From Candidatus Tiddalikarchaeum anstoanum (lineage in GTDB: Archaea; Nanobdellota; Nanobdellia; Tiddalikarchaeales; Tiddalikarchaeaceae), in assembly GCA_902385255.1 (NCBI GenBank), contig CABMEV010000013.1, positions 14,047 through 78,046 of the forward strand: a stretch of DNA of 64,000 nt, written 5' to 3'. A program made the translations under genes and the position numbers. This document shows positions 1-64,000 of this stretch, one piece after another. How positions within the stretch are numbered: the first letter of the stretch is position 1; each line of letters begins with the position of its first letter. Under the pieces are notes generated by a model that made no database searches, had not been told where the DNA came from, and saw only the letters and a program-made list of their open reading frames with translations.

Positions 1-248
1 AACAAAAACCACTCGGCGAACCTTGTCCATATATTACTCTTCAGAACGGCGACTTCAAAATAGGATACGCTCCAATAAAAGGCATTAATGGATTTAGCGG
101 ACAACTTGTTATTTACGAAAAAGTAATAGTGGACGGCAAATCTGTTTTTACACCACTGGATGAGAATTGTTTAAGAAAAGTCATGCCTCCGGAAGTATTT
201 AACGAACTTTCTGACAAACTTACAGGTTACTTATTAGATAAATTATAA
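1..248 (+). CDS. 3' end of an unidentified protein-coding gene (partial, enters from upstream)
   Basis: Frame starting at nt 3 is open from the window edge to TAA at 246-248 (...GYAPIKGINGFSGQLVIYEKVIVDGKSVFTPLDENCLRKVMPPEVFNELSDKLTGYLLDKL*). No family recognised. Confidence 0.45.
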   Translation, partial: QKPLGEPCPYITLQNGDFKIGYAPIKGINGFSGQLVIYEKVIVDGKSVFTPLDENCLRKVMPPEVFNELSDKLTGYLLDKL

Positions 249-305
249 TCTTTAATTTATCCTCTTAATTTTTAAACAACATAAACATTAGTTTTTACTA
301 TACAA

Positions 306-376
306 GGTGGGTTGACAGATCGGCTATGTACTCGCCTGCAGAGCGAGTTAGAAGAGTTCAACTCTCTTACCCACCT
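306..376 (+). tRNA. tRNA-Cys (anticodon GCA)
   Basis: Acceptor GGTGGGT/ACCCACC. Anticodon stem CTCGC/GCGAG with loop CTGCAGA (GCA). T arm AAGAG-TTCAACT-CTCTT. 4-nt variable loop. Discriminator T376 (U73, a known CysRS identity element). No encoded CCA. Confidence 0.9.
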
Positions 377-397
377 AAAAAAGGGTGAAAAACGTTT

Positions 398-1822
398 ATG
401 GCATTAATGATATATAATACACTAAGCAGGAAAAAAGAAATATTCAAACCGGTAAAGAAAGACAATGTCACATTCTATTCCTGCGGACAAACTGTTTATG
501 ACGATTTGCACATCGGCAATGCGAGAATGTACTCTAACTGGGATATAGTAACCAGATACTTGGAATGGAAAGGCTACCACGTGCTGCACGTTCAGAACTT
601 CACAGACGTCGGACACTTAACGAGCGACGCAGACAGCGGGGAAGACAAGATAGAAAAAAGGGCGGCTGAGAAAAAACTAAACCCATGGGAATTAGTGGAC
701 AGGCAGATTCAAAAATATTACAAAGACACTGATGAATTAAACATTAAAAGACCAAACATTATGCCTAGAGCGACAAGTGTAATACCTGAAATGATAGAAT
801 TAGTGCAGAAACTAATAGACAAGAAATTTGCGTATGTCGTGAAGAAAAACGTTTACTTTGACACTTCTAAATTCAAAAATTACGGCGAACTCGCGCAGTT
901 AAAACTTGAGGAAGACAAGACAAAACCAAGAGTGATAGAGGACGCCAATAAGAAAAATTATTTCGACTTCGCATTATGGCTGTCAGCAGAGAAGGAAGGC
1001 GGGAAATTCCATGTGATGAACTGGAACAGCCCGTGGGGAAAAGGATACCCTGGATGGCACCTTGAATGCAGCGTTATGGCAATGAAATTCCTCGGAGAAA
1101 CCATTGACCTGCACGCAGGAGGAATAGACCATATACCCGTACACCATACTAATGAGATAGCGCAAAGCGAAGCTGCAACAGGAAAGAAATTCGTAAACTA
1201 CTGGATGCATGGGGAGTTCATAACAGTTAATGGAGAGAAGATGAGCAAGAGCAAAGGCAACTTTTACACAAGCAGAGAATTAATGGATAAATGGGGGTCA
1301 ATGGTTGTACGCTACGCTCTCGTAAACACGCATTACAGGAAAAGAGTTGACTTCACGGATGAATTGTTCTTAAATGCCAAAAATAATATAGAGAAGATTT
1401 ACGACTTATTCGACAAATTAGACAATAAATCAGTCTTTGGAAAATTAGAACTTGACAAAGAAACTGAAGAATTAAAGAAGAATTTCTCAGACTCCATGGA
1501 CGACGACTTTAACACCTCGCAGGCATTGGCATCAATTCACGAATTCATAAAAAAAGCAAACATTAACATGGCTGCCTTGTCAAAAAATGCAGGCATAAAC
1601 GCCAGGGAAAAAATAACAGAACTAATCGGAGTGCTTGGAATAAGACTGGAAAAGAAAAAAGAAACAGACATTGAACCACTCATGAACCTGATAATAAGCA
1701 TCAGGAACAAGCTTAGAGACAAGAAGGATTACGAAACAAGCGATTACCTAAGGGGATTATTAAAAAATATAGGAATAGAACTGAAAGATGACAAAGACAA
1801 GACTATATGGACCAAAAAATGA
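398..1822 (+). CDS. cysS: cysteinyl-tRNA synthetase
   Basis: 474 aa. Class I HIGH motif (HIGNARMY), KMSKS motif (KMSKSKGN), GWHLECS zinc/Cys-binding region. GGGTGA SD 9 nt upstream of the ATG. Confidence 0.95.
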   Translation: MALMIYNTLSRKKEIFKPVKKDNVTFYSCGQTVYDDLHIGNARMYSNWDIVTRYLEWKGYHVLHVQNFTDVGHLTSDADSGEDKIEKRAAEKKLNPWELVDRQIQKYYKDTDELNIKRPNIMPRATSVIPEMIELVQKLIDKKFAYVVKKNVYFDTSKFKNYGELAQLKLEEDKTKPRVIEDANKKNYFDFALWLSAEKEGGKFHVMNWNSPWGKGYPGWHLECSVMAMKFLGETIDLHAGGIDHIPVHHTNEIAQSEAATGKKFVNYWMHGEFITVNGEKMSKSKGNFYTSRELMDKWGSMVVRYALVNTHYRKRVDFTDELFLNAKNNIEKIYDLFDKLDNKSVFGKLELDKETEELKKNFSDSMDDDFNTSQALASIHEFIKKANINMAALSKNAGINAREKITELIGVLGIRLEKKKETDIEPLMNLIISIRNKLRDKKDYETSDYLRGLLKNIGIELKDDKDKTIWTKK

Positions 1823-1954
1823 TAGGCATCTCTCCATGCAAAAATTATTCTGACAAGGAATTGGAAAACGCAGTACGTGATTCTCTGTCGCAGATAGGGG
1901 GATTAAAGAAGTTTCATAAAGAAAAACAATACGGTACTTCTTAAGCCCAACTTA

Positions 1955-2917
1955 TTGTCGCCGTCCGAGCCAGGACAAGAAGCAACCACTCACCCATCAG
2001 TCGTGAAGGCTGTAGCTAGAGAAGTTGTAAGACTCGGAGCCAAAGTCATAATCGCAGACTCACCGGGAGGAGGAAGCGCAATATCTGAGCAAATCCTGAA
2101 AAACTTGTATACAAAAACAGGAATGATAAATTTACATAAGTTAAAGAATGTCAAACTAAATTATGACACTTCATACTTTGAAGCGCCAAACCCAAAAGGT
2201 TTCATTAAAAAATATAAGCTGATGTCAGTATTAAAACAGGCTGACAAAATAATCAACGTACCGAAAGTGAAAACCCACATGTTAACAACACTGACTTGCT
2301 CGGTAAAAAACTTATTCGGATTAATACCTGGCCGCGACAAAATATCATACCATACTCGCTTTAAGGATGTTAATGACTTTTCAAGAATGCTAATAGACCT
2401 AGCAGTATTGGTAAAGCCGACATTGACAATCGTAGACGGCGTAATAGGCATGGAAGGGCAGGGTCCAAGCTTTGGGAAAAAGAAAGAATTAGGGTTGATA
2501 ATTGCAGGAACAAACGTATTCGAGACAGACAGCGCAGTATGTGATATTATAGGATTTAAGGCTGAAACAGTGCCTTACCTGAAAGCGGCGCTTGACAGGA
2601 ACTTATTCAAAAAAGAAGAGTACGATGTTAAAAAATACAAGGTCAAGTTTGCAGAACCGCACGCTGATATCTTAAGGAAATTATGGAATGTCTGCCCTTC
2701 ATCGATTAAGGACATGATGAGCAACATATGGCTGGACGTCCCAAATATTACATCTAAGTGCATAGGCTGCGGCATGTGCAGGGACTCATGCCCTGAATCT
2801 GCGATAACCATAACCAACAATAAGGCGAGTATTAATTATAAAAAATGCATCAGGTGCTACTGCTGTTATGAACTATGCAGGTATAATGCAATCACACTGA
2901 AGAAAAAAATATTCTGA
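1955..2917 (+). CDS. DUF362 domain protein with C-terminal 2x[4Fe-4S] ferredoxin domain; N-terminus displaced by an apparent frameshift
   Basis: The VLLKPNLL-type motif lies in this frame just upstream of the listed start. C-terminal CIGCGMCRDSCP and CIRCYCCYELC cluster motifs. The expected N-terminal ~35 aa are in another frame starting at ATG 1819. Confidence 0.7.
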   Translation: MSPSEPGQEATTHPSVVKAVAREVVRLGAKVIIADSPGGGSAISEQILKNLYTKTGMINLHKLKNVKLNYDTSYFEAPNPKGFIKKYKLMSVLKQADKIINVPKVKTHMLTTLTCSVKNLFGLIPGRDKISYHTRFKDVNDFSRMLIDLAVLVKPTLTIVDGVIGMEGQGPSFGKKKELGLIIAGTNVFETDSAVCDIIGFKAETVPYLKAALDRNLFKKEEYDVKKYKVKFAEPHADILRKLWNVCPSSIKDMMSNIWLDVPNITSKCIGCGMCRDSCPESAITITNNKASINYKKCIRCYCCYELCRYNAITLKKKIF

Positions 2918-2956
2918 AAAAAACTTTTAATTGATTAGTTAGTTTAACTAATATCA

Positions 2957-3250
2957 ATGAAAACATTGCACTTAATCATATTAATATTATTATTTTCCGG
3001 ATGCACTGTGAATCCGAAATACGTTACTGACTGTGTATCATTATGCACTGCTGCAAAAAACGCGGGGCTGGATTTTTCAAACGGGCCGTGCTTATCGAAC
3101 GATTACTATCCTGATTACGTGTGCGACGTCGCCCACAATCCGAGAATTAGCATAGACAACCTTGTTGAGAACCAGTGCAGCGCTTTCGGAGTTAACGCAT
3201 CCCACTTTGTGGAAGTTGACGCGTCCTGCAGTGTAATCAGCGTGGTATAA
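2957..3250 (+). CDS. small Cys-rich secreted lipoprotein (hypothetical)
   Basis: 97 aa. Signal peptide plus lipobox-like LFSGC (MKTLHLIILILLFSGC). Several further Cys in the mature part. Confidence 0.55.
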   Translation: MKTLHLIILILLFSGCTVNPKYVTDCVSLCTAAKNAGLDFSNGPCLSNDYYPDYVCDVAHNPRISIDNLVENQCSAFGVNASHFVEVDASCSVISVV

Positions 3251-3285
3251 ACTTTTTTAAATTATACAAAAATTGAATTTTAGTA

Positions 3286-3732
3286 ATGAAGCTTAATTCA
3301 ATTGAGATTTTCCTCGCCAGCGAGATATCTGCAGTCTTAGTTGTAGTATTAAACATTCTTATCGCATTATCATCATTAAGGGATATCAACTTTTTTGGAA
3401 TTGCAATAATAATTATAGGTGAATTAATATACGGCTATAATAATTTCGCAATGAGAGGCGCATGGAGCATTGACGTCGAGCCCAAACAAGTATTGGTAAA
3501 ATCCGGATTTTTCAAATACATAAGACACCCATTATACCTTGGCTCCGCTATCGCATCTTTCGGCATAGCTGTATGCTTAATGTCCCTGCCGGGATTAATA
3601 TATTCAATTTTTATAGTATTACCTTACGTTTATTTCCGCGCAAAACTTGAGGAGAAGGTTTTAACGAGCACCTTGAAAGGCTATAAAGAGTATATGAAAG
3701 AGACAGGGATGTTCTTCCCAAAAATGAGATAA
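3286..3732 (+). CDS. isoprenylcysteine carboxyl / phospholipid methyltransferase-family membrane protein
   Basis: 148 aa, multi-TM. GFFKYIRHPLYLGSAIASFG matches the RHPxY-type motif of the ICMT/PEMT family. Confidence 0.6.
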   Translation: MKLNSIEIFLASEISAVLVVVLNILIALSSLRDINFFGIAIIIIGELIYGYNNFAMRGAWSIDVEPKQVLVKSGFFKYIRHPLYLGSAIASFGIAVCLMSLPGLIYSIFIVLPYVYFRAKLEEKVLTSTLKGYKEYMKETGMFFPKMR

Positions 3733-3838
3733 AACTAACCTGGTGGCTTGTTTGTTTTACTTAAAAACTTTATTTTAAGAGGTAAATTTTACCCTGTCAT
3801 AAATAGGTTTTTAAAAGATGAAATTTTGCCTATATATT

Positions 3839-4234
3839 ATGGCAGATGATGAGAAAAAAGAAGCAACTGAGGAAGAAATTGATGAAGCTGCTGAGAATTT
3901 AGCATTCACTAACGCGGAAATAGTTCGACTAATTAAGAAAAATCTTCCCGAAGGCAGAATGATTAAGAAAAGAGTAAAGACTGGGATGAACAAATTCTTG
4001 GAAGAAGTCTGCATTGACGTATGCAAAAAACTGGCTAAGGAGCCGTACGCATACATAGAATATGATATGTTAGAGAGAGCAATCCGCCCGTATAAAGACC
4101 TTCACAGCTTGGAAGTTGAAAAGGAGAGATTAATTGCAAGCCTTAACAAGATAAAAGCAGACTGTGAAGTAATGGTAGACGACATAAACAGAAAATTCTC
4201 AATCTTTGAAGATAAAGACAAGAAAAATGAATAA
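3839..4234 (+). CDS. histone-fold-like protein with C-terminal coiled-coil extension (putative)
   Basis: FTNAEIVRLIKKNLPEGRMIKKRVKTGMNKFLEEVCIDVCKKLAKEPYAYIEYDMLERAI follows the helix-loop-helix-loop-helix spacing of archaeal histones/NF-YB but lacks the RKT motif. Start taken at ATG 3839, which is ~27 nt downstream of TTTTTAAAA; an alternative ATG lies at 3818. Confidence 0.4.
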   Translation: MADDEKKEATEEEIDEAAENLAFTNAEIVRLIKKNLPEGRMIKKRVKTGMNKFLEEVCIDVCKKLAKEPYAYIEYDMLERAIRPYKDLHSLEVEKERLIASLNKIKADCEVMVDDINRKFSIFEDKDKKNE

Positions 4235-4637
4235 GACATGCATTTTCTGCTCCATTAATTCTAATGACGTACCATCATATACGATTTATGAAGATGACTT
4301 GGTGAGAGCCATATTGGATGTTAACCCAGTAAGCGAGGGCCACACTCTCATCATTCCCAAGAAACATTACACTGACTTGATGGAGATGCCGGACGAGTTC
4401 TTGGAGCGAATAATTATTGTTGCAAAAAAATTAAGCTTGATGTATAAGAATAAACTGAAATGCACAGGGATTAATCTTCTTAACGCGAACGGCAAAGACG
4501 CCCAGCAAAGCGTTTTCCATTTTCACATGCATCTTGTTCCAAGGTATGATAATGACGGCCTTAATATGTGGATGAAAGGAAAGATTGATGTGTCAGATAA
4601 GATTGAGGATGTTTACAAAAAATTGATGCAAGATTAG
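4227..4637 (+). CDS. HIT (histidine triad) family hydrolase
   Basis: HFHMHLVPR histidine-triad motif. N-terminal MNKTCIFCSI is typical of the family. An alternative upstream ATG lies at 4206. Confidence 0.85.
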   Translation: MNKTCIFCSINSNDVPSYTIYEDDLVRAILDVNPVSEGHTLIIPKKHYTDLMEMPDEFLERIIIVAKKLSLMYKNKLKCTGINLLNANGKDAQQSVFHFHMHLVPRYDNDGLNMWMKGKIDVSDKIEDVYKKLMQD

Positions 4638-4753
4638 GACTAAACCGCCAATATGTCGTAGACCGAAATGTTTATATACTAGAGGAAAGTTTTTTAAGTC
4701 TAATGCAGGGGTCCTTACTGAATTCTAAATATTTAGATAACGCTAACGATAAA

Positions 4754-4761
4754 TTTATATA
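4754..4761 (+). promoter_or_regulatory. TATA-like box upstream of tRNA-Lys/rpoH operon
   Basis: TTTATATA preceded by purine-rich ACGATAAA, ~40 nt upstream of the tRNA 5' end. This would give a short tRNA leader. Confidence 0.35.
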
Positions 4762-4800
4762 GGTTTTGAAGTCTTTCAATACTAATCATATTCAGTAGAA

Positions 4801-4874
4801 GGGTCCGTAGCTCAGCCTGGTAGAGCACCTGCCTTTTAAGCAGAGGGTCATGGGTTCGAATCCCACCGGGCTCA
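4801..4874 (+). tRNA. tRNA-Lys (anticodon UUU)
   Basis: GGGTCCGTAGCTCAGCCTGGTAGAGC D arm, anticodon loop CTTTTAA, T loop TTCGAAT, acceptor GGGTCCG/CGGGCTC with two G-U pairs. A.C mismatches at 27:43 and 49:65. No encoded CCA. Confidence 0.85.
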
Positions 4875-4895
4875 ATTCAGTAAGGTGAAAAAAAT

Positions 4896-5192
4896 ATGGC
4901 CGAAGAAGAAAAAAAAGAAAATGTTGAAAGTAATGCAGAGGTAAAAGAAGAAGAACCAACAATTGACATCTTATCTCACAGTTACGTTCCGAAATTTGAG
5001 ATATTACCTCAAGAAGAAGTTGAAAAAATTCTGAAAGAATTAAAAGTTGACCGTTTGCATTTGCCAAAGATTCTAATGACGGATCCTGTTGTGAAACTTT
5101 TGAATGCAAAAGTAAATGACCTTTTGAAAATAACACGAAAGAGTTACACCGCAGGAACAAGCATTTTTTATAGGGTGGTAGTTAATGTCTGA
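4896..5192 (+). CDS. rpoH: DNA-directed RNA polymerase subunit H (Rpo5)
   Basis: 98 aa. HSYVPKFEILPQEEVEKILKEL...LPKILMTDPVVKLL...ITRKSYTAGTSIFYRVVV matches the RpoH core. AAGGTGA SD upstream. Confidence 0.9.
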   Translation: MAEEEKKENVESNAEVKEEEPTIDILSHSYVPKFEILPQEEVEKILKELKVDRLHLPKILMTDPVVKLLNAKVNDLLKITRKSYTAGTSIFYRVVVNV

Positions 5193-6681
5193 AAATACGG
5201 AAAAAATTTTACTCGGTGCGTTCTTCAAAGAGAACAAATTGACAAACCACAACTTGGAAAGCTTCAACATATTCGTTGAAAAAGGGCTGCAAAAAGTTGT
5301 TAATGAAAATAAAACAATAATACCTGATATTTTACCAAAAGGTGTTAATGATCTAAGGATAAAACTTGGAAAGATATGGCTCGATAAGCCAAGCATAAAA
5401 GAAGCAGATGGAACGAGAAGACCAATATTCCCTTCCGAAGCCAGAATCAGGAATCTCACTTATGAATCACCAATATATATGGACATAACAGTTGAGAAAG
5501 ACGGGATAGAAGAGGAGACAAAAACAGTCCATGTCGGAAACCTACCTATAATGGTTCACAGCAAATACTGTTATCTTTTCGGAAAGAACGACCAGGAATT
5601 AATCGAGATGGGAGAAGACCCAAACGACCCTGGAGGTTACTTTGTAATAAACGGCACCGAGAGAGTCATAGTAGTAGTTGAAGACTTGGCTCCAAACAGA
5701 GTGTTCGTGGAGACGGGTTCTACTAATATTACTCACAAGGCAAAAGTATTCAGCGACGACGGCCAATACAAGATACTTCACGACTTAAACAGGATGAAAG
5801 ACGGCGCAATAAACATGACATTCACAAGAGTAAAAGCAGTCCCTGTGTTTGCAGTAGTAAAAGCATTAGGGCTTGTTGAAGACCAGGATATAGTAAAAGC
5901 ATTAGACCTCCCTGAAGAGTTCATGGGAGAAATATACGTCAACTTGTACAAGATAAGCGAGATACAAAACAAGGACGACGCGTTGGACCTGATAGGCAAG
6001 AAGATGGGAATAACATACAGCCCAAAAATAAGGCTTGAAAGGTCAGCAGAAGTATTAGACAATTTCCTGTTCCCTCACATAGGGCACGACAAGGCAAAAA
6101 GACTGCAGAAAGCGTATTACCTGTCAAAGATGGTCAGGAAATTAATGCTGTACTCGCACAATATAATCAAGGCAGATGATAAAGACCACTACAAGAATAA
6201 GAGATTAAGACTCTGCAGCAACATGATGGAGAGTTTATTCAGGGTCAGTTTCAAAATGTTCATAGGAGATATGAAATACAATTTTGAACGCTTAGTAAAG
6301 CGCGGAAAGTTGCCAAGCATAAGCAGCGTAACAAGAGCAAGACTGCTAACTAGCAGGATAAAAAGCAGCTTGGCAACAGGACAATGGGTTGGCGGAAGAC
6401 AAGGAGTCAGCCAGCACTTAGAGCGCGACAACTTCTTCGGAACACTGGCGCACTTAAGGCGTGTCGCATCACTATTGACAAGCCAGCGTGAAAACTTCGA
6501 AGCCCGTGACCTGCACCCATCACATTACGGAAAGATATGTTCAAGTGAGACTCCTGATGGTCCAAACGTAGGACTCAGGAAGAACTTGGCAATAACAGGA
6601 GAGATAAGCATATCCTGTGAAGAGAATGATAAAAGTATCATGGAAGCTATGGAAAGTAGCGGATTAAAGAGGCTTGAATAA
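5185..6681 (+). CDS. rpoB2: DNA-directed RNA polymerase subunit B'' (N-terminal half of Rpo2)
   Basis: 498 aa. Conserved position after rpoH. Motifs such as GYFVINGTERVIV and RDLHPSHYGKICSSETPDGPNVGL. Confidence 0.95.
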   Translation: MSENTEKILLGAFFKENKLTNHNLESFNIFVEKGLQKVVNENKTIIPDILPKGVNDLRIKLGKIWLDKPSIKEADGTRRPIFPSEARIRNLTYESPIYMDITVEKDGIEEETKTVHVGNLPIMVHSKYCYLFGKNDQELIEMGEDPNDPGGYFVINGTERVIVVVEDLAPNRVFVETGSTNITHKAKVFSDDGQYKILHDLNRMKDGAINMTFTRVKAVPVFAVVKALGLVEDQDIVKALDLPEEFMGEIYVNLYKISEIQNKDDALDLIGKKMGITYSPKIRLERSAEVLDNFLFPHIGHDKAKRLQKAYYLSKMVRKLMLYSHNIIKADDKDHYKNKRLRLCSNMMESLFRVSFKMFIGDMKYNFERLVKRGKLPSISSVTRARLLTSRIKSSLATGQWVGGRQGVSQHLERDNFFGTLAHLRRVASLLTSQRENFEARDLHPSHYGKICSSETPDGPNVGLRKNLAITGEISISCEENDKSIMEAMESSGLKRLE

Positions 6682-6684
6682 AAA

Positions 6685-8484
6685 ATGGCAGACGTATTTT
6701 TTAACGGAAAAATAGTTGGATCAGTAGCTAATCCTCAGGAATTTGTAACAAAAATAAAGAGTCAGAGAAGAAAAGGAAAACTGACAAGCAGTTTGAACAT
6801 CGCATATGATGAAGCATTAGACATCGTAAACGTGCTTACAGAGGAAGGAAGATTAAGACGACCATTAATAATAGTGGAGAACGGCAAATCAAGATTAACT
6901 CCTGACGTTGTGGAAAAAATCAAAAAGGGAGAGATTAAATGGAGCGATTTAATCAAGGAGAACATAGTTGAATTCATGGATGCTGAAGAGGAAGAGAACG
7001 CACTGATAGCATTCGACGAGTCGGAACTCACACCTGAACACACTCATCTTGAAATTGTAAAATCCGCAATTTACGGAAGTCAGGCATCACTAATAGTATT
7101 CCCAGAGCACAACGGTGCAGGAAGAGTCACACTTGGTGCAAAGATGTTAACGCAGGGCCAGGGCGTATACGCAACTAATTACAACTTAAGGCTTGACTCG
7201 GATGTAAGCGTGATGCATTATCCTCAAAAACCAATTGTCGACACTATAATGTACAAGAACGTTAATTACGAAGGCCACCCTGTCGGACAGAACATAGTCA
7301 TTGCAGTAATGACTCATGAAGGATACAACATGGATGACGCGATAGTAATAAACAAGCACAGCGTTGATATGGGAATTTTCAGGTCAACATTCTTCAAACC
7401 CTACAATTGTGAAGAGTTAAGATACGCTGGAGGAATAAGAGATGTTATAGAGATTCCTTCCAAAGACACAATAGGCCGAAGAATGGATGAAGATTACACA
7501 TTACTAGAAAGCGACGGAGTAATATACCCTGAAGCGAAAGTAGGCGAAGGAAAAGTATTAATAGGAAAGACAAGCCCTCCAAGATTCCTTTCAGGAATGG
7601 AAGAGTTCAGAGTAGGCGTAGAAGCAAGACACGAGTCAAGTGTTGCAGCAACACATGATGACGGAATCGTTGACGCAGTAATGATTACAGAAAGCGAAGA
7701 GGGAAACAAATACATAAACGTCAGATTAAGACAGCCAAAGAATCCGGAGCTTGGCGACAAGTTTGCATCAAGACACGGACAGAAAGGAGTAATCGGATTA
7801 ATGGTTCCAAAAGCAGACATGCCTTTCACAGCTGACGGAATGGTACCGGATATAATATTCAGCCCTCACGGTATCCCAAGCAGGATGACAGTCGGACAGC
7901 TTATTGAAATAATCGCAGGAAAAGTAGGCGCATTAGGCGGAAGATACGTTGACGGAACAGCATTCACAGGAGAAGACGAGTACGACCTTAGGAAAGAACT
8001 GCACAAGTTAGGATTCAGGGAGAACGGTGCAGAGACAATGTATGACGGAAAAACAGGCCGAATGTTAAATGTGAGAATATTCGTCGGAGACATTTATTAC
8101 ATGAGATTAAAATACATGGTTTCAAACAAGTACCACATGAGAACCCGTGGACCAGTACAATTACTAACAAGGCAGCCAACAGAAGGAAGAGCGAAAGAAG
8201 GAGGACTAAGACTTGGAGAGATGGAGAAAGATGTCCTCGTAGCCCACGGAGCGTCACTATTATTGAAAGAGCGCTTCGACTCTGATAAGACAGTAGTCCC
8301 GGTATGTAAGAAGTGCGGCCTTATAGCAATGTTTAACCACTACCGTAACAAAGGAATGTGCCCAGTTGATGGCGAGGATGCACCGGTTACTTTCCTTGAA
8401 ATGAGTTACGCGTTCAAACTCTTACTTGATGAGTTAAAGAGTTTATGCATATATCCAAAACTGAATATTAAGTATAAAGATTAG
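6685..8484 (+). CDS. rpoB1: DNA-directed RNA polymerase subunit B' (C-terminal half of Rpo2)
   Basis: 599 aa. GDKFASRHGQKGVIG, catalytic-region motifs, C-terminal zinc site CKKCG...CPVDG. Confidence 0.95.
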   Translation: MADVFFNGKIVGSVANPQEFVTKIKSQRRKGKLTSSLNIAYDEALDIVNVLTEEGRLRRPLIIVENGKSRLTPDVVEKIKKGEIKWSDLIKENIVEFMDAEEEENALIAFDESELTPEHTHLEIVKSAIYGSQASLIVFPEHNGAGRVTLGAKMLTQGQGVYATNYNLRLDSDVSVMHYPQKPIVDTIMYKNVNYEGHPVGQNIVIAVMTHEGYNMDDAIVINKHSVDMGIFRSTFFKPYNCEELRYAGGIRDVIEIPSKDTIGRRMDEDYTLLESDGVIYPEAKVGEGKVLIGKTSPPRFLSGMEEFRVGVEARHESSVAATHDDGIVDAVMITESEEGNKYINVRLRQPKNPELGDKFASRHGQKGVIGLMVPKADMPFTADGMVPDIIFSPHGIPSRMTVGQLIEIIAGKVGALGGRYVDGTAFTGEDEYDLRKELHKLGFRENGAETMYDGKTGRMLNVRIFVGDIYYMRLKYMVSNKYHMRTRGPVQLLTRQPTEGRAKEGGLRLGEMEKDVLVAHGASLLLKERFDSDKTVVPVCKKCGLIAMFNHYRNKGMCPVDGEDAPVTFLEMSYAFKLLLDELKSLCIYPKLNIKYKD

Positions 8485-8500
8485 AGGTGTCCTAAAAAAA

Positions 8501-11116
8501 ATGGTTGAAATAATAAAAGAAAAAGTTGATAGCATAGAATTCAGGGTTTTATCACCGAAGATAATCAAAGCGATGTCTTCAACAAAGATAATAACACCTG
8601 AATTGTACGACGCAGACGGTTACCCTGTAGAAGGAGGACTAATGAATCTGAGAATGGGAGTCATAGAGCCGGGACTTAGATGCAGAACATGCGGAGGAAA
8701 AGTTCACGACTGCGTAGGCCACTTCGGATATATAGAACTCGCAAGACCAGTAGTGCACATATACTACGTTAACTTCATATATGACGCATTAAGATGCACT
8801 TGTGCAAAATGCGGAAGAATATTACTTGATGATAAATCACTAGAAAGATACAAGCTTAAGATGAAAGTGATGAGCAAGCAGAGAGGAAAATTCGAGCAAT
8901 GGGATGTCTCGCATGAAGTAATAAGCAAAGCAAAAACAATATCAGTCTGCCCTCACTGCAACGAGAAGAAAATAAAACTAAAACTGAAAAAGCCGTCATC
9001 ATTCTACGAAGACAAAGTAAGACTCACACCAATAGATGTCCGTGAAAGACTTGAAAGGATACCTGACGAAGACGTTGAACTACTCGGGATGGACCCGGTC
9101 GGCGGAAGACCAGAATGGATGGTATTAACATTATTACCAATACCTTCAACAACAGTAAGGCCAAGTATTACTCTTGAAAGCGGACAAAAAAGTGAGGATG
9201 ACTTAACACACAAATTATCAGATATAGTAAGAACAAACCAGAGGCTTTATGAGAACTTAAACGCAGGAGCGCCGGAAATAATAATCGAAGACTTATGGGA
9301 CTTACTGCAATACCACGTAACTACATATTTCTCAAATAATGTAAGCCAGATTCCACCAGCAAGACACAGAAGCGGAAGACCGCTTAAGACACTTGCCGAG
9401 AGAATAAAAAGCAAAGAAGGAAGATTCAGAAAGAACCTTGCAGGAAAACGTGTCAACTTCTCAGCCCGTAGCGTAATCTCACCAGACCCAAACATAGGAA
9501 TCAACGAAGTGGGAATACCTGAAATAATGGCAAGCAAATTAACAATACCTGAAAGGGTTACAAGCTGGAACATTGACTGGCTGAAAGAGTTCATAAAATC
9601 TTATCCTAAATACCCTTGCGCGTTATACGTATTCACACCGGAAGGTTTCAGGAAAAAAGTAACAGAAGAGACTAAAGAAGTCTTGCTGCAGGAATTAGCA
9701 ATTGGCTACTCGGTCGAGAGAACAATCCAGAACGGGGATATAGTATTATTCAACAGGCAGCCAAGCCTTCACAAAATGAGCATAATGGTGCACCATGTGA
9801 AAGTGCTTCCTTACAAGACATTCAGGCTTAACCTAACAGTTACAGACCCTTACAACGCCGACTTCGATGGTGACGACATGAACCTGCACGTTCCACAAAC
9901 AGAGGAAGCAAGAGCGGAAGCTGAAGAATTAATGGATGTTACAACACAGATAATAAGCCCAAGACTTGGAACTCCAATAGTCGGATGCAAGCAAGACCAC
10001 ATCAGCGGATTATTCAGCCTGACAGGCAAAGATTCAAAATTCAACCGCGAAGAAGCATTCCAATTATTATCAAGAGCAGGAGTCTACGATTCCAACTTGA
10101 AATTTGACAAGGAAGGAATGGCTGAAGGAAAAGAGATATTCTCACAAATACTTCCTAAAGACTTATTCTATGTCGGAAAGAGCGGAACATGCAAGAAGTG
10201 TGCGACCTGCAAGAAAGAGGAATGCACAACTGACTCTTACGTAAAGGTTGACAAAGGACAACTACTATCAGGAGTAATAGATGACAAGAGCGTCGGTGCA
10301 AGAAAAGGATTATTGCTAAATGACATCGCAAAGAAATACACTCCAAAAGAAGTAAGCACGTACCTGCAAAGGATGGCTTTACTTGGAATAGCAACACTTG
10401 ACATCAGAGGATTCACAGTTCTCAGCTCAGACAACGACTTGCCTGAAGAAACTGTAAAAGAGATAAAGAATGTAATCTCAAAATCATTATCAAGCGTAAA
10501 TACAGTGATAAAGAACTACGAAGACGGAGAATTAGTATCCCTTCCTGGAAGAACACTTAGAGAGACTCTTGAACAGAAAATAATCATGCTGTTAAACCAG
10601 TCACGTAACCAGGTTGGAAGCTTAGTGTTAAGCAATGAAACCAAGGAAACAGGAAGCAGCATAATGACAAAGAGCGGAGCAAAAGGCAACCTGTTAAATC
10701 TTGCACAAATGGCAGGATGCGTCGGACAGCAAGTACTTAGAGGATTCAGAATAACAAGAGGATACAATGACCGTCCAACACCGCACTTTAAGAAAGGAGA
10801 CCTTGGAGCGGCAGCTCACGGATTCATACGCCACGGTTACAAAGGAGGACTCACTCCTTCAGAATTCTTCTTCCACGCAATAACATCACGTGACGCGACA
10901 ATGGATACAAGTATGAGAACTCCAAAATCAGGATACTTCCAGAGAAGAATGATCAATGCATTCCAGGATTTCAGAATAGATATGGACAGCAGCGTAAGAG
11001 CAAGCGACGGACACTTAATCCAATTCGCTTACGGAGAAGATGGAATAGATGTATCAAAGAGTGATGCAGGAAGTATAGATGTTGAACGATTAGTGAGGGA
11101 GGTTGCAGAATCATGA
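8501..11116 (+). CDS. rpoA1: DNA-directed RNA polymerase subunit A' (Rpo1N)
   Basis: 871 aa. [15 protein letters not shown] catalytic Mg motif and N-terminal zinc-binding Cys clusters. Confidence 0.95.
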
Positions 11117-12249
11117 ATTTAGACGAATCAGAAAAAATATTGCCGAAAAACGTATTTACAAAGCTGAAAACCAAAATTGCAGAATATAAATTAGCAGGAA
11201 AGAAAGCAGAAACAGCTGTTGACAAAGTAGTTGAATCATACAAAAAGTCCAGGATTTGCCCGGCTGAAAGTGTGGGAGTAATCGCAGCACAAAGCATTGG
11301 AGAACCAGGTACGCAGATGACTTTAAACACAAAGCACTTCGCAGGAGTTTCAGAAATGAATGTTACAGTAGGACTGCCTCGTATCATTGAAATATTCGGC
11401 GCAAGAAAAGAAGCAGAAACCCCTTCAATGAATGTCTACTTAAAAAGCCCTTACAATAACAGCGAGAAGTTCATAAGACAGCTTTCAGCAACGATATTGG
11501 AAGTGCTGCTCGAAGATGTGACAAAAGAAATTAACGTTGACTTAATGAATATGCAGATTGAAGCGAAGCTCGACCTTGAGGAACTGCGCAACTTAAGCGT
11601 GAACTTCAACACTGCGCTTGCCGCATTAAAAAACGGTTTGAAAAAGTGTGAGATAACAGAAGACGGCGACAAGATAATAATAAAACCAAAGTCTGACATA
11701 AAAATCGGCGACTTGTTCAAGCTGAAAGTTGTAGCATCAGAAATATTAATAGAAGGAATCATGGGAATAAAACAAGTTGTTCCAATGAAACGAAACGAGG
11801 AGTACGTTTTAGTAACTGCAGGAAGCAATCTTAAGGAAGTCCTGAAAATAAAAGAAGTCGACAAGGAGAGGACTATAACTAATGATGTTTATGAAGTATG
11901 GAAAGTGCTCGGAATCGAAGCGGCAAGAACTGCAATCATAGAAGAAACTTTAAAAACATTTAATGAACAAGGATTGTCAGTTGACGTCAGGCATTTAATG
12001 CTTGTCGCAGACGTTATGACCAATGACGGACAAGTCATGGGAATAGGAAGATATGGTGTTTCCGGACAAAAAACAAGCGTGCTTGCAAGGGCAAGCTTTG
12101 AAGTAGCATTAAAACACTTGTTCAGCGCAGCAGTCCATAGGGAAGTTGACGAATTGAAAGGTGTTGTTGAAAACGTCATGATTAACCAGCAGATTCCTGT
12201 AGGAACAGGATTTTACAAGCTGAAAATGAAAGAGGCCAAAAAGCAATGA
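11113..12249 (+). CDS. rpoA2: DNA-directed RNA polymerase subunit A'' (Rpo1C)
   Basis: 378 aa. 4-nt overlap with rpoA1. [21 protein letters not shown] trigger-loop region. Confidence 0.95.
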
Positions 12250-12518
12250 ACACAATTGATAGAATAAAAAAAGCAATAAAAGAAGGTAATTTTAAAATAG
12301 GTTACAATACAACAGTGAAAGCTTTAAAGAATGGAAAAGCAGAACTCGTGGTTATAGCAAATAATGCTCCTGAAGGTGTGAAGAAAGAGATTGAAAATCT
12401 TGGAAAAGTTGCAAAGTCAGAAGTTGAAGTATTTGAAAAATCAAACATAGAACTCGGTGCGACTTGCAAGAAACCTTTTGGAGTAATGTTAGTAGCTGTT
12501 ACACGTGAAAAGAAATGA
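12246..12518 (+). CDS. rpl30e: 50S ribosomal protein L30e
   Basis: 90 aa, L7Ae/L30e fold pattern ([13 protein letters not shown]...[17 protein letters not shown]). Canonical position after rpoA''. Confidence 0.85.
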
Positions 12519-12940
12519 TAAGCGCCACATTCAAGCTAGACACAGATGCTATTAAACAAATAGCTTTTTTCGAATCTATTACTCACGCTAAAGTAAGCGA
12601 TTGTGCAGAAATAGAGGATAAATTACTTTTCATAGTAGGGGAAGGAAATATAGGAAAAGCCATCGGGAAGAACGGCTCAAACGTCAAACTGCTCGAGCAA
12701 AAATTCAACAAGAAAGTTGAGATTATAGAATTCAATAATGACCCTGCAAAATTCGTTGCTAATATATTAAGGCCCGTCGAGGTTAAAAGTTCAGAAATAG
12801 TGACTAACGGTTCATCTAATGTTTTGAATGTAATTATTAACTGTACACGTGCAATGTTCCCAAGCAAAAAGGTTAAAAAAGCCAAGCTTCTTCTTAAAAA
12901 ATACTTTCCACAGATTGGTGAGGTGACAATAACAACATGA
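12515..12940 (+). CDS. nusA: archaeal NusA-like transcription termination/antitermination protein (two KH domains)
   Basis: 141 aa. [25 protein letters not shown] motif. Canonical position between L30e and S12. Confidence 0.85.
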
Positions 12941-13401
12941 AGAAAACAAGAGGATTATTCGCTGGAATTAAACTATCAGAACGAAGAAAAAAATTCAAGT
13001 ATGCAAGAAGAGGAAGCAGAGAACAAGCTTTTGGTATTTGGAAGAAATTCGACCCATTAGAGGGTGCTCCAGCAGCTAGAGGAATAGTGCTGCAGAAAAA
13101 ACCAGTAGAGAGAAAGTCGCCAAACAGTGGATTAATCAAGTGTGTAGTAGTGCAGCTAGTCAAAAACGGCAAGACAGTTACCGCTTTCGTTCCAGGCAGT
13201 GGTGGAATAAAACACGTTGATGAGCATAATGAAGTAATTATTGAACGTGTAGGAGCCCCACAGAGAGTAGCAAAAGGTGATATTCCAGGAGTCAAATTCA
13301 AAGTTATAAAAGTGAACGGCGTCGCATTAAGCGAGTTAATGAAAGGTAAAGGACCCAAGACTCAAGCAGCGGCAGCACCAGCAGCAGGTGGTAAGAAATG
13401 A
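12937..13401 (+). CDS. rps12: 30S ribosomal protein S12 (uS12)
   Basis: 154 aa. ...[28 protein letters not shown]...[15 protein letters not shown]. Short Ala-rich C-terminal tail. Confidence 0.95.
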
Positions 13402-14219
13402 GTGAAGCAAAAATGGAAGCAAAACCAGCAGAAGTAAAACCTGAAGCAAAGCATGTAATAGAAGCCAAACCTGAAGTAAAACACGCTGAAGCAAAAATGG
13501 AAGCAAAACATGCTGAAAAGCCGGAAGCAAAGCATGCAGTGGAAGCCAAGCCTGAAGTAAAACATGCTGAAGCAAAACATGCTGTTTCTGAAGCTAAGAA
13601 TATCATTGAAGGAAAATCTTCATTATCAAATATTAAATTATTCGGCAAATGGGACAGTAATGTAATAATTGCAGACCCGGGACTTCAGAGATATATCACA
13701 TTAAGACCTATGTATGTTCCAAAAAGCCAGGGCCGCTTCGAGGCTAAAAAGTTCTGGAAAAGCAAAGCTCACATTGTTGAAAGATTAATGAATAAGATTG
13801 GAGTGACGGCGCATAAAGGTAAGAAGCACTGGAAAGTAAGCGGAATAAATGCAGGGAAATACTTGCTGCAGTATAATACTATCCTAAAAACGTTTGACAT
13901 AATAGAAAAGAAACTTAAGGAGAATCCTATTCAAATACTCGTTAAAGCTGTTGAGAATTCAAGCCCGTGTGCTGAAGTAATACCAATAGAGTATGGTGGC
14001 ATAAAACATCCAAAAAGTGTTGATGTAGCGCCTCAGAGAAGGGTTGACTTATCTTTAAGGTGGCTGACTCAGGGTTCGCTTCAAGAATCAGTATCAAAAC
14101 ACAAGCCTTACTTTGAAGTACTGGCTGATAATTTAATCGCTGCAGCCCAGAATGACACTAAATGTTATGCGGTTAACAAGAAACAAGAAACAGAAAGACA
14201 AGCAGTGGCAAGCAGGTAA
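13398..14219 (+). CDS. rps7: 30S ribosomal protein S7 (uS7) with ~75-aa repetitive Lys/Glu/Ala/His N-terminal extension
   Basis: 273 aa. The conserved core starts near [24 protein letters not shown] (about residue 80). The preceding residues are [12 protein letters not shown]-type repeats. Confidence 0.9.
13440..13577 (+). repeat. in-frame direct repeat (57-nt cores, 81-nt period) inside the rps7 5' extension
   Basis: cctgaagcaaagcatgtaatagaagccaaacctgaagtaaaacacgctgaagcaaaa (13440-13496) recurs as ccggaagcaaagcatgcagtggaagccaagcctgaagtaaaacatgctgaagcaaaa (13521-13577). Confidence 0.85.
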
Positions 14220-14246
14220 AAATCCTGCCTATCTTTTATTTTTTAA
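14212..14246. terminator. hairpin plus T-rich tract between convergent rps7 and an orphan gene
   Basis: GCAGG-taaaaat-CCTGC (14212-14228) followed by ctatcttttatttttt. Weak 5-bp stem. Confidence 0.35.
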
Positions 14247-14255
14247 AAACTAATT

Positions 14256-14675
14256 TTATTTTAGTTCATACTTTTTATAAGTCAAGTTTAGCCACCCGTA
14301 CAGTTTGCTGTGCAATTTTTCAGATAATGTTGCTATATCTGCTGCATCCTTTTTCAGTGACGGATCGTTCTCCTTCGACCAAACCAGCGCTTTACCATTC
14401 TTAAACATCACATTACAGACAGGCTGCCTAGTATAATCCCTGATTCCCGGATAAACAGTTATTAAATAAGTTGAATTATCCTGAAACTCTGTGCGTTTAA
14501 ACCTGTCAGTTATTTTTTCCAGATAATGGTAAAACTCGCTGGTTATATTTACATTAGCATGATAACCTGAGATTACTACGTCCTCAAGCAAAAGCACCTT
14601 TACGACTACATTATTCTCATAACTATTTACTATATTTATTAGTTCACTTTCACTTTCAACCATTTTTTTAAACAC
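14256..14675 (-). CDS. hypothetical protein (orphan), inserted antisense between rps7 and fusA
   Basis: 139-aa ORF, no recognisable motif. No competing ORF on the other strand. Coding-like composition. Confidence 0.5.
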   Translation of the reverse strand: MFKKMVESESELINIVNSYENNVVVKVLLLEDVVISGYHANVNITSEFYHYLEKITDRFKRTEFQDNSTYLITVYPGIRDYTRQPVCNVMFKNGKALVWSKENDPSLKKDAADIATLSEKLHSKLYGWLNLTYKKYELK

Positions 14676-14917
14676 CTCATGTTATTTTTTATCCAGTAAT
14701 ATTTCTGCCCAAAAAAAATTCTAAAAACATTAATTAGAAAACGTTTTTGAGGCAAGAAATTTTTTTTAGTTAAAAATTTCTTTTATAACAATACTACTAG
14801 AACTAATACAGAGCAAGAACTAACTTTAATTCCACAATTCAGTCCTTTCTCATTACTCATAATTAAAATTTAATGGTATTTTATTATTTATAAATTTGTC
14901 CAAAGCAATAGAGTTAA

Positions 14918-14926
14918 TTTTATAAA
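14918..14926 (+). promoter_or_regulatory. TATA-like box for fusA (leaderless-type spacing)
   Basis: TTTTATAAA centred ~28 nt upstream of the fusA ATG (14950). No SD in between. Confidence 0.4.
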
Positions 14927-14949
14927 CCCTATATAGTTGTATTTTCTTC

Positions 14950-17139
14950 ATGGCAAAAAAGGAAGATGTTGATATTAGGCAATTAATGGATAATCCAAGC
15001 CATATTCGAAATCTTGGTATTATCGCTCACATTAACCACGGTAAGACGTCAATCTCTGACTCATTACTAGCAGGTGCAGGACTTCTAAGTATGAAGATTG
15101 CAGGAAAAGCTCTTGCAACAAACAGCTTAGAGGAAGAAAAACAAAGAGGAATAACAATCCTTGCCAGCGCCGTAACAATGGTGCACGAATATAACGGGGA
15201 ACACTACCTTGTAAACTTGATTGATACTCCGGGACACATCGACTTCGGAGGAGAAGTAACAAGAAGCCTTCGTGCAGTTGACGGAGCAGTAGTTGTAGTC
15301 TGCGCAGTTGACGGAATAATGCCTCAGACAGAGACAGTGCTTAAGCAGGCAATCCGTGAAAGGGTAAAACCAGTGCTCTTCATAAACAAAGTTGACAGAT
15401 TAATAAAAGAGTTAAAATTAACTCCTGAAAAGATGCAGGAAAGATTCATTACAATAATTACAAAAATAAACAAGATGATCAGCCAGTGGGCGCCACCGGA
15501 GTATAAAGAATTATGGCAGGTTAAAATCCAGGATAACAGCGTAGCATTCGGAAGCGCATTCTCAAACTGGGCTTTATCAGCAGACCAGATGGCAAAGACA
15601 GGACTCAACTTTAAGAAAATAATCGACTCTTATGAGGGAACAGAAGATGAAGTCAGGGAAAAAGTATTGAAACTTGCAGAACTAGCGCCTGTTTACAAGA
15701 TAATAATGGACATGACAATAAAGCACCACCCAAGTCCTATTGAAGCGCAAAAATACAGAGTGCCTCACTTATGGAGAGGAGACTTGCAAACTCCAATGGG
15801 TAAGAGTCTAGTAAACTGCGATCCTAAAGGAAAAGCATTATTTGTAGTAACACAAGTCATAACCGACCCGACATTCGGCGAGTTATCATTCGGACGAGTA
15901 TTCTCAGGAACATTAAAAGAAGGCCAGGAATTAATAATGGCCGACAAAGGAACACCTCAGAAAGCGCAAAGACTGTTCATCATGGTCTGCGACAAAAGGG
16001 TTGGAATGCAGAGCATACCTGCAGGATGCACAGCAGCAATCATAGGATTAAGGGATATGACCAGCGGACAAACCCTTGCTGAAGAGGAGACAACACCTTT
16101 CGAAGCAATAAAACACATATTCGATTCAGTAGTAACGAAGGCAATCGAGCCGAAAGACCCGAACGATTTGCCAAAACTGATACAAGCATTAAGAGAAGTA
16201 AACAAGGAAGACCCGACAGTCGTCATTAAGATAAACGAGGAGACTGGGGAGAACTTAATCTCAGGACTTGGAGAACTACACTTAGAAGATGTCATAGACA
16301 GAAGAATCGTGAAACAGAGAAAAGTTAACGTTAAAGTAAGCCCTCCAATAGTCGTTTACCGTGAAGGTGTAAAAGGAAACACACCAACTGATATTGAAGG
16401 AAAAAGCCCTAACAAGCACAACAAGTTCTACATCAAAGTAAAACCATTAGAACAGGGAGTTTACGAAGCGATAAAGAATGGAAACATAGCAGAGAAGAGG
16501 ATAAAGAAGAAAGATACAGAACTATGGCAGTCATTATTCGCAGCAGGAATGGATAAGGAAGAAGCCAAAAGCGTGAAAGAAGTATTCAACGGAAACGTAT
16601 TCGTAGACAACACGAGCGGAGAAGTGCACTTAATAGAAGTAATGGAAACAGTGCTTGACGCTTTCGAGGCAGTGATGAAAGAAGGACCACTTGCGAGAGA
16701 GCAGGTCTTCGGAGTCAAAGTGGAATTAAACGATGTCGTACTTCACGAAGATGCAATACACAGAGGCCCTGCACAGGTTATCCCTGCAATGAGAGACGGC
16801 ATCAAAGACGCATTCAGGGCTGCAGACCCAATAATGATGGAGCCAATCCAGAAGATAAGAATTGACGCGCCAATGAATTGTCTTGGAAACATTTCAAAAC
16901 TATTACTTGGAAGAAGAGGACAATTATTAGACACGGAATTCGAAGGAGACGATGTTGTAATAACAGGAAGACTGCCTGTTGCAGAAAGCTTCGGATTCAT
17001 GACAGACCTTAGAAGCGCAACAATGGGAAGAGGCGTCTGGAGTCTTATAGATTCAACATTCGAAAGAGTGCCAAAGGAACTGCAGCCTGGAGTAATAGAA
17101 GGAATAAGAACAAGAAAAGGCCTGACAGAGAACCAGTAA
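14950..17139 (+). CDS. fusA: translation elongation factor 2 (aEF-2)
   Basis: 729 aa. GTPase motifs AHINHGKTS, DTPGHIDF, NKVD. Diphthamide-region HEDAIHRGPAQ. Confidence 0.97.
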   Translation: MAKKEDVDIRQLMDNPSHIRNLGIIAHINHGKTSISDSLLAGAGLLSMKIAGKALATNSLEEEKQRGITILASAVTMVHEYNGEHYLVNLIDTPGHIDFGGEVTRSLRAVDGAVVVVCAVDGIMPQTETVLKQAIRERVKPVLFINKVDRLIKELKLTPEKMQERFITIITKINKMISQWAPPEYKELWQVKIQDNSVAFGSAFSNWALSADQMAKTGLNFKKIIDSYEGTEDEVREKVLKLAELAPVYKIIMDMTIKHHPSPIEAQKYRVPHLWRGDLQTPMGKSLVNCDPKGKALFVVTQVITDPTFGELSFGRVFSGTLKEGQELIMADKGTPQKAQRLFIMVCDKRVGMQSIPAGCTAAIIGLRDMTSGQTLAEEETTPFEAIKHIFDSVVTKAIEPKDPNDLPKLIQALREVNKEDPTVVIKINEETGENLISGLGELHLEDVIDRRIVKQRKVNVKVSPPIVVYREGVKGNTPTDIEGKSPNKHNKFYIKVKPLEQGVYEAIKNGNIAEKRIKKKDTELWQSLFAAGMDKEEAKSVKEVFNGNVFVDNTSGEVHLIEVMETVLDAFEAVMKEGPLAREQVFGVKVELNDVVLHEDAIHRGPAQVIPAMRDGIKDAFRAADPIMMEPIQKIRIDAPMNCLGNISKLLLGRRGQLLDTEFEGDDVVITGRLPVAESFGFMTDLRSATMGRGVWSLIDSTFERVPKELQPGVIEGIRTRKGLTENQ

Positions 17140-17212
17140 ACCTGGAACTCTTTTTATTTCTATTATTTTTTTACATTTTTAACTTATTATTTTAAATTTT
17201 TTTTAAAAGAAT

Positions 17213-17234
17213 AAATTTTTATATATAAAAATTT
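17213..17234. promoter_or_regulatory. perfect 22-nt AT palindrome / TATA-like element
   Basis: aaatttttatatataaaaattt is centred ~28 nt upstream of ATG 17251. Confidence 0.3.
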
Positions 17235-17250
17235 AGAAAGAAAACTACTT

Positions 17251-17490
17251 ATGGGGAATATTGAGGTTAACTTTAACACTTTCCTGCCTAATTTAAGTGC
17301 ACTAACAAGGTATTATTCTGAACTTTTGTTTGAAAACTGCGAAGATTTCATGGGTAACCCGATAGTAGGATTATATGAGCACCCTGTTGTGATATCACAA
17401 TCAAAGAATAAAATTAAGATATTAATACTGTATGAATCAGATAATAATGCTTCTAAAGATGCTAAATACGAATCAAGCAGTTATATTTAA
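17251..17490 (+). CDS. small hypothetical protein
   Basis: 79-aa ORF in the 544-nt fusA-tuf spacer. ATG at leaderless distance from a TATA-like palindrome. No homology recognised. Confidence 0.35.
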   Translation: MGNIEVNFNTFLPNLSALTRYYSELLFENCEDFMGNPIVGLYEHPVVISQSKNKIKILILYESDNNASKDAKYESSSYI

Positions 17491-17683
17491 AACACTGATT
17501 TTTTTTGGGAAACTTGGGAACTTTTTTAATAAACTAGCAATATAGGATACTACCAAGCTAATAATAAGGCAAAACTGCCTAAAATTCGATTTTATACACC
17601 AAATAAGATTTGTAAAATAGCAAACTTTAAAAACACTAATTAGTTTTTTGTAACTTACGATATATTCGGGGAGTTAAAATAAT

Positions 17684-18958
17684 ATGGCAAAACAAAAACC
17701 ACACTTAAACGTCGTATTCGTTGGTCACGTTGACCATGGAAAATCAACACTTATGGGAAGACTGTTATACGAAACAGGTACTATAAGCAAACAAGATCTT
17801 GATAAAAACAAGAAAATAGCTGAAGAGCTTGGAAAAGCAACTTTCGAGTATGCTTACGCCACTGATGAGACAGTTGAAGAAAGAAAGAGAGGAATAACAA
17901 TTGAATTATCACACAAGAAGTTCCAGACTCCAAACTATGAAGTTACACTTATTGACGCACCAGGCCACAAAGACTTCGTAAAAAACATGATTACTGGAGC
18001 CAGCCAGGCAGATGCAGCAATCTTAATCGTTGCAGCACCAGAAGGAGTGCAGCAGCAGACTATGGAGCACATATTCTTATGTAAAACGCAGGGTGTCAAA
18101 CAAATTGCAGTTGCAATAAACAAGATGGATGCAGTAAAGTATGACCAAGCCAGGTATGAAACTATAAAGAAAGAATTATCAGAACTATTCATGAGAGTAG
18201 GATACAAACCTGACGATATAATATTCATACCAACAAGTGCATTAGACCCGGAAGCAACAAACGTCAAAGTAAAAGGTGTAAAGACACCATGGTATACTGG
18301 CCCAACATTATTCGAAAGAATAGACAGTTTCAAACTGCCAGAAAAACCAGTGAACTTGCCTTTAAGAATTCCAATACAAGATGTTTATTCAATCACAGGA
18401 ATTGGAACAGTACCTGTTGGAAAAGTAGAGACTGGTGTATTAAAAATTGGACAAAAAATAGTATTCATGCCTGAGAAAGCAGCAGGAGAAGTAAAAACAA
18501 TAGAGATGCACCATGAACAGATACAAAGTGCAGAGCCAGGAGACAATATAGGATTCAACGTCAGAGGAGTCGGAAAGGCAGACATACACAGAGGAAGCGT
18601 TGCAGGACCAGCAGAAGCACCACCAACAGTGGCAAAACAGTTCACAGCACAAATAATGGTACTACAGCATCCAACAGTGATAACAGTAGGTTATACACCA
18701 GTACTGCACTGCGGCACATCACAAACAGCTTGTAAGATTGCTGAAATAAAAGCAAAATTAGACCCTAAAACAGGACAGATAAAAGAACAAAAACCAGACT
18801 TCATAAAGAGGGGAGATGCAGCAATCGTAGTATTCGAACCAATGAAACCAATGGTCATAGAGAGAAAAGCAGACATACCACAACTATCAACATTCGCAAT
18901 AAGAGACATGGGAATGACAATTGGCGCAGGAATGTGCACAGAATTAGTAAAAGCATAA
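17684..18958 (+). CDS. tuf: translation elongation factor 1-alpha (aEF-1A)
   Basis: 424 aa. [21 protein letters not shown] motifs. GGGGAG SD ~11 nt upstream. Confidence 0.97.
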
Positions 18959-18991
18959 ATATTTGGCTTTTACCAAATATTTATTTTTTTT
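18957..18991 (+). terminator. intrinsic-terminator-like hairpin plus T8 after tuf
   Basis: Perfect 10-bp stem AAATATTTGG (18957-18966) / CCAAATATTT (18973-18982), 6-nt loop, then a T8 run (18984-18991). Confidence 0.6.
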
Positions 18992-19031
18992 ACAATTATT
19001 TTTAAATCATTAATAACTTTCTAATCCCTAA

Positions 19032-20495
19032 ATGAAATTTTCAGACATTAAGAAGGAGTATATACTGGCAGCGATAATAATACTCGCATTAATACTCAGG
19101 CTTTACCAGTGGGATAATTACGCCTTCGCTTTCTATGATGAAGGAGTTCATGCATTTTTCGGAGTCGCATCCAGCATTAATCCCGTTATGGAGACACTAT
19201 ACCAGCCGCCAGTCCTCTTCCTACTTGAAGGAGCCATATATTCCATAATTCACTCAGTTTTAGTTTTCAGATTATTACTGATAATATTAAGTGTAATCTC
19301 AATAATACTTGCTTATATCTGGGTTAAGAATGATTACTCGGTGAATGAAGCATTGCTTATTGCACTCTTCCTTGCAACGGCACCGCTCCACATACTGCAC
19401 AGCCGATTCCTAAATCAAGACTCATTATTATTCTGCTTAGGGCTTGGTGTCCTTATATTAGTACAAACATATTCGAAAAAACCAAAGAAAGCATACTTAT
19501 TACTTGCAGGAATATTACTTGGAATAGGTGCGTTTACAAAATTCACCTTTTTAATGTTTAACATTATAGCACTGGCTTACGCGTTATATTTGAAAAAGAT
19601 ATCATTAAAGAAAGTTTCAAACATCATAATCGGAGAATCACTTATAATATTATTATTCATGCTGCCTTTAATAATAACATGGATTAAAAGCTCGGGAAGC
19701 ACTTACGCAATCACTAATTTTTTCAGCCAGTACGCTGCAGAGAACGTGGGTGAATCAACAATTACACCGCTCACAACCATATTTTACATAGGGCGCAGTT
19801 TCATCTTTTTAGGATTCAGCTTCATACTCCTTGTCTACACATTGTTAACAAATAAGAACTTAGACAGGAAACACTTATTCCTGATTTACTGGATAATATA
19901 CGCAATACTCATCTTATCATTATCATCAAAAGCAATGCTTAGATACTTATTAATGCAGAACTTGGCTTACATACCCATTTTCCTGCTTGCAATAAATGCA
20001 TTATTCAGTTTTAACAAGAAAGTATGGGCTCTGTTCATATTATTAATAATAGGATTGGACTCTTACTATTATTACATATTCATAACTAATCCTGTAAGCA
20101 TCCCTGAATTTTCAGCATTCTTCATAGAGACAAAGCCATTCATTGAAACGATTGCTTACTTGAGGCAAACAATGACAGTTAATGATTCAATAATAACCAA
20201 TGAGCCTTACCTGTTCATACCCATGGGATTAAACATTTACTCTGCGAATTACGAGAATCACATACTTTGCCCGAACAAGAACGTAAAATACTTAATCCTC
20301 ATAAATAGTTCACTAGGCTTTGACCTGTTTACTTACATGAATGACGTAACAAGATTAAGCAATTATTATTCTCTTGACAGGAACATATCCAATAGGGAGA
20401 CTACTTTCTACATATACAACGTTACAGGCAATCCTGCATGCGGTCCAATGATACCTCCGCTAAAAAGAGGATTATACCTTAAGGATATAATATAA
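19032..20495 (+). CDS. GT-C fold membrane glycosyltransferase (family 39/83-like, ArnT/PMT type)
   Basis: 487 aa, more than 10 predicted TM helices. Acidic first-loop motif YDEGVHAFFG. Soluble C-terminal tail. Confidence 0.55.
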   Translation: MKFSDIKKEYILAAIIILALILRLYQWDNYAFAFYDEGVHAFFGVASSINPVMETLYQPPVLFLLEGAIYSIIHSVLVFRLLLIILSVISIILAYIWVKNDYSVNEALLIALFLATAPLHILHSRFLNQDSLLFCLGLGVLILVQTYSKKPKKAYLLLAGILLGIGAFTKFTFLMFNIIALAYALYLKKISLKKVSNIIIGESLIILLFMLPLIITWIKSSGSTYAITNFFSQYAAENVGESTITPLTTIFYIGRSFIFLGFSFILLVYTLLTNKNLDRKHLFLIYWIIYAILILSLSSKAMLRYLLMQNLAYIPIFLLAINALFSFNKKVWALFILLIIGLDSYYYYIFITNPVSIPEFSAFFIETKPFIETIAYLRQTMTVNDSIITNEPYLFIPMGLNIYSANYENHILCPNKNVKYLILINSSLGFDLFTYMNDVTRLSNYYSLDRNISNRETTFYIYNVTGNPACGPMIPPLKRGLYLKDII

Positions 20496-20762
20496 TACGA
20501 CGCCAATTATTAGAACAACGCCGAATGCCAAGTTTATATAATAACTTAGAGAATTTTTTACCTTATTATTTATGCTTTTGTAAAAAGTGGTTCCTCCAAC
20601 CTGAAAACTGCGAACGTGTCCGTTCCCTTCAAGGAAGTTCAGACTAGACGCTATCAAGGACTTATCCGCTGATAATGCTAGGGCTATTTTCTTAACCGGC
20701 AATTCCTGTTTTTTAAGCAGTATAAGCAATTTCTCATTAAGAACGTCAACTTCACTTTTCAT
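20472..20762 (-). CDS. membrane-anchored winged-helix (wHTH) protein
   Basis: MKSEVDVLNEKLLILLKKQELPVKKIALALSADKSLIASSLNFLEGNGHVRSF... followed by C-terminal TM LAFGVVLIIGVVLYYIL. Start set at ATG 20762, because the longer ORF to 20831 would overlap the rps10 start. Confidence 0.5.
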   Translation of the reverse strand: MKSEVDVLNEKLLILLKKQELPVKKIALALSADKSLIASSLNFLEGNGHVRSFQVGGTTFYKSINNKVKNSLSYYINLAFGVVLIIGVVLYYILKV

Positions 20763-20818
20763 AATATAAACTAAGCATAGAAACTTTTTTAAAACGTTCT
20801 CTTTTATTTCTTCTAATA

Positions 20819-21127
20819 ATGTCAAGTGCAAGAATCAAGCTATCAAGTACTAATCCAAGACAACTGGATGATATCTGCAGCCAGATTAAGGATATTGCAG
20901 GAAAAGTCGGAGTTGGCATAAAAGGTCCAATACCTCTTCCTAGAAAACGCCTCGTTGTTCCAACAAGAAGAACTCCTTGCGGTTCAGGAAGAGAAACTTA
21001 TGACAGATATGAGATGAGAATCTGCAAAAGAGTAATTGATTTAGGTGTAAATGAAAGAGCATTAAGGCTTATTATGAGAATCCCAATACCTAAAGGCGTA
21101 AATGTAGAGATGGAAATAAAAGAATAA
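20819..21127 (+). CDS. rps10: 30S ribosomal protein S10 (uS10)
   Basis: 102 aa. ARIKLSSTNPRQLDDICSQIKDIAGKVGVGIKGPIPLPRKRL...YEMRICKRVIDL. Confidence 0.93.
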   Translation: MSSARIKLSSTNPRQLDDICSQIKDIAGKVGVGIKGPIPLPRKRLVVPTRRTPCGSGRETYDRYEMRICKRVIDLGVNERALRLIMRIPIPKGVNVEMEIKE

Positions 21128-21149
21128 AAAAAAAATCTCACAAATTTTT

Positions 21150-22691
21150 TTAGTTTTTGCATACTAATAATATTTCAGTGCCTTCTATATCCACACTGAA
21201 GACTTTATTGCAGCCAAAATCGTATCTCCACCACTTATAATTAGTCATGAAATAATCCGAACTGTTGTAGAAACTAATATTCCTGTCAACTGCGTTGAAA
21301 GTGAATCTTGACTTCTCGCTGTCATTGAACAATAACAAATTCATAGACGGATCCATGCCAAGATAAGCTATGCTGATATTCTGCCTGTTATCATTTTCTA
21401 AAACGTACTCAATAGCCTGCTTGTAAGATACACCCCAGTAATCCATTTCGAATGTGTTTCTAATATTAACAAAGTCACGGATAATCTTGTTGAAATAAAC
21501 CATCTCGTAAGGGTGGAATCTTACCATGAATAATAGGGTATATACCAAACTAGCTGCTAATGCTGTCATCGCTAAATACTTCACTAATTTCCCCCTATTA
21601 ATTAAGAATACAAATCCTTTTACTGCAATAATAACAAATGCGGGATAAGTGAAAAATAAGTGCCTCCACGAATCATACAATGGAGACTTAAACAGTATAA
21701 CTAAAAATAACGGCAGGAAAAACCATAAACTTACAGATGCATCCATCCTTCCAAATTTTTTATTTAATAGTAAGAGTATCAGATAAACAACTCCAAAACA
21801 AAATAATGCAGTATAAATGATAGGTGTTGTTATGAATATCCAGACAAGAACGTAATGCCAAGGCATAGTTGCGGGTGTTATTACCTTACCGAGATAAATC
21901 TCGTTGAAGTCATGCCTGAACCTTGAGAACGCATTCAACGCCTCGAATATGTAGAACGGGCTGCTCCATAATGTAGGCCAGAAAAGGATAATTAAGATAG
22001 AAGTCAGAGTAAAGTAGAATACTGGCTTTGACAACTCATGTTTTGTAATAAACAGCTTTTTATTACTTAAATTAAAGCAGTCAGAAAGCAAGAATATTAT
22101 AGTAATTGCAGGTATAATAAGCCCGAGAACGCGTATGTCAACAAGAAGGGCGCTTGTAATGGCGTGAAGACCCAGGTTAAATACTGACTTGTCATCCAAG
22201 AATCGGAACATGGAGTACACTGAGATTATGAAGAATGACAGGAAAACAGAATCCTTGGAATTGTAGAATGCGTCTGCGAATATCCTCGGACTTAGTATTA
22301 ATATTAGTACAGCCAAGAGCGAGATTTTCCAATTTTTGAAGTACTTCCTGCAAAGCAGGTAGAAGAAGTAAGTACTTGTATAAAATGTTAAGAAAATCAC
22401 TAAATGCCTCATTGCATAAATAGACTGGCTGCTCGTTAACCCGAGCAGTTTCTCAATTATCACCAGAAAGACCTCGTAAACAGGCCCGTAATCCTTATTC
22501 TGATACGATAATAATGAATTATCAGCATGAAATACGTAGTTGTAAACAGTTAATCCATAATCCCTCTGCACTGAGTCATCAAAACCCATACCATAATCCC
22601 TAAATACAAATAATCCTACAAAGAGAAATATTATCCAGAACGCCAGAGTTATTACCTTTTCATTGTCCAAGAATTTTAATGCCTTATTCAT
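21150..22691 (-). CDS. GT-C fold membrane glycosyltransferase (second copy, family 39/83-like)
   Basis: 513 aa, polytopic. First-loop FRDYGMGFDDSVQRDYG. C-terminal soluble region contains MDYWG. Last gene of the nrdJ-cobA-GT minus-strand string, 1-nt gap to cobA. Confidence 0.55.
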   Translation of the reverse strand: MNKALKFLDNEKVITLAFWIIFLFVGLFVFRDYGMGFDDSVQRDYGLTVYNYVFHADNSLLSYQNKDYGPVYEVFLVIIEKLLGLTSSQSIYAMRHLVIFLTFYTSTYFFYLLCRKYFKNWKISLLAVLILILSPRIFADAFYNSKDSVFLSFFIISVYSMFRFLDDKSVFNLGLHAITSALLVDIRVLGLIIPAITIIFLLSDCFNLSNKKLFITKHELSKPVFYFTLTSILIILFWPTLWSSPFYIFEALNAFSRFRHDFNEIYLGKVITPATMPWHYVLVWIFITTPIIYTALFCFGVVYLILLLLNKKFGRMDASVSLWFFLPLFLVILFKSPLYDSWRHLFFTYPAFVIIAVKGFVFLINRGKLVKYLAMTALAASLVYTLLFMVRFHPYEMVYFNKIIRDFVNIRNTFEMDYWGVSYKQAIEYVLENDNRQNISIAYLGMDPSMNLLLFNDSEKSRFTFNAVDRNISFYNSSDYFMTNYKWWRYDFGCNKVFSVDIEGTEILLVCKN

Positions 22692-22692
22692 G

Positions 22693-23208
22693 CTAGTATT
22701 CTATTCCTTTCACAGCTTTCACACCCTTATCATAAGGATGTTTCACATCATTCATTACAGTCACCAAGTCAGCCTTGTTTATGAACTCTTCAGGCGCATT
22801 CCTGCCAGTCAGTATTACAAGCATGTCTTTCGGAGCATCATCAATAAGTGACAATACATCCTCTTTTTTTAACAAACCTATGGCAACAGCGAGGTTCACC
22901 TCATCAAGTATTAACACCTTAATCTTCTCCTTTAATATTTTTTTGGCAAAGAGTATGCCTTTTTTTGCAGCAAAGATATCACTTTCATTTGGCTTGTCCA
23001 AATTCACGAACTCTTTTTTCCCAAACTGGTATAATTTAAGATAAGGACTCAGCATCTTCTGAACTTTATACTCGCCTACATCCTTTCTGCCTTTCATGAA
23101 CTGCACGATTACAACTTTATACTTATGACCTGCATTCCTTAAAGCCAAACCTAACGCAGTTAATGTCTTGCCCTCGCCGTCTCCGGTGTAAACATGCACC
23201 CTAACCAT
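22693..23208 (-). CDS. cobA: cob(I)alamin/cob(I)yrinic acid a,c-diamide adenosyltransferase (CobA/CobO/BtuR family)
   Basis: 171 aa. VYTGDGEGKTLTALGLALRNAGHKYKVVIVQFMKG matches the CobA P-loop region. 8-nt overlap with nrdJ. Confidence 0.85.
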   Translation of the reverse strand: MVRVHVYTGDGEGKTLTALGLALRNAGHKYKVVIVQFMKGRKDVGEYKVQKMLSPYLKLYQFGKKEFVNLDKPNESDIFAAKKGILFAKKILKEKIKVLILDEVNLAVAIGLLKKEDVLSLIDDAPKDMLVILTGRNAPEEFINKADLVTVMNDVKHPYDKGVKAVKGIEY

Positions 23209-24661
23209 TTTTGCAAACCTCGCATATCACTTGCTTTTCCCTGCTCTTATCGCGGTACACAGTCAATCCTTTAATACCTAACTCGTAACCAAGAAGCACC
23301 ACTTTCTTAACATCGCTCTTTGAAGCATCATTATTGAAAGATATAGTCTTACTAACTGCATTGTCAACATGTTTTTGGAATACTGCCTGCATCTTGACTT
23401 GTTGTTCGCTCTTCACATCCTTCAAAGTTACAAGATAATCCGAGTTCTCATACTTCTTGCTTAGAACATCCCCTTCATTTATTGAACGATTAAAAGATTC
23501 TGAAAACACAGGGTCTATGCTGCTTGAACAATCAGCTATTATGCTGATACTGCCTGTTGGCGCAATGCTAAGCAGTGTTTTATTATTCTCTGAATACTTC
23601 TTCGCAGTGGACTTGATAAATCCCATTACTTCATCAGCAATCCTCAGCGCAGAAGCGCTGTCATACCTAACCTTGATTTTTATCAGCATATCTGCGAATC
23701 CCATCACTCCAAGACCAACCTTCCTGTTTTTCAGGCATTTTTTCCTGATTTTGGGAAGAGGGTACTTGTTAATGTCAAGGATATTATTCAAGAACTTAAC
23801 ACCCAGCCTAACCAATTCTCCTAATTTTTCATAATTAATTTTCTCGCCAACTATTACTTTGCTTAAATTTATGCTACCAAGAACACACGCCTCATAAGGC
23901 TCGAGCGGGACTTCGCCGCATGGATTTGTTGCAGCAATGCCCTTCCCAAGCCTGTCTAAGAATATTATTCCAGGCTCGCCGTTGGAATGCATGTTTTCAA
24001 TTATGTTATCGAAGACTTTTTCTGCCTGGACTTTTTTAACAACGCGTCTAGTCCTCGGATTTATCAAATCATACTTTGAATCCTTCTTTAAAGCATCCAT
24101 GAATTTGGAAGTTATGCCCACACTGATATTAAAATGAGGCAGTCTGCCCTCCTCTTTTTTAGAGTTAATAAATTCCATGATGTCCGGATGGTCTACTCTT
24201 AACACCGCCATATTAGCACCCCTCCTTCTTCCACCCTGCTTGACCACTTCGGTGCTTTCATTGTATAATTTGATAAAGCTTACAGGACCGCTTGCCACAC
24301 CATTAGTCGTCTTTACCAAATCACCTCTTGGTCTTATTTTTGAGAAATCAAAACCTACACCGCCGCCGCTCTGGTATATAATTGCAGCATTTTTCAGCGT
24401 GTCATAAATGCTGACCAGGCTGTCCTCTATAGGGAGAACGAAACATGCCAGTAATTGCCCAATCTTTGTCCCAGCATTCATCAAGCACGGACTGTTAGGC
24501 AGGAATTCCAGATTAGTCATTATTTTATAAAACTCTTTTTCCAATTCTTTGTCATTCCTGCTTGCTGATTTAGCAACGCGCCTAAACAATCCTTCGAAAC
24601 TTTCACCAGGCATTAAGTATCTTTTTTTAAGCAATAATTTAGCATTTTCAGACAATTTCAT
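23201..24661 (-). CDS. nrdJ: adenosylcobalamin-dependent (class II) ribonucleotide reductase, compact form
   Basis: 486 aa. NPCGEVPLEPYEACVLGSINL active-site motif, FLPNSPCLMNAG, C-terminal CEVC redox pair. No ATP-cone. Confidence 0.88.
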   Translation of the reverse strand: MKLSENAKLLLKKRYLMPGESFEGLFRRVAKSASRNDKELEKEFYKIMTNLEFLPNSPCLMNAGTKIGQLLACFVLPIEDSLVSIYDTLKNAAIIYQSGGGVGFDFSKIRPRGDLVKTTNGVASGPVSFIKLYNESTEVVKQGGRRRGANMAVLRVDHPDIMEFINSKKEEGRLPHFNISVGITSKFMDALKKDSKYDLINPRTRRVVKKVQAEKVFDNIIENMHSNGEPGIIFLDRLGKGIAATNPCGEVPLEPYEACVLGSINLSKVIVGEKINYEKLGELVRLGVKFLNNILDINKYPLPKIRKKCLKNRKVGLGVMGFADMLIKIKVRYDSASALRIADEVMGFIKSTAKKYSENNKTLLSIAPTGSISIIADCSSSIDPVFSESFNRSINEGDVLSKKYENSDYLVTLKDVKSEQQVKMQAVFQKHVDNAVSKTISFNNDASKSDVKKVVLLGYELGIKGLTVYRDKSREKQVICEVCKNG

Positions 24662-24665
24662 TAGC

Positions 24666-24674
24666 TTTTAAAAA
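24666..24674. promoter_or_regulatory. palindromic TATA-like box in 37-bp divergent nrdJ/tsaC spacer
   Basis: TTTTAAAAA is centred ~29 nt upstream of the tsaC ATG (24699). A second AT box (24683-24694) lies ~28 nt from the nrdJ ATG (24661, minus strand). Confidence 0.35.
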
Positions 24675-24698
24675 CTCAGTCGTATTATTTAATATTTT

Positions 24699-25223
24699 AT
24701 GATAATAATTTATCCTACTGAGACATGTTACGGAATGGGCTGCAGCGCTTTCGATGAGGATAGCATAAGGAAAATTTATGACTTGAAAGGCCGTGACCCA
24801 AATAAGCCGCTCATAGTATTAGTTGACAGCATAAAGATGTGGGAGGATTTGGCTGTGATTAACAAGGAAGCGTTAAGGCTTGCCCGCAAATACTGGCCAG
24901 GACCTCTTACAATTGTCACCAAGAAAAAGAAAATAGTGCCATGTTGTCTGGCGAAGGATTATATTGGAGTTCGGATTAGCAGCCACGAAATACCTAATGT
25001 TTTAATCAAACAATTAGGTTGTCCGTTAGTCAGCACGAGTGCGAACTTAAGCGGAGGATTAACACCTTACTCAATAAAGGATATATCTAATGTCATACTC
25101 GAAAAAGCAGACTGGATAATAGACATTGGAAAACTGCCTGATAATCCGCCAAGCACAGTGGTAAAAGTTGAAGAAGACGGCAGCATAACTGAGATTAGAA
25201 AAGGCGGAATCAGCGTGAAATAA
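24699..25223 (+). CDS. tsaC: L-threonylcarbamoyladenylate synthase (YrdC/TsaC-type, single domain)
   Basis: 174 aa. YPTETCYGMGCSAFD...KGRDPNKPLIVLV...STSANLSG YrdC-domain motifs. Confidence 0.85.
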   Translation: MIIIYPTETCYGMGCSAFDEDSIRKIYDLKGRDPNKPLIVLVDSIKMWEDLAVINKEALRLARKYWPGPLTIVTKKKKIVPCCLAKDYIGVRISSHEIPNVLIKQLGCPLVSTSANLSGGLTPYSIKDISNVILEKADWIIDIGKLPDNPPSTVVKVEEDGSITEIRKGGISVK

Positions 25224-25260
25224 TAATATATTTAAACGGCATTTTTTCAAGGTTACTTTA

Positions 25261-25737
25261 ATGAATTATAGCGACGCGTGCAAATATCTAACAGATACTG
25301 CAAAATTATTAAATGAAAAAGGTGCTGTTAATTTTCCAGAACTCTCAAAAGTGCTGCTAGTTTATTCCGGGGATGAAGGCTGCGCAGTAAGGCAGTTTTA
25401 TTCACAACTCACTAAAGAATGTGTAGAAAAAATTGTTGCCTACGTAGTTGAAATAGTGGATGATGATGCTAAGCTTGAAAATCTGCTTGAGACTTCACAA
25501 AATATCAGTAAGCGCGACATAGTTCAGAATGTAATCCAGCACGTATTCTCACCATTACAAATAGCGTTAAATGAAGACTTATCCAGAAGGGTTTTTGATA
25601 TCTTAAACAGTGAAGTTTTTCATAAGTACATGGATTGCATCAAAGATTCAGCTAATTTTCTTGACCCTACCTTCTGGTGGCAAAGTCAGATAAAAAAGAA
25701 TTATGACAAATTGCTGTCTTTGTATAAACAGACTTAG
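25261..25737 (+). CDS. hypothetical protein
   Basis: 158-aa ORF, helical-looking, no recognised motif. Confidence 0.45.
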   Translation: MNYSDACKYLTDTAKLLNEKGAVNFPELSKVLLVYSGDEGCAVRQFYSQLTKECVEKIVAYVVEIVDDDAKLENLLETSQNISKRDIVQNVIQHVFSPLQIALNEDLSRRVFDILNSEVFHKYMDCIKDSANFLDPTFWWQSQIKKNYDKLLSLYKQT

Positions 25738-26366
25738 TACTCAATAGTGTACTCGTACTCTTTATGAGTAAACTTCTTCTTAATATATGCCAGCACTACT
25801 CCTGCTATGAAACCTGCCGCGTGAGCAACATGTCCGATACCATCCCCTCCGAGCAGTGAGAAGATTACTTCACCCAAAAACATTATCGGCCCTGCAAGGC
25901 TGATTGGTGCAGTAGTATATATATAGCCTATTGGGAATATTACCCTTGCCTTCGGTTCGAGTATTACAGCAGCGCCTATTAATCCGAATACGTAACCGCT
26001 TATTCCAAGACCCCAAACACCAGGATTGAATATCCCAAAAAGTATATTCCCCAAGATTACACTTAATACTAATAATAATATTATGAATTTTGAACCGTGA
26101 CGAAGCTCCAGTATTGAGCCGAACATAAATAAGCTGAACATATTAAACAATAAGTGAAAGATGTCAGCGTGCAGGAATGCGTTGGTAATAAGAGTCCACG
26201 GTCTTGCTAGTACATAATTGCTGTTAAACATCAGATACTCGTAAGCAGCCTCAGGCAAAAGGAAGAATACGGCAACACAGATAATTATTAGAGCAAGAGT
26301 CACTTTGCCGTAATTAACCTGAATGCCAGGCTTCCTGGAATAATAATCGTACGTGTATTCCACCAT
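25734..26366 (-). CDS. rhomboid family intramembrane serine protease
   Basis: 210 aa. HADIFHLLFNMFSLFMFG (H..N), catalytic GISGYVFGLIGA (GxSG), AHAAGFIAG (catalytic His). Confidence 0.85.
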   Translation of the reverse strand: MVEYTYDYYSRKPGIQVNYGKVTLALIIICVAVFFLLPEAAYEYLMFNSNYVLARPWTLITNAFLHADIFHLLFNMFSLFMFGSILELRHGSKFIILLLVLSVILGNILFGIFNPGVWGLGISGYVFGLIGAAVILEPKARVIFPIGYIYTTAPISLAGPIMFLGEVIFSLLGGDGIGHVAHAAGFIAGVVLAYIKKKFTHKEYEYTIEY

Positions 26367-26490
26367 TAGAATTTAGTTATAACTTATCAGTATTTAAAAT
26401 AGTTCTTAAAGAAAAAAGCATGTTTTCCAAAACTAATAAAAAGTTTTAAAGAACAAGGTTCCTTCTAAAATTAAATCTATTGGCCTTTTT

Positions 26491-26574
26491 GCCGGGGTGG
26501 CGGAGCGGTCTAACGCGCAGCACTGGAAATGCTGTCCTCCTCCGAGGGCTTGAGTTCGAATCTCAACCCCGGCG
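26491..26574 (+). tRNA. tRNA-Ser (anticodon GGA)
   Basis: Acceptor GCCGGGG/CCCCGGC. Anticodon arm CAGCA-CTGGAAA-TGCTG. Long variable arm. T arm TTGAG-TTCGAAT-CTCAA. Discriminator G. T6 run immediately downstream. Confidence 0.9.
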
Positions 26575-26615
26575 CTTACTTTTTTAAATAACTGAAAATT
26601 AATCTTTAATTAACC

Positions 26616-27839
26616 ATGTCAGATGAAGACTTACTGAATTTTACAGAGCAATCACCGCAGCCAAAAGATGATTTATCAAGCCTTGCACAGCAAAGCCCCA
26701 GGCAGAAGCCTGTATTAGAAACACTTATTGAAATAATCAAAAAAAGATGGATAATAATATCTGTTGCAATAGCAGTGATAATAATCTCAATAGTTCTCAT
26801 TATAGTATTATCAGGAAATAATAACGGAGCTGGCAATAATATATTCTCATCCAATCCGATACTGTTAGATTATGAGAGGACTGAAAACTGCAGCAGATTA
26901 GAAATATCGCAGAACCAAGTTAGCAATACGGGCTGCAGCCCCATATCCAATTTCATAGTCAGATTAAACAATGAGATATTAAACATCAGCTTAAACACTC
27001 CGATAGCGCCTAGTGAAACCAGAACAATAGATTATTCAGAACGAAACAATTTAGAGCAAAACAATTCAGAAATACTAAACGCTAGCCAGCCCGAATCTTA
27101 TGAAATAATAACAATAACTGACCCGGAACTAATTGCTAACATCACTGAAGAGTCGAACGAGACAGCCGGAAATGAAACAATTGAAACACTGCCCGAACAA
27201 GGCAACATAGACGACTGCATAAACCAAGCGGATGATATATTTCATATCAGGGTGTTTAACAACGAAACAAGCCAGTGCCAGAATGTGCAATTAACTCCCA
27301 CCACAATATTAGAGGAGCATTTTTCTTCATTATCAAATTGGAATATTAATTATGGAAACAATACGTACGGCGTTGATAACGGGATGCTAGTATGCAATGT
27401 AATGGATCAGGAAACACCGTTGCTGGTTAGCGTATTGAATATTTCTAATATGAATTATTACTTTAAAGGAGATTTTAATATCCAGAAAGGATTTCTTATC
27501 CTATTCACCCGTATAGGACAGGATAATAATGCATATATTCTAATTATTGGGGAAAACTATGCAGAATTAATGAAAGTTTCTAATACTACAAATTCAGGCA
27601 TGATATACACAAGCACTCCTCAAATTAGCCTAAACAACTGGAATAATTTTGAAATAGTGAATTATAATAATATTATAAGGGTGTTTATAAACGGAGGGAG
27701 AATAATAGATTACACAGACACCGCTGAGCCATTAACGTCCGGAAATTTGGGGCTATTAACAACCAGGATGTATAATACAACAACTTATGACAGAATCATG
27801 ATATCAATTAAGGATATTGAAATAAGTGAATTAACATGA
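26616..27839 (+). CDS. membrane-anchored, sequon-rich surface protein with C-terminal concanavalin/LamG (DUF1080-like) domain
   Basis: 407 aa. N-terminal TM WIIISVAIAVIIISIVLIIVL. The C-terminal ~170 aa (...NWNNFEIVNYNNIIRVFINGGRIIDYTD...GNLGLLT...IKDIEISEL) follow the DUF1080/LamG jelly-roll pattern. Confidence 0.5.
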   Translation: MSDEDLLNFTEQSPQPKDDLSSLAQQSPRQKPVLETLIEIIKKRWIIISVAIAVIIISIVLIIVLSGNNNGAGNNIFSSNPILLDYERTENCSRLEISQNQVSNTGCSPISNFIVRLNNEILNISLNTPIAPSETRTIDYSERNNLEQNNSEILNASQPESYEIITITDPELIANITEESNETAGNETIETLPEQGNIDDCINQADDIFHIRVFNNETSQCQNVQLTPTTILEEHFSSLSNWNINYGNNTYGVDNGMLVCNVMDQETPLLVSVLNISNMNYYFKGDFNIQKGFLILFTRIGQDNNAYILIIGENYAELMKVSNTTNSGMIYTSTPQISLNNWNNFEIVNYNNIIRVFINGGRIIDYTDTAEPLTSGNLGLLTTRMYNTTTYDRIMISIKDIEISELT

Positions 27840-27966
27840 ATAATATACTAATTTGCACTTCAGGATATGGTGAAGTTTTCCGGAAGAACATATAACCTAA
27901 AATATTCCACTAATTAGTAGTTAATACATTTTTTAAAACATAAGCAATTTTTTTAACTCCTAGAAA

Positions 27967-29238
27967 ATGATTGAATTATTAAAAGAAGTAATTGAACTGC
28001 TTGATTATTCAAAAAAATTGGAGGAGATTAAAAATTATAAGACTGAACTTGTTGAGTATTTAAAACAAAACGGCTGCAACAAGGAAATAATAGCTTACAC
28101 TGAAAAGATAAACACAAAGAATTATTTGGACAGCATAAATGAGCTCAAAAAAGTTGAACTTTTTATAAATTCTACATTCTCAGAAGCTTACGCCAACATA
28201 TTAGCAGATAAAAATAGAACTAAACTATCTGTTTTAAAATCATTATTGCTAACCTATGAAAGCGGAGACTTAGACTCATTGATAGAGCACATATCTAATG
28301 ATAACTCCCTGAATGATTATTCCTGCCCTGAGTGCAAATACACAGGAGAATTGGTTGTCTCAAAAGGAAACAGTATCTGCCCAAGCTGCGGATTATGCGT
28401 TTATGAAAATTCTGAATTAGTCGTACAAGATGCGAGATGTTTTACCCTGGATCAAAGATTAACAAAGTCGAGGTATGGAGGGGGAATACTTGATTTTGGA
28501 AATCAGACACTGATTGATTTTGCTAACCGCGACGCGCAAGGCAAGAAGTTGTCGCCATTGGCGACGAACAACGCGTACAGGCTTCGCAAGTGGCATTCCC
28601 GCACAGGGATGAACTCATCAACTGCGCGCAGCAAGATGAGCCTTGGCTTCTCATTAAGCAAGTACGAGTCTGCGATTCCGAAGAAGATTATTATTGAACT
28701 TGCCAAGAAGATTTGCTACAAGTGCAAGGAGAAGGATATAATAAGAGGAAGGGGTTTTGAGATAATAGCTGCGGCCAGCATCTACTCAGCTGTCAGGGTG
28801 TTAAAATACCCGCTCAGCCTTAAAAAAATAATATCATTGGCGGATAATAGCGGTGTCACGCCAGGAATCATCCAGTCAACAGTGATGATATTAGACCAGG
28901 CAAAAGTGTATGAAGAACTGAAAATAAAATTAGCGCTGCAGGTTATACCTATTGGCGAAATATGCAGTACATTGAACTTAACTGAACATGAAACATTAGT
29001 TGTTGATAAACTTATGACAAAATTAAACACCAAAAATTTAAACTCAGGCAAGGACCCTATGGGATTTCTTGGTGCAGTAATGTACATACTTTTTAGAGGA
29101 ACTGGCACGCCTTTAACGCAGAGAACCATAGCCAGCGTGGTTAGCGTGACGGAAGTAACAATAAGAAACAGATACAAAGAGCTGTGCAAAAAGGACAATA
29201 TTAGAACGCTAATAGAGTCTTACAAATCTTTATTATAA
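27967..29238 (+). CDS. tfb: transcription initiation factor IIB (TFB) with ~115-aa N-terminal extension
   Basis: 423 aa. Zn ribbon CPECKYTGELVVSKGNSICPSCGLCV at about residue 120. Two cyclin-fold repeats. C-terminal HTH LTQRTIASVVSVTEVTIRNRYKEL. Confidence 0.8.
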   Translation: MIELLKEVIELLDYSKKLEEIKNYKTELVEYLKQNGCNKEIIAYTEKINTKNYLDSINELKKVELFINSTFSEAYANILADKNRTKLSVLKSLLLTYESGDLDSLIEHISNDNSLNDYSCPECKYTGELVVSKGNSICPSCGLCVYENSELVVQDARCFTLDQRLTKSRYGGGILDFGNQTLIDFANRDAQGKKLSPLATNNAYRLRKWHSRTGMNSSTARSKMSLGFSLSKYESAIPKKIIIELAKKICYKCKEKDIIRGRGFEIIAAASIYSAVRVLKYPLSLKKIISLADNSGVTPGIIQSTVMILDQAKVYEELKIKLALQVIPIGEICSTLNLTEHETLVVDKLMTKLNTKNLNSGKDPMGFLGAVMYILFRGTGTPLTQRTIASVVSVTEVTIRNRYKELCKKDNIRTLIESYKSLL

Positions 29239-29306
29239 TCAAAAAGGTTTATAATCTAAAAAAAGGGTTATTAGTCTATACTAATTTTAAAAGGTGCATA
29301 AATAAA

Positions 29307-31040
29307 ATGACTGAAAACAGCAAAAAACAACAAAAAAACGTTCAGGAAACCCCTGAGGATAAATTCGTAAAAGAGTTAAAAGACGTCTTCAAAGAGGACT
29401 TACTCTCTGTCTGCAACGTAGAATTCACAGTTGAAGAAGAGGACAAGAAACAAGAAGCAGGCAAAGAACTTACTATTCCAAAAACAGAACAGGAAACAAT
29501 AGCAATAGTAAATGATTTGGTTAATGAGAAAATAATCGACTTAATCAAGAATTATAAAGGAAAAAAGGCAAGAATACTGCCTCTTAGCGGTTTATGGCAG
29601 AGTTGTTATGACAGGAAATACGAACTGTTGCAGGCAATAGTTACAAGCAAAGTATTATTCGACAAAGGATTAGTAAGAGGACTTGCCGCTGCCGAGAAAC
29701 TAAAAATGATGACGCTTGACAAGTTAAAGCGCTACATCGTCACTCTAATACTGGTTGGCAGCGTAAGCAGGGGAACCATGACAGAAACAAGCGACGTTGA
29801 CTTAGCATTCGTAATAGATGACACAGACGTCAAGCAAATGAGCAGGCAGGAAGTCTTAGCAAGATTAAGGTCAATGATACTTGGAGAAGCTGCAAAAACA
29901 GGATTCGAATTCAACATACAAGTATACTTATTAACTGATTTCTGGCAGTCACTCAGGGACACACAGCCGGTAATCTTCAGCATGGTGCGTGACGGAGTCC
30001 CATTATTTGACCAGGGAATGTTCACGCCATGGAGGATATTATTAAAGACAGGAAGGATGCAGCCAAGCCCTGAAGCAGTATCACAATTTTACAGAACAGG
30101 ACGATTACTATTACAGGACGTTAACAATTCAATAAAGGAAATAGTGATAGAGCGAGTGTTCCTTTCAATGTTCAACCCTGCGCAGGCAGCGGCGATGATG
30201 ATTGGAATCCCGCCGACAGATGCAATTAACACTCCGAGGCAGTTTAGGCAGCACTTTGTTGAGAAAGAAAAACTAGTCGAGCCGAAATACGCAGACTACC
30301 TTGATGAGATACTTAAAATAAGAAAGGATGTTGAGCACGGGAAAAAAGCAGAAGTGACTGCAAAAGAATTGTTAGCTCAGATGGAGCACGCCGAAGATTT
30401 CATCAACAGGATAGAAAAATTATTCGAAGAGATAAGAAGCAAACAGATACATACAACAATAGATGATATAGAAAAAGAGTGCACTGATGCCATAATAAAA
30501 GCATTATCCGCGATAGGCGTCAAAGCAACAAAGGACAACGTTACCGAACTAATGCGCGAGAAATTATTAAACTCGGGAATAATAACAGGAAGCGACTTCA
30601 GATTCTACACAAAGGAGATAAACGAATTAAGAACAGATTATAAAAAAGACATGCTTACCCTTGAAGAATCCCACAGGGCTGAGAAACGGGCAAAAGAGTT
30701 CATAAACACGCTTGAAAACTTATCCCAAACTTTGTCATTAAAGAACACTGAAAAGGCAAAGATACACATAAAATACGCAGGCAACAGGAATGGGGAAGTA
30801 TGGGTATTAGGTGAAGAATTATTCATAATAAAGGATTTGAAACCTGCAGAGAAAGAAGTAATCAAGGCTTCGTTGAAAAGCGACGGTGGCATAGAAAAGA
30901 CGCAGATATCAAACATGAAGGAATTAACCGATGCGAGGACAAAATTTGCCAATAAAACAGTAAGTTCAAGCCTGAAATCCGAAACTTTTAACAGCATAAA
31001 CAAGATATTCGGCGGAGAAGTTGAGTTCGTATTCGCCTAA
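29307..31040 (+). CDS. large Pol-beta-superfamily nucleotidyltransferase-domain protein (NTase plus helical HEPN-like region plus long C-terminal extension)
   Basis: 577 aa. GSVSRGTMTETSDVDLAFVIDD (GS-x-DxD NTase signature) at about residue 150. Helical regions follow. Confidence 0.55.
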   Translation: MTENSKKQQKNVQETPEDKFVKELKDVFKEDLLSVCNVEFTVEEEDKKQEAGKELTIPKTEQETIAIVNDLVNEKIIDLIKNYKGKKARILPLSGLWQSCYDRKYELLQAIVTSKVLFDKGLVRGLAAAEKLKMMTLDKLKRYIVTLILVGSVSRGTMTETSDVDLAFVIDDTDVKQMSRQEVLARLRSMILGEAAKTGFEFNIQVYLLTDFWQSLRDTQPVIFSMVRDGVPLFDQGMFTPWRILLKTGRMQPSPEAVSQFYRTGRLLLQDVNNSIKEIVIERVFLSMFNPAQAAAMMIGIPPTDAINTPRQFRQHFVEKEKLVEPKYADYLDEILKIRKDVEHGKKAEVTAKELLAQMEHAEDFINRIEKLFEEIRSKQIHTTIDDIEKECTDAIIKALSAIGVKATKDNVTELMREKLLNSGIITGSDFRFYTKEINELRTDYKKDMLTLEESHRAEKRAKEFINTLENLSQTLSLKNTEKAKIHIKYAGNRNGEVWVLGEELFIIKDLKPAEKEVIKASLKSDGGIEKTQISNMKELTDARTKFANKTVSSSLKSETFNSINKIFGGEVEFVFA

Positions 31041-31525
31041 TTATAGAATACGACATCTTTTTCCAATTCTTTTTCTTTCAAATTTTTAAAATTATTATTC
31101 AGGCATACTCTGATATCATTCGCTTTATCTTTGTTTAAGACTGAGAGCACGATTTTGCCGCCTTTCTTTAACACCCTCTTTAATTCATAAATACTTTTTG
31201 GTGCATCAATTATGTCCTGAAGAACTGTGAAACTTACTATTACATCAAAAACTTCATCCTTGAAAGGCAGGTTTTGAACATCAGCATTGACAATACGCAG
31301 ATTGTAAGCGTGCACTTTCAATAAGTTGTATGATAAATCAACGCCGACAACGTCGCCAAGAAGCCTTGTTATGAGACCTGTCCCGCAGCCAGCATCAAGT
31401 ATCAAGCCTTTTTTTGGAATAAGATCCTTTACCATCTCGTACTTTGACAGTTGTTCAGCGCCGTATAATTCATCATAACTTGGCGAGATAGTATCATAAT
31501 ACTCGGCAGCTTCACCTTTTTCCAT
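31037..31525 (-). CDS. class I SAM-dependent methyltransferase
   Basis: 162 aa. Motif I ILDAGCGTGLITRLL, then VVGVDLS and KKGGKIVLSV. Confidence 0.8.
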   Translation of the reverse strand: MEKGEAAEYYDTISPSYDELYGAEQLSKYEMVKDLIPKKGLILDAGCGTGLITRLLGDVVGVDLSYNLLKVHAYNLRIVNADVQNLPFKDEVFDVIVSFTVLQDIIDAPKSIYELKRVLKKGGKIVLSVLNKDKANDIRVCLNNNFKNLKEKELEKDVVFYN

Positions 31526-31585
31526 GCTTGTTTTAGAATTAAAAAGAATTAATAAATATGCGCATTATAATGTCATTCTTAACAT

Positions 31586-32008
31586 ATGAATTATGAATAT
31601 TTGGATACGTCAACAGCGGATTTAACAATACGCGCCTTTGGCAAGGATTTAAAAGAGGCTTTCACCAATTCTGCAATGGCCGTGTTTAACACAATGGTTG
31701 ACGCAGGCAGCGTCAGCGAGCAGGAGATAAAACTAGTATCCAAGAAAGCGAAGGATATAAAATCATTATTTTACGACTTCATTGAAGAAATAATATATTT
31801 TCACGACGCCGAAGGACTAGTTTTTAAAACAGTAAAAGTGGAAGACATTGACGAGAAAAACAACACGCTAAGAGCAGTATTCAAGGGTGAAAATTTTAAC
31901 CCCAAAAAACACAAGCCTAAGAATAACATTAAGGCAATAACTTATTATGACATGAAAATAAGTCATAAAAATTCAGGATTCGAGATAGAGTTCACACTTG
32001 ATTTATGA
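31586..32008 (+). CDS. archease (RtcB activator)
   Basis: 140 aa. YEYLDTSTADLTIRAFGKDLKEAFTNSAMAVFNTM is a typical archease N-terminus. Adjacent to rtcB. Confidence 0.85.
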   Translation: MNYEYLDTSTADLTIRAFGKDLKEAFTNSAMAVFNTMVDAGSVSEQEIKLVSKKAKDIKSLFYDFIEEIIYFHDAEGLVFKTVKVEDIDEKNNTLRAVFKGENFNPKKHKPKNNIKAITYYDMKISHKNSGFEIEFTLDL

Positions 32009-32054
32009 ACTCATAATTATTTAAAACAACACTGCTTCTAGGAAAATTAAAAAT

Positions 32055-33476
32055 ATGAAGCTTCGCCAACTTACAGAATTAGAATGGGAAATTGAGAAAG
32101 AGCCGCCGATGCTCGTACCAGGCAGGGTGTTTGCCAGCAAGCCGCTTCTTAAAATAATACAGGAAGATGAGTCATTAAAACAATTAAATAATATGGCGCA
32201 GCTTCCAGGCATACAAAAATATGCAATAGCACTACCTGACGCCCACCAAGGATACGGTTTCTGCATCGGAGGCGTTGCCGCACTAAGCACAAGCGAAGGA
32301 GGAATAAGCCCAGGCGGGATAGGATTTGACATAAACTGCGGAGTCAGGGTTATCAAAACGAAACTGAAACGGAAAGAAGTAGAACCTTGCATTAAAGAAC
32401 TTACTAATTCATTATTCACAGGAGTACCAAAAGGTATAGGAAAAGGCAGCATCATAAATGTTCCAAGAAATGAGTTAAAGGAAGTGTTGGCTAGAGGAAG
32501 CAACTGGGCCAAAGACAAGGGATTCGCAACTGATTCGGATTTAAGACACACGGAGGATAATGGCTACCTTAAGAATAATAATCCAGACTTCGTAAGCGAC
32601 AGGGCTGTAAATAGAGGCCTTCCAGAGGTTGGAAGTTTAGGTTCAGGCAACCACTTTTTGGAAATACAATTTGTTGAAGAAATCTATAATGAATCAGTTT
32701 CGAAAGTTTTCGGCCTTGAAAGAGATGATGTAGTAGTAATGGTTCACTGCGGCAGCAGAGGTCTTGGCCACCAAGTAGCGAGTGATTATATGCGAAGCAT
32801 AGAAGATGCTTATCCTGACATTGTTAAGAACCTCCCTGACAGGGAGCTTGCTTACGCGCCAGGAGGAAGCGACTTAGCGGATAAATATTTTAAGGCAATG
32901 AACTGCGCTGCTAACTTTGCGTGGGCAAACAGGCAGTTAATCACTTACTCGGTGAGGAACGTTTTTGAAAAATTCTTCGACCATTCAAGAGGTGCGTTAG
33001 GTATGGAATTATTATACGATGTATGTCATAATATTGCAAAGATAGAAACTTATGACGGCGTTGAATGCTACGTTCACAGGAAAGGTGCAACAAGGAGTTT
33101 TCCAAAAAATCATCCGGACGTGCCGGAAGATTACAAAAACGTAGGCCAGCCAGTGATCATACCTGGAAGCATGGGAACAGGATGCCATATCCTTGTTGGC
33201 AGCGAAGGAGCATTGAAGAAAAGTTTCGGCAGCACAGCCCACGGTGCAGGAAGGCTTATGAGCAGGACAAAAGCGTATAAGGAGTTCCCTGCAGTCAAAG
33301 TCAATCAGATAATGCAGGATAAAGGTATATATTTGAAAAGCGAGACTAAAGGAACTATCAGCGAGGAAGCGCCGGGAGTTTACAAGGACGTTGATGAAGT
33401 GGTGCGCGTAAGCGACCAATTAGATCTTGCCAAGAAGGTCTGCAGGCTAAAACCCTTAGGTGTAATAATAGGTTAA
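32055..33476 (+). CDS. rtcB: RtcB RNA 3'-phosphate/tRNA-splicing ligase
   Basis: 473 aa. GFDINCGVR, GSGNHFLEIQ, HCGSRGLGHQVASDY, PGSMGT, HGAGR motifs. Confidence 0.95.
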   Translation: MKLRQLTELEWEIEKEPPMLVPGRVFASKPLLKIIQEDESLKQLNNMAQLPGIQKYAIALPDAHQGYGFCIGGVAALSTSEGGISPGGIGFDINCGVRVIKTKLKRKEVEPCIKELTNSLFTGVPKGIGKGSIINVPRNELKEVLARGSNWAKDKGFATDSDLRHTEDNGYLKNNNPDFVSDRAVNRGLPEVGSLGSGNHFLEIQFVEEIYNESVSKVFGLERDDVVVMVHCGSRGLGHQVASDYMRSIEDAYPDIVKNLPDRELAYAPGGSDLADKYFKAMNCAANFAWANRQLITYSVRNVFEKFFDHSRGALGMELLYDVCHNIAKIETYDGVECYVHRKGATRSFPKNHPDVPEDYKNVGQPVIIPGSMGTGCHILVGSEGALKKSFGSTAHGAGRLMSRTKAYKEFPAVKVNQIMQDKGIYLKSETKGTISEEAPGVYKDVDEVVRVSDQLDLAKKVCRLKPLGVIIG

Positions 33477-33514
33477 ATAATATTTATAAAGGGGTTTTTT
33501 TCTAATAAAATACA

Positions 33515-34051
33515 ATGGCAAGTACCCTCGATAACTACTTAGGTGTAAAGAAGGAAGTAGAGCAACCTGTAAAGATTAATTCTATGATTAGAATAGCTGT
33601 TATTGAAGAGTCTTTCAATGCCTTATGTATAAAAAAAGATTATCTTGGTAAAACATATAACCGTTCATTGGATGATAAATTAATCGTACCCGAAGGGGTT
33701 TACATCGATTCTGATAATAAGTTTTTATTCTTCATCTATAAAGACAAAGTAACTGAGTTGGCAATAAAGGATAATATTAGAAAAATAATAAAGGAAGAAT
33801 TTAGCAGCGCCAAAGGTGATAAAGACAAGATATTTGCACTATATGGCGGGCTTATTAAATCACTTTACGCATTTGATGAAAATGACTTAGATATAAATGA
33901 TCTTAATTTAAAAATAAAAAAGATAAAAAAAGGAACTGATAATAAATTCATAAACCCTGCAGTAATAGAAATACCAATACCTCCTAAAATTAGTTCTTAC
34001 GAACCATACATTGATGAAGTCTTGGCAAATCCTGACCCTGAGGATTTCTAA
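33515..34051 (+). CDS. hypothetical protein (orphan)
   Basis: 178-aa ORF with no TM and no motif recognised. Confidence 0.45.
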   Translation: MASTLDNYLGVKKEVEQPVKINSMIRIAVIEESFNALCIKKDYLGKTYNRSLDDKLIVPEGVYIDSDNKFLFFIYKDKVTELAIKDNIRKIIKEEFSSAKGDKDKIFALYGGLIKSLYAFDENDLDINDLNLKIKKIKKGTDNKFINPAVIEIPIPPKISSYEPYIDEVLANPDPEDF

Positions 34052-35061
34052 CTACATGCCACAGTCTGAGTATTCCACTGGTCAAGAGTCTTTCCGCTAA
34101 TCTGCGTGTTCTTTAACAGCTCTGAATCCGCCGGCTCCAAATAAGCAATATAGATATCCTGGAAGGCTGTTTCTCCCCTGGTATAACTGTAATATTTTGC
34201 AATAGCAACAGGCAGCCCGAAATTATTCAGGCATAACTCGTAAAATAACCTTCCAAGACTTGCACCATTCAAGTAACTGCTCTCAGGATTCACAGTTATA
34301 GACAGTGGAGCGCATAATACTCCGCCTAATTCCCCTGCCTCTTCCCTAACACTATTATTTACGAAATTATTCTTGACAAAGTAATACACTTCATTATAAA
34401 TGTCAAAAACGCTGTAAGGCAAAGGTTTAGTGATTGATGCAGTATTAAACTGCGAGCAATTATTAAAATCGTACATCAAGTTATTATTATTTTTTTTGCT
34501 GATAATAACCGTATTATTCGGCTGAGAACACCCATTTGAAGTGCAAACATTTAATGATTCAAAAACTCCGGACAAGAAACTGCTCCCAACACTTCTGTAA
34601 TACTCCCTTCCTGTATAATGATTCCTGAAATTCGACGTCGCAGAAAGAACAGTCTCATTATGCTCAAAAGTGTACATGAGATAAGTAGTATTAGTATTAT
34701 TGCTGAATAATTCGTAGCCAAGCCTTACAGAATCCTCAGCGCTTAAAGTTACATTCACAGTAGTTGGAGTGAAAAGAATAAAAGTAAACATTATGCCAAT
34801 CATTATAAAACCAAGAAATAATACTGCAACTATTGCTATCATAAAAGAATTGCCATTATCCTTCTTCTTCCTCATTGAAGATAGACTACTACCAGTTACG
34901 GTGACCTGCCTGAGTTCATTATCGCTTAAACCGAGTATCCTGATAACATCAATATACATCGTGAAATCTTCATTCTTCAAAACTGAAAGCTGCTCCCTAA
35001 ACTGCTTAGGGTCATACATCTTAAGTTTTGTTAATTCATCAACCCAGTCGTCAACGTTCAT
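34048..35061 (-). CDS. hypothetical single-pass membrane protein with extracellular Asn-rich domain
   Basis: 337 aa. Cytoplasmic ~75-aa N-terminal region, TM FMIAIVAVLFLGFIMIGIMFTFILF, then a sequon- and Cys-containing ectodomain. Confidence 0.5.
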   Translation of the reverse strand: MNVDDWVDELTKLKMYDPKQFREQLSVLKNEDFTMYIDVIRILGLSDNELRQVTVTGSSLSSMRKKKDNGNSFMIAIVAVLFLGFIMIGIMFTFILFTPTTVNVTLSAEDSVRLGYELFSNNTNTTYLMYTFEHNETVLSATSNFRNHYTGREYYRSVGSSFLSGVFESLNVCTSNGCSQPNNTVIISKKNNNNLMYDFNNCSQFNTASITKPLPYSVFDIYNEVYYFVKNNFVNNSVREEAGELGGVLCAPLSITVNPESSYLNGASLGRLFYELCLNNFGLPVAIAKYYSYTRGETAFQDIYIAYLEPADSELLKNTQISGKTLDQWNTQTVACS

Positions 35062-35139
35062 TACTTAAGTTTGGACACTCACACTTATTAAAAAACTTAT
35101 AGTGAACTTTTTAAATAGTAAATTTCAGCATATTAAGCC

Positions 35140-36084
35140 ATGAGTTCAAAAGAGTCTTTGGAAGAAGCATTATTAAATAATAGAATAAATCAGCTGGAGC
35201 AGAGACTGGTTGCCGGCGCGGTTTATAATTATATTAACAATATAGATAACAATTCTTCACTGTATAAAGAACTTGAAACAATAAAAGGAGAGGGTTTGAT
35301 AAATATTAATTACCTCAACCCAAAAGGGGTTGTAACTAAGATAAGCATTGACAGAAAAGGATACATAAGGGGTGAATCTGAAAAAAACAGCATCTATATT
35401 GACACAAAATTAGTTATTAATTCAGAGATGTACATAAATGGGAAAAAAGTGCAATTCTTAGAAAATGTATTTAACAGCTTATTTGATGATTTTGGAATAA
35501 ATGAAAATTATGACCCTGCTGAAGTTATGGGTTTAATGAAAAGTTTGTTTAACGTTAATTTTGATAACTTAGAGCCAGGCAAAATATACATTAATCCAAG
35601 CACGTTTAGAACTGTTTTTAACAGCACCAAAAAAAAATGTTTAGCTGAACATGACTCTTCATTTAAAGATTATAAAGCTATAAAGTCAATCGGGACGGCG
35701 CTGTTAAGAGAAGCAATATCCGGATTTAATGCTGATAATTTCGAAATGATAAAAGATTATGTTCTTGACTTGATGCCTTTAGAAGTGCAAATTAAACACG
35801 TTAATTTTGACCTTCTAACTAATAATAAGGCCAAGCTGGAGTTTGACAGCTTAAACCAGTATAAACTTATGCCTGCAGATGTTAGCTTAGGAACAATAAG
35901 CAATATCATTGCGATACTGCTAAATTATGACTCTAACAATTCGGTTATACCTATGTATATTTCCGGAATGTTAGTTAACACAATCAAGTCCAAAAAGATA
36001 ATAAACCTGGATTTTATCAAAAACGAACTGGCAAAAGATGACTCAGAATTATTATTTTACCTTGATTATTTAGGCCAACTATAA
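35140..36084 (+). CDS. hypothetical protein (orphan)
   Basis: 314-aa ORF, Asn/Ile/Lys-rich, no recognised motif. Confidence 0.45.
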   Translation: MSSKESLEEALLNNRINQLEQRLVAGAVYNYINNIDNNSSLYKELETIKGEGLININYLNPKGVVTKISIDRKGYIRGESEKNSIYIDTKLVINSEMYINGKKVQFLENVFNSLFDDFGINENYDPAEVMGLMKSLFNVNFDNLEPGKIYINPSTFRTVFNSTKKKCLAEHDSSFKDYKAIKSIGTALLREAISGFNADNFEMIKDYVLDLMPLEVQIKHVNFDLLTNNKAKLEFDSLNQYKLMPADVSLGTISNIIAILLNYDSNNSVIPMYISGMLVNTIKSKKIINLDFIKNELAKDDSELLFYLDYLGQL

Positions 36085-36094
36085 AAGTAGTAAT

Positions 36095-36103
36095 CTTTAT
36101 AAA
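36095..36103 (+). promoter_or_regulatory. candidate TATA box for the L3-L15-secY ribosomal operon
   Basis: CTTTATAAA lies ~115 nt upstream of the rpl3 ATG and would imply a ~85-90 nt leader. No better AT box at leaderless distance. Confidence 0.25.
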
Positions 36104-36215
36104 GTGTTCATGCAGTTATAAACTAGTTCCAAAAATAATACACGAGTGACTACGTGTTCTGTCTGAAAAAGGATTCAATCAAAAAAAGAGTAGATAAATA
36201 GAGAGATGTGATGAT

Positions 36216-37223
36216 ATGGGTCATGTAATAGGAGACGTAGGAGCTCCACGAAGAGGAAGCATGCAGTTCTGGCCAAGATCCAGAGCGAAAAGGTCTTATC
36301 CTAGATTAACTAATAGTCCTAAACTCAAAGAACCGGTTCTTTCAAGCTTTTCAGGTTATAAAGTAGGTATGACTCATATTATGGTCATTGACAATCTTAA
36401 AAATTCTCCAACAAAAGGCCAGGAAATAGTTGTTCCAGTAACAATCATTGAATGTCCGCCGATCAACGTTTTCGCAATAAGATTATACCAAGAGACCACG
36501 ATAGGCCTTAAAATCATAGGCCAAATAAACAGCGAATCATATGAAAAAGTTCTTGCTAACAAATTATCAGTTAAAAACGCCGAGCATAAAAAAAGCTTAA
36601 CCCTTGAAGAAGCAATGAAATTATCAGACAAGATAGCAAAAGTTAACCTAATAATCCACACACATCCTGAAATGACAGCAATTGGAAAGAAAAAGCCAGA
36701 AGTAATGGAAATACCAATGGGAGGGGATGTAAAAAGCGCACTCACAAAATCATTCGAAATATTAGGCAAACAAGTTAATGTTGGAGACGTATTCAAAGAA
36801 GGGGAGCAGTTAGACATGTTCAGCGTTACAACAGGAAAAGGCTTCCAAGGCAGCGTCAAAAGGTACGGAGTAAAAATCGCACCACACAAGACAGAGTTCA
36901 TAAAAAGAAAAGCGATGAACATCGGACTGCACAGCCCTAAAAAAGTGACTCACAATCCTCCTCAATTCGGACAAATGGGATACCAGACAAGAGTTGAATA
37001 TAACAAATGGCTTCTAAAAATAGAAGACCCTGAAAAGATTAATGTAAAAGGCGGATACGTAAAATTCGGATTTCCAAAAAATAAAGTCATACTCGTAAAG
37101 GGAAGCATTCCAGGACCAAAAAAGAGATTAATAAGAATCAGAAAAAGCATAAGGCCAAACAAGTTAATACCTGCACAGCCACCGCAAATAACATATGTTT
37201 CAACAACTTCAAAACAAGGATGA
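36216..37223 (+). CDS. rpl3: 50S ribosomal protein L3 (uL3)
   Basis: 335 aa. APRRGSMQFWPRSRAKR...FSGYKVGMTHIM...GKGFQGSVKRYG. Confidence 0.95.
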   Translation: MGHVIGDVGAPRRGSMQFWPRSRAKRSYPRLTNSPKLKEPVLSSFSGYKVGMTHIMVIDNLKNSPTKGQEIVVPVTIIECPPINVFAIRLYQETTIGLKIIGQINSESYEKVLANKLSVKNAEHKKSLTLEEAMKLSDKIAKVNLIIHTHPEMTAIGKKKPEVMEIPMGGDVKSALTKSFEILGKQVNVGDVFKEGEQLDMFSVTTGKGFQGSVKRYGVKIAPHKTEFIKRKAMNIGLHSPKKVTHNPPQFGQMGYQTRVEYNKWLLKIEDPEKINVKGGYVKFGFPKNKVILVKGSIPGPKKRLIRIRKSIRPNKLIPAQPPQITYVSTTSKQG

Positions 37224-37231
37224 AAAATTAA

Positions 37232-38050
37232 ATGAAAGGCACAGTTTATTCAATAAAAGGTGAAAAAGAAGGAGAATTAGAACTCCCAGCTCAGTTTAGC
37301 GAAGACTATCAACCAGTAATAATCACAAGAGCATTCAACGCGAACATGTCACAAACATACATGCACAAAGGCTTAGACATATTCGCAGGATTCAAACATG
37401 TAACAAGAACTTCAAAGAGAAGAAGAAAATTCAGAACAACATACGGTTATGGAATCAGCAGAACCCCAAGAAAAATGATGAGCAGAAGAGGAACAAGATT
37501 CAACTGGGTTTCAACACTCGCGCCTAACACAAGGGGAGGAAGAGTTGCACACCCGCCAATGGTTGAGAAAGTCTTTGAAGACAAAATAAACAGGAAGGAA
37601 AACCTGCTTGCAATAAGAAGCGCAATAGCTGCAACAATAAACAAAAAATTAGTGTCAGAAAGAGGCCACAAATTCGAAGCAGCAAATTTCCCATTAATAA
37701 TTGACGGTGCTGAAAAAATATCAAAAACAAAGGAAGTAAAACAATTACTTGAAAAAATCGGACTCGGAAAAGACCTTGAACGCTCAAGCAAGAAAACACT
37801 AAGAAGCGGAGTTGGAAAGATGAGGGGCAGAAAATACAGCACTAGAAAAGGTCCATTAATAATCACCAGCGCAAAAAACCCATTATTAAAAGCAGCTCTC
37901 GGACTTCAGGGTGTTGAAGCAATACCTGTAAACAACCTGAACGTAACAATGCTCGCTCCCGGAGGAAAAGCAGGGAGATTAACAGTATGGACCAAAGAAG
38001 CAATTAATGTATTATCACAAAAGAAATTATTCACAGGTGAAAAAGCATGA
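37232..38050 (+). CDS. rpl4: 50S ribosomal protein L4 (uL4/L1e)
   Basis: 272 aa. ...ISRTPRKMMSRRGTRFNWVSTLAPNTRGGRVAHPP...; operon position. Confidence 0.93.
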   Translation: MKGTVYSIKGEKEGELELPAQFSEDYQPVIITRAFNANMSQTYMHKGLDIFAGFKHVTRTSKRRRKFRTTYGYGISRTPRKMMSRRGTRFNWVSTLAPNTRGGRVAHPPMVEKVFEDKINRKENLLAIRSAIAATINKKLVSERGHKFEAANFPLIIDGAEKISKTKEVKQLLEKIGLGKDLERSSKKTLRSGVGKMRGRKYSTRKGPLIITSAKNPLLKAALGLQGVEAIPVNNLNVTMLAPGGKAGRLTVWTKEAINVLSQKKLFTGEKA

Positions 38051-38304
38051 AGGATTATGACGTGTTAATAAACCCATTAACCACTGAAAAAAGCGTAAGG
38101 CTGATGGAATCACAGAACAAATTAGTATTCGTAGTCTCGCCAAAAAGCACAAAATTAGAAGTTAAGAAAGCAGTGGAAACAATGTTCAACGTCAAAGTTG
38201 AAAAAGTGAATACTCAAATACAGAAAGGAAGGAAAGTTGCACTGATAACATTAGGCGCAGATTTCAGCGCAATGGACATTGCAACTAAGTTAGGAATACT
38301 ATAA
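38047..38304 (+). CDS. rpl23: 50S ribosomal protein L23 (uL23)
   Basis: 85 aa. INPLTTEKSVRLMESQNKLVFVV...KVEKVNT. 4-nt overlap with rpl4. Confidence 0.92.
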   Translation: MKDYDVLINPLTTEKSVRLMESQNKLVFVVSPKSTKLEVKKAVETMFNVKVEKVNTQIQKGRKVALITLGADFSAMDIATKLGIL

Positions 38305-38314
38305 AGGTGAAAAT

Positions 38315-39040
38315 ATGCCAAAAAGAATGATTCAGCGAAGAAGAGGAAAAGGGACAAGCAGATTCAGAAGCCCCGGACATAGATTTATCGGAGCAATTTC
38401 AATAAGACAATATGATAATATAGAGAAGACAGGTGCTGCTAAAGGAGTAGTAAAGGAGTTATACATAGATGTTGGAAAAAACGCACCAATGCTTAAAGTA
38501 ATATTCAATAATAAGGATACATGCTTATATCCCGCACCTTTCGGAATCGTTGAAGGAAGCACAGTTGAAAGCGGAATAAACAGCGCAATAAAAGACGGCA
38601 ACATACTGCCTCTCGGAAAAATCCCTGACGGAACAAATATTTACTGCATCGAGCAGCACCCAGGAACAGGGCCATTATTTGTAAGAACCAGCGGTTCATC
38701 AGCAAAGATATTATCACATGACGTTAACGGCGTAACTGTACAGATGCCTAGCAAGAAAACAGTAGTTTTCCAGGCTGACTGCAGAGCAATAGTTGGAAAA
38801 ATAAGCGGCAGCGGAAGAAAAGAGAAGCCATTTGTTAAAGCATCAGCAAAGAGATTTGCAAAGTTTGCAAGGAATAAGTTCCACGCAAGGGTAAAAGGTA
38901 CTGTCATGAATGCAGGAGTGCACCCTCACGGTGGAGGACAGAGACGTAGAAGAAAGAACTATTCAGTAAGTCATAACGCACCTCCAGGAGCAAAGGTAGG
39001 TTCAATAAGTCCAAGAAGAACAGGCAGAAGGAATAAGTAG
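38315..39040 (+). CDS. rpl2: 50S ribosomal protein L2 (uL2)
   Basis: 241 aa. GTVMNAGVHPHGGGQRRR motif. AGGTGA SD upstream. Confidence 0.96.
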   Translation: MPKRMIQRRRGKGTSRFRSPGHRFIGAISIRQYDNIEKTGAAKGVVKELYIDVGKNAPMLKVIFNNKDTCLYPAPFGIVEGSTVESGINSAIKDGNILPLGKIPDGTNIYCIEQHPGTGPLFVRTSGSSAKILSHDVNGVTVQMPSKKTVVFQADCRAIVGKISGSGRKEKPFVKASAKRFAKFARNKFHARVKGTVMNAGVHPHGGGQRRRRKNYSVSHNAPPGAKVGSISPRRTGRRNK

Positions 39041-39053
39041 GTGAAATGAAAAA

Positions 39054-39488
39054 ATGGTAGACGTTGTTGCAAAAAAAGAAACATACTATAAAGGTGTGAA
39101 AACCCAGGATTTGAATAAGATACCTAATGACCAGTTATTGAAACTAATGACCAGCCGAGCAAGAAGAAGCCTGAAAAGAGGACAAACATACGATCAAAAA
39201 TTACTAATTGGAAAAATAGACGATGCATTAAAGCTGAAAGCGGAAGGAAAAGAGTTTAAACAGATAAAGACCCACAGCCGTGACGCAATAATCATACCTA
39301 AGATGGTCGGGTTAACAATAGGAGTGCATAATGGGATAAAATTCGAGCCTATTGACATAAAACCAGAAATGGTCGGCCACTACCTTGGCGAGTTCGCGCT
39401 TACAAGAAAGAGAGTAGTACATGGAAAGAATGCAGCTGCACCTGAAGGCGGAGAAGCCGCAGCTCCTAAAGAGGAGGAGAAGAAATGA
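39054..39488 (+). CDS. rps19: 30S ribosomal protein S19 (uS19)
   Basis: 144 aa. [49 protein letters not shown]. Short [18 protein letters not shown] tail. Confidence 0.95.
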
Positions 39489-39898
39489 AAGACACAAAAG
39501 CAGTGAAGAGTGAAGCATTAGTTAATGCCACAATGCCTATCTCAATGAAAGACACAAAGAATGTCGGAAGATGGATTAAGAAAGACAAATTAAACACAGC
39601 AATCACAAAGCTTGAAAAAGTATTAACAAAAGAGATAGCAATGCCTGTTGTCGTACACAGGTCAGGCATAGGTCCAAGAAAAGGAATAGGACCTGGAAAA
39701 TATCCTCTCAAAGTCTCAAAATTCATAGTTAAGATGTTAAAAGAATTGAAAGCAAACGCCAGAGTAAAAGGATTAGATGAAACCAAACTAGTTATTAACG
39801 AATTCATACCTAACATGGCAATAAGCAAAGAGCACAGGGGAAAATACCAGACAGGCCAGTTGACGCACTTGAAGATTGGAGTAGTGGTTGAAAAATGA
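39485..39898 (+). CDS. rpl22: 50S ribosomal protein L22 (uL22)
   Basis: 137 aa, with operon position and an [29 protein letters not shown] pattern. Confidence 0.9.
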
Positions 39899-40779
39899 TT
39901 GAGAGAAAATTCATAAAAGAAAAAATGAACGACCTGAAAATACAGACATACTTAGCTTCAGTGTTCAAAAACAGCAGCTACTCACATACAATAATACAAA
40001 AGACTCCACTTGGAGAGAAACTAATAGTATACAGCGCCAAGCCGGGATTAATAGTCGGAAAAGGAGGAGTAACATTAAAAGGAGTAATTAGCAACCTGAA
40101 AAAAGATTACGGATTACAAAGTCCTCAGATAGAAGTGCAAGAAGTAGCAGTAGCAGACCTCGACCCGAACATAGTGGCAGAAAGGGTTGCTGACGAACTG
40201 ATTAGACTTGGAAAAACAAGATTCAAATTTGTAGGGCACAACGCAACTCAAAGAGTGATGAATGCAGGTGCTATGGGAGTAGAAGTTAAGATAAGCGGAC
40301 AAATCCCTTCAAAAAGAGCTAAAGCCTGGAGATTCCTTGAAGGATACCTTCCAAAAACAGGAGAGCCTTCAGATAAACAAGTAAAAGAAGGATTCAGAGT
40401 AGCTCAGCAAAAACTAGGATCAATAGGAGTGACAGTAAGAATACTGCCTCCAAACACAATACTACCAGACACTGTAATAATAATACCAACAGTAAAGGAA
40501 GCTGTAAAAACACCACTACCTGCTGTTGAACCTGTAAAAGCAGAAAAGAAAGAGGAGAAAATTGAGGAGAAAGCTGAACAGAAAATAGAGAAGAAAGAAA
40601 AAAACGAGCCTGAATTTTCAGAAATATCAAAAGAGCTGGAAGCAGAAATCGAACAAGACATACTCAAACAATTCAATATCAAAAAAGAAGCCAAGAAAGA
40701 AGAGGTAAAAGAAGAGCACAAAGAAGCAAAGAAGGAAGAGGAAAAAACCGCAAAGAAAAAGAAGGAAGAAGTGAAATAA
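39895..40779 (+). CDS. rps3: 30S ribosomal protein S3 (uS3) with ~90-aa Lys/Glu-rich C-terminal extension
   Basis: 294 aa. KH domain (AKPGLIVGKGGVTLKGV). The conserved core ends at about residue 200. The tail is KAEKKEEKIEEKAEQKIEKKEK...KEEHKEAKKEEEKTAKKKKEEVK. Confidence 0.93.
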   Translation: MIERKFIKEKMNDLKIQTYLASVFKNSSYSHTIIQKTPLGEKLIVYSAKPGLIVGKGGVTLKGVISNLKKDYGLQSPQIEVQEVAVADLDPNIVAERVADELIRLGKTRFKFVGHNATQRVMNAGAMGVEVKISGQIPSKRAKAWRFLEGYLPKTGEPSDKQVKEGFRVAQQKLGSIGVTVRILPPNTILPDTVIIIPTVKEAVKTPLPAVEPVKAEKKEEKIEEKAEQKIEKKEKNEPEFSEISKELEAEIEQDILKQFNIKKEAKKEEVKEEHKEAKKEEEKTAKKKKEEVK

Positions 40780-40780
40780 A

Positions 40781-40984
40781 ATGCCAGCAATGAAATTCAA
40801 AGATTTGAAAGCAATGGGAACAGACAAACTTAATGAAAAAATGGCAGAAATAAAAAAAGAGCTCATGAAAGTAAATACTCAAATAGCAAGCAAACAAAAC
40901 CCTGACAAGCCAGGAAGAATAAAAGGGTACAAGAAATCAATCGCGCAGATAAAAATGATAAAACAAGTAAGAGGTGAAAAATAA
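40781..40984 (+). CDS. rpl29: 50S ribosomal protein L29 (uL29)
   Basis: 67 aa. MKFKDLKAMGTDKLNEKMAEIKKELMKV pattern; operon position. Confidence 0.9.
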   Translation: MPAMKFKDLKAMGTDKLNEKMAEIKKELMKVNTQIASKQNPDKPGRIKGYKKSIAQIKMIKQVRGEK

Positions 40985-40988
40985 AAGT

Positions 40989-41294
40989 ATGGATGTATGC
41001 CTGAAGTGTGGCTTACCTAAAGATTTGTGCGTTTGCGAAACCATAGCAATGGAGCAACAGAAAATCGTGGTTTCAGACATACAAAAAAAGTTTCAAAAAC
41101 ACGTCACACTCGTTGAAGGCTTAGACGAAAAAAGAATTGACATCCAGAAAATAACCAAACTGCTCAAACAAAAACTTGCATGCGGAGGAACATCAAAAGG
41201 AGGAATAATAGAACTACAAGGAAGGCATGCGAAAAAAGTTGTTGAACTCCTTGCAGAACAAGGATTTCCAAAAGAGAGCATAGAGATTAAATGA
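40989..41294 (+). CDS. translation initiation factor aSUI1 (eIF1 homologue)
   Basis: MDVCLKCGLPKDLCVCE zinc-knuckle N-terminus, KLACGGTSKGGIIELQGRH SUI1 core. ATG 40989 preferred over GTG 40974 (GGTGA SD at 40972). Confidence 0.88.
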   Translation: MDVCLKCGLPKDLCVCETIAMEQQKIVVSDIQKKFQKHVTLVEGLDEKRIDIQKITKLLKQKLACGGTSKGGIIELQGRHAKKVVELLAEQGFPKESIEIK

Positions 41295-41581
41295 TCACAA
41301 GCAAGAACATACTCAACCATGAATTAATCGGACTGACAGCAAAAGTAACAAACACTCCGATTGAAGGAGTAATCATGGATGAGTCAAAGAACACGATAAT
41401 CATAAGGCATGAAAAAAAAGACAAGAGAGTGCCCAAGAAAGGGCATGAATTCGTGCTGAAACTCACAGATGGAACGTTCAAAGTGAACGGCGATGTGATA
41501 ACACAAAGGCCGTTTGAACGTTTAAAAAGACAATATAAGGTGAACAATAGATGGGAAAAAACATTGGTATCCAAGGCATAG
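41291..41581 (+). CDS. rnp1: RNase P protein component 1 (Rpp29/Pop4)
   Basis: 96 aa. NHELIGLTAKVTNTPIEGVIMDESKNTIII...KVNGDVITQRPFERLK. Canonical position before S17. Confidence 0.88.
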   Translation: MITSKNILNHELIGLTAKVTNTPIEGVIMDESKNTIIIRHEKKDKRVPKKGHEFVLKLTDGTFKVNGDVITQRPFERLKRQYKVNNRWEKTLVSKA

Positions 41582-41880
41582 AAATGCCAAAAGAAAGTTG
41601 TACTGACAAGAACTGTCCTTTTCACGGAAGTCTCAAAGTACGAGGAAGAATATTCAAAGGTAGAGTAGTTAGCGATAAGATGACTAAAGGAATTATAATG
41701 GAGTTTGAACGAATGTACAGGCTTCCAAAGTATGAAAGATTTGCAAAGAAGAGAGTAAGGATTAAGGCTCAAAATCCTCCTTGCATAAATGCAAAAACAG
41801 GAGATAATGTAGTAATAGGCGAGTGCAGAAGGATATCAAAAACGAAAAGTTTTGTAGTGCTTAAAAAAGGTGAAAAATAA
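41551..41880 (+). CDS. rps17: 30S ribosomal protein S17 (uS17)
   Basis: 109 aa. NIGIQGIEMPKESCTDKNCPFHGSLKVRGRIFKGRVVS. The conserved N-terminus supports the 31-nt overlap with rnp1. Confidence 0.92.
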   Translation: MGKNIGIQGIEMPKESCTDKNCPFHGSLKVRGRIFKGRVVSDKMTKGIIMEFERMYRLPKYERFAKKRVRIKAQNPPCINAKTGDNVVIGECRRISKTKSFVVLKKGEK

Positions 41881-41883
41881 AAA

Positions 41884-42285
41884 ATGAAAGCAGTAAAATG
41901 CAGCATAAGTCGTGCAATACCAACAAATTCGAGAATGGTAGTAGCTGATAACAGCGGTGCCAAGATAGCAAAACTTGTAGCACTTATAGGCGGAAAGACA
42001 ACCCGAAGAAGAAGATTCGAAGCTGCAGTTGGAGACTTAGTATGCGTTGACGTAATTGAAGGAAGTCCTGATCTTAGAAAGAAAATAGTAAATGCAATAA
42101 TTATAAGACAAAAAAGGCCTTACAGGCGACTCGACGGTACAAGGATAAGATTTGAAGATAATGCCTGTGTAATAGTAAAAACATTAGAAGGGGAGCCAAA
42201 AGGAACAGTAGTGAAAGGGCCGGTTGCAAGAGAAGTAGTCGAACGCTTCTCAAAGATTGGAAAAATAAGCAGTATAGTGGTGTAA
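41884..42285 (+). CDS. rpl14: 50S ribosomal protein L14 (uL14)
   Basis: 133 aa. NSRMVVADNSGAKIAKLV...RFEDNACVIV pattern. Confidence 0.95.
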   Translation: MKAVKCSISRAIPTNSRMVVADNSGAKIAKLVALIGGKTTRRRRFEAAVGDLVCVDVIEGSPDLRKKIVNAIIIRQKRPYRRLDGTRIRFEDNACVIVKTLEGEPKGTVVKGPVAREVVERFSKIGKISSIVV

Positions 42286-42292
42286 AAAAAAC

Positions 42293-42682
42293 ATGAAAAA
42301 AGAATTTTCAAAAAAATGGAATAGCAGCATACAGCCTAGAAAGCAGAGAAAATATTTACATAACGCTCCAATTCACGTAAGAAGAAGTATAATGAAATGC
42401 AACTTGACCAAGGACTTGAGGAAAAAATTCGGTGTGAGAAACATGACAGTCAGAAAAGGGGACACTGTTAAGATATTAAGAGGAGACTTCAAGGGAAGAA
42501 CAGAGAAAGTGGAGAAAGTCAACAGGAAAGACTACAAACTTTACCTGAGCAATGTATTTAATGAGAAGAAAGACGGGACAAAAGTTAAATACCCTGTTTA
42601 TTACTCAAACGTTCGAATAACTGAGTTAGAATTGTCAGACAAGAAGAGAATACCCGCCAAGAAAGAGAAGGTGACTAAATAA
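42293..42682 (+). CDS. rpl24: 50S ribosomal protein L24 (uL24)
   Basis: 129 aa. KOW motif VRKGDTVKILRGDFKGRTEKVEKV. Confidence 0.92.
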   Translation: MKKEFSKKWNSSIQPRKQRKYLHNAPIHVRRSIMKCNLTKDLRKKFGVRNMTVRKGDTVKILRGDFKGRTEKVEKVNRKDYKLYLSNVFNEKKDGTKVKYPVYYSNVRITELELSDKKRIPAKKEKVTK

Positions 42683-43392
42683 TGCATTTAAAAAGATTAA
42701 ACACGCCAAAAAGATGGAATATTGCAAAAAAAACTGAAGTATTCATCGCAAAACCATTGCCAGGACCTCATTCAAAAGAGTCATCAATACCTTTGATAGT
42801 GTTATTAAAAGACCATTTGAAACTGATTTCAACAAGAAAAGAATGTAAAGGGCTGTTATTAAGCAAGAAGATATTAGTGGATAATTTACCTGTATCAGAT
42901 CCTAATTTCCCAGTCGGACTATTTGATGTAATATCAGTACCCGATTATAATATGTACTATAGAATATTATTCGACTATAAAGGATGGCTTATTACAAAAA
43001 GCATCGATAAGAAAGAGGCGCAAATTAAGCCTTACAAGATAGTGCAGAAAACAAGGATTAAAGGCAAAAAATTACAGATAAACTGTACAAGCGGAAAGAA
43101 CCTTTTAACAGCGGAGAAAAATTATAAAGTAGGAGATACGCTGCTTGTGGACTTATCAACAAAGAAGATAGTCAAGCACCTACCTTTAAAGGAAGGCAGT
43201 TTCGTATTCGTGTCAGACGGAACTCACGCAGGAGAGACGGCGACAGTAACAGGATTCAGGGAATTCAAAGGCGGCATGCCTGACAGAGTAATGCTCAAAA
43301 ATGATAAAGGATTGAAATACGAAACAGCGCAGGATTATGCATTCGTAGTCGGAGAAAAAAACAGTGAAATATTATTAGGAGAGAAAAAATGA
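42682..43392 (+). CDS. rps4e: 30S ribosomal protein S4e (eS4)
   Basis: 236 aa. MHLKRLNTPKRWNIAKK...PGPHSKESSIPL. S4 and KOW domains. Confidence 0.95.
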   Translation: MHLKRLNTPKRWNIAKKTEVFIAKPLPGPHSKESSIPLIVLLKDHLKLISTRKECKGLLLSKKILVDNLPVSDPNFPVGLFDVISVPDYNMYYRILFDYKGWLITKSIDKKEAQIKPYKIVQKTRIKGKKLQINCTSGKNLLTAEKNYKVGDTLLVDLSTKKIVKHLPLKEGSFVFVSDGTHAGETATVTGFREFKGGMPDRVMLKNDKGLKYETAQDYAFVVGEKNSEILLGEKK

Positions 43393-43904
43393 CTGACAAA
43401 ATTAACCCCATGAGAGAAGTTAGAATTGAAAAAGTTACACTGAACATTGGAGTAGGCGAACCTGGAGACAAATTAGAAAGCGCATTCAAACTGCTTGAAA
43501 GGCTGACTGAGAGAAAACCTGTACGCACATCAACAAAAAAGAGAATACCAAAATGGAACGTAAGGCCAGGCCTGATATTGGGAGTTAAAGTCAATATAAG
43601 AAGAGATTATGATAAATTGCTGAAAAGACTACTCGGAGCTGTTGATTTCAACCTTAAAAAATCAAATTTCGACGACAGCGGCAACGTCAGTTTCGGAATT
43701 GACGAATACATACACATACCTGAAATAAAATACGACCCTAAAATGCCAATGTTCGGAATGAACGTCACGATAACTCTTGAAAGAAGAGGTTACAGGATTA
43801 AAAGGAGAAGACTAATGAGAAAACCAATCGGCGAAGCTCATAAGGTAACCCAAGAAGATGCAATTAACTTTATGAAAGAGAAGTACGGAGTTGTAGTAGC
43901 ATGA
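43389..43904 (+). CDS. rpl5: 50S ribosomal protein L5 (uL5)
   Basis: 171 aa. NPMREVRIEKVTLNIGVGE...FGIDEYIHIPEIKYDP. Confidence 0.95.
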   Translation: MTDKINPMREVRIEKVTLNIGVGEPGDKLESAFKLLERLTERKPVRTSTKKRIPKWNVRPGLILGVKVNIRRDYDKLLKRLLGAVDFNLKKSNFDDSGNVSFGIDEYIHIPEIKYDPKMPMFGMNVTITLERRGYRIKRRRLMRKPIGEAHKVTQEDAINFMKEKYGVVVA

Positions 43905-44128
43905 CTGCAAAATTTTGGAAAAAATCATTCAAGAACTCTGAACACAAGCCTGGAAAGATGGCCAGAATATTAAAGTGCAACAAGCCAAAAGTAAGAAAGT
44001 ACGGAAGAGGATTAAGAATATGCTCTATCTGTCTAAGAAGAGGGGCTCATATAAGGAGGTATGGCCTTCACGTGTGCAGACAATGTTTTAGAGATATTGC
44101 ACTATCAATAGGATTCGAAAAATATTAG
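43901..44128 (+). CDS. rps14: 30S ribosomal protein S14 (uS14, zinc-binding type)
   Basis: C-x2-C...C-x2-C (CSICLRRGAHIRRYGLHVCRQCFR). 4-nt overlap with rpl5. An internal ATG at 43958 would give the more usual ~56 aa. Confidence 0.88.
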   Translation: MTAKFWKKSFKNSEHKPGKMARILKCNKPKVRKYGRGLRICSICLRRGAHIRRYGLHVCRQCFRDIALSIGFEKY

Positions 44129-44137
44129 GTGAAAAAA

Positions 44138-44527
44138 ATGAGACATGACTTACTCGCAGATGCATTATCTGTCATAAATAACGCTGAAAAAGCAGGAAAA
44201 ACAAGCTGTACTATAACGCCTGTATCTAAATTTGTCAGGCAAGTCCTTGACATCTTCAAAAAAGAAGGATACATAACAGGATATGAGTACACAGACAACA
44301 AAAGAGGAGGAGTAATAGTAGTACAACTAGCAGGCAAGATAAACAAGACAGGGTCTGTAAAGCCAAGATTTTCAAGCAAAAAAGACGAACTTGAAAAATT
44401 TGAAAAAAGATACCTCCCTTCAAAAGATTTCGGATTCATAATAATCTCAACACCCAAAGGGCTCATTACACACATAGAAGCTGAAGAGAAACAAACAGGG
44501 GGAAAAATTATAGCATACGTCTATTAA
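44138..44527 (+). CDS. rps8: 30S ribosomal protein S8 (uS8)
   Basis: MRHDLLADALSVINNAEKAGK is a typical N-terminus. ATG 44138 is preceded by a GGTGA SD; the track ORF starts at GTG 44129. Confidence 0.93.
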   Translation: MRHDLLADALSVINNAEKAGKTSCTITPVSKFVRQVLDIFKKEGYITGYEYTDNKRGGVIVVQLAGKINKTGSVKPRFSSKKDELEKFEKRYLPSKDFGFIIISTPKGLITHIEAEEKQTGGKIIAYVY

Positions 44528-44545
44528 AGACTTGGTGAAAAAAAT

Positions 44546-45076
44546 ATGGAAGCAAAAGTAAAAATCAGTGAAGGAGTGAGTATAGAAAAGAAAGGCAGCA
44601 CTCTGATATTCAAAAAAGGACAGGCAACTATACAGAGAACACTGTCAAACCCAATAATAGACATTAAAATCGAAAAAGGCAACGTTGTAATAAGTTCAAA
44701 ACTGGAAAATAGAAACGCCAAAAAATTAGTTAATACATTCGAGTCACACATCCACAACATGATAAGAGGATTAGAAAAGCCTTTTGTTTACAAGATGAAA
44801 ATCTGCTCATCACACTTCCCTATGAGTGTTAAGGTCGAAGGGGAAAAAGTAATAATATCAAACTTTGTAGGAGAGAAAAAACCCCGATTTGCAAGGATAA
44901 TAAGGGGCGCAAAAGTTGAAGTAAGCAAAGAAGGAATAGTTTCAATATCAAGCCCGGACATAGAAGCCGCCGGACTAACAGTAGGAAATATAGAAAATGC
45001 AACAAGAGTGACTTACAGGGACAGACGAATACTGCAGGATGGAATATTCATAATAGAAAAACCGGAGAAGAAGTAA
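44546..45076 (+). CDS. rpl6: 50S ribosomal protein L6 (uL6)
   Basis: 176 aa. Two-domain L6 pattern and operon position. Confidence 0.92.
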   Translation: MEAKVKISEGVSIEKKGSTLIFKKGQATIQRTLSNPIIDIKIEKGNVVISSKLENRNAKKLVNTFESHIHNMIRGLEKPFVYKMKICSSHFPMSVKVEGEKVIISNFVGEKKPRFARIIRGAKVEVSKEGIVSISSPDIEAAGLTVGNIENATRVTYRDRRILQDGIFIIEKPEKK

Positions 45077-45082
45077 AAAAAT

Positions 45083-45664
45083 ATGACAACAGATTTGCTA
45101 GCTATTAAAAAAATAATCAAAAAGAAGACGCCTAACTTTAGAAGGCAAGACCAGTACATGGTGAAGCTGCCTGAAAATTGGAGAAGACCAAGAGGACACG
45201 CTTCGAAAGTGAGAACACAAAAGAAAGGAAAAATAAGAAGACCTAATGTTGGTTACAGAACTCCAGTAATCCTAAGGGGGCTTGATGCAAAAGGGAAACA
45301 GATGGTGACAATAACAAACGTTGAGGACCTAAAGCAGTTAAACGACAAAGTAATAGGTGTAGTATCTGCGAATCTAGGGTTAAAGAAGAGAGAAGTAATC
45401 GCGAAAGCAGCAATAGGCAAAAAATACATATTTACAAATTTCAAACCTGAAACAATCATTAAAAAAGTAGAGGCGCTAAAAAACGCATCGCAAAAGAAGA
45501 AAGAGAAAAAGAAGGAAGAAAAAGAATCAAAGAAAACAGAAGTCAAAGAGGAGAAAAAAGAAGAACAGGTAAAGCCTTCAAAGCCGGTAAAAGCGCCGCA
45601 GCCTCCTGAAAAATTAATAAAAACTGCAAGACCACAAAAGCCAAGAAAAGGTGATGTAGAATGA
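45083..45664 (+). CDS. rpl32e: 50S ribosomal protein L32e (eL32) with ~65-aa Lys/Glu/Pro-rich C-terminal extension
   Basis: 193 aa. NFRRQDQYMVKLPENWRRPRGHASKVR core. Tail QKKKEKKKEEKESKKTEVKEEKKEEQVKPSKPVKAPQPPEK... Confidence 0.9.
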   Translation: MTTDLLAIKKIIKKKTPNFRRQDQYMVKLPENWRRPRGHASKVRTQKKGKIRRPNVGYRTPVILRGLDAKGKQMVTITNVEDLKQLNDKVIGVVSANLGLKKREVIAKAAIGKKYIFTNFKPETIIKKVEALKNASQKKKEKKKEEKESKKTEVKEEKKEEQVKPSKPVKAPQPPEKLIKTARPQKPRKGDVE

Positions 45665-46104
45665 GTATGAAAAATCAGAAAATGTTAATTGCAAGAATGC
45701 TTAAAGGAGTAGGCAGAAGAAGGATAAAAATCAACCCTGAAAAGAAAGATGTAATAAAAGATGCAATCACAAGGGCAGACCTTCGCAGCGTCATCGGGAC
45801 AACAATACTGATAAAGAAGAAGACTGGAATAAGCAGAGGCAGAGCCAAAATAAGAAAAGAACAAACAAGAAAGGGCAGAAGAAAAGGCCCAGGAAGCAAG
45901 AAAGGTGCAAAATATTCACGAATATCAAGAAAAAGATTATGGATAAACAAGGTGCGGGTGCAGAGAGAATTCCTGAAAAACATGAAACTGAAAAACAAGA
46001 TAAAAAAAGAGGATTACAGGAAATTTTACCGCATGATAGGCGGAGGTTTCTTCAGAAGTGTAGCACACTTGAAGTTATATATCTCCAGCAAGGTAGGAAA
46101 GTGA
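45661..46104 (+). CDS. rpl19e: 50S ribosomal protein L19e (eL19)
   Basis: 147 aa. QKMLIARMLKGVGRRRIKINPE... basic helical protein; operon position. Confidence 0.92.
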   Translation: MSMKNQKMLIARMLKGVGRRRIKINPEKKDVIKDAITRADLRSVIGTTILIKKKTGISRGRAKIRKEQTRKGRRKGPGSKKGAKYSRISRKRLWINKVRVQREFLKNMKLKNKIKKEDYRKFYRMIGGGFFRSVAHLKLYISSKVGK

Positions 46105-46110
46105 TAAAAT

Positions 46111-46617
46111 ATGGCAACAGGTCCAAGGTATTCAGTACCTTATAAACGAAAAAGAATGCAGAAAACAAATTATGGAAAAAGACTAAAACTAGTGAAAGGA
46201 GAAATCCCAAGATTAGTTGTCAGAAGAAGCAATAAGAACATACTAGTGCAAATAATCAAGTTCGACATCAATGGCGACAAAACAATCACAAGCGTCACCA
46301 GTGAATCATTGAAAAAGTACGGATTCCTAAAACCTTCAAAAAACATGCCTTCAAGCTACCTGACTGGGTACTTAATAGGCAAAGTATCACTGCAAAAAAA
46401 GATTAAAAAATGCATATTAGACATTGGATTAAATGTCAGCACAAAAGGAAACAGGTTATACGCAGTGGCAAAAGGGGCAATCGATGCGGGCATGGAAGTA
46501 CCATGCGGCAAAGAAGTCATGCCTGATGAAAAAAGATTGAAAGGCGAGCACATAAAAGGATTTGATACATCAATAATAGCAGCAGTCAAGAAAAGCATTG
46601 ATGAAAAGGTGAAATAA
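46111..46617 (+). CDS. rpl18: 50S ribosomal protein L18 (uL18)
   Basis: 168 aa. GPRYSVPYKRKRMQKTNYGKRLKLV...RLVVRRSNKNILVQII. Confidence 0.94.
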   Translation: MATGPRYSVPYKRKRMQKTNYGKRLKLVKGEIPRLVVRRSNKNILVQIIKFDINGDKTITSVTSESLKKYGFLKPSKNMPSSYLTGYLIGKVSLQKKIKKCILDIGLNVSTKGNRLYAVAKGAIDAGMEVPCGKEVMPDEKRLKGEHIKGFDTSIIAAVKKSIDEKVK

Positions 46618-46618
46618 T

Positions 46619-47326
46619 ATGGGTTACGACAGAAGAGAAAGAAAAGAAGTTGAATGGATACCTAAGACTGAATTAGGTAAAAAAGTAAAAGCAGGCGAAG
46701 TAACTGATATTAACACAGTACTTGACAAGCACATCCCAATCAGGGAGCAGCAGATAACCGAATTATTAATTCCTAATCTAACAGTTGATTTCATACTTGT
46801 AGGGCAAGCAAAAGGAAAATTCGGAGGGGGGCAAAGAAGAATATTCAGAGTCTCGCAAAAGAAGACATCCGAAGGAAACAGGCCCACATTCCTGACATTT
46901 GCAGTAGTCGGAAATAACGACGGCATTGTAGGATTCGGAGTCGGAAGAGCCGCAGAAACAGTGCCTGCAAGAAACAAAGCAGTTGAGAATGCGAAGAAGA
47001 ACCTTCTGAAAATAAAAAGAGGCTGCGGAAGCTGGGAATGTGGATGCGGAGAACCTCACAGCATACCTTACAGCGTCACTGGAAGATGTTCAAGCGTAAC
47101 AATAACACTTTACCCTGCGCCTAAAGGAATCGGTTTATGTGTAACAGATGAGTGTAAAAAAATACTCAAACTTGCAGGAATAAAAGATGTATGGAGCAGA
47201 ACAACAGGAAAAACAAGTTCAAGAATGAACCTGATAAAAGCATTATTCGACGCTCTTAAAAACTTAAGCAAATATCATGTTCAAGAAAAATATGCATCTA
47301 AAATAGTGGATGGTGTGAAAAGATGA
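46619..47326 (+). CDS. rps5: 30S ribosomal protein S5 (uS5)
   Basis: 235 aa. EWIPKTELGKKVKAGEV...FAVVGNNDGIVGFGVGRAAETVPA. Confidence 0.95.
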   Translation: MGYDRRERKEVEWIPKTELGKKVKAGEVTDINTVLDKHIPIREQQITELLIPNLTVDFILVGQAKGKFGGGQRRIFRVSQKKTSEGNRPTFLTFAVVGNNDGIVGFGVGRAAETVPARNKAVENAKKNLLKIKRGCGSWECGCGEPHSIPYSVTGRCSSVTITLYPAPKGIGLCVTDECKKILKLAGIKDVWSRTTGKTSSRMNLIKALFDALKNLSKYHVQEKYASKIVDGVKR

Positions 47327-47763
47327 CGATAGCAGTTATAAGAATCAGGGGACTCATAAACGTCGAGAAGACGATAAAAGACACATTAATGATGTTAAGA
47401 TTAGAGACGAAGCATAGCTGTGTATTATTACCTGAAGCTCCTGTTTATATTGGAATGGTTAATAAAGTAAAGGATTATGTAACATTCGGAAAAGTAAGCG
47501 ACGATACTATTAAATTATTAATGTCAAAACGATTAAAGAGAAAAGACAAGAAGAAAGTGACGCCTGACCTTATTGAAAGAGTAACTAAACTAATCAAGGA
47601 AGGTAAATTATTGAAAGATGATGTAGATGTAGTTCCGATATTCGTTTTAAACCCTCCAAAGAAAGGATTCGAAAAAGAAGGCATCAAAAAGACTTATGTT
47701 CAAGGCGGGGCTTTAGGCAAAAGAGATAACATCGATAATTTGATTAAGAGAATGGTGGATTAA
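47323..47763 (+). CDS. rpl30: 50S ribosomal protein L30 (uL30)
   Basis: 146 aa. AVIRIRGLINVEKTIKDTLMMLRL pattern. Confidence 0.92.
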   Translation: MTIAVIRIRGLINVEKTIKDTLMMLRLETKHSCVLLPEAPVYIGMVNKVKDYVTFGKVSDDTIKLLMSKRLKRKDKKKVTPDLIERVTKLIKEGKLLKDDVDVVPIFVLNPPKKGFEKEGIKKTYVQGGALGKRDNIDNLIKRMVD

Positions 47764-47765
47764 AT

Positions 47766-48185
47766 ATGGTAGTAAGACATCGAACAAAATCTGAAAAAAA
47801 ATTTGGAGATTCTAATCGTACAGGACTTAGACACCGAGGCGCAGGCAACAGAGGAGGTGTTGGAAAAGCAGGTCATGGAAAAAGATCAAAACAGAAAAAG
47901 TCCATGTATATGGTTAACGGAAAAGTAGATTACGGTCAAAAAGGATTCAAATCAAAAATTAAACCTGTAAAAGCAATAGATGTAGGCTACATCTGCGAGC
48001 ACATAGATGCATTATGCGAGAAGAAAGGCGCCAAGTTTGCAGTAAACATTAAAAAATTAGGATACGGCAAAGTTTTAGGTGCAGGCGTAGTAGACAAGCC
48101 TTTAATAATTTCAGAATGCGGATTAATAACCGAGAAAGCAAGAGCTAAGATTACAAAAGCAGGCGGAGAAGTAGTTGAAGGATGA
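47766..48185 (+). CDS. rpl15: 50S ribosomal protein L15 (uL15)
   Basis: 139 aa. Gly/Arg-rich N-terminus RHRGAGNRGGVGKAGHGKR; operon position. Confidence 0.92.
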   Translation: MVVRHRTKSEKKFGDSNRTGLRHRGAGNRGGVGKAGHGKRSKQKKSMYMVNGKVDYGQKGFKSKIKPVKAIDVGYICEHIDALCEKKGAKFAVNIKKLGYGKVLGAGVVDKPLIISECGLITEKARAKITKAGGEVVEG

Positions 48186-49546
48186 ACAACTTCGAAAAAG
48201 TATTATCATTCCTTCCAGCAGTAAGAAAGAGTGAAAAAAAATTAGGATTTAATGAAAAACTGCTCTGGACAGGAGCCGTACTTTTATTATATTTCATACT
48301 AAGCGCCATACCACTTTATGGATTAAGCCCATCATATGTCAGCAGGTTTGAATCACTAAGCTTATTACTTGCAGCAAGATTAGGCTCATTAATAAGCCTC
48401 GGAATCGGGCCAATAGTCAGTGGAAGTATCATACTGCAGCTCCTTAAAACAGCAGATATCATAAAAATTGATACTTCAACAAAAGAAGGCAGAAAATTGT
48501 ATGAAGGAGTCCAGAAAGCAATAAGTATATTCTTCATAATATTCATGAACTCAATGTATGTATTATCAGGGGCGATTCCGCCTGCGAGTTCAACATTCTT
48601 AAATGTATTAACCTTAATAGTCCAGTTAGTCTTCGGCGGATTATTACTAATGCTGTTCGATGAGATGAGCAGCACATGGGGATTTGGCAGCGGAATAAGC
48701 CTGTTCATCGCAGCAGGAGTGAGCCAGGAAATCTTCATGAAATCTTTAAGCCCAATAATTAATCCGAGCACAGGATACTTTGTAGGATATATACCGCTCA
48801 TATTTCAGGCATTCTTCAAAGGAACACCACAATTGATAATATGGCCTCTCCTTACACTGCTGTCAACCGTAGCAATCTTCATGGCAGTAGTATTCATGCA
48901 GAGCGTGAAAGTAAATATACCCTTATCAATGGGAAAAGTAAGAGGATACACTTTCAAGTGGCCAATACATTTCTTCTACACAAGCAACATGCCAGTCATA
49001 TTCACAACATCACTCATTGCGATGGTGCAGATGGTAGGACTTATACTATTCAATGCAGGATTCCCGATATTTGGATCATTCAGCGGACAAAACCCGACAA
49101 GCGGACTGGCAAGCTGGCTGCAATTCCCAACAATATCAGACATAGTGACCCTTGGAGTATCATCATACACTATGCAATTAATAGTGTACCCGTTATTCCT
49201 AATAATAGGAAGCATAGGATTCAGCATATTATGGGTTAACGTCGGAGGACAGGATGCTAGCAGCGTAGCACAGCAAATATTCGACGTCGGACTCGGAGTG
49301 CCGGGATTTAGACGAGATAAGAGAATACTAGAACATATACTGGCAAGGTACATTAATCCACTAGCAGTTCTTGGCGGTGCAACAATAGGAGTGCTTGCAG
49401 TTCTTGCAGACTTCCTTGGAGTATTGACAAGAGGAACAGGAATACTGCTGACAGTAATGATAATATACAACTTTTACGAAAACATATCAAAAACCAGTTT
49501 AGAGGACGCTAATCCATTCGTCAAAAAATTATTCGGAGCACTGTAA
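48182..49546 (+). CDS. secY: preprotein translocase subunit SecY
   Basis: 454 aa, 10-TM pattern. GLSPSYVSRFESL...LGIGPIVSGSIILQLL. Follows rpl15. Confidence 0.96.
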   Translation: MNNFEKVLSFLPAVRKSEKKLGFNEKLLWTGAVLLLYFILSAIPLYGLSPSYVSRFESLSLLLAARLGSLISLGIGPIVSGSIILQLLKTADIIKIDTSTKEGRKLYEGVQKAISIFFIIFMNSMYVLSGAIPPASSTFLNVLTLIVQLVFGGLLLMLFDEMSSTWGFGSGISLFIAAGVSQEIFMKSLSPIINPSTGYFVGYIPLIFQAFFKGTPQLIIWPLLTLLSTVAIFMAVVFMQSVKVNIPLSMGKVRGYTFKWPIHFFYTSNMPVIFTTSLIAMVQMVGLILFNAGFPIFGSFSGQNPTSGLASWLQFPTISDIVTLGVSSYTMQLIVYPLFLIIGSIGFSILWVNVGGQDASSVAQQIFDVGLGVPGFRRDKRILEHILARYINPLAVLGGATIGVLAVLADFLGVLTRGTGILLTVMIIYNFYENISKTSLEDANPFVKKLFGAL

Positions 49547-49551
49547 AACCT

Positions 49552-50004
49552 ATGACAACAGTTCTTTACCTGTACAACCTGCCTTGGCTGACTCCGCTAA
49601 TTTTCACAGCATTAATCGCATTATTAACCAGTATTTTATCGCAGCTCGCATTCGCATTCTTTACAGACAAGACTTTCATGAAAACCGGGCAGGAAGAAAT
49701 GAAGAAATTACAGCAGGAACTCTTAAAGATGAAAGTTGACGAACAAGGATATTCCGAGAAGCAGAATAAACTGTTAGACTTAAACATGTCAATAATGACC
49801 CACACCATGAAGCCGACAATGGTTACAATGATACCTTTCCTGCTAATATTCTTATACGCGAAAAGCGTGATACCTACAGAGCAGCCTTTAATATCCTTCC
49901 CAGTTTCTTTGCCTTTTATAGGACCAAGCCTGGAATTTATAGGAACATACATATTATTCAGCCTGATATTCACGACAATAATTCGAAAAATTATTCGTCG
50001 TTAA
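49552..50004 (+). CDS. DUF106/EMC3-type membrane protein (archaeal YidC/Oxa1-like insertase homologue)
   Basis: 150 aa. TM1, then a basic coiled coil (QEEMKKLQQELLKMK), then two further TMs. Conserved position after secY. Confidence 0.65.
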   Translation: MTTVLYLYNLPWLTPLIFTALIALLTSILSQLAFAFFTDKTFMKTGQEEMKKLQQELLKMKVDEQGYSEKQNKLLDLNMSIMTHTMKPTMVTMIPFLLIFLYAKSVIPTEQPLISFPVSLPFIGPSLEFIGTYILFSLIFTTIIRKIIRR

Positions 50005-50040
50005 GTTTTTAAAAGGTTAAGGTTAGGTGATTATTTAAAT

Positions 50041-50289
50041 ATGCCAAAAAAAAGTGAACAAATCCAGAAAAAGAAGAGATATACCACTCCTGGTGGTTTA
50101 AGAAAGATAAAATTTCATAATGTGAAACATTCGAAACGCCATTGTGCATTATGCGGTAAAGAACTTATGGGCATTCCTACAATCACTAAAGGTGTAAGTA
50201 AGAGCTGTAAAGTTCCTAATCGCCCTTACGCAGGCGTATACTGCAGTTCATGTATGAGGGCCGTATTGCGTAAAAATTTGTTAAAATAA
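50041..50289 (+). CDS. rpl34e: 50S ribosomal protein L34e (eL34)
   Basis: 82 aa. RYTTPGGLRKIKFHNVKHSKRHCALCGKEL...YCSSC. Confidence 0.9.
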   Translation: MPKKSEQIQKKKRYTTPGGLRKIKFHNVKHSKRHCALCGKELMGIPTITKGVSKSCKVPNRPYAGVYCSSCMRAVLRKNLLK

Positions 50290-50308
50290 ATGAGGTGAAA
50301 AATAAATA

Positions 50309-50800
50309 ATGATCGAGATTGGTAGAGTATGCTATAAGATAGCAGGAAGAGAGGCTGGAAAGCCTTGTGTCATAATAGAATCTGTTAATCCAACAACAGT
50401 ATTAATTGATGGATTGGTCAGAAGAAAAAAGTGCAATATAAAACACTTGGAATTCACACCTATAGTGTTAGCTTTGAAAAAAGGTGCAGCAACAAGCGAA
50501 GTGCAAGAAGCACTACTGAAGAATAAGATAATAAGCGAGATTCCAAAGAAAGGGGAGAAAAGAGCTGCAAAACCAAGGCCTGTCAAGACAAAAATCGCTA
50601 AAGAAAAACCAGCAGCAGAAAAGAAGGAAGAGCACAAAGAGGTCAAGAAAGAAGAGCACAAGAAGGAAGAGCACAAGGAAGCTCCTAAAAAAGAAGAGCA
50701 CAAAGAAGCAAAGAAGGAGAATCCGAAGAAAGAAGAAAAGAAACCTGCAAAGAAAGAAACTAAAGAGAAAAAACCTGCAGCAAAGAAGAAATCAAAATAA
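50309..50800 (+). CDS. rpl14e: 50S ribosomal protein L14e (eL14) with ~85-aa Lys/Glu/His-rich C-terminal extension
   Basis: 163 aa. KOW-like IEIGRVCYKIAGREAGKPCVII core. Tail contains four KEEHK repeats. Confidence 0.88.
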   Translation: MIEIGRVCYKIAGREAGKPCVIIESVNPTTVLIDGLVRRKKCNIKHLEFTPIVLALKKGAATSEVQEALLKNKIISEIPKKGEKRAAKPRPVKTKIAKEKPAAEKKEEHKEVKKEEHKKEEHKEAPKKEEHKEAKKENPKKEEKKPAKKETKEKKPAAKKKSK

Positions 50801-50831
50801 AAAGATAGTAATTTAAATTCTCACTATCTTT
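50801..50831 (+). terminator. hairpin followed by T-rich tract after rpl14e
   Basis: 9-bp stem AAAGATAGT (50801-50809) / ACTATCTTT (50823-50831), 13-nt loop, then cttttattt. Confidence 0.4.
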
Positions 50832-50844
50832 CTTTTATTTAATT

Positions 50845-51201
50845 TTGGTAGATCAAGATTTCATCAACAACTTGAAAGAGTTAAAGGAAAAAAATCCACT
50901 CGAGTACTTGAAAGTTTTAAACGCTTACAAATTATCAAACTCTGAATTATACAATGAGATAATAAAAGCCATAACATCAGGCAAGAAACCTGCCGAAAAA
51001 GAAGGCCCGGCAAGGACAGAACCCGAGCACAAAGGGTACCCTTTCAATCTTGAACAATCAGAACCAATAATTGAAGAAAAAAAAGAAGACAAAAAGAAGG
51101 ATAAGAAGATTAACATTGAAATAATCACTTTTTTAGCAGTATTCGGACTGGTTGCAGTCCTAATAGGAATTATCATACTATTTTTTATACTACCAAAATA
51201 A
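50845..51201 (+). CDS. hypothetical tail-anchored membrane protein (non-ATG start)
   Basis: 118-aa ORF with no internal Met (TTG start). C-terminal TM IEIITFLAVFGLVAVLIGIIILFFIL. Acidic/basic linker. Confidence 0.4.
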   Translation: MVDQDFINNLKELKEKNPLEYLKVLNAYKLSNSELYNEIIKAITSGKKPAEKEGPARTEPEHKGYPFNLEQSEPIIEEKKEDKKKDKKINIEIITFLAVFGLVAVLIGIIILFFILPK

Positions 51202-51216
51202 CTCTAGTAATTAAAA

Positions 51217-52221
51217 ATGGGATTGCTGCCTTTTGAGAGGAGAACATTCAAAGTATTAACTCGTTATGATAGTGAAACAAACCCGGAGTACGGAATGTCC
51301 CCTTATAAGAGGACAATAACCGAACATTTACGCCTCGGAATGTTAAACCTTGACAAGCCAAGCGGGCCAACAAGCCATGAAGTTACGGAGATGGTGAGGC
51401 GCGTGCTCGGAGTGAAACTGGCAGGGCATGGCGGAACACTCGACCCAAGAGTTACAGGTGTTTTACCAGTCGCCCTTGAAAGCGCAACCAGGATTCTCAG
51501 GGTATTTTTGAAAGGCGGGAAAGAATATGTAGTTGAGATGAAGCTTCATAAATTGCTGCCGAAGGATAAAGTGCTCGAAGGATTCAAACACTTTACTGGA
51601 AAAATAATGCAGCTGCCACCTATAAAAAGCAATGTTAAACGAGTGCTCAGGCAGCGCGAGATATACTATATTGATTTCCTGGAAATGAAGGGAAACAGCG
51701 TATTATTCAAAGCTGGATGCGAAGCAGGAACTTATATTCGAAAACTTTGCACGGACTTCGGAGACTATTTGGGAGTAAAAGCACATATGCAGGAATTAAG
51801 AAGAACAAAAGCGAGCAGTTTCAAGGAGGAAAACAGCGTATCATTATTCAACCTTCAGGATGCGAAAATATTATACACCGAGAAAGGCGACGAGTCACTA
51901 CTTAGAAAATACATAAGGCCTGTTGAGGAAGCAACAATGCACCTTAGAAAAATATGGTTAAGCGACGGCGCAGCCGCGGCTGTAAGCTACGGGGCTAACC
52001 TTATGCTCCCAGGAGTGGTAAAATTAGACTCCGACATTGAAAAAGGAGACTTGGTTGCACTATTCTCGCTGAAGGAGGAATTAGTGGCATTAGGCACGGC
52101 ATTAATGAATAGTGATGAGATGATGAAGAATGATAAAGGAGAAACAGTCCACCCGGAGACTGTAATATTAAACCCTAACGTTTACCCTAGAAGCTGGGAG
52201 AGAAAGTTTAAAAAAGAATAA
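51217..52221 (+). CDS. cbf5: H/ACA RNP pseudouridine synthase Cbf5 (TruB family, with PUA domain)
   Basis: 334 aa. LNLDKPSGPTSHEV...AGHGGTLDPRVTGVLPVAL catalytic-Asp motif. C-terminal PUA region. Confidence 0.95.
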   Translation: MGLLPFERRTFKVLTRYDSETNPEYGMSPYKRTITEHLRLGMLNLDKPSGPTSHEVTEMVRRVLGVKLAGHGGTLDPRVTGVLPVALESATRILRVFLKGGKEYVVEMKLHKLLPKDKVLEGFKHFTGKIMQLPPIKSNVKRVLRQREIYYIDFLEMKGNSVLFKAGCEAGTYIRKLCTDFGDYLGVKAHMQELRRTKASSFKEENSVSLFNLQDAKILYTEKGDESLLRKYIRPVEEATMHLRKIWLSDGAAAAVSYGANLMLPGVVKLDSDIEKGDLVALFSLKEELVALGTALMNSDEMMKNDKGETVHPETVILNPNVYPRSWERKFKKE

Positions 52222-52238
52222 TTCTTATCTTAAATAAA

Positions 52239-52385
52239 ATGTTAGATTCCTCCCTGATGAAAATACTTGCATGCCCAGACTGCAAAGGCGACTTGAAAGA
52301 GTCCAATTCTAAGCTAACATGCATTAAATGCAAGAGAGTTTACCAGATTAAAAAAGGCATACCAATACTACTACCTAAACAATAA
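52239..52385 (+). CDS. Trm112-family small zinc-ribbon-like protein
   Basis: 48-aa ORF, below the track cutoff: MLDSSLMKILACPDCKGDLKESNSKLTCIKCKRVYQIKKGIPILLPKQ*. Shows the LACP-x-CKG...Y.I..GIP.LL signature. Confidence 0.65.
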   Translation: MLDSSLMKILACPDCKGDLKESNSKLTCIKCKRVYQIKKGIPILLPKQ

Positions 52386-52390
52386 CAACG

Positions 52391-52400
52391 TTTATAAATA
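52391..52400 (+). promoter_or_regulatory. TATA-like box for the two-gene surface module
   Basis: TTTATAAATA lies ~58-67 nt upstream of TTG 52458. Strong SD GGAGGGGG (52440-52447) is ~10 nt before the start. Confidence 0.4.
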
Positions 52401-52457
52401 AGAAAATTTGACCTTAACACCAAGTTTAGCTATGCATTAGGAGGGGGAAGTTTAAGC

Positions 52458-54746
52458 TTGAATAAGATTGGACAAGAATGTTTAGAAGGATTAGTAACAG
52501 GCGGCGCCGCTGTCGGCATTCCCATAATCGGTGCAGGCTTAGCTGATAATTTTGCCAGAAATCTTTCTCCTCATAATTACGTCGCCCAGGCAGAACTCGG
52601 GCTTGTATCACCTGATAAAATTGCATTCACAGGCAGTTATCCTCATAATGCAGTCGTTGAAAACACCTATTATTTTGACACAACAAAAACATTCCAATTA
52701 AATAATATAACGCAAAAATATAATCCCTTAGTTATTAACAATCCTAACATTGATAACAGCGGCGCACTAATCGGCCAGTACAGCAACGGCGCATGGGCTA
52801 CATCTAACGACCCAAACCTTACACTTTCAAACTTAAGCGATAAGAATCTTGGATTCCATTCCCCCGAATGCATACAAGATGTCGTAACACACGGTGAACC
52901 TGTTGCGAACGCATCGTTTGGCGCTCAAGGATTCTGGTCAGGTGCAGGAACATTCGCAGGCATAAACTTATTATTCGACGGAATAAAAAATTATAAGGCA
53001 GGCAATAAAAAAGCAGGAGCAATAGAGATTGGTGCAGGCGCCGGAATAACAGGAATTAGTACGATTCCAACAGCAGTATCATTAGCTGAGCAAAACACGA
53101 TTTACGCATCAAGCGCTTATAACACCACTAAAATATTAGCCGCGAAGAATATGTCGCTGCTTGGCGGCTCATTCATGCAGGGCTTAGGTTCAGGATTCCT
53201 AGGCAGTGCAGTCTTCGATGCCTTAAAATTCTTCTGGGACTGGGGCAAGAAAGGAGAAAAAAACCCAGACCATTTAGTCAAAGCAGGATGCAAAGCTGTA
53301 GCAGGCGCATCATTATTAAATTACGGCAGCAGCCTGGCAAATCTTGGCACTGCAACTTGGTATGCTAACTCTGTCGGACTTTCAGGAACCACTTTACTAA
53401 ATGGTGCAACAATGGTAAACGGAGGATACTTATACTCATCAACTATTTACACGTGCGGATTAACTAACGCTGTTGCTGCAACGACAACTGCACTTGGAGG
53501 ATTAGCACTAGGACTTGGAGTAGCACTTGGCATTTACGCAATTTACAAAATCGCAAAATATTTCTACAAAAAAAGACATGACAACGGACAAGTAAACCAG
53601 CAAGGAAATGGTCAGCAAGGCAACCAGCAATTACAAGGCCCTCCACAAAACCAGCAAGGCAACCAGAACCAGAACCAGCAACTTCAGAACCAGAATAACC
53701 AGAACCAGAACCAGCAACTTCAGAACCAGAATAACCAGAACCAAAACCAGAATCAGAATCAGCAAAACCAGAATCAGCAACTTCAGATTAACATCCCTCC
53801 TGTAAGTTATCACGTTTTTAACAAATTCTTACTTTCAGACATGATAGAGGATTTAGTAACAGAGCGCAGCAATTACAAAGCCAACCTGCACCATTTAAAA
53901 TACCATTTTAATACTGTGAATAACCAGCCATGCTACGAATGGAATGATAATAATATAAATAGAACCTTAACCAAGCAGGACATACAGAACGTATTAGTGA
54001 AAGCACAGAACCAGGCTTTAACACCTGATGAGGAAGCATTAAGAGATGCGTTCTACTTATCATTCAAGATAAATAATTACAACAAGTACAAAAACTTCCT
54101 TAACACAATTTTCAACACTGACATTCACCAGTTACCATTCACATCCGCTGCAGTGAACAACCCAGGACTGGAAAATTACCTTACAGGAAACAACTTTACA
54201 TTATTACTAGGCGAGTTAAGCAACAGAAATAATGCTCAATTACTAACACCATTATTGAACGGAGGAGGCATACAAGCTAACGCGTTATGGGATAATCATA
54301 ATACTGGAGAAGTCGAATCCCAGGAATTAATCAAGTACTTATTACTTAGACAATCATATGAGAGAGCAGTAGCTGAACTCAAAGTAGTACAGGGCGCAGT
54401 AAGGGTTGAAGACATAATGTATTACTTCGTTAAATACAACACTGAGAAAGGCGGACTGTTTGACACATCAAAAACTCCAACGTTTAAAAGAATAGATTAT
54501 GCAAAAGCGCACAATTATAGCCAGAATGCACCAATAAACAACGTAGGTGATGTGACTAGCGGGATTGACAAATTGTTCAACTTAGACTTGCTTGCATCAT
54601 TATTCAATAAGTCAACAGTACAGAATAACGTTCCAAATAATGACTCTTCATACGCTGCCCGCTTAATCGCTAATGTGAGAGCGAACACTAAAATCCACAG
54701 TATAAATGCAAATTCGAAATTTAAGAAGATATATAATGCTATTTGA
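52458..54746 (+). CDS. Gly-zipper-rich polytopic membrane protein with polyN/Q linker and ~320-aa C-terminal domain (hypothetical)
   Basis: 762 aa, TTG start behind GGAGGGGG. Several Gly/Ala-rich hydrophobic segments (GLVTGGAAVGIPIIGAGLA, GAIEIGAGAGITGIS, ALGGLALGLGVALGIYAIY). NQ tract at about residues 377-443. The stop lies 2 nt before the giant-gene ATG. Confidence 0.7.
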   Translation: MNKIGQECLEGLVTGGAAVGIPIIGAGLADNFARNLSPHNYVAQAELGLVSPDKIAFTGSYPHNAVVENTYYFDTTKTFQLNNITQKYNPLVINNPNIDNSGALIGQYSNGAWATSNDPNLTLSNLSDKNLGFHSPECIQDVVTHGEPVANASFGAQGFWSGAGTFAGINLLFDGIKNYKAGNKKAGAIEIGAGAGITGISTIPTAVSLAEQNTIYASSAYNTTKILAAKNMSLLGGSFMQGLGSGFLGSAVFDALKFFWDWGKKGEKNPDHLVKAGCKAVAGASLLNYGSSLANLGTATWYANSVGLSGTTLLNGATMVNGGYLYSSTIYTCGLTNAVAATTTALGGLALGLGVALGIYAIYKIAKYFYKKRHDNGQVNQQGNGQQGNQQLQGPPQNQQGNQNQNQQLQNQNNQNQNQQLQNQNNQNQNQNQNQQNQNQQLQINIPPVSYHVFNKFLLSDMIEDLVTERSNYKANLHHLKYHFNTVNNQPCYEWNDNNINRTLTKQDIQNVLVKAQNQALTPDEEALRDAFYLSFKINNYNKYKNFLNTIFNTDIHQLPFTSAAVNNPGLENYLTGNNFTLLLGELSNRNNAQLLTPLLNGGGIQANALWDNHNTGEVESQELIKYLLLRQSYERAVAELKVVQGAVRVEDIMYYFVKYNTEKGGLFDTSKTPTFKRIDYAKAHNYSQNAPINNVGDVTSGIDKLFNLDLLASLFNKSTVQNNVPNNDSSYAARLIANVRANTKIHSINANSKFKKIYNAI
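53664..53735 (+). repeat. perfect 36-nt tandem duplication inside the polyN/Q-coding tract
   Basis: cagaaccagaaccagcaacttcagaaccagaataac occurs twice back to back (53664-53699, 53700-53735). It is embedded in CAG/AAC/CAA-rich sequence spanning ~53584-53786. Confidence 0.9.
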
Positions 54747-54748
54747 AA

Positions 54749-57700
54749 ATGGTAATTAAAAATGAAGCAAGAAATGTATTATTAATACTTTTAATACTTT
54801 TAGTGCCTGCTGTGACATTCGCTGCAAGAGCATACATCAGCTTCAATGTTAACGGCGTATTAGTGTCAAGCGACGGCTTCCCAATATCAAGCAGCGTCAA
54901 ACTGAACTGTTCATGCAATAATTACCCTTCATCACTTGCAAAATTTGAAACCACCACAACAACAGACCCAGCCAGCGGGGCATACTTAATATCAACAATT
55001 AATACACCTCTTTCATGCCCTTACACAGCATGCACGTTCACATGTACAGTAATCCCAACAAGCCTGTCACCTTATGCCACATCCACTTTCCAAGTAGGGC
55101 CATTCACAGGCACTTACACATCATACTTTAACAGGACAATAGATGTAACATACCAGTCCAATCTTGACTTTGGAGGAACATTCTCATCAGCGGCGGCTAA
55201 GATATCACAATCACCTTTCATATTCACATTCACCCCAAGCATAGCAGTCAACGACTGCAGATTCAGCACAAGCAGCATAGGATATTATTCGATGACTGCA
55301 GGCAGCATGACAAAGAATGGCACTGCTGATTATGTCGGAAACTATTCCAACCCAAACACAGGAGAGTACACAAGCAACTTATTCGTCAGCTGCCAAAATA
55401 GCCTGACGACAAAAACCAACAATAACACTTACACCTTCGACTTCGCACCGCCAAAAATAGTGACAGTATCAAACACGCCAGGGTATTATTCAACAGTTCT
55501 GCAAAACATGAATATCACCACGGACACGTTAAGCAAGTGCAGCCTGACAGCGAATTACAGCGATGCAAACAAGTGCCAGACAAACTACAGCAGTTTTATA
55601 ACATGCCCATTGACATTCACACCTTCCCCAAGCGGCTCGTACGATTTTCCAGTATCATGCATTGATGAAACAGGCAACAAGAATAACAGTGCAGTAATCA
55701 TAAATTACGTAATAGACATAACTCCCCCAAGTACGGCAGTGAGCGGACAAACCGCATTCGAGAAGGGCTCAACAGGGACGCCTTTTAACTGGACGTTAGA
55801 GGACCCTCTTGTAAACTCTGCACACCCGGGAACTTATTATATATACTTGAATAATACACAAATTGATAACAACACGTGGGATGCGAATAATTTCATAATA
55901 AACAGCGGATACATAGACACGTCAACGACTGCATTTTACAACTACACTTTGTACGTAAAAGACTTTATGGCTAACACTAATTCAAGCACAGTATTCGTAT
56001 CAATAGGAGATACTACTCCTCCTTTATTCACCATAAACACACCTATTAACAATCAAGTATACAGTTCAAGTGTACTGCTTAATCTAACATCTGCTTCAGC
56101 AGACGTTAATGAATGCTTCGTTAACGCTACAGGATCAAACACTACAATGAACAGGGTTGGAAGCTCTTTCACCCTGCCTGCAATATTCACTAACGGTTCG
56201 AAATACTTAATGTTCTACTGCAATGATACATCCAATAACTTAAACAGTGCAGGAATACATTTTACAATCGATGCCGTACCGCCGGTTATAATATCACCTG
56301 GCGATAAAACATTCAGCGTAAACTCCACTCAAACAATTATCTTCCAGCTTTATGACTTCGCCCAAGGAGGATGGTATTATTTCACGCTAAATGGAACAAA
56401 TTACGCCTCTGTTAACAACTGGACCAGTACTGCTAATAATGTATCATTAACAATAGACACTAACCGCGGCGTAGGATTATGGAATTATACAATCTTTGCA
56501 AATGACAGCTTTGGTAATACTAACACTTCGGCAGTAATGGTAACAATAATAGATGATGTCAGCCCTGTATTAACAATAAATTCCCCAAGCAATAACCAAT
56601 TATTTATGACTGCCCCAAATTTTAATATAACAACCAATGAAGCTGTTATTGGGTGCAACTTAAGCATTGATAATTTAGAGAACCAGTCAATGGCTGAGTT
56701 ATCAGCGAATAATTTCGGATTAATCACTTCGGTAATCGACGGCAGCCATAACGTAACATTTTACTGCACAGATAATTATAATAATAAAGGATTTAACACT
56801 GCAAATTTCAGCGTTGACTTAAACCCTCCTTACATAATCAGCCATGCATCATACGCGAAGTATTCAATGAACAGCACGAACAATATTAGCTGGGTATTAG
56901 GCGACGCGTACAAAACAGGCTATTATAAAATATTAATAAATGATACTTTATACACTCCGATAACAAGCTGGGTTAACAATTCTTTATTCAATATAACTGT
57001 TGACACTAATAGGGGAATAAGCTACTGGAATTATACAATAGTATATAATGACAGCATTGGAAGAGAGAATACTGATTCAGTATTCCTGGATGTAGTTGAT
57101 GATATCTCCCCAGCAATCACGATAAAATCACCAGGCAACAATGAGATGTTCACGTCAAATCCCAGATTCAACATCACAGTCAGCGAGACAGTAATTGGAT
57201 GCGGCTTAAGCATTGATTATGGAATTAACCAAAGCATGGATGCCTTGTCAGGATTAGATTACGGACTTATCACTACTGCAGCCGACGGCAACCACAACTT
57301 AACCTATTATTGTACAGACAATTACAATAATGTCGGAACTAATTCAACAACATTTAGAACAGACACTTATCCTCCTTACATTATTACAGCGCCTTTAGTT
57401 GACGTTTTCGAATTTAACAGCACAGGAAGCATTAACTGGACAATAGGGGACTCTTATCCAAGCACAGGGTTTTATTACGTACTCGTAAACGGGACAGCTT
57501 ATTATCCAATAACAATCTGGGCTAACAATTCTTTATTCAACATACCTGTTGACACTAATAGGGGTGTAGGATTATGGAATTATTCACTAATATTCAACGA
57601 CTCAGCAGGCCATACAGCAAGCAATAATTACTTGTTAAGCATAGTTGACACTCTTCCTCCAATAGTTGGAGTCGTAATAATGCAGGACCATGGTGCTGGA

Positions 57701-60700
57701 ACATGGATATTATCAAATATTACAAGACTGCAATGCACCAATGACGAAGCGGGAGCGCACTTCAATTTCGCTTACGCATTAGACGACTATGTTTGGACAA
57801 ACATAACAGGGTGCCAGAATGATATTGACGGATTATGCGACTGGACAATACCGAGAGAGACAAAAGATTTCAATATTAGCTGCACCGCCACAGATAATTA
57901 CAGTAATACAGGCGGCTACGCTTATAATAATTACGCAGGGCTTGACATGAGTCCTCCAACAATAAGTTTAATACCTTTTTCATTAATTTACACAGAACCT
58001 TTTACAATCTCGGTTGACGCGAACGATGCATACATAGGCGTTGCAAACGTCACGTACTGGTATACGAATATTACAGGGTCTTACTTAATCGGGACAAACA
58101 ATACTTCACCTTTCAACTATACATGGACTGTACCTTTTGACTTAGAGAACAAGTACATCAACATAAGCGCCAGCGCTTATGACTATGCAGGATGGGGCCC
58201 TGCAACAGATACCCTATCAAGCATCGGCGTTAACATGGTAGAAGAGCCTCCGGTTGCAATATTCTCAATGAATAAAGCATTGGATGGGAATACCACCAGA
58301 CTCCTTGATGCAACAGGAAGCTATGACAATGACTTCGCAGTTGACAACACACAAATATACTATAATTATCAGATAAGCAATGACAACAACACGTACACAA
58401 ACATAACAGGGTGCACAGACATAAACACGACTTGTTTATGGGATACTACACTAACTTACCCAACCTGCATGCAGGGAGATTCTTGTTATGTAAGAAGCGA
58501 AGTTTACGACTATTATTATAAAACAAACAGCAACGTGGAAATGTATTATATAGATAATACTCCTCCGGGAATAACACTAAACCCTTTAAGCAACCATATA
58601 ATGTCAGGCGATAATCAGACAATAATCTGCCAGGCAAACGACACTTACGACTTTGACAACTTATTCAATATGACATTAATCGCTTACTTCGACAACGGCA
58701 CAGGATACGCCATGCATGTGTTAAATACTACATCAAATACTGATACGATCCGTACAGACTGGATGTTAAATGCAGGATGGCCAAACCAACAGGGAATAAT
58801 AATACAATGCAGCGCTACGGACGGCAATAATTTTACAGGAATCTCAAACAGCACGAGTATCGGACTGGAAAGAGTCGGACCTTACTTCTGGAATGACTCG
58901 ATGAACGTTTCGCAGAATTCAGTGCTTGGAATTGGAGGAATAGTAAAATACTCCGACTACGTAAATGATACATTCCCAGGCGTTGACCAAGTATACTTTG
59001 ACACCAGCAACGGATTATTAAAAGCGAATGCTGGAATGACAAGCGGAGAATACTATTACAATGAAATCTGCACAAGCACTAACATAATAATCTGGAATGG
59101 CACATTAGCCAATGACACTATAGGAAATCCTAATATTACAACATTTGCCACACCTCACTCTTGGTATTGTGATACCAGCAGCCCAGAAATAACAAGCTGC
59201 GGAATAAATACATCAAATACATTATACAAGGGCGAAGTTTCAAGGTTAAGCTGCACAGTAACAGACATAGGTTTTAGCACTGTAAATACTGTATTATTCA
59301 CAACTAACAGGGAGTTTAAGGCAAATAATACAGGGAATACTTATTTTGAAGACTTCATCTGCAACGAGTCAAATAGCGGCAATTACACTTGGAGCAGCGT
59401 ATTCGCAAATGATTCATTAAATAACAGCGGACAAATACTCGTGAATAAGTGGGTTAATTGTGACGCTAATCCTCCAGTAATATCCTCACCTATTGCCAGC
59501 CCAGACACCGTAAACCAGTACGAGAGCGTATGCATAACAGTGAACGTAACGGACAATAACCCTAACATGGTCAGGCTGAATATGAGAAGGCCTGATGCGA
59601 CAACATTCTATGTTAACATGAACAAGAGCGGCGTTTTTGGATGCGGAGGAGAATTTTACAATAATACTTACACGTACGGTTATAACTTGACGCTAAACCA
59701 GCAGGGAGTATATTATATAACACAAGTTTACGCTGATGATGAAGGATTACAGTGGAGCACTATTAATCCAAACACTCCAATATTCTCAATGGACAACCAG
59801 CCTCCAATAATTGAAAACGTAACCCTTCTTGGAGGAAAATATTTCACAAAAGGATGGGAGAACAGCACTTTCAGAGCCAGCGTATACGACCAGGGACTAA
59901 GCGGAGTTGATAAAGTATTGTTCGAATTCAGCGGAGTAAACGAGACTGGAATTTACAATACAAGCAGTTATTATGATTACACTTTCACATGCGCAGGAAG
60001 CTGGGAGCAGGAGAATAATTATACACTAACACACGTTATTGCCAATGATACTAACGGCAACAAGGCAGCGATAAGCGAGAACATATCAATAGTCTGCGAC
60101 ACCAAACCTCCATTAATAACAGATACTACTGTTAACTCATTAAACATACTGCAATATGACAGTGTCTGCATAAGCGCGAACGTTACAGATTCATTCATAA
60201 AAGGAGTCTGGGCAAACCTCTACATTAACGGCACATTAACAAGCATTAACCTAACGAGTCCTTCACCTTGCGGTGCCGGGACTTTTGGCGCGTATTATAC
60301 TGCAATAACCCAGAATAATATATTACTCAACTCAACAAGCGCGATAGACTTTTCAGGAAACTATAATGAAAGCTTTGCAAACATCACCGTGCAGGTTGTT
60401 GCATCATTTTATCCTTCAATAATGAACTGCACACTTAATAATTCAGTACTCCACATCGGCGACATTGGAAAACTAAGCTGCGATATCAGGGACAACGAAG
60501 GAGTTGACACTGCATGGTTCTCAAAATATGACAATAAAACGAGCACCACATCCAATATCACAATGAGCACTGAAGGACTCACAACTTACTACTACAATTT
60601 TGCCTGCGACGCGCAGTCTTATAATTATACAATAGGCAGAGTATTCGCAAATGATACAGACACCATAACGCATACTAACAGTACTATTGTCAACTTGAAC

Positions 60701-63685
60701 GTGTACTGTGACATGCAGCCTCCGAAGATTAATAATATTCAATTTAGCAGCAACAAGTCATACCAGTACAGTACTATATGCGTGAATGCCACGATTACAG
60801 ATGATATGCAGTTAGGTGATGTATGGTTAGAATTATACGAGCCTTACATTGGTGCTTATTGGAAACAGATGAGCAAGACTGCCACTTGCGCATTCGGAAA
60901 CAACACTTATGGTGCGGATATAGAATTATACGAGCCTGGATTTTATGAAATATTCAGAATCGGCGCAGTAGACTACTTGAATAATTATAATGAGACTTGG
61001 ATAAACCAGACTGTTGAATCAGTGGATAATTCAATACCTAGTGTTATAATACAAAGCCCTGTCAATGCAACATACGGTTCATCAAATGTGACACTAACAT
61101 ATTATGCTAATAATGAAATCATAACCAACCAATGGTACGTATTGGACGCTAACCCTATTGTTTACTCAGGAAACTCCACCATAATAACAGGTTTAAGCGC
61201 AGGCTCCCACAAGATAACTACGTACATAAACGATACTTATGGAAATGTAGGAAGCAATAGCGTAATGTTTACAATAAATACCACTGTATTCAGGAATGAC
61301 CTGCAGGTAAATAGTTTAGAACTGCCTTACAAACCAATCGTGTCATACCCAGGATATGGGTATTATTTAATAAACTCAAACATCACCAACAAAGGAGATC
61401 GTGATGCAGTAGATGTTAAAATAAAATATTACGACAACGGCGTATTATTTTATAACGACACAATTAACATATTATTCAACGCCACAACTCAATCGGAAGC
61501 TCACTGGCAGGATTTCACAATAGGACTGCATAACATAACTGTAATCGCTGAACCTCAGCAGAACGAGACTAATGTATTGGATAATTCGAAGACAGGAATT
61601 ACAACAGCAGTATACTTAATAGATGATGTTTCAGTTTCAACAGCCACGCCTGACACCGTCGCACCGAACACGTCATTCATAACAAGAGTTTACGAATACA
61701 GCGATGTTGGAGGCTCATTAAGCATAACCAATCACTTAATACCTCATCCGTCATTAATAATTAACGGCGACTCATTTAACACCAGCACAATAAACTGGCA
61801 CGTATTAAACACAGTAACTTACCACATGACCAGCCCAGGAACTCTTGGAACTTATTACGTATCTACAGATTCATGGATTAACGGCTTCCCTGGAAATAAG
61901 ACAACCAACGAGACTGTAGAAGTAATAAATCCTCACTCGCCGCTCTTCTCGATAGACTTGACAATAATCCCTCCAAGTTTCGAACCATGGATAGAGAATA
62001 CAGTAATAGCAGACATATTCAATTATGGTAATACAACAGCCCATAACGTGAACGCTACACTAAACATGCCAGCAGGAATCAGCTTAATAAGCGGAAACGT
62101 CACGCAGCACTTTGGCGACTTAGTTAACGGTTCATCAATACAGGCAATATGGACTGTGCGCGCAGATTATTCAGGAAGCTTCACACTGGGAGTTAACGCT
62201 TCATGCGATGAGGATACAGCTTCAGAGAATCAGTCATTCAGCGATGATGCAATATTACAAGTAGACCACGTTGATTACCCAACAAGCGTAAAAGTCGACG
62301 GCAACGCTACAATAATAGTCTACATAAATAATGCAGGAGGAAACGCGACTAATGTCAATGTACAATTAGTGCCGGCTGTTAATATGACAGTGTCAGGCAA
62401 TCAGACTTTAAAGACAGTCAATATACCGCAAAACAGCGCGAATTACTCAGTAAGTTTCGATGTCAACCTTAAGAACAGCGGAGACAACCAAGCATTCAAA
62501 CTAGTATTAACACATACGCCAACAAGTTATTATGAAGAGTATACAGGCCACATAAATGTGTGGAGGGATACTACACCACCAAGCGGTACGCCGGTAGTCA
62601 CAGGTTATTCAACAGTTAACGGAAAGAACGTACTCCAATGGACTCCTATCAGCGAAGCATATTATTATTATATCTATAAGGGAATTAATGGAGAAACAGA
62701 CTTTAACAAGACAGGCTATTCTGCAATAGTGCCAAGCACTACAACAAGCTGGATTGACAATAATGTTGAACTTAACAAATGGTATTATTACCGTATCACT
62801 GCAGTTGACGAAGTAGGCAATATAGGAAATTTCAGCGAGTACGTAAGAGTCATCCCAGTTGATACGTACCAGATTGACAGGGAACTTGAACAACTGCAGA
62901 GACAACTAGACCAATTCGTTAACAATCAGACAATAACACAGAGAGAGGAAGCAATGATAACTCAGATAGATGCGAACATAAGCAGGTTATACAATGATAT
63001 ACTAATATTATCAAACATTAGCAGATTGTTAACACCTGAACAAGCAGCAGCAATATCCAGTATAAGACATACTCTCATCGACGCCAAGAACCAGGAAGAC
63101 CCGGGTCTTAGAAAGACATACTTACTGCAGGCTGAGTACGAGTTTGCATTATTCAACAGGGGAGGTTACAGCGTAGGATTGCAGGAATTGCATGATAATA
63201 GGAATGCCGGAAACTTATCAATAGACACGACAACTAACTTAGTTACAGCAACAATAAACGGAAGAACAAGCAATAAGTATACAATCATTAGAATTATAAC
63301 TAATCCTACGAATCTTACATTTGCGAATATCACACTGCAATTCCCAATACCTAATGATGCAGTATTCGAAGAGCAAGTTGCCACAAACGGAAGCCAATTA
63401 GTTTATAACATGACTGATTTAGCTCCGGGTGTTTCAACAAGCATAGAATACACTTATTATACATACTCAAACTTTGACAATAATGAACGAATCAGTATAA
63501 CTATGGTTCCAATACTTCCTCCAGCACCTTTAGAACCAGTAACAGGATTCATAAGTTTGGAGAAAATCGAACCTGGAAGCGCAAAATGGTACCTTACAGG
63601 AGTAGTCTGGATTGGAGTCATAATACTCACACTTACATACTTCTTCAAAGGAAAACTCCAAAGTTTAGCAAGCAAGATATTGTAA
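54749..63685 (+). CDS. giant (~2,980 aa) multi-domain, sequon-dense surface protein with N-terminal signal peptide and C-terminal TM anchor
   Basis: Uninterrupted 8.9-kb ORF. Signal-like MVIKNEARNVLLILLILLVPAVTFA. Repeated beta-rich modules, CARDB-like modules, an FN3 module (YYRITAVDEVGNIGNFSEYVRVIPVD) and a coiled coil. C-terminal TM WYLTGVVWIGVIILTLTYFF. An alternative TTG start lies at 54743. Confidence 0.85.
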   Translation: MVIKNEARNVLLILLILLVPAVTFAARAYISFNVNGVLVSSDGFPISSSVKLNCSCNNYPSSLAKFETTTTTDPASGAYLISTINTPLSCPYTACTFTCTVIPTSLSPYATSTFQVGPFTGTYTSYFNRTIDVTYQSNLDFGGTFSSAAAKISQSPFIFTFTPSIAVNDCRFSTSSIGYYSMTAGSMTKNGTADYVGNYSNPNTGEYTSNLFVSCQNSLTTKTNNNTYTFDFAPPKIVTVSNTPGYYSTVLQNMNITTDTLSKCSLTANYSDANKCQTNYSSFITCPLTFTPSPSGSYDFPVSCIDETGNKNNSAVIINYVIDITPPSTAVSGQTAFEKGSTGTPFNWTLEDPLVNSAHPGTYYIYLNNTQIDNNTWDANNFIINSGYIDTSTTAFYNYTLYVKDFMANTNSSTVFVSIGDTTPPLFTINTPINNQVYSSSVLLNLTSASADVNECFVNATGSNTTMNRVGSSFTLPAIFTNGSKYLMFYCNDTSNNLNSAGIHFTIDAVPPVIISPGDKTFSVNSTQTIIFQLYDFAQGGWYYFTLNGTNYASVNNWTSTANNVSLTIDTNRGVGLWNYTIFANDSFGNTNTSAVMVTIIDDVSPVLTINSPSNNQLFMTAPNFNITTNEAVIGCNLSIDNLENQSMAELSANNFGLITSVIDGSHNVTFYCTDNYNNKGFNTANFSVDLNPPYIISHASYAKYSMNSTNNISWVLGDAYKTGYYKILINDTLYTPITSWVNNSLFNITVDTNRGISYWNYTIVYNDSIGRENTDSVFLDVVDDISPAITIKSPGNNEMFTSNPRFNITVSETVIGCGLSIDYGINQSMDALSGLDYGLITTAADGNHNLTYYCTDNYNNVGTNSTTFRTDTYPPYIITAPLVDVFEFNSTGSINWTIGDSYPSTGFYYVLVNGTAYYPITIWANNSLFNIPVDTNRGVGLWNYSLIFNDSAGHTASNNYLLSIVDTLPPIVGVVIMQDHGAGTWILSNITRLQCTNDEAGAHFNFAYALDDYVWTNITGCQNDIDGLCDWTIPRETKDFNISCTATDNYSNTGGYAYNNYAGLDMSPPTISLIPFSLIYTEPFTISVDANDAYIGVANVTYWYTNITGSYLIGTNNTSPFNYTWTVPFDLENKYINISASAYDYAGWGPATDTLSSIGVNMVEEPPVAIFSMNKALDGNTTRLLDATGSYDNDFAVDNTQIYYNYQISNDNNTYTNITGCTDINTTCLWDTTLTYPTCMQGDSCYVRSEVYDYYYKTNSNVEMYYIDNTPPGITLNPLSNHIMSGDNQTIICQANDTYDFDNLFNMTLIAYFDNGTGYAMHVLNTTSNTDTIRTDWMLNAGWPNQQGIIIQCSATDGNNFTGISNSTSIGLERVGPYFWNDSMNVSQNSVLGIGGIVKYSDYVNDTFPGVDQVYFDTSNGLLKANAGMTSGEYYYNEICTSTNIIIWNGTLANDTIGNPNITTFATPHSWYCDTSSPEITSCGINTSNTLYKGEVSRLSCTVTDIGFSTVNTVLFTTNREFKANNTGNTYFEDFICNESNSGNYTWSSVFANDSLNNSGQILVNKWVNCDANPPVISSPIASPDTVNQYESVCITVNVTDNNPNMVRLNMRRPDATTFYVNMNKSGVFGCGGEFYNNTYTYGYNLTLNQQGVYYITQVYADDEGLQWSTINPNTPIFSMDNQPPIIENVTLLGGKYFTKGWENSTFRASVYDQGLSGVDKVLFEFSGVNETGIYNTSSYYDYTFTCAGSWEQENNYTLTHVIANDTNGNKAAISENISIVCDTKPPLITDTTVNSLNILQYDSVCISANVTDSFIKGVWANLYINGTLTSINLTSPSPCGAGTFGAYYTAITQNNILLNSTSAIDFSGNYNESFANITVQVVASFYPSIMNCTLNNSVLHIGDIGKLSCDIRDNEGVDTAWFSKYDNKTSTTSNITMSTEGLTTYYYNFACDAQSYNYTIGRVFANDTDTITHTNSTIVNLNVYCDMQPPKINNIQFSSNKSYQYSTICVNATITDDMQLGDVWLELYEPYIGAYWKQMSKTATCAFGNNTYGADIELYEPGFYEIFRIGAVDYLNNYNETWINQTVESVDNSIPSVIIQSPVNATYGSSNVTLTYYANNEIITNQWYVLDANPIVYSGNSTIITGLSAGSHKITTYINDTYGNVGSNSVMFTINTTVFRNDLQVNSLELPYKPIVSYPGYGYYLINSNITNKGDRDAVDVKIKYYDNGVLFYNDTINILFNATTQSEAHWQDFTIGLHNITVIAEPQQNETNVLDNSKTGITTAVYLIDDVSVSTATPDTVAPNTSFITRVYEYSDVGGSLSITNHLIPHPSLIINGDSFNTSTINWHVLNTVTYHMTSPGTLGTYYVSTDSWINGFPGNKTTNETVEVINPHSPLFSIDLTIIPPSFEPWIENTVIADIFNYGNTTAHNVNATLNMPAGISLISGNVTQHFGDLVNGSSIQAIWTVRADYSGSFTLGVNASCDEDTASENQSFSDDAILQVDHVDYPTSVKVDGNATIIVYINNAGGNATNVNVQLVPAVNMTVSGNQTLKTVNIPQNSANYSVSFDVNLKNSGDNQAFKLVLTHTPTSYYEEYTGHINVWRDTTPPSGTPVVTGYSTVNGKNVLQWTPISEAYYYYIYKGINGETDFNKTGYSAIVPSTTTSWIDNNVELNKWYYYRITAVDEVGNIGNFSEYVRVIPVDTYQIDRELEQLQRQLDQFVNNQTITQREEAMITQIDANISRLYNDILILSNISRLLTPEQAAAISSIRHTLIDAKNQEDPGLRKTYLLQAEYEFALFNRGGYSVGLQELHDNRNAGNLSIDTTTNLVTATINGRTSNKYTIIRIITNPTNLTFANITLQFPIPNDAVFEEQVATNGSQLVYNMTDLAPGVSTSIEYTYYTYSNFDNNERISITMVPILPPAPLEPVTGFISLEKIEPGSAKWYLTGVVWIGVIILTLTYFFKGKLQSLASKIL
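56009..57646 (+). repeat. three tandem ~543-549-nt (181-183 aa) two-domain coding repeats in the giant gene
   Basis: Unit starts at 56009 (DTTPPLFTINTP), 56552 (DDVSPVLTINSP) and 57098 (DDISPAITIKSP); next boundary at 57647 (DTLPPIVG). Conserved strings VDTNRG(V/I)(G/S)(L/Y)WNY and YCTDNYNN. Confidence 0.85.
59170..61030 (+). repeat. three tandem ~610-635-nt two-domain coding repeats (X-Y units) in the giant gene
   Basis: The recurring CD-x-x-PP-x-I boundary occurs at ~59459 (CDANPPVI), ~60094 (CDTKPPLI) and ~60706 (CDMQPPKI). X-type boundaries lie at ~59183, ~59798 and ~60409. Conserved NYT...ANDT and QY.S.C...VTD strings. Confidence 0.75.
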
Positions 63686-63698
63686 AAAAAAAGGAAGT

Positions 63699-63727
63699 AT
63701 TCGTTAATCTTTTAAAGACGAATTTTT
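63699..63727 (+). terminator. weak hairpin plus T-run after the giant gene
   Basis: ATTCGT (63699-63704) / ACGAAT (63718-63723), 13-nt loop, then TTTT. Confidence 0.25.
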
Positions 63728-63876
63728 AACAAAATAGATATGAAAATCAGCATCGTTGGCAAAAAAATAATACCACTAGAAATGAGGCAAAAAGAGAGGC
63801 CCATGGATACTGGACCTTTATGTTTATCCTCAGTTGAAATATAATGAAATTAACATGTCAGTGAAAGAGATATGGG

Positions 63877-64000
63877 ATGAAGTATACGCGAATTATCCTG
63901 TATATGCGAAGATGGATCCTTCACTTTGTCCGCTTTAACATGCTGTCAAACATAGCAGGAAAGCACGGATTAAACTCTGAACTATACCTGCATAATTTTT
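63877..64000 (+). CDS. 5' end of an unidentified ORF running off the window (partial)
   Basis: Frame open from ATG 63877 (MKYTRIILYMRRWILHFVRFNMLSNIAGKHGLNSELYLHNF...) to the window end. Too short to classify. Confidence 0.25.
   Translation, partial: MKYTRIILYMRRWILHFVRFNMLSNIAGKHGLNSELYLHNF

Follow-up and report, generated by a model that had tools for sequence, protein, structure and literature searches.

What does a protein do whose gene stands directly before that of a giant surface protein, and do the two genes belong together? A 762-amino-acid ORF of Candidatus Tiddalikarchaeum anstoanum raises this question. It lies in the 64,000-nucleotide stretch analysed here (the window), a DPANN-type archaeal core region with genes for RNA polymerase, EF2, ribosomal proteins, SecY, Cbf5 and Trm112. 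The initial annotation saw in the ORF a glycine-zipper membrane protein forming a self-contained two-gene module with the giant gene, and suggested, as speculation, a membrane platform, channel or export partner. We examined the ORF, its relatives and its predicted architecture.

The ORF, its promoter and its junction with the giant gene

The relevant features of the transcription unit are as follows.

52391-52400, + strand: TATA-like box TTTATAAATA ahead of the 762-aa ORF
52391-52410, + strand: module promoter, TATA box TTTATAA (52391-52397) plus A-ATTTG element (52403-52410)
52440-52447, + strand: Shine-Dalgarno-like (SD) sequence GGAGGGGG, 10 nt 5' of the TTG start
52458-54746, + strand: 762-aa ORF, TTG start to TGA stop
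54744-54751, + strand: junction TGA-AA-ATG (TGA 54744-54746, two A's, ATG 54749)
54749-63685, + strand: giant surface glycoprotein, 2978 aa (ORF, Big_7 match)
63723-63727, + strand: first oligo-T run 3' of the giant gene, likely end of the transcription unit

The TTG is the first start codon past an in-frame TGA at 52410, and no in-frame ATG occurs before residue 232. Using the 762-aa protein as query, an exhaustive phmmer search of 1.84 billion (1.84e9) representatives returned a single homologue, P0002 at locus L045, with E = 7e-23. Because of this homologue, and since the opposite strand carries no overlapping ORF of at least 80 aa, we regard the ORF as a real gene and not a chance reading frame.

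Both TTTATAA and A-ATTTG are unchanged across four aligned loci (window, L045, L046 and L047), which indicates that the TATA box is more than a chance match; by the usual archaeal TATA spacing, transcription would start near 52420. The 762-aa ORF is the first gene after this promoter and the SD. G-rich SD-like motifs occupy the same place in L045 (AAGGGGG), L046 (GGTGGGGAG) and L047 (AAGGTGG). While the start codon, TATA-like box and SD were all located as initially annotated, the claim that the SD is the strongest in the window could not be sustained: taking the canonical sequence GGAGGTGATC as reference in a window that lacks the 16S 3' end, its contiguous match is 6 nt (AGGAGG), against 7 nt at four other genes (starts 12937, 45661, 50041 and 50309). 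Its spacing to the start, 10-13 nt, is toward the long end.

The TGA indeed lies 2 nt before the giant-gene ATG. There is no T5 run across 52222-52457 or at the gene junction, neither an oligo-T run nor a conserved internal promoter was found between the two genes, and no SD was found before the giant-gene ATG. Co-transcription and coupled translation, which the annotation had read from the junction, fit these observations. The two proteins would be made from one transcript, the giant one probably by termination-reinitiation, and the unit likely ends at 63723-63727, judging from the usual archaeal oligo-T terminators.

The giant protein appears to be built of a signal peptide, Ig-like repeats, a coiled coil, a C-terminal TM helix and a short basic tail; the signal peptide, TM helix and KGK...K tail are legible in the sequence, and one Big_7 match is the only Ig-type match past threshold. 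It contains 145 sequons, compared with 69 +/- 7 in shuffles. SecY and an EMC3/YidC-like gene adjoin the locus, the window holds two PMT_2 genes, and the giant gene of L047 has a gene for a PMT-like glycosyltransferase behind it.

Homologues and gene order

All homologues found (L045, L046, L047 and L053) lie directly upstream of a giant-protein homologue; the finding that the annotation had named as refuting its view, a homologue with no surface gene beside it, did not occur. The P0002 gene overlaps the giant-gene homologue of L045 by 4 nt in an ATGA junction; among the four loci the junction is a 4-nt overlap, an 11-nt overlap (L047 and L053) or a 54-nt gap. Two more genomes were reached via their giant proteins, P0004 (41% identity) and P0005 (33%). 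In these the same Cbf5-Trm112 context is present, and the same position after Trm112 is occupied by two genes instead of one, both unannotated. The order is thus Cbf5-(methyltransferase)-Trm112, then the promoter, gene 1, gene 2 and the giant gene; the module sits between Trm112 and the giant-protein homologue, behind the conserved TATA element. The proposed two-gene module therefore holds as a conserved unit with the giant gene, but the relatives have three genes, the first two of which are joined in the 762-aa ORF.

The 762-aa protein shares only 25-30% identity with its relatives; the giant protein shares 33-45%, and SecY and Cbf5 reach 61-69%. We conclude from this that the 762-aa protein is fast-evolving together with the surface protein. 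It could still be a functionally unrelated, fast-evolving membrane protein that shares promoter and position, for example a separate surface or host-interaction factor. The four or five known loci all come from one narrow DPANN clade, where shared ancestry alone could give a conserved order. Yet order, orientation, overlapping stop/start and promoter have been kept despite 25-30% protein identity, and more distant giant proteins, found in other contexts, have no such neighbour genes; we consider an unrelated neighbour quite improbable.

A natural gene fusion

The 762-aa protein can be divided as follows.

52488-52547, + strand: additional signal-like hydrophobic segment at the N-terminus (S1, residues 11-30), with GLA/DN at its end (KD 1.68)
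52548-52925, + strand: predicted outside N-domain, residues 31-156, acidic, with five N-X-S/T sequons and invariant Cys138
52926-53549, + strand: glycine-zipper core, residues 157-364, five predicted TM helices (S2-S6)
53574-53777, + strand: polyNQ linker, residues 373-440, at the fusion joint
53778-54743, + strand: C-terminal domain (C-domain), residues 441-762 (322 aa), predicted cytoplasmic

In the relatives with split genes, gene 1 encodes glycine-rich membrane proteins of 295 and 332 aa, homologous to the N-terminal part (N-domain, residues 1-372) with E values of 1e-7 to 2e-10. A profile of these two proteins (L046_295 and L047_332) matched P0002 at E = 2.2e-10 and the window ORF at E = 1.3e-7, the next best match among 5,271 decoy ORFs being at 0.68, and TBLASTN against L047 gave 7e-10. 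Gene 2 encodes proteins of 515 and 876 aa which are soluble, no hydrophobic segment having been found in them, and which show weak similarity to the C-domain. In a four-sequence alignment the C-domain is weakly but collinearly aligned with their N-terminal 150-190 aa. The hhalign comparison gave E = 0.0095 for the whole alignment and E = 0.0023 for the first 200 columns, with a score of 17.4; 200 column shuffles gave a mean score of 3.1 (sd 2.2) and a maximum of 13.9. Since C-domain profiles did not retrieve the gene-2 proteins with HMMER, nor the reverse, this half of the fusion argument rests on the profile-profile score, gene position and an event in L053. The L053 locus, from a strain 99.9% identical to L047, has lost exactly 72 bp, in frame, between 11-bp repeats. 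This deletion joins genes 1 and 2 into a reading frame of 828 aa, the same kind of fusion made independently.

Because the relatives carry two genes at this position, matching the N-domain and, weakly, the C-domain, the 762-aa ORF is best read as a natural fusion of genes 1 and 2 with the polyNQ stretch as the joint. The N/Q/G linker of the annotation is indeed present (Q 46%, N 32%, G 9%), and its DNA is an in-frame tandem repeat of a 36-nt unit (3.3 copies, 89% match). Such a repeat at the joint, with two genes in the relatives, might also suggest that two genes were joined by an assembly or sequencing error within it. However, the independent contig L045 has the same continuous architecture without the polyNQ repeat, 36 nt is a multiple of three, and both fused proteins align from N-terminus to C-terminus, so that an artefact is extremely improbable. 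The polyNQ stretch, missing from the fused homologue P0002, appears to be a lineage-specific tether at the fusion joint.

Predicted membrane topology

The quoted glycine-rich peptides are both present, GAGAGITGIS at residues 192-201 and GLALGLGVALG at 348-358. The glycine-rich segments have Eisenberg <H> values of 0.42-0.86 and a low hydrophobic moment, and they are separated by basic loops alternating with acidic or uncharged ones. Small-xxx-small ladders occur at residues 188-196, 238-250 and 348-358, a conserved spacing in hydrophobic helices that corresponds to the transmembrane glycine zipper, which is a structural motif rather than a family. Gly accounts for 12 of the 25 columns invariant among four homologues, including the GLG motif at 242-244 (G242, G244); the same 25 positions include no His, Asp or Glu, and the four-homologue alignment has no invariant charged or polar residue within the predicted helices. 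These properties support the annotated view that the segments behave like TM helices, with the qualification that only two are strongly hydrophobic in the window protein. Its S2-S5 are moderately hydrophobic (KD 0.6-1.3), which we count against our preferred explanation, given below.

Charge and sequon patterns point to one topology. The N-domain of the window protein has charges of +5/-10 and is net acidic in all four homologues, which also share basic loops A and C, a basic C-tail and an uncharged loop D; loop B of the core bears sequons. All seven N-domain sequons fall in parts predicted to be outside, and Cys138 is invariant among the four aligned homologues. In all four proteins the patterns are as expected if the N-domain lies outside, five glycine-zipper helices cross the membrane and the C-domain is in the cytoplasm. 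S1 is found in the window protein and in P0002 (AVA/NY) and is missing from the split-type homologues; as these gene-1 proteins have no N-terminal export signal, an outside N-domain would in their case need N-tail translocation. AlphaFold2 gave no usable model of the protein (pLDDT 31.9 and 35.1).

The window protein has five or six hydrophobic segments in all, followed by a region of ∼390 aa. The helical conserved module of the C-domain lies at about 53940-54620, the motifs AFYxSF, LWDxH, YLLLRxSxE, YYF..N...GLFD and DLLAxLF are common to the C-domain and P0002, and the sequon count of the C-domain is not above chance.

Database searches, and channel or biogenesis roles

The 762-aa protein gave no match in Pfam, NCBIfam, PHROG or PDB sequences. 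It is a previously undescribed membrane protein, known so far from four or five DPANN archaea. The C-domain, in which the annotation had recognised no motif, matched no family: at E <= 5 its Pfam hits were only noise (DUF7716, 0.015), and searches of PDB sequences were negative. None of the Pfam glycine-zipper families (Gly-zipper_Omp, Gly-zipper_OmpA, Gly-zipper_YMGG and Rick_17kDa_Anti) was detected by hmmscan with the whole protein (E <= 0.01) or with the four N-domain homologues (E <= 5). We also considered a secretion partner of giant adhesins, of the TpsB two-partner or type I ABC/MFP kind, and rejected it: no POTRA, beta-barrel, ABC or MFP component and no Pfam or NCBIfam match was found, and the giant protein bears a Sec-type signal peptide of its own.

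Glycine-zipper ladders are characteristic of oligomeric channels with tight helix packing, and the helices might accordingly oligomerise into a channel or pore under the giant protein through which solutes, lipids or polypeptides pass, as in host-cell exchange or export of the giant protein. The ladders conserved in moderately hydrophobic helices speak for this, as do the tight linkage of the gene with that of a surface protein, in a member of a symbiotic group, and the central channel along the stalk of a colossal S-layer protein of Pyrobaculum (bioRxiv 10.64898/2026.08.21.746120). Against it, even a threshold of E <= 5 brought up no family of channel, secretion or glycine-zipper proteins, the predicted helices contain no invariant charged or polar residue, and the signal peptide of the giant protein is an ordinary Sec-type one. 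A channel would also leave the tethered cytoplasmic domain and the rapid sequence drift unexplained, and we think it unlikely.

Another explanation, which we likewise doubt, is a biogenesis factor for the giant protein with its ∼3000 aa and ∼145 sequons. The 762-aa protein would then act sub-stoichiometrically, as a chaperone, as an aid to an insertase or as a scaffold for glycosylation, and its own cytoplasmic domain would interact with the ribosome or the nascent chain. The apparent translational coupling, the extreme sequon richness of the giant protein, the PMT-type genes noted above and the adjoining SecY and EMC3/YidC-like genes are all in line with such a factor. However, known insertases, chaperones and oligosaccharyltransferases showed no similarity to the 762-aa protein, no residue of a catalytic type is invariant, machinery seldom diverges this fast, and the proximity of SecY is the mere end of the universal ribosomal-protein cluster.

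Comparison with known systems

In the two-component S-layer of Sulfolobales (SlaA/SlaB, SlaB being the membrane anchor), as here, a membrane partner is encoded beside, and in our case co-oriented with, the gene for a large glycosylated surface-layer protein with which it is presumably assembled. SlaB has a signal peptide, N-terminal beta-sandwich/Ig-like domains, a long C-terminal coiled-coil helix, one TM helix and no cytoplasmic domain (PMC10903991). In contrast, the 762-aa protein is predicted to cross the membrane with five or six glycine-rich segments and to carry a large domain in the cytoplasm; its gene lies upstream of the large one, and the giant partner is itself anchored by a TM helix. 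We therefore rejected a SlaB-type architecture: the five or six hydrophobic segments, the ∼390 aa after the last and the lack of a family match do not agree with it, and no sequence similarity to SlaB was found.

The colossal Ig-domain S-layer proteins of Thermoproteota (PySLP) also have a C-terminal TM helix and basic tail, and their genes lie in a putative operon, itself conserved, in which a membrane-associated protein is also encoded, with an Ig-domain protein, AMMECR1, a thioredoxin-like protein, adenylate cyclase and DNA ligase as neighbours (bioRxiv 10.64898/2026.08.21.746120). Our giant protein resembles them in general build (very large size, apparently tandem Ig-like domains, C-terminal TM helix, basic tail); phylum and neighbour genes differ, and the fused protein has no counterpart described there.

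ZipA consists of a membrane anchor, a P/Q-rich disordered linker and a cytoplasmic globular domain. The protein described here is similarly arranged, with a membrane part, a long N/Q linker and a C-terminal cytoplasmic domain able to hold a partner at the membrane, although its anchor is multi-pass and has an outside domain. The resemblance is at the level of architecture; homology of the C-domain to the FtsZ-binding domain of ZipA was not found in Pfam or PDB sequences. With transmembrane glycine-zipper proteins it shares conserved G/A/S-xxx-G/A/S ladders, such as the invariant GLG at 242-244, but no Pfam family, and the motif is a packing device and not proof of a channel.

Proposed role

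The invariant Gly residues (12 of 25), the lack of invariant His, Asp or Glu, the fast divergence and the first-gene position make a structural rather than an enzymatic role most likely. We propose that the 762-aa protein is the fused ORF of a clade-specific three-gene DPANN envelope operon, and serves the giant S-layer-like protein as a trans-membrane adaptor, in a structural and stoichiometric role. To this reading we give an even chance. Besides the points noted above, it counts against it that the giant protein has a TM anchor and no obvious need of an adaptor, and that the sample is limited to four or five loci. According to this proposal, residues 1-372, the gene-1 part, would be a multi-pass membrane protein. 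Its acidic N-domain, which contains the invariant Cys, would lie outside and probably be glycosylated; five glycine-zipper TM helices would follow, and then a basic tail in the cytoplasm. The disordered polyNQ tether would connect this part to residues 441-762, which correspond to gene 2 and would form a soluble, helical module in the cytoplasm. The bundle of glycine-zipper helices, probably oligomeric, would pack beside the stalk of the giant protein and its C-terminal TM anchors, and the tethered module would tie the complex to a component inside the cell. The 762-aa protein thus probably connects the surface protein, through the membrane, with the interior of the cell, and the result would be an assembly or anchoring platform that spans the membrane.

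The window ORF and its chromosomal setting

The initial annotation had placed the window ORF behind a TATA-like box and an SD-like sequence and directly before the giant gene, and on re-reading the sequence all of these coordinates were correct:

52391-52400, forward strand: TATA-like box, TTTATAAATA
52440-52447, forward strand: SD-like sequence, GGAGGGGG
52458-54746, forward strand: window ORF, 762 aa, opening with TTG; no other possible start lies between this codon and the in-frame stop at 52410
54744-54746, forward strand: stop codon TGA of the window ORF
54749, forward strand: ATG of the giant gene, opening a 2978-aa ORF

The claim that this SD is the strongest in the window is not demonstrable, since its canonical match is 6 nt at a long spacing and four other window genes have 7-nt matches. 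No opposite-strand ORF of at least 80 aa overlaps the window ORF, and no paralogue of either of its domains was found elsewhere in the window. Hydropathy analysis of the protein revealed two strongly hydrophobic segments, residues 11-29 (KD 1.68) and 344-362 (KD 1.86), with several weaker glycine-rich segments between them. The polyNQ linker follows at residues 373-440 (46% Q, 32% N). Its DNA (window 53661-53777) is an in-frame 36-nt tandem repeat of 3.3 copies with 89% match, which points to a recent in-frame expansion of the linker; the length of the repeat may vary between strains.

The window represents a core part of an archaeal chromosome, with split RpoB, RpoA'/A'', EF2, EF1a, L3, L4 and the ribosomal-protein cluster, as well as SecY, an EMC3/TMCO1-like insertase, L14e, Cbf5 and Trm112. 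Most closely related are two genomes assembled from metagenomes, with the labels 'Nanoarchaeota archaeon' and 'archaeon CG07_land', which share 69% identity in SecY and 61-65% in Cbf5 with the window, while the next-best Cbf5 among GTDB representatives has only 50% identity. By these protein identities the window organism is a DPANN archaeon of a sparsely sampled clade. Several other features of the region were recorded. A 118-aa ORF just upstream of Cbf5 (50845-51201) has no Pfam match and a weak counterpart in the related locus L047, and two ORFs of 337 and 314 aa upstream of the L3 gene (34048-36084) also have no Pfam match; these ORFs are all conserved in position. A 423-aa TFB-like ORF (27967-29238) has TFIIB-repeat matches in two stretches, the best near the C-terminus (residues 329-408), and no other family match in its long N-terminal part. 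On the reverse strand (22693-24661), the gene for the large subunit of a ribonucleotide reductase (486 aa) is followed at once by a corrinoid adenosyltransferase gene of the BtuR/CobO type, a pair that fits a B12-dependent reductase with its cofactor-activating enzyme.

Searches for homologues

The window protein, each of its domains and profiles of four homologues had no match in Pfam, NCBIfam, PHROGs or the PDB sequences; an NCBIfam hit to MAP_0585 (E 7e-4, 19.7 bits against a cut-off of 170) falls on the polyNQ stretch and was attributed to its composition. When 1.84 billion representatives were searched exhaustively with phmmer, using the window protein minus its polyNQ stretch as query, a sole homologue emerged, P0002 (670 aa, E = 7e-23). 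The alignment spans residues 76 to 632 and thus covers both domains. P0002 lacks the polyNQ stretch, its linker being a short K/S/P-rich segment. The possibility that the fused window ORF is an assembly artefact is contradicted by this independent fused homologue and has a negligible probability.

A word-indexed search of 5.8 billion clusters with the polyNQ-deleted window protein retrieved nothing but that protein, and a word-indexed search with P0002 likewise retrieved nothing but its query. No further locus came from pattern scans, with the fused-protein pair and the giant-protein pair, of GTDB genomes and JGI metagenomes; scans with a Cbf5 alignment and the pair of gene-1 proteins (from loci at which the two parts of the window protein are separate genes) gave nothing beyond the two genomes already known, and an earlier Cbf5 scan reached only distant archaea, none of which has a window-protein homologue. 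Exact-sequence look-up of the window protein found no identical entry, and in the literature searched we found no description of these proteins and no mention of the homologues' accession numbers. The building blocks of the module are orphan protein families, and that of the window protein is tiny.

Linkage to the giant gene

P0002 is located on a 6.8-kb contig, L045. Its stop codon and the start codon of the next gene overlap there in an ATGA. This next gene encodes at least 1553 aa before the contig ends, and its product shows 45% identity to the first half of the window giant protein. Searches with the giant protein also returned P0004 (3180 aa), whose 41% identity extends across 90% of the query, and P0005 (2576 aa, 33% identity). 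Both occupy the same place as the window giant gene, in the order SecY - EMC3-like - L34e - ... - Cbf5 - methyltransferase - Trm112 - gene 1 - gene 2 - giant gene. The linkage proposed initially is supported by the overlap on L045 and by the position after Trm112 that the P0004 and P0005 loci keep. The conserved pairing with the giant gene stands, but the two-gene module is better described as a three-gene operon in fused form, as gene 1 and gene 2 are separate in L046 and L047. Set beside this arrangement, the reading of the window ORF as an unrelated gene that happens to lie next to the giant gene is very unlikely.

Gene arrangement at the split-type loci
L046: gene 1, 295 aa; gene 2, 876 aa; gap between them, 13 nt; junction with the giant gene, 54-nt gap
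L047: gene 1, 332 aa; gene 2, 515 aa; gap between them, 13 nt; junction with the giant gene, 11-nt overlap

The promoter region is conserved as well. Within 60-70 nt after Trm112, TTTATAA and, six bases on, A-ATTTG are invariant in all four loci, with an SD-like G-run 3' of these elements. There is no oligo-T run between Trm112 and the window ORF or at the junction of the ORF with the giant gene, the first one after the giant gene lying 38 nt beyond its stop, and no SD precedes the giant ATG. From the conserved TATA element, the positions of the oligo-T runs and the lack of a giant-gene SD we infer one transcription unit; the arrangement fits a window ORF and giant gene that share their own promoter and are translationally coupled. 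An internal promoter for the giant gene was considered and rejected, as the candidate TATATAAT (54729-54736) lies a mere ~13-20 nt before the ATG and L045 does not conserve it. We also rejected the pairing as a general trait of giant archaeal surface proteins: the more distant giant-protein homologues P0006 and P0009 lie in unrelated contexts with other neighbours, so that the pairing is a property of this clade. The envelope module is real, conserved and previously undescribed, and comes from a rare DPANN clade.

Two differences between the loci were observed nearby. A class-I methyltransferase gene (~196 aa), of which Trm112 is a likely partner, lies between Cbf5 and Trm112 in all three relatives having this stretch (L046 5584-6174, L047 2370-2963, L053 1244-1837); in the window Trm112 directly follows Cbf5 (52222-52238) with no such gene between, and the gene has thus been lost or moved. 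The 5' leader of P0002 (L045 108-170) is ~55 nt longer than that of the window ORF and includes an upstream ORF of 20 codons (MKKVNRVSLNAYSKGVLISG), the TGA of which overlaps the P0002 GTG start; this ORF could be a regulatory uORF or the sign of a mis-set start.

The giant protein itself has a Sec-type signal peptide, a coiled-coil stretch and one Big_7 match. At its C-terminus a TM helix is followed by a short basic tail, and its relatives have the same ends. It carries 145 N-X-S/T sequons against 69 +/- 7 expected. Two glycosyltransferase genes of the PMT_2 family (dolichyl-phosphate-mannose type) are present in the window (19032-20495, forward strand; 21150-22691, reverse strand), and a PMT-like gene lies directly 3' of the giant gene in L047 (13524-14585). 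These genes may be linked to heavy glycosylation of the giant protein.

Gene fusion

The gene-1 proteins L046_295 and L047_332 match each other (BLASTP, 1e-15), P0002 matches L047_332 (6e-12), and the window N-domain finds L047 by tblastn (7e-10). An HMM of the two gene-1 proteins, run among 5,271 decoy ORFs, recovered P0002 at 2.2e-10 and the window ORF at 1.3e-7, the next best being 0.68. These similarities make the gene-1 proteins homologues of the N-domain. Hydrophobic segments are absent from the gene-2 proteins, which abound in low-complexity P/Q or E/K stretches. The first 150-190 residues of the gene-2 proteins line up collinearly with window-protein residues ~500-700 (motifs FY, W and YL..R[EQK]), and the four-sequence alignment of C-domains and gene-2 proteins is collinear too. 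Comparison of the C-domain with the whole gene-2 alignment by hhalign gave E = 0.0095, and with its first 200 columns as template E was 0.0023 and the score 17.4, against a mean of 3.1 (sd 2.2, maximum 13.9) for 200 column shuffles. HMMER profiles gave no connection in either direction. Homology of the C-domain to the gene-2 proteins is thus probable, short of established.

The 90% cluster holding the L047 proteins includes an 828-aa member. Its contig, L053, differs from L047, to which it is otherwise 99.9% identical, by a precise in-frame deletion of 72 bp (L047 4189-4271, L053 3062-3072) flanked by two 11-bp direct repeats, ATAATGTGAAT; gene 1 is joined to gene 2, and the giant gene is next. 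The split form is found on many contigs and the fused form on one, and the L053 fusion appears to be a population variant. With the fusion in the window and P0002, gene 1 and gene 2 have therefore been fused at least twice. Gene fusion (the Rosetta-stone principle) is classic evidence that products act together, and its repetition argues that the gene-1 and gene-2 products do so, and that the gene-1 C-terminus and the gene-2 protein are on the same side of the membrane. We are highly confident of the architecture of the window protein and of the fusion.

Topology and conserved residues

Applying the positive-inside rule and taking gene 2 as soluble leads to a predicted topology in which the N-domain is outside, five TM helices follow, and the C-terminus is inside. 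Loops B and D would then be outside, and loops A and C would share the inner side with the C-domain.

Net charge of the parts of the gene-1 region in four homologues
N-domain: acidic, -4 to -10
Loop A: basic, +1 to +6
Loop B: slightly basic, with sequons, +1 to +2
Loop C: basic, +2 to +3
Loop D: uncharged, 0 to -2
Tail after the last helix: basic, +2 to +6

In 21-residue windows Eisenberg <H> is 0.42-0.86 with a low hydrophobic moment, and all five segments of L046_295 reach KD 1.3-1.9. All seven sequons of the window N-domain lie inside parts predicted to be outside, their number not being significant (7 vs 4.5 +/- 1.9), and those of the C-domain are at chance number (5 vs 5.1). An additional N-terminal hydrophobic segment in the window protein (ending GLA|DN) and P0002 (ending AVA|NY) may serve as a signal peptide or form a sixth helix. 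It is missing from the split-type gene-1 proteins, so that export of their N-domain is not accounted for. AlphaFold2 models from two-sequence alignments were of low confidence (pLDDT 31.9 for the full protein, 35.1 for the C-domain); the helices at 157-180, 184-201, 221-265, 270-305 and 329-377 agree with the predicted topology, an agreement of little weight.

Across the four homologues 25 columns are invariant, 12 of them Gly (including GLG at 242-244) and one Cys (C138), with no invariant His, Asp or Glu. A Ser/Lys or Cys-based enzyme was rejected for the latter reason and because the invariant S219 and K230 are 11 residues apart in a short loop. An oligomeric channel formed by the glycine-rich segments is unlikely.

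Proposed role

Identity to relatives is 25-30% for the window protein, 33-45% for the giant protein and 61-69% for housekeeping proteins; judged by these values, the window protein evolves as fast as the surface protein or faster. This divergence, the conservation in gene 1 of packing residues (Gly), the position as first cistron behind a conserved promoter and SD, and the presence of a tethered cytoplasmic module all favour a structural partner over an enzyme. The fused protein would be a stoichiometric, structural trans-membrane adaptor or platform for the giant protein. Its glycine-zipper bundle would make packing contacts with the giant protein's TM anchors and the base of its stalk, and the outside domain that carries the invariant Cys would touch the stalk. 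A cytoplasmic partner would be held by the module on the polyNQ tether. As a whole this is our best explanation, with about an even chance of being right, its function being what we infer; the trans-membrane adaptor role taken singly is more tentative. A dedicated biogenesis factor for the giant protein has a small probability, equal to that of the channel. Slightly less probable again is that the fused protein forms the base, in membrane and cytoplasm, of a trans-envelope apparatus specific to DPANN archaea. Its glycine zippers would oligomerise into a pore beneath the giant-protein stalk, with a tethered cytoplasmic gate or dock, and the whole would mediate uptake from a host cell or attachment to it. 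If true, this would provide the first genetic handle on the connection between interior and surface in these ultra-small archaea.

Among known systems, the window protein as a putative structural partner would work most like SlaB, an accessory membrane subunit of a surface-layer operon, although it does not have the defining SlaB architecture of a single C-terminal TM helix and extracellular beta-domains with no cytoplasmic domain (PMC10903991). It shares the layout of anchor, disordered linker and cytoplasmic domain with ZipA-type tethers, to which it has no homology. It contains glycine-zipper motifs, yet it is a member of no Pfam glycine-zipper family. Colossal Ig-domain S-layer proteins, whose genes have a conserved neighbourhood including a membrane-associated protein, were recently described in Pyrobaculum (bioRxiv 10.64898/2026.08.21.746120). 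The giant protein, a putative S-layer protein, resembles them in general build. A surface-layer operon with a membrane partner is a known kind of system; the module here would be one built from orphan families.

DPANN archaea live by surface contact, and to our knowledge almost no components of their envelope have been assigned to genes. The locus is a conserved putative operon, behind a promoter to itself, that always pairs a colossal glycoprotein with two orphan proteins. Repeated fusion, caught once as a 72-bp deletion within a population, points to joint action of a multi-pass membrane protein with a cytoplasmic one, making the locus a concrete candidate for a link between surface layer and cytoplasm. 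It is potentially important for DPANN cell-surface biology. An adaptor or pore role, if true, would shed light on the organisation of giant surface proteins on cells with no other wall; if it is false, the locus still cleanly illustrates both gene fusion and envelope genes that are lineage-specific and evolve fast.

Follow-up and report, generated by a model that had tools for sequence, protein, structure and literature searches.

The giant gene at the 3' end of the window (the whole stretch of 64,000 nucleotides that was analysed) probably encodes a type-I membrane-anchored, heavily N-glycosylated, fibre-like surface protein, serving as the principal surface-coat or contact protein of a DPANN archaeon of the Nanoarchaeia type; we put the probability of this reading at about 0.55. 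The more general prediction, that the product is a C-terminally anchored, glycosylated, repeat-built cell-surface protein, is well supported by the sequence and agrees with the original prediction, since the protein combines an export signal, a single C-terminal TM helix, a family-wide sequon excess and Ig-like, CARDB-like and FN3 modules. The window carries split RpoB, RpoA', EF2, a TFIIB-family factor and RtcB, and the relatives of the protein are labelled Nanoarchaeota or Candidatus Nanoarchaeia, all of which is consistent with an archaeal DPANN origin. Sources of the relatives are the MAGs Zod_Metabat.1304 (GCA_016931175.1) and CG07_land (GCA_002779595.1) and the JGI sample 3300037067. The features are as follows (aa positions are those of the giant protein).

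52391..52400, + strand: TATA-like box TTTATAAATA, 3' of Trm112, about 58 nt 5' of the partner start
52458..54746, + strand: partner gene, 762 aa, directly upstream, its stop 2 nt before the ATG of the giant gene
54749..63685, + strand: giant surface protein gene, 2,978 aa plus stop codon, colinear with P0002, P0003 and P0028
54749..54832, + strand: signal-peptide-like N-terminus, aa 1-28, A-R-A followed by Y after the cut (hydrophobicity, homolog conservation)
54830..55723, + strand: N-terminal head, aa 28-325, modules N1 to N3 (family alignments, family-wide conserved cysteines)
55724..57661, + strand: alternating B/A Ig-like modules B1 A1 B2 A2 B3 A3 B4, aa 326-971 (self-BLAST, internal HMMs, Pfam Big_13)
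57662..58888, + strand: E/F modules E1 F1 E2 F2, aa 972-1380 (internal HMMs, Pfam Big_7)
58889..61039, + strand: D/C modules D1 D2 C1 D3 C2 D4 C3, aa 1381-2097 (internal HMMs, Pfam Big_7)
61040..61285, + strand: fourth A-type Ig-like module, aa 2098-2179 (internal HMM)
61331..62560, + strand: four beta modules, aa 2195-2604, CARDB-like except for the second, which has no family match (Pfam via homologs)
62555..62863, + strand: FN3 module, aa 2603-2705 (family profile, BLASTP, AF2, Foldseek)
62864..63163, + strand: helical region, aa 2706-2805, four heptad-like helices with breaks (AF2, family alignment)
63212..63508, + strand: membrane-proximal beta-rich segment, aa 2822-2920, conserved family-wide, matching no named family
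63509..63586, + strand: Pro-rich hinge PILPPAPLEP, (I/V)TG(F/Y) motif and short polar linker (alignment)
63587..63682, + strand: C-terminal TM helix, aa 2947-2966, and 12-aa Lys-containing tail (hydrophobicity, alignment)

The ORF is real. It runs from the ATG at 54749 to the stop at 63683-63685 with zero internal stops; the earliest possible start is a TTG at 54743, the ATG being the likely one. Its 8,937 nt make up 14% of the window, exactly the uninterrupted frame of about 8.9 kb described before, and the other frames across the region contain no ORF longer than 98 aa. Three colinear giants from MAGs labelled Nanoarchaeota (2,576-3,224 aa) are 30-41% identical to it, P0002 being the closest (41% identity at 90% coverage), and the colinearity with homologs spans about 2,700 aa. 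DNA repeats within the gene do not exceed 75% identity (over 138 nt), hence a collapse of repeats in assembly is unlikely. The other frames encode no homolog-like tail, so that a longer cytoplasmic tail, hidden by a frameshift in the A-run that follows the stop, was rejected. Only 315 nt of the window remain 3' of the gene. The composition of the protein is strongly acidic, with 255 D+E versus 110 K+R. The codon adaptation index relative to the ribosomal-protein genes of the window is 0.65, a mid-rank value that is uninformative as a proxy of expression.

The N-terminus starts with MVIKNEARN, followed by a 15-residue hydrophobic core and A-R-A before Y, with a Kyte-Doolittle 19-residue maximum of 2.5. 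The layout in the homologs is identical. The signal peptide was judged by inspection, and at that level the signal-like N-terminus reported earlier is confirmed. Inspection likewise led to the rejection of a class III (pilin-type) signal and of a Tat signal: no G/A precedes the hydrophobic core and there is no RR.

In the head, module N1 resembles CarboxypepD_reg, a match that stays below threshold (22-29 bits, cut-off 32.3) and comes from short homologs only, and the head of P0032 has a weak CBM_35 match (E 0.0014, below the curated cut-off); the Pfam search of the giant protein's own head yielded neither. The head region (aa 28-325) has zero PDB matches and zero profile matches, and its AF2 model (aa 1-330, pLDDT 40) is unusable; no ligand-binding or adhesive domain was identified in it by Pfam, PDB and profile searches or modelling. 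The head profile also had no matches in a set of 5.8 billion proteins, but this negative result is only weak because the search missed the family's own members. P0029, an ortholog at the family locus, has no head, hence the head is not strictly required.

More than 20 beta-rich modules separated by recurring D/C-D-x-x-PP linkers had been proposed. Internal HMMs resolve about 27 beta-rich modules, which fall into the recurring types A to F, and there are 14 linkers of the form [D/C]-x(1-3)-PP. About 23 Ig/CARDB-like modules stand in tandem between the head and the anchor. A 182-aa A/B unit recurs at 40-55% identity. Comparisons between the module types by hhalign, made with shallow profiles, yield no significant relation. 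The original prediction held the N-terminal ~1,900 aa to be unassignable to any named family. That has to be corrected, as parts of this region match Ig-like Pfam domains above threshold: Big_13 (PF19077) at aa ~614-690 with 31.0 bits (gathering cut-off 27), and Big_7 (PF17957) at aa 1083-1129 and aa ~1705-1761 with 27.9 and 25.4 bits, respectively (cut-off 24.1).

The three CARDB-like modules placed earlier at ~61.3-62.5 kb correspond to aa 2195-2294, 2398-2498 and 2499-2604, with a further module, the one without a family match (aa 2295-2397), situated between the first and the second of these. In the giant protein itself CARDB (PF07705) remains sub-threshold, the best score being 16.8 bits (aa 2208-2271) with a gathering cut-off of 22.7, and beta modules 3 and 4 produce just weak TRAP_beta, DUF11, NPCBM_assoc or DUF7363 matches. 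However, the homologs exceed the same cut-off: the P0003 orthologs of modules 1 and 3 score 27.9 and 29.3 bits, the orthologs of module 4 score 23.6 bits in P0002 and 35.9 bits in P0003, and P0028 has 50.1 bits in three stretches. Thus the CARDB assignment is supported transitively and holds only via homologs.

The spacer is the variable part of the family. P0002 has about 187 aa more in the A/B array than the giant protein, most of aa 1000-1400 is absent from P0003, and the short forms P0027, P0031 and P0032 keep the head and the anchor and have no array at all. The Ig/CARDB spacer ranges from almost nothing, in proteins of 695-816 aa, to about 23 modules.

The FN3 module is the best-conserved part of the protein (64% identity to P0002, 52% to P0003). 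One clear FN3 module had been announced, and as far as direct recognition is concerned it is not clear: Pfam fn3 (PF00041, 25 bits needed) gives no match at E <= 1 in the giant protein, P0002 or P0003. On the other hand, the family profile A2 finds the fn3-annotated P0014 and P0015 (E 1e-15 and 3e-12), BLASTP aligns the module to aa 167-265 of P0015, where Pfam fn3 occupies aa 177-264, and the AF2 model of the module has pLDDT 70-80 with FN3 arrays as the best Foldseek matches. FN3 homology and an FN3-type beta-sandwich fold are thus supported, through homologs and the model. The AF2 model of the entire aa 2195-2978 region, built on a three-sequence alignment, has mean pLDDT 53 and is usable for aa ~2505-2715 only; its top Foldseek matches are generic tandem FN3/Ig arrays.

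The next region had been described as a heptad-like coiled-coil stalk. The heptad-like 3-4 spacing is seen by inspection of the sequence and the length is indeed about 100 aa, but the stalk is segmented: AF2 yields four helices (pLDDT ~54-75), and since conserved breaks interrupt them, the region is not a single continuous rod. One break, LLTPEQ (63026-63043), is unchanged in all three of the closest giants, the remaining members having degenerate versions of it. We consider the region a putative oligomerisation module.

Between the helices and the Pro hinge lies the beta-rich segment, which was missing from the earlier description. It shows partial strands in the AF2 model, at low confidence, and no significant relation to the CARDB/Ig modules of the protein by hhalign with shallow profiles. 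The end of the protein is as had been described: the Pro hinge is at aa 2921-2930, followed by a single TM helix and a short basic tail of 12 aa with three Lys. The conserved (I/V)TG(F/Y) motif is situated 12-16 aa N-terminal of the TM helix, and the homologs examined also have a signal-like N-terminus and a single C-terminal TM. The possibility that the protein is a PGF-CTERM (archaeosortase) substrate was rejected, as the NCBIfam scan, sorting-signal models included, returned 0 families.

The protein contains 145 N-x-S/T sequons, compared to 68.6±7.0 in shuffled sequences (z≈11) and 78 occurrences of the reversed control motif. The 26 sequons counted previously in the first 620 aa are all there, and the extreme density extends to the whole protein: 4.9 per 100 aa versus 0-1.6 in nearly all other proteins of the window tested. 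The excess is 2.1-fold here and 1.8-2.3-fold in every family member. Such enrichment suggests that the giant protein is glycosylated.

The anchor profile has 16 matches among 1.84 billion representatives, among them short forms between 695 and 816 aa in length as well as giants with 3,180 and 3,224 aa. The members share the FN3–helical–beta–TM anchor, and most have a Cys-containing head. At each of seven loci a single family gene immediately follows Cbf5-(MTase)-Trm112, downstream of the ribosomal-protein/SecY operon wherever the contigs extend that far. Profile searches of genome and metagenome contigs, for which a nine-sequence alignment proved too diverse, added no members to those from the protein searches, and a literature search found no description of the family. 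This is a small lineage-specific family, so far undescribed, residing at one fixed core-genome locus, and the giant protein is its over-extended member.

The upstream partner begins with a sequon-bearing part and a hydrophobic, Gly-rich stretch; a strong TM at aa ~338-366 is followed by KYFYKK, a Q/N-rich linker and a C-terminal domain of about 330 aa. It has no Pfam or NCBIfam match. A fused gene of 717 aa at L006 is a weak homolog of it (E 4e-4), as are the split genes at L002 (E 3e-11) and at L001 (E 0.003-0.01). Among the seven related genomes, the partner is present at all four giant-form loci and at none of the three short-form ones, abutting or overlapping the giant gene in three of the four. 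The conservation of the gene pair, raised as a question by the original prediction, thus holds at the four giant-form loci.

DPANN archaea are mostly uncultivated, and how they build envelopes and hold on to hosts is largely unexplained. No DPANN S-layer protein has been experimentally determined (bioRxiv 10.1101/2023.10.27.564410). The gene described here provides a concrete and easily located envelope candidate, a single gene at a fixed position beside the ribosomal-protein/SecY/Cbf5 cluster. On our reading, the protein would be exported via Sec, with subsequent cleavage of the signal, N-glycosylated at many of the 145 sequons, and retained in the membrane by the C-terminal TM, and the helical segment would probably oligomerise. 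The spacer length would then set the distance of the displayed head from the cell: with ~27 modules at roughly 4 nm each, the reach may be ~100 nm here, compared to ~20 nm for short orthologs, so that the giant version could extend further towards another cell or surface. The bitopic partner, presumably co-transcribed, would probably be needed for holding or assembling the long form. The related genomes offer a four-fold difference in spacer length between a conserved anchor and a mostly conserved head, with the partner accompanying long forms only. The prediction is that fibre length or envelope thickness tracks gene length, and that the protein is abundant and glycosylated.

The best reading is a head-on-stalk surface-coat or contact glycoprotein for which both an S-layer and an adhesin role are candidates. 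Host attachment is conceivable, and a housekeeping role in the envelope agrees at least equally well with the conserved position in the core genome, where a structural envelope protein would be more typical than an adhesin. The main competitor, possible though clearly less probable than the reading above, is the canonical S-layer protein of the lineage, in which the heads form a two-dimensional lattice (canopy) and the anchor with the spacer is a pillar setting the width of the pseudo-periplasm, host contact not being its function. The syntenic core locus with one family gene in each of seven genomes argues for it, as does the combination of a signal peptide (by inspection), C-terminal TM, acidity and very dense sequons, matching archaeal S-layer glycoproteins, while the helices near the C-terminal TM recall SlaB and tetrabrachion (PMC5744192). 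Further, short orthologs of ~700-800 aa have the right size for a ~20 nm envelope, and a strong TATA-like element immediately precedes the gene in short-form loci. However, there is no sequence or profile match to known S-layer families in Pfam, NCBIfam or PDB, the head is absent from P0029, and the four-fold spread of ortholog lengths implies a pseudo-periplasm from ~20 nm to ~100 nm, in a group whose cells are just a few hundred nm wide.

The other readings are less plausible. It is doubtful that family and partner together make up a lineage-specific trans-envelope module of Nanoarchaeia-type DPANN archaea that had so far escaped recognition. In it, gain and loss of Ig modules would tune the length of a surface fibre encoded at the core locus, and in the long forms a dedicated bitopic partner with a large cytoplasmic domain would couple contact with a host cell ~100 nm away to the membrane or cytoplasm of the symbiont; fibre length would then match the thickness of the host envelope. 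A substrate-capturing scaffold, binding polysaccharide or particulate substrates rather than cells by a CarboxypepD_reg-like, possibly CBM-like head and by the CARDB/Ig modules, seems unlikely. The CarboxypepD_reg and CBM_35 matches in the heads of short homologs and the Big_13, Glucodextran_B and CHB_HEX_C-type matches in the paralog P0033 point in this direction, but every such match is below the curated cut-off, none is in the giant protein's own head, and no catalytic domain was found in the protein or in adjacent genes. The least probable is a SPEARE-type secretion or invasion device, or else an assembly artefact or pseudogene. A giant DPANN surface protein with Ig/FN3-like domains does resemble those of nanohaloarchaea (PMC10266531), but no ATPase, protease or other enzymatic domain was found, the single TM is at the extreme C-terminus, and the window contains no VirB4-like neighbour, given the short downstream flank and an upstream gene without a Pfam match. 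An artefact is hard to reconcile with an uninterrupted ORF, diverged DNA repeats and three colinear giants found independently in other assemblies.

A large, glycosylated surface protein built of Ig repeats is of a familiar kind; it is not a new kind of system, and no new mechanism is demonstrated. The signal peptide (by inspection), membrane anchoring and dense sequons agree with the S-layer glycoprotein class, and the tandem stalk-domain array with a surface anchor agrees with fibrillar adhesins. At that, none of the described S-layer families (SlaA/SlaB, halobacterial csg, the Methanosarcina DUF1608 type) is among the Pfam or NCBIfam matches, and neither the whole protein nor its C-terminal 784 aa nor the head has a match in PDB sequence and profile searches; the view that no already characterised S-layer or adhesin family covers its whole length stands in these searches. 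Bacterial fibrillar "periscope" adhesins (SasG, Rib, Ebh) also consist of a head, a tandem-repeat stalk and an anchor, and the stalk length varies among orthologs by repeat gain and loss. Unlike them, the giant protein has an archaeal type-I TM anchor rather than sortase/LPXTG, old and diverged repeats (<=55% aa identity) instead of near-identical ones, heavy N-glycosylation as suggested by the sequons, and no adhesive domain identified in the head.

The putative S-layer or anchoring proteins of cultivated DPANN (Nanobdella aerobiophila MJ1_0160, MJ1_0707, MJ1_0299 and MJ1_0309, N. equitans NEQ300, Micrarchaeum Micr_00292) are similar in having a signal peptide, several Ig-like folds and many sequons, in showing, like the giant protein, no homology to classical S-layer families, and, for the MJ1_0299, MJ1_0309 and MJ1_0707 type, in the C-terminal TM helix. 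They have ~4-5 Ig folds and 13-17 sequons, MJ1_0160 being 1,000 aa long (bioRxiv 10.1101/2023.10.27.564410), whereas the giant protein, compared by description only, has ~27 modules and 145 sequons, and the head and the FN3–helical–beta anchor are particular to its family. Sulfolobales SlaB and tetrabrachion of Staphylothermus marinus share a beta-rich exterior, a helical coiled-coil-type segment, a C-terminal TM and, probably, glycosylation, and their stalk determines how far the outer structure stands from the membrane (PMC5744192). They are absent from the top 50 Foldseek matches. The helices of the giant protein, in contrast, span ~100 aa in four pieces and are separated from the TM by a beta-rich segment, and its "stalk" consists for the most part of tandem Ig modules rather than of a coiled coil.

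The SPEARE giants of Nanohaloarchaeota (SVXNc_0300, 9,409 aa), with a proposed host-contact role, are likewise giant, Sec-exported and membrane-anchored, with long Ig/FN3-like runs, but they have a VirB4/TraG-like ATPase domain and a VirB4-like neighbour and are situated in variable regions (PMC10266531), in contrast to the single C-terminal TM, conserved core locus and absence of any enzymatic domain found here. The strain-specific PKD/CARDB surface proteins of ARMAN-type Mia14, proposed to act in cell-cell interaction, are also large secreted DPANN proteins with PKD/Ig-like and CARDB-like modules (PMC5498576); unlike them, the giant protein's family has no propeller and is vertically conserved at a housekeeping locus.

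The TATA-like box TTTATAAATA upstream of the gene pair is a candidate archaeal promoter of a partner-plus-giant operon. The same TTTATAAATAAAAAAA element precedes the short family genes of L005 and L008.

The giant gene (window 54749-63685, + strand) starts at TTG 54743 or ATG 54749 and stops at 63683-63685. As originally predicted, the ORF is uninterrupted: translation from the ATG gives 2,978 aa free of stops, an identical sequence is present in a public protein collection (P0001), and the other frames across this stretch contain no ORF longer than 98 aa. The DNA repeats inside the gene are old (identity at most 75% over 138 nt), hence assembly collapse is unlikely here. The N-terminus, described as signal-like, indeed consists of MVIKNEARN, a hydrophobic core of 15 residues and A-R-A followed by Y. 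The sole other strongly hydrophobic segment is the expected single C-terminal TM, WYLTGVVWIGVIILTLTYFF (aa 2947-2966), with a short, Lys-containing tail of 12 residues. The gene is intact and carries export and anchoring signals.

The giant comprises ~27 beta-rich modules of recurring types and 14 [D/C]-x(1-3)-PP linkers, in agreement with the earlier estimate of more than 20 modules with recurring PP linkers. Self-comparison and internal HMMs delineate the following arrays:

aa 326-971, alternating B/A modules
aa 972-1380, E/F modules
aa 1381-2097, D/C modules
aa 2098-2179, fourth A-type module

The A/B unit of 182 aa recurs at 40-55% identity. Only two Pfam families exceed their thresholds in the giant, Big_13 (31 bits vs 27) and Big_7 (27.9 and 25.4 bits vs 24.1). 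Three CARDB-like modules had been suggested; in the giant's own sequence Pfam CARDB is below threshold (best 16.8 bits vs 22.7), but orthologous modules of homologs exceed the cut-off (27.9, 29.3 and 23.6/35.9 bits), and in P0028, another giant, CARDB reaches 50 bits over three stretches. Between the CARDB-like modules lies an extra module (aa 2295-2397) matching no assigned family. The head (aa 28-325, modules N1-N3) has cysteines conserved across the family and no family assignment; its first module resembles CarboxypepD_reg at sub-threshold scores, and in short homologs only (22-29 bits vs 32.3).

The anchor begins with the FN3 module. It was expected to be clear, but the direct Pfam scan yields no fn3 match, and the assignment stands on other evidence: proteins annotated as fn3 are recovered by a profile built from three sequences (E 1e-15 and 3e-12), the BLASTP match of the module to the database protein P0015 (aa 167-265) overlaps the Pfam fn3 domain there (aa 177-264), and the top Foldseek matches of the AF2 model are FN3/Ig arrays. 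Of the whole giant, this module is the best conserved (64% and 52% identity), and the confidence of the AF2 model also peaks here (pLDDT 70-80). The proposed coiled-coil stalk corresponds to aa 2706-2805, where inspection reveals heptad-like 3-4 spacing and AF2 predicts four helices (pLDDT ~54-75). However, the region is interrupted by breaks and thus probably forms a helix bundle or segmented coiled coil rather than a single long rod. One of these breaks, LLTPEQ, does not vary among the three closest giants; in other members it is degenerate. A conserved beta-rich segment of ~100 aa (aa 2822-2920), previously overlooked, separates the helices from the Pro hinge. All family members have an (I/V)TG(F/Y) motif at the equivalent place (window 63539-63550, aa 2931-2934 in the giant), after a Pro-rich stretch and 12-16 aa before the TM. 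It may be a signal for processing or sorting; the NCBIfam models find no sorting signal in the giant and do not score the motif as PGF-CTERM.

Searching 5.8 billion proteins with the whole giant yielded only two true full-length relatives, other matches having the Ig repeats alone in common with the giant. The anchor profile without FN3 (aa 2706-2978), run exhaustively against 1.84 billion representatives, found 16 proteins, among them fragments from 'Candidatus Nanoarchaeia' whose sole annotation is fibronectin type III domain-containing protein. The main relatives are:

P0002, 3,180 aa, 41% identity at 90% coverage, 'Nanoarchaeota archaeon' (whole-protein search)
P0003, 2,576 aa, 33% identity, 'archaeon CG07_land_8_20_14_0_80_38_8' (whole-protein search)
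P0028, further giant, 3,224 aa (anchor profile)
P0027 (816 aa), P0029 (695 aa), P0031 (777 aa) and P0032 (797 aa), short proteins (anchor profile)
P0033, paralog type, 1,362 aa (anchor profile)

In P0027, P0031 and P0032 the giant-type head (N1-N3) leads straight into the FN3–helical–beta–TM anchor; P0029 has no head, its anchor being preceded by one A-type module and CARDB-like modules. Among the giants, spacer modules are gained and lost: relative to the window protein, the A/B array of P0002 is ~187 residues longer, and most of aa 1000-1400 is missing from P0003. Hence the giant is a basic design of ~700-800 aa over-extended by ~23 inserted Ig/CARDB spacer modules. Throughout the family the stalk is modular and variable in length, and the anchor is conserved, as is the head in most members.

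In all seven loci (window, L001, L002 with L009/L010 from close relatives of P0003, L006, L005, L008, L011) the family gene directly follows Cbf5-(Mtq2-like methyltransferase)-Trm112. Where contigs reach (window, L001, L005), this cluster is downstream of the ribosomal-protein/SecY/L34e cluster. The methyltransferase between Cbf5 and Trm112 is present in six of six related loci but missing from the window (52222-52457), and tblastn did not locate it in any other part of the window. The window Trm112 is an unlisted small ORF (52239-52388), followed by a TATA-like TTTATAAATA (52391-52400); in L005 and L008 the same element immediately precedes the short-form genes. The paralog P0033 (L007 10001-14089) directly follows SecD/SecF and has the same C-terminal anchor (truncated helical part, beta-rich segment, TM), another N-terminus and no FN3. 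Use of the anchor module thus extends outside the fixed locus.

Besides the conserved core locus, the giant has an operon partner, an upstream membrane-protein gene present at four of four giant loci and absent from all three short-form loci, so the proposed gene pair holds:

Window, 52458-54746 (+), one fused gene, 762 aa, stop 2 nt before the giant's ATG
L006, 2517-4670, one fused gene, 717 aa, 4-nt overlap with the giant gene
L001, 6415-9946, two genes, 295 and 876 aa
L002, 3206-5765, two genes, 332 and 515 aa

The partners are only weakly homologous to one another (E 3e-11 to 0.01), and Pfam and NCBIfam give no match. A sequon-bearing N-terminal part is followed by a Gly-rich hydrophobic region, a strong TM, KYFYKK and a large domain; with this layout the partner looks like a bitopic membrane protein, its large domain being probably cytoplasmic. 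A 36-nt AACCAG-rich tandem repeat (window 53661-53787, 3.3 copies, 89% matches) encodes the partner's Q/N-rich linker, likely a length-variable region.

The giant has 145 N-x-S/T sequons, and the recount gives the same 26 within the first 620 aa as reported before. Shuffled sequences have 68.6±7.0 (z≈11), and the giant contains 78 copies of the reversed control motif. The density is 4.9 per 100 aa vs 0-1.6 in nearly all other window proteins tested, and the excess is 1.8-2.3-fold in every family member examined. Sequons have been selected for.

The evidence supports the earlier interpretation in part: the giant is a surface protein, and host attachment is a putative role. We favour a head-on-stalk surface-coat or contact glycoprotein, with a probability of about 0.55. 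Such a protein would be exported via Sec, N-glycosylated by an AglB-type oligosaccharyltransferase and retained in the membrane by its C-terminal TM; the helical segment may mediate oligomerisation, and the head would make functional contacts. An Ig domain is ~4 nm in size, hence ~27 modules would extend to ~100 nm. By analogy, the design may work like that of bacterial 'periscope' fibrillar adhesins, although their anchoring differs and the giant has no identified adhesive domain. The main alternative, less probable, is a true lattice-forming S-layer protein: its core-genome position and glycoprotein character speak for this reading, whereas the four-fold length range among orthologs and the lack of homology to known S-layer families argue against it. 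Candidate S-layer/anchoring proteins from cultivated DPANN archaea (bioRxiv 10.1101/2023.10.27.564410) share with the giant a signal peptide, Ig folds, sequons and sometimes a C-terminal TM, and are likewise unrelated to classical S-layer families, but contain ~4-5 Ig folds and 13-17 sequons each (MJ1_0160 has 1,000 aa). SlaB and tetrabrachion (PMC5744192) also combine a beta-rich part, a helical segment and a C-terminal TM; the giant matches no PDB chain in sequence, and both are outside its top 50 Foldseek matches.

That the giant is a substrate-binding scaffold seems unlikely. Least probable is a SPEARE-type device or an artefact. SPEARE proteins (PMC10266531) are giant surface proteins of DPANN archaea too, but carry a VirB4-like ATPase and are located in variable regions; neither applies to the giant. 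The Mia14 PKD/CARDB proteins (PMC5498576) are also sizeable DPANN surface proteins in which Ig-like modules are combined with CARDB-like ones; however, lateral acquisition is predicted for six of the eight, while the giant's family is vertically conserved. This family, with its own head and anchor, fixed locus, expandable spacer and partner gene, is undescribed; the parts of the giant are familiar, and no new mechanism is shown. The archaeal gene content of the window (split RpoB, RpoA', EF2, a TFIIB-family factor, RtcB, archaeal ribosomal proteins) and the Nanoarchaeota/Nanoarchaeia-labelled relatives are consistent with a DPANN origin.

Another secreted glycoprotein is probably encoded in the window by a 407-aa ORF (26616-27839, +), which contains a 3-keto-disaccharide hydrolase/DUF1080-type domain; its 13 sequons amount to 3.2 per 100 aa. 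The window also contains a PMT_2-family (dolichyl-phosphate-sugar-type) glycosyltransferase gene (19032-20495, +). The CG07-type relatives have a multi-TM, PMT_2-like gene directly downstream of the giant gene (L002 13524-14585; L010 7215-8786), a possible sign that the surface protein and glycosylation are connected.
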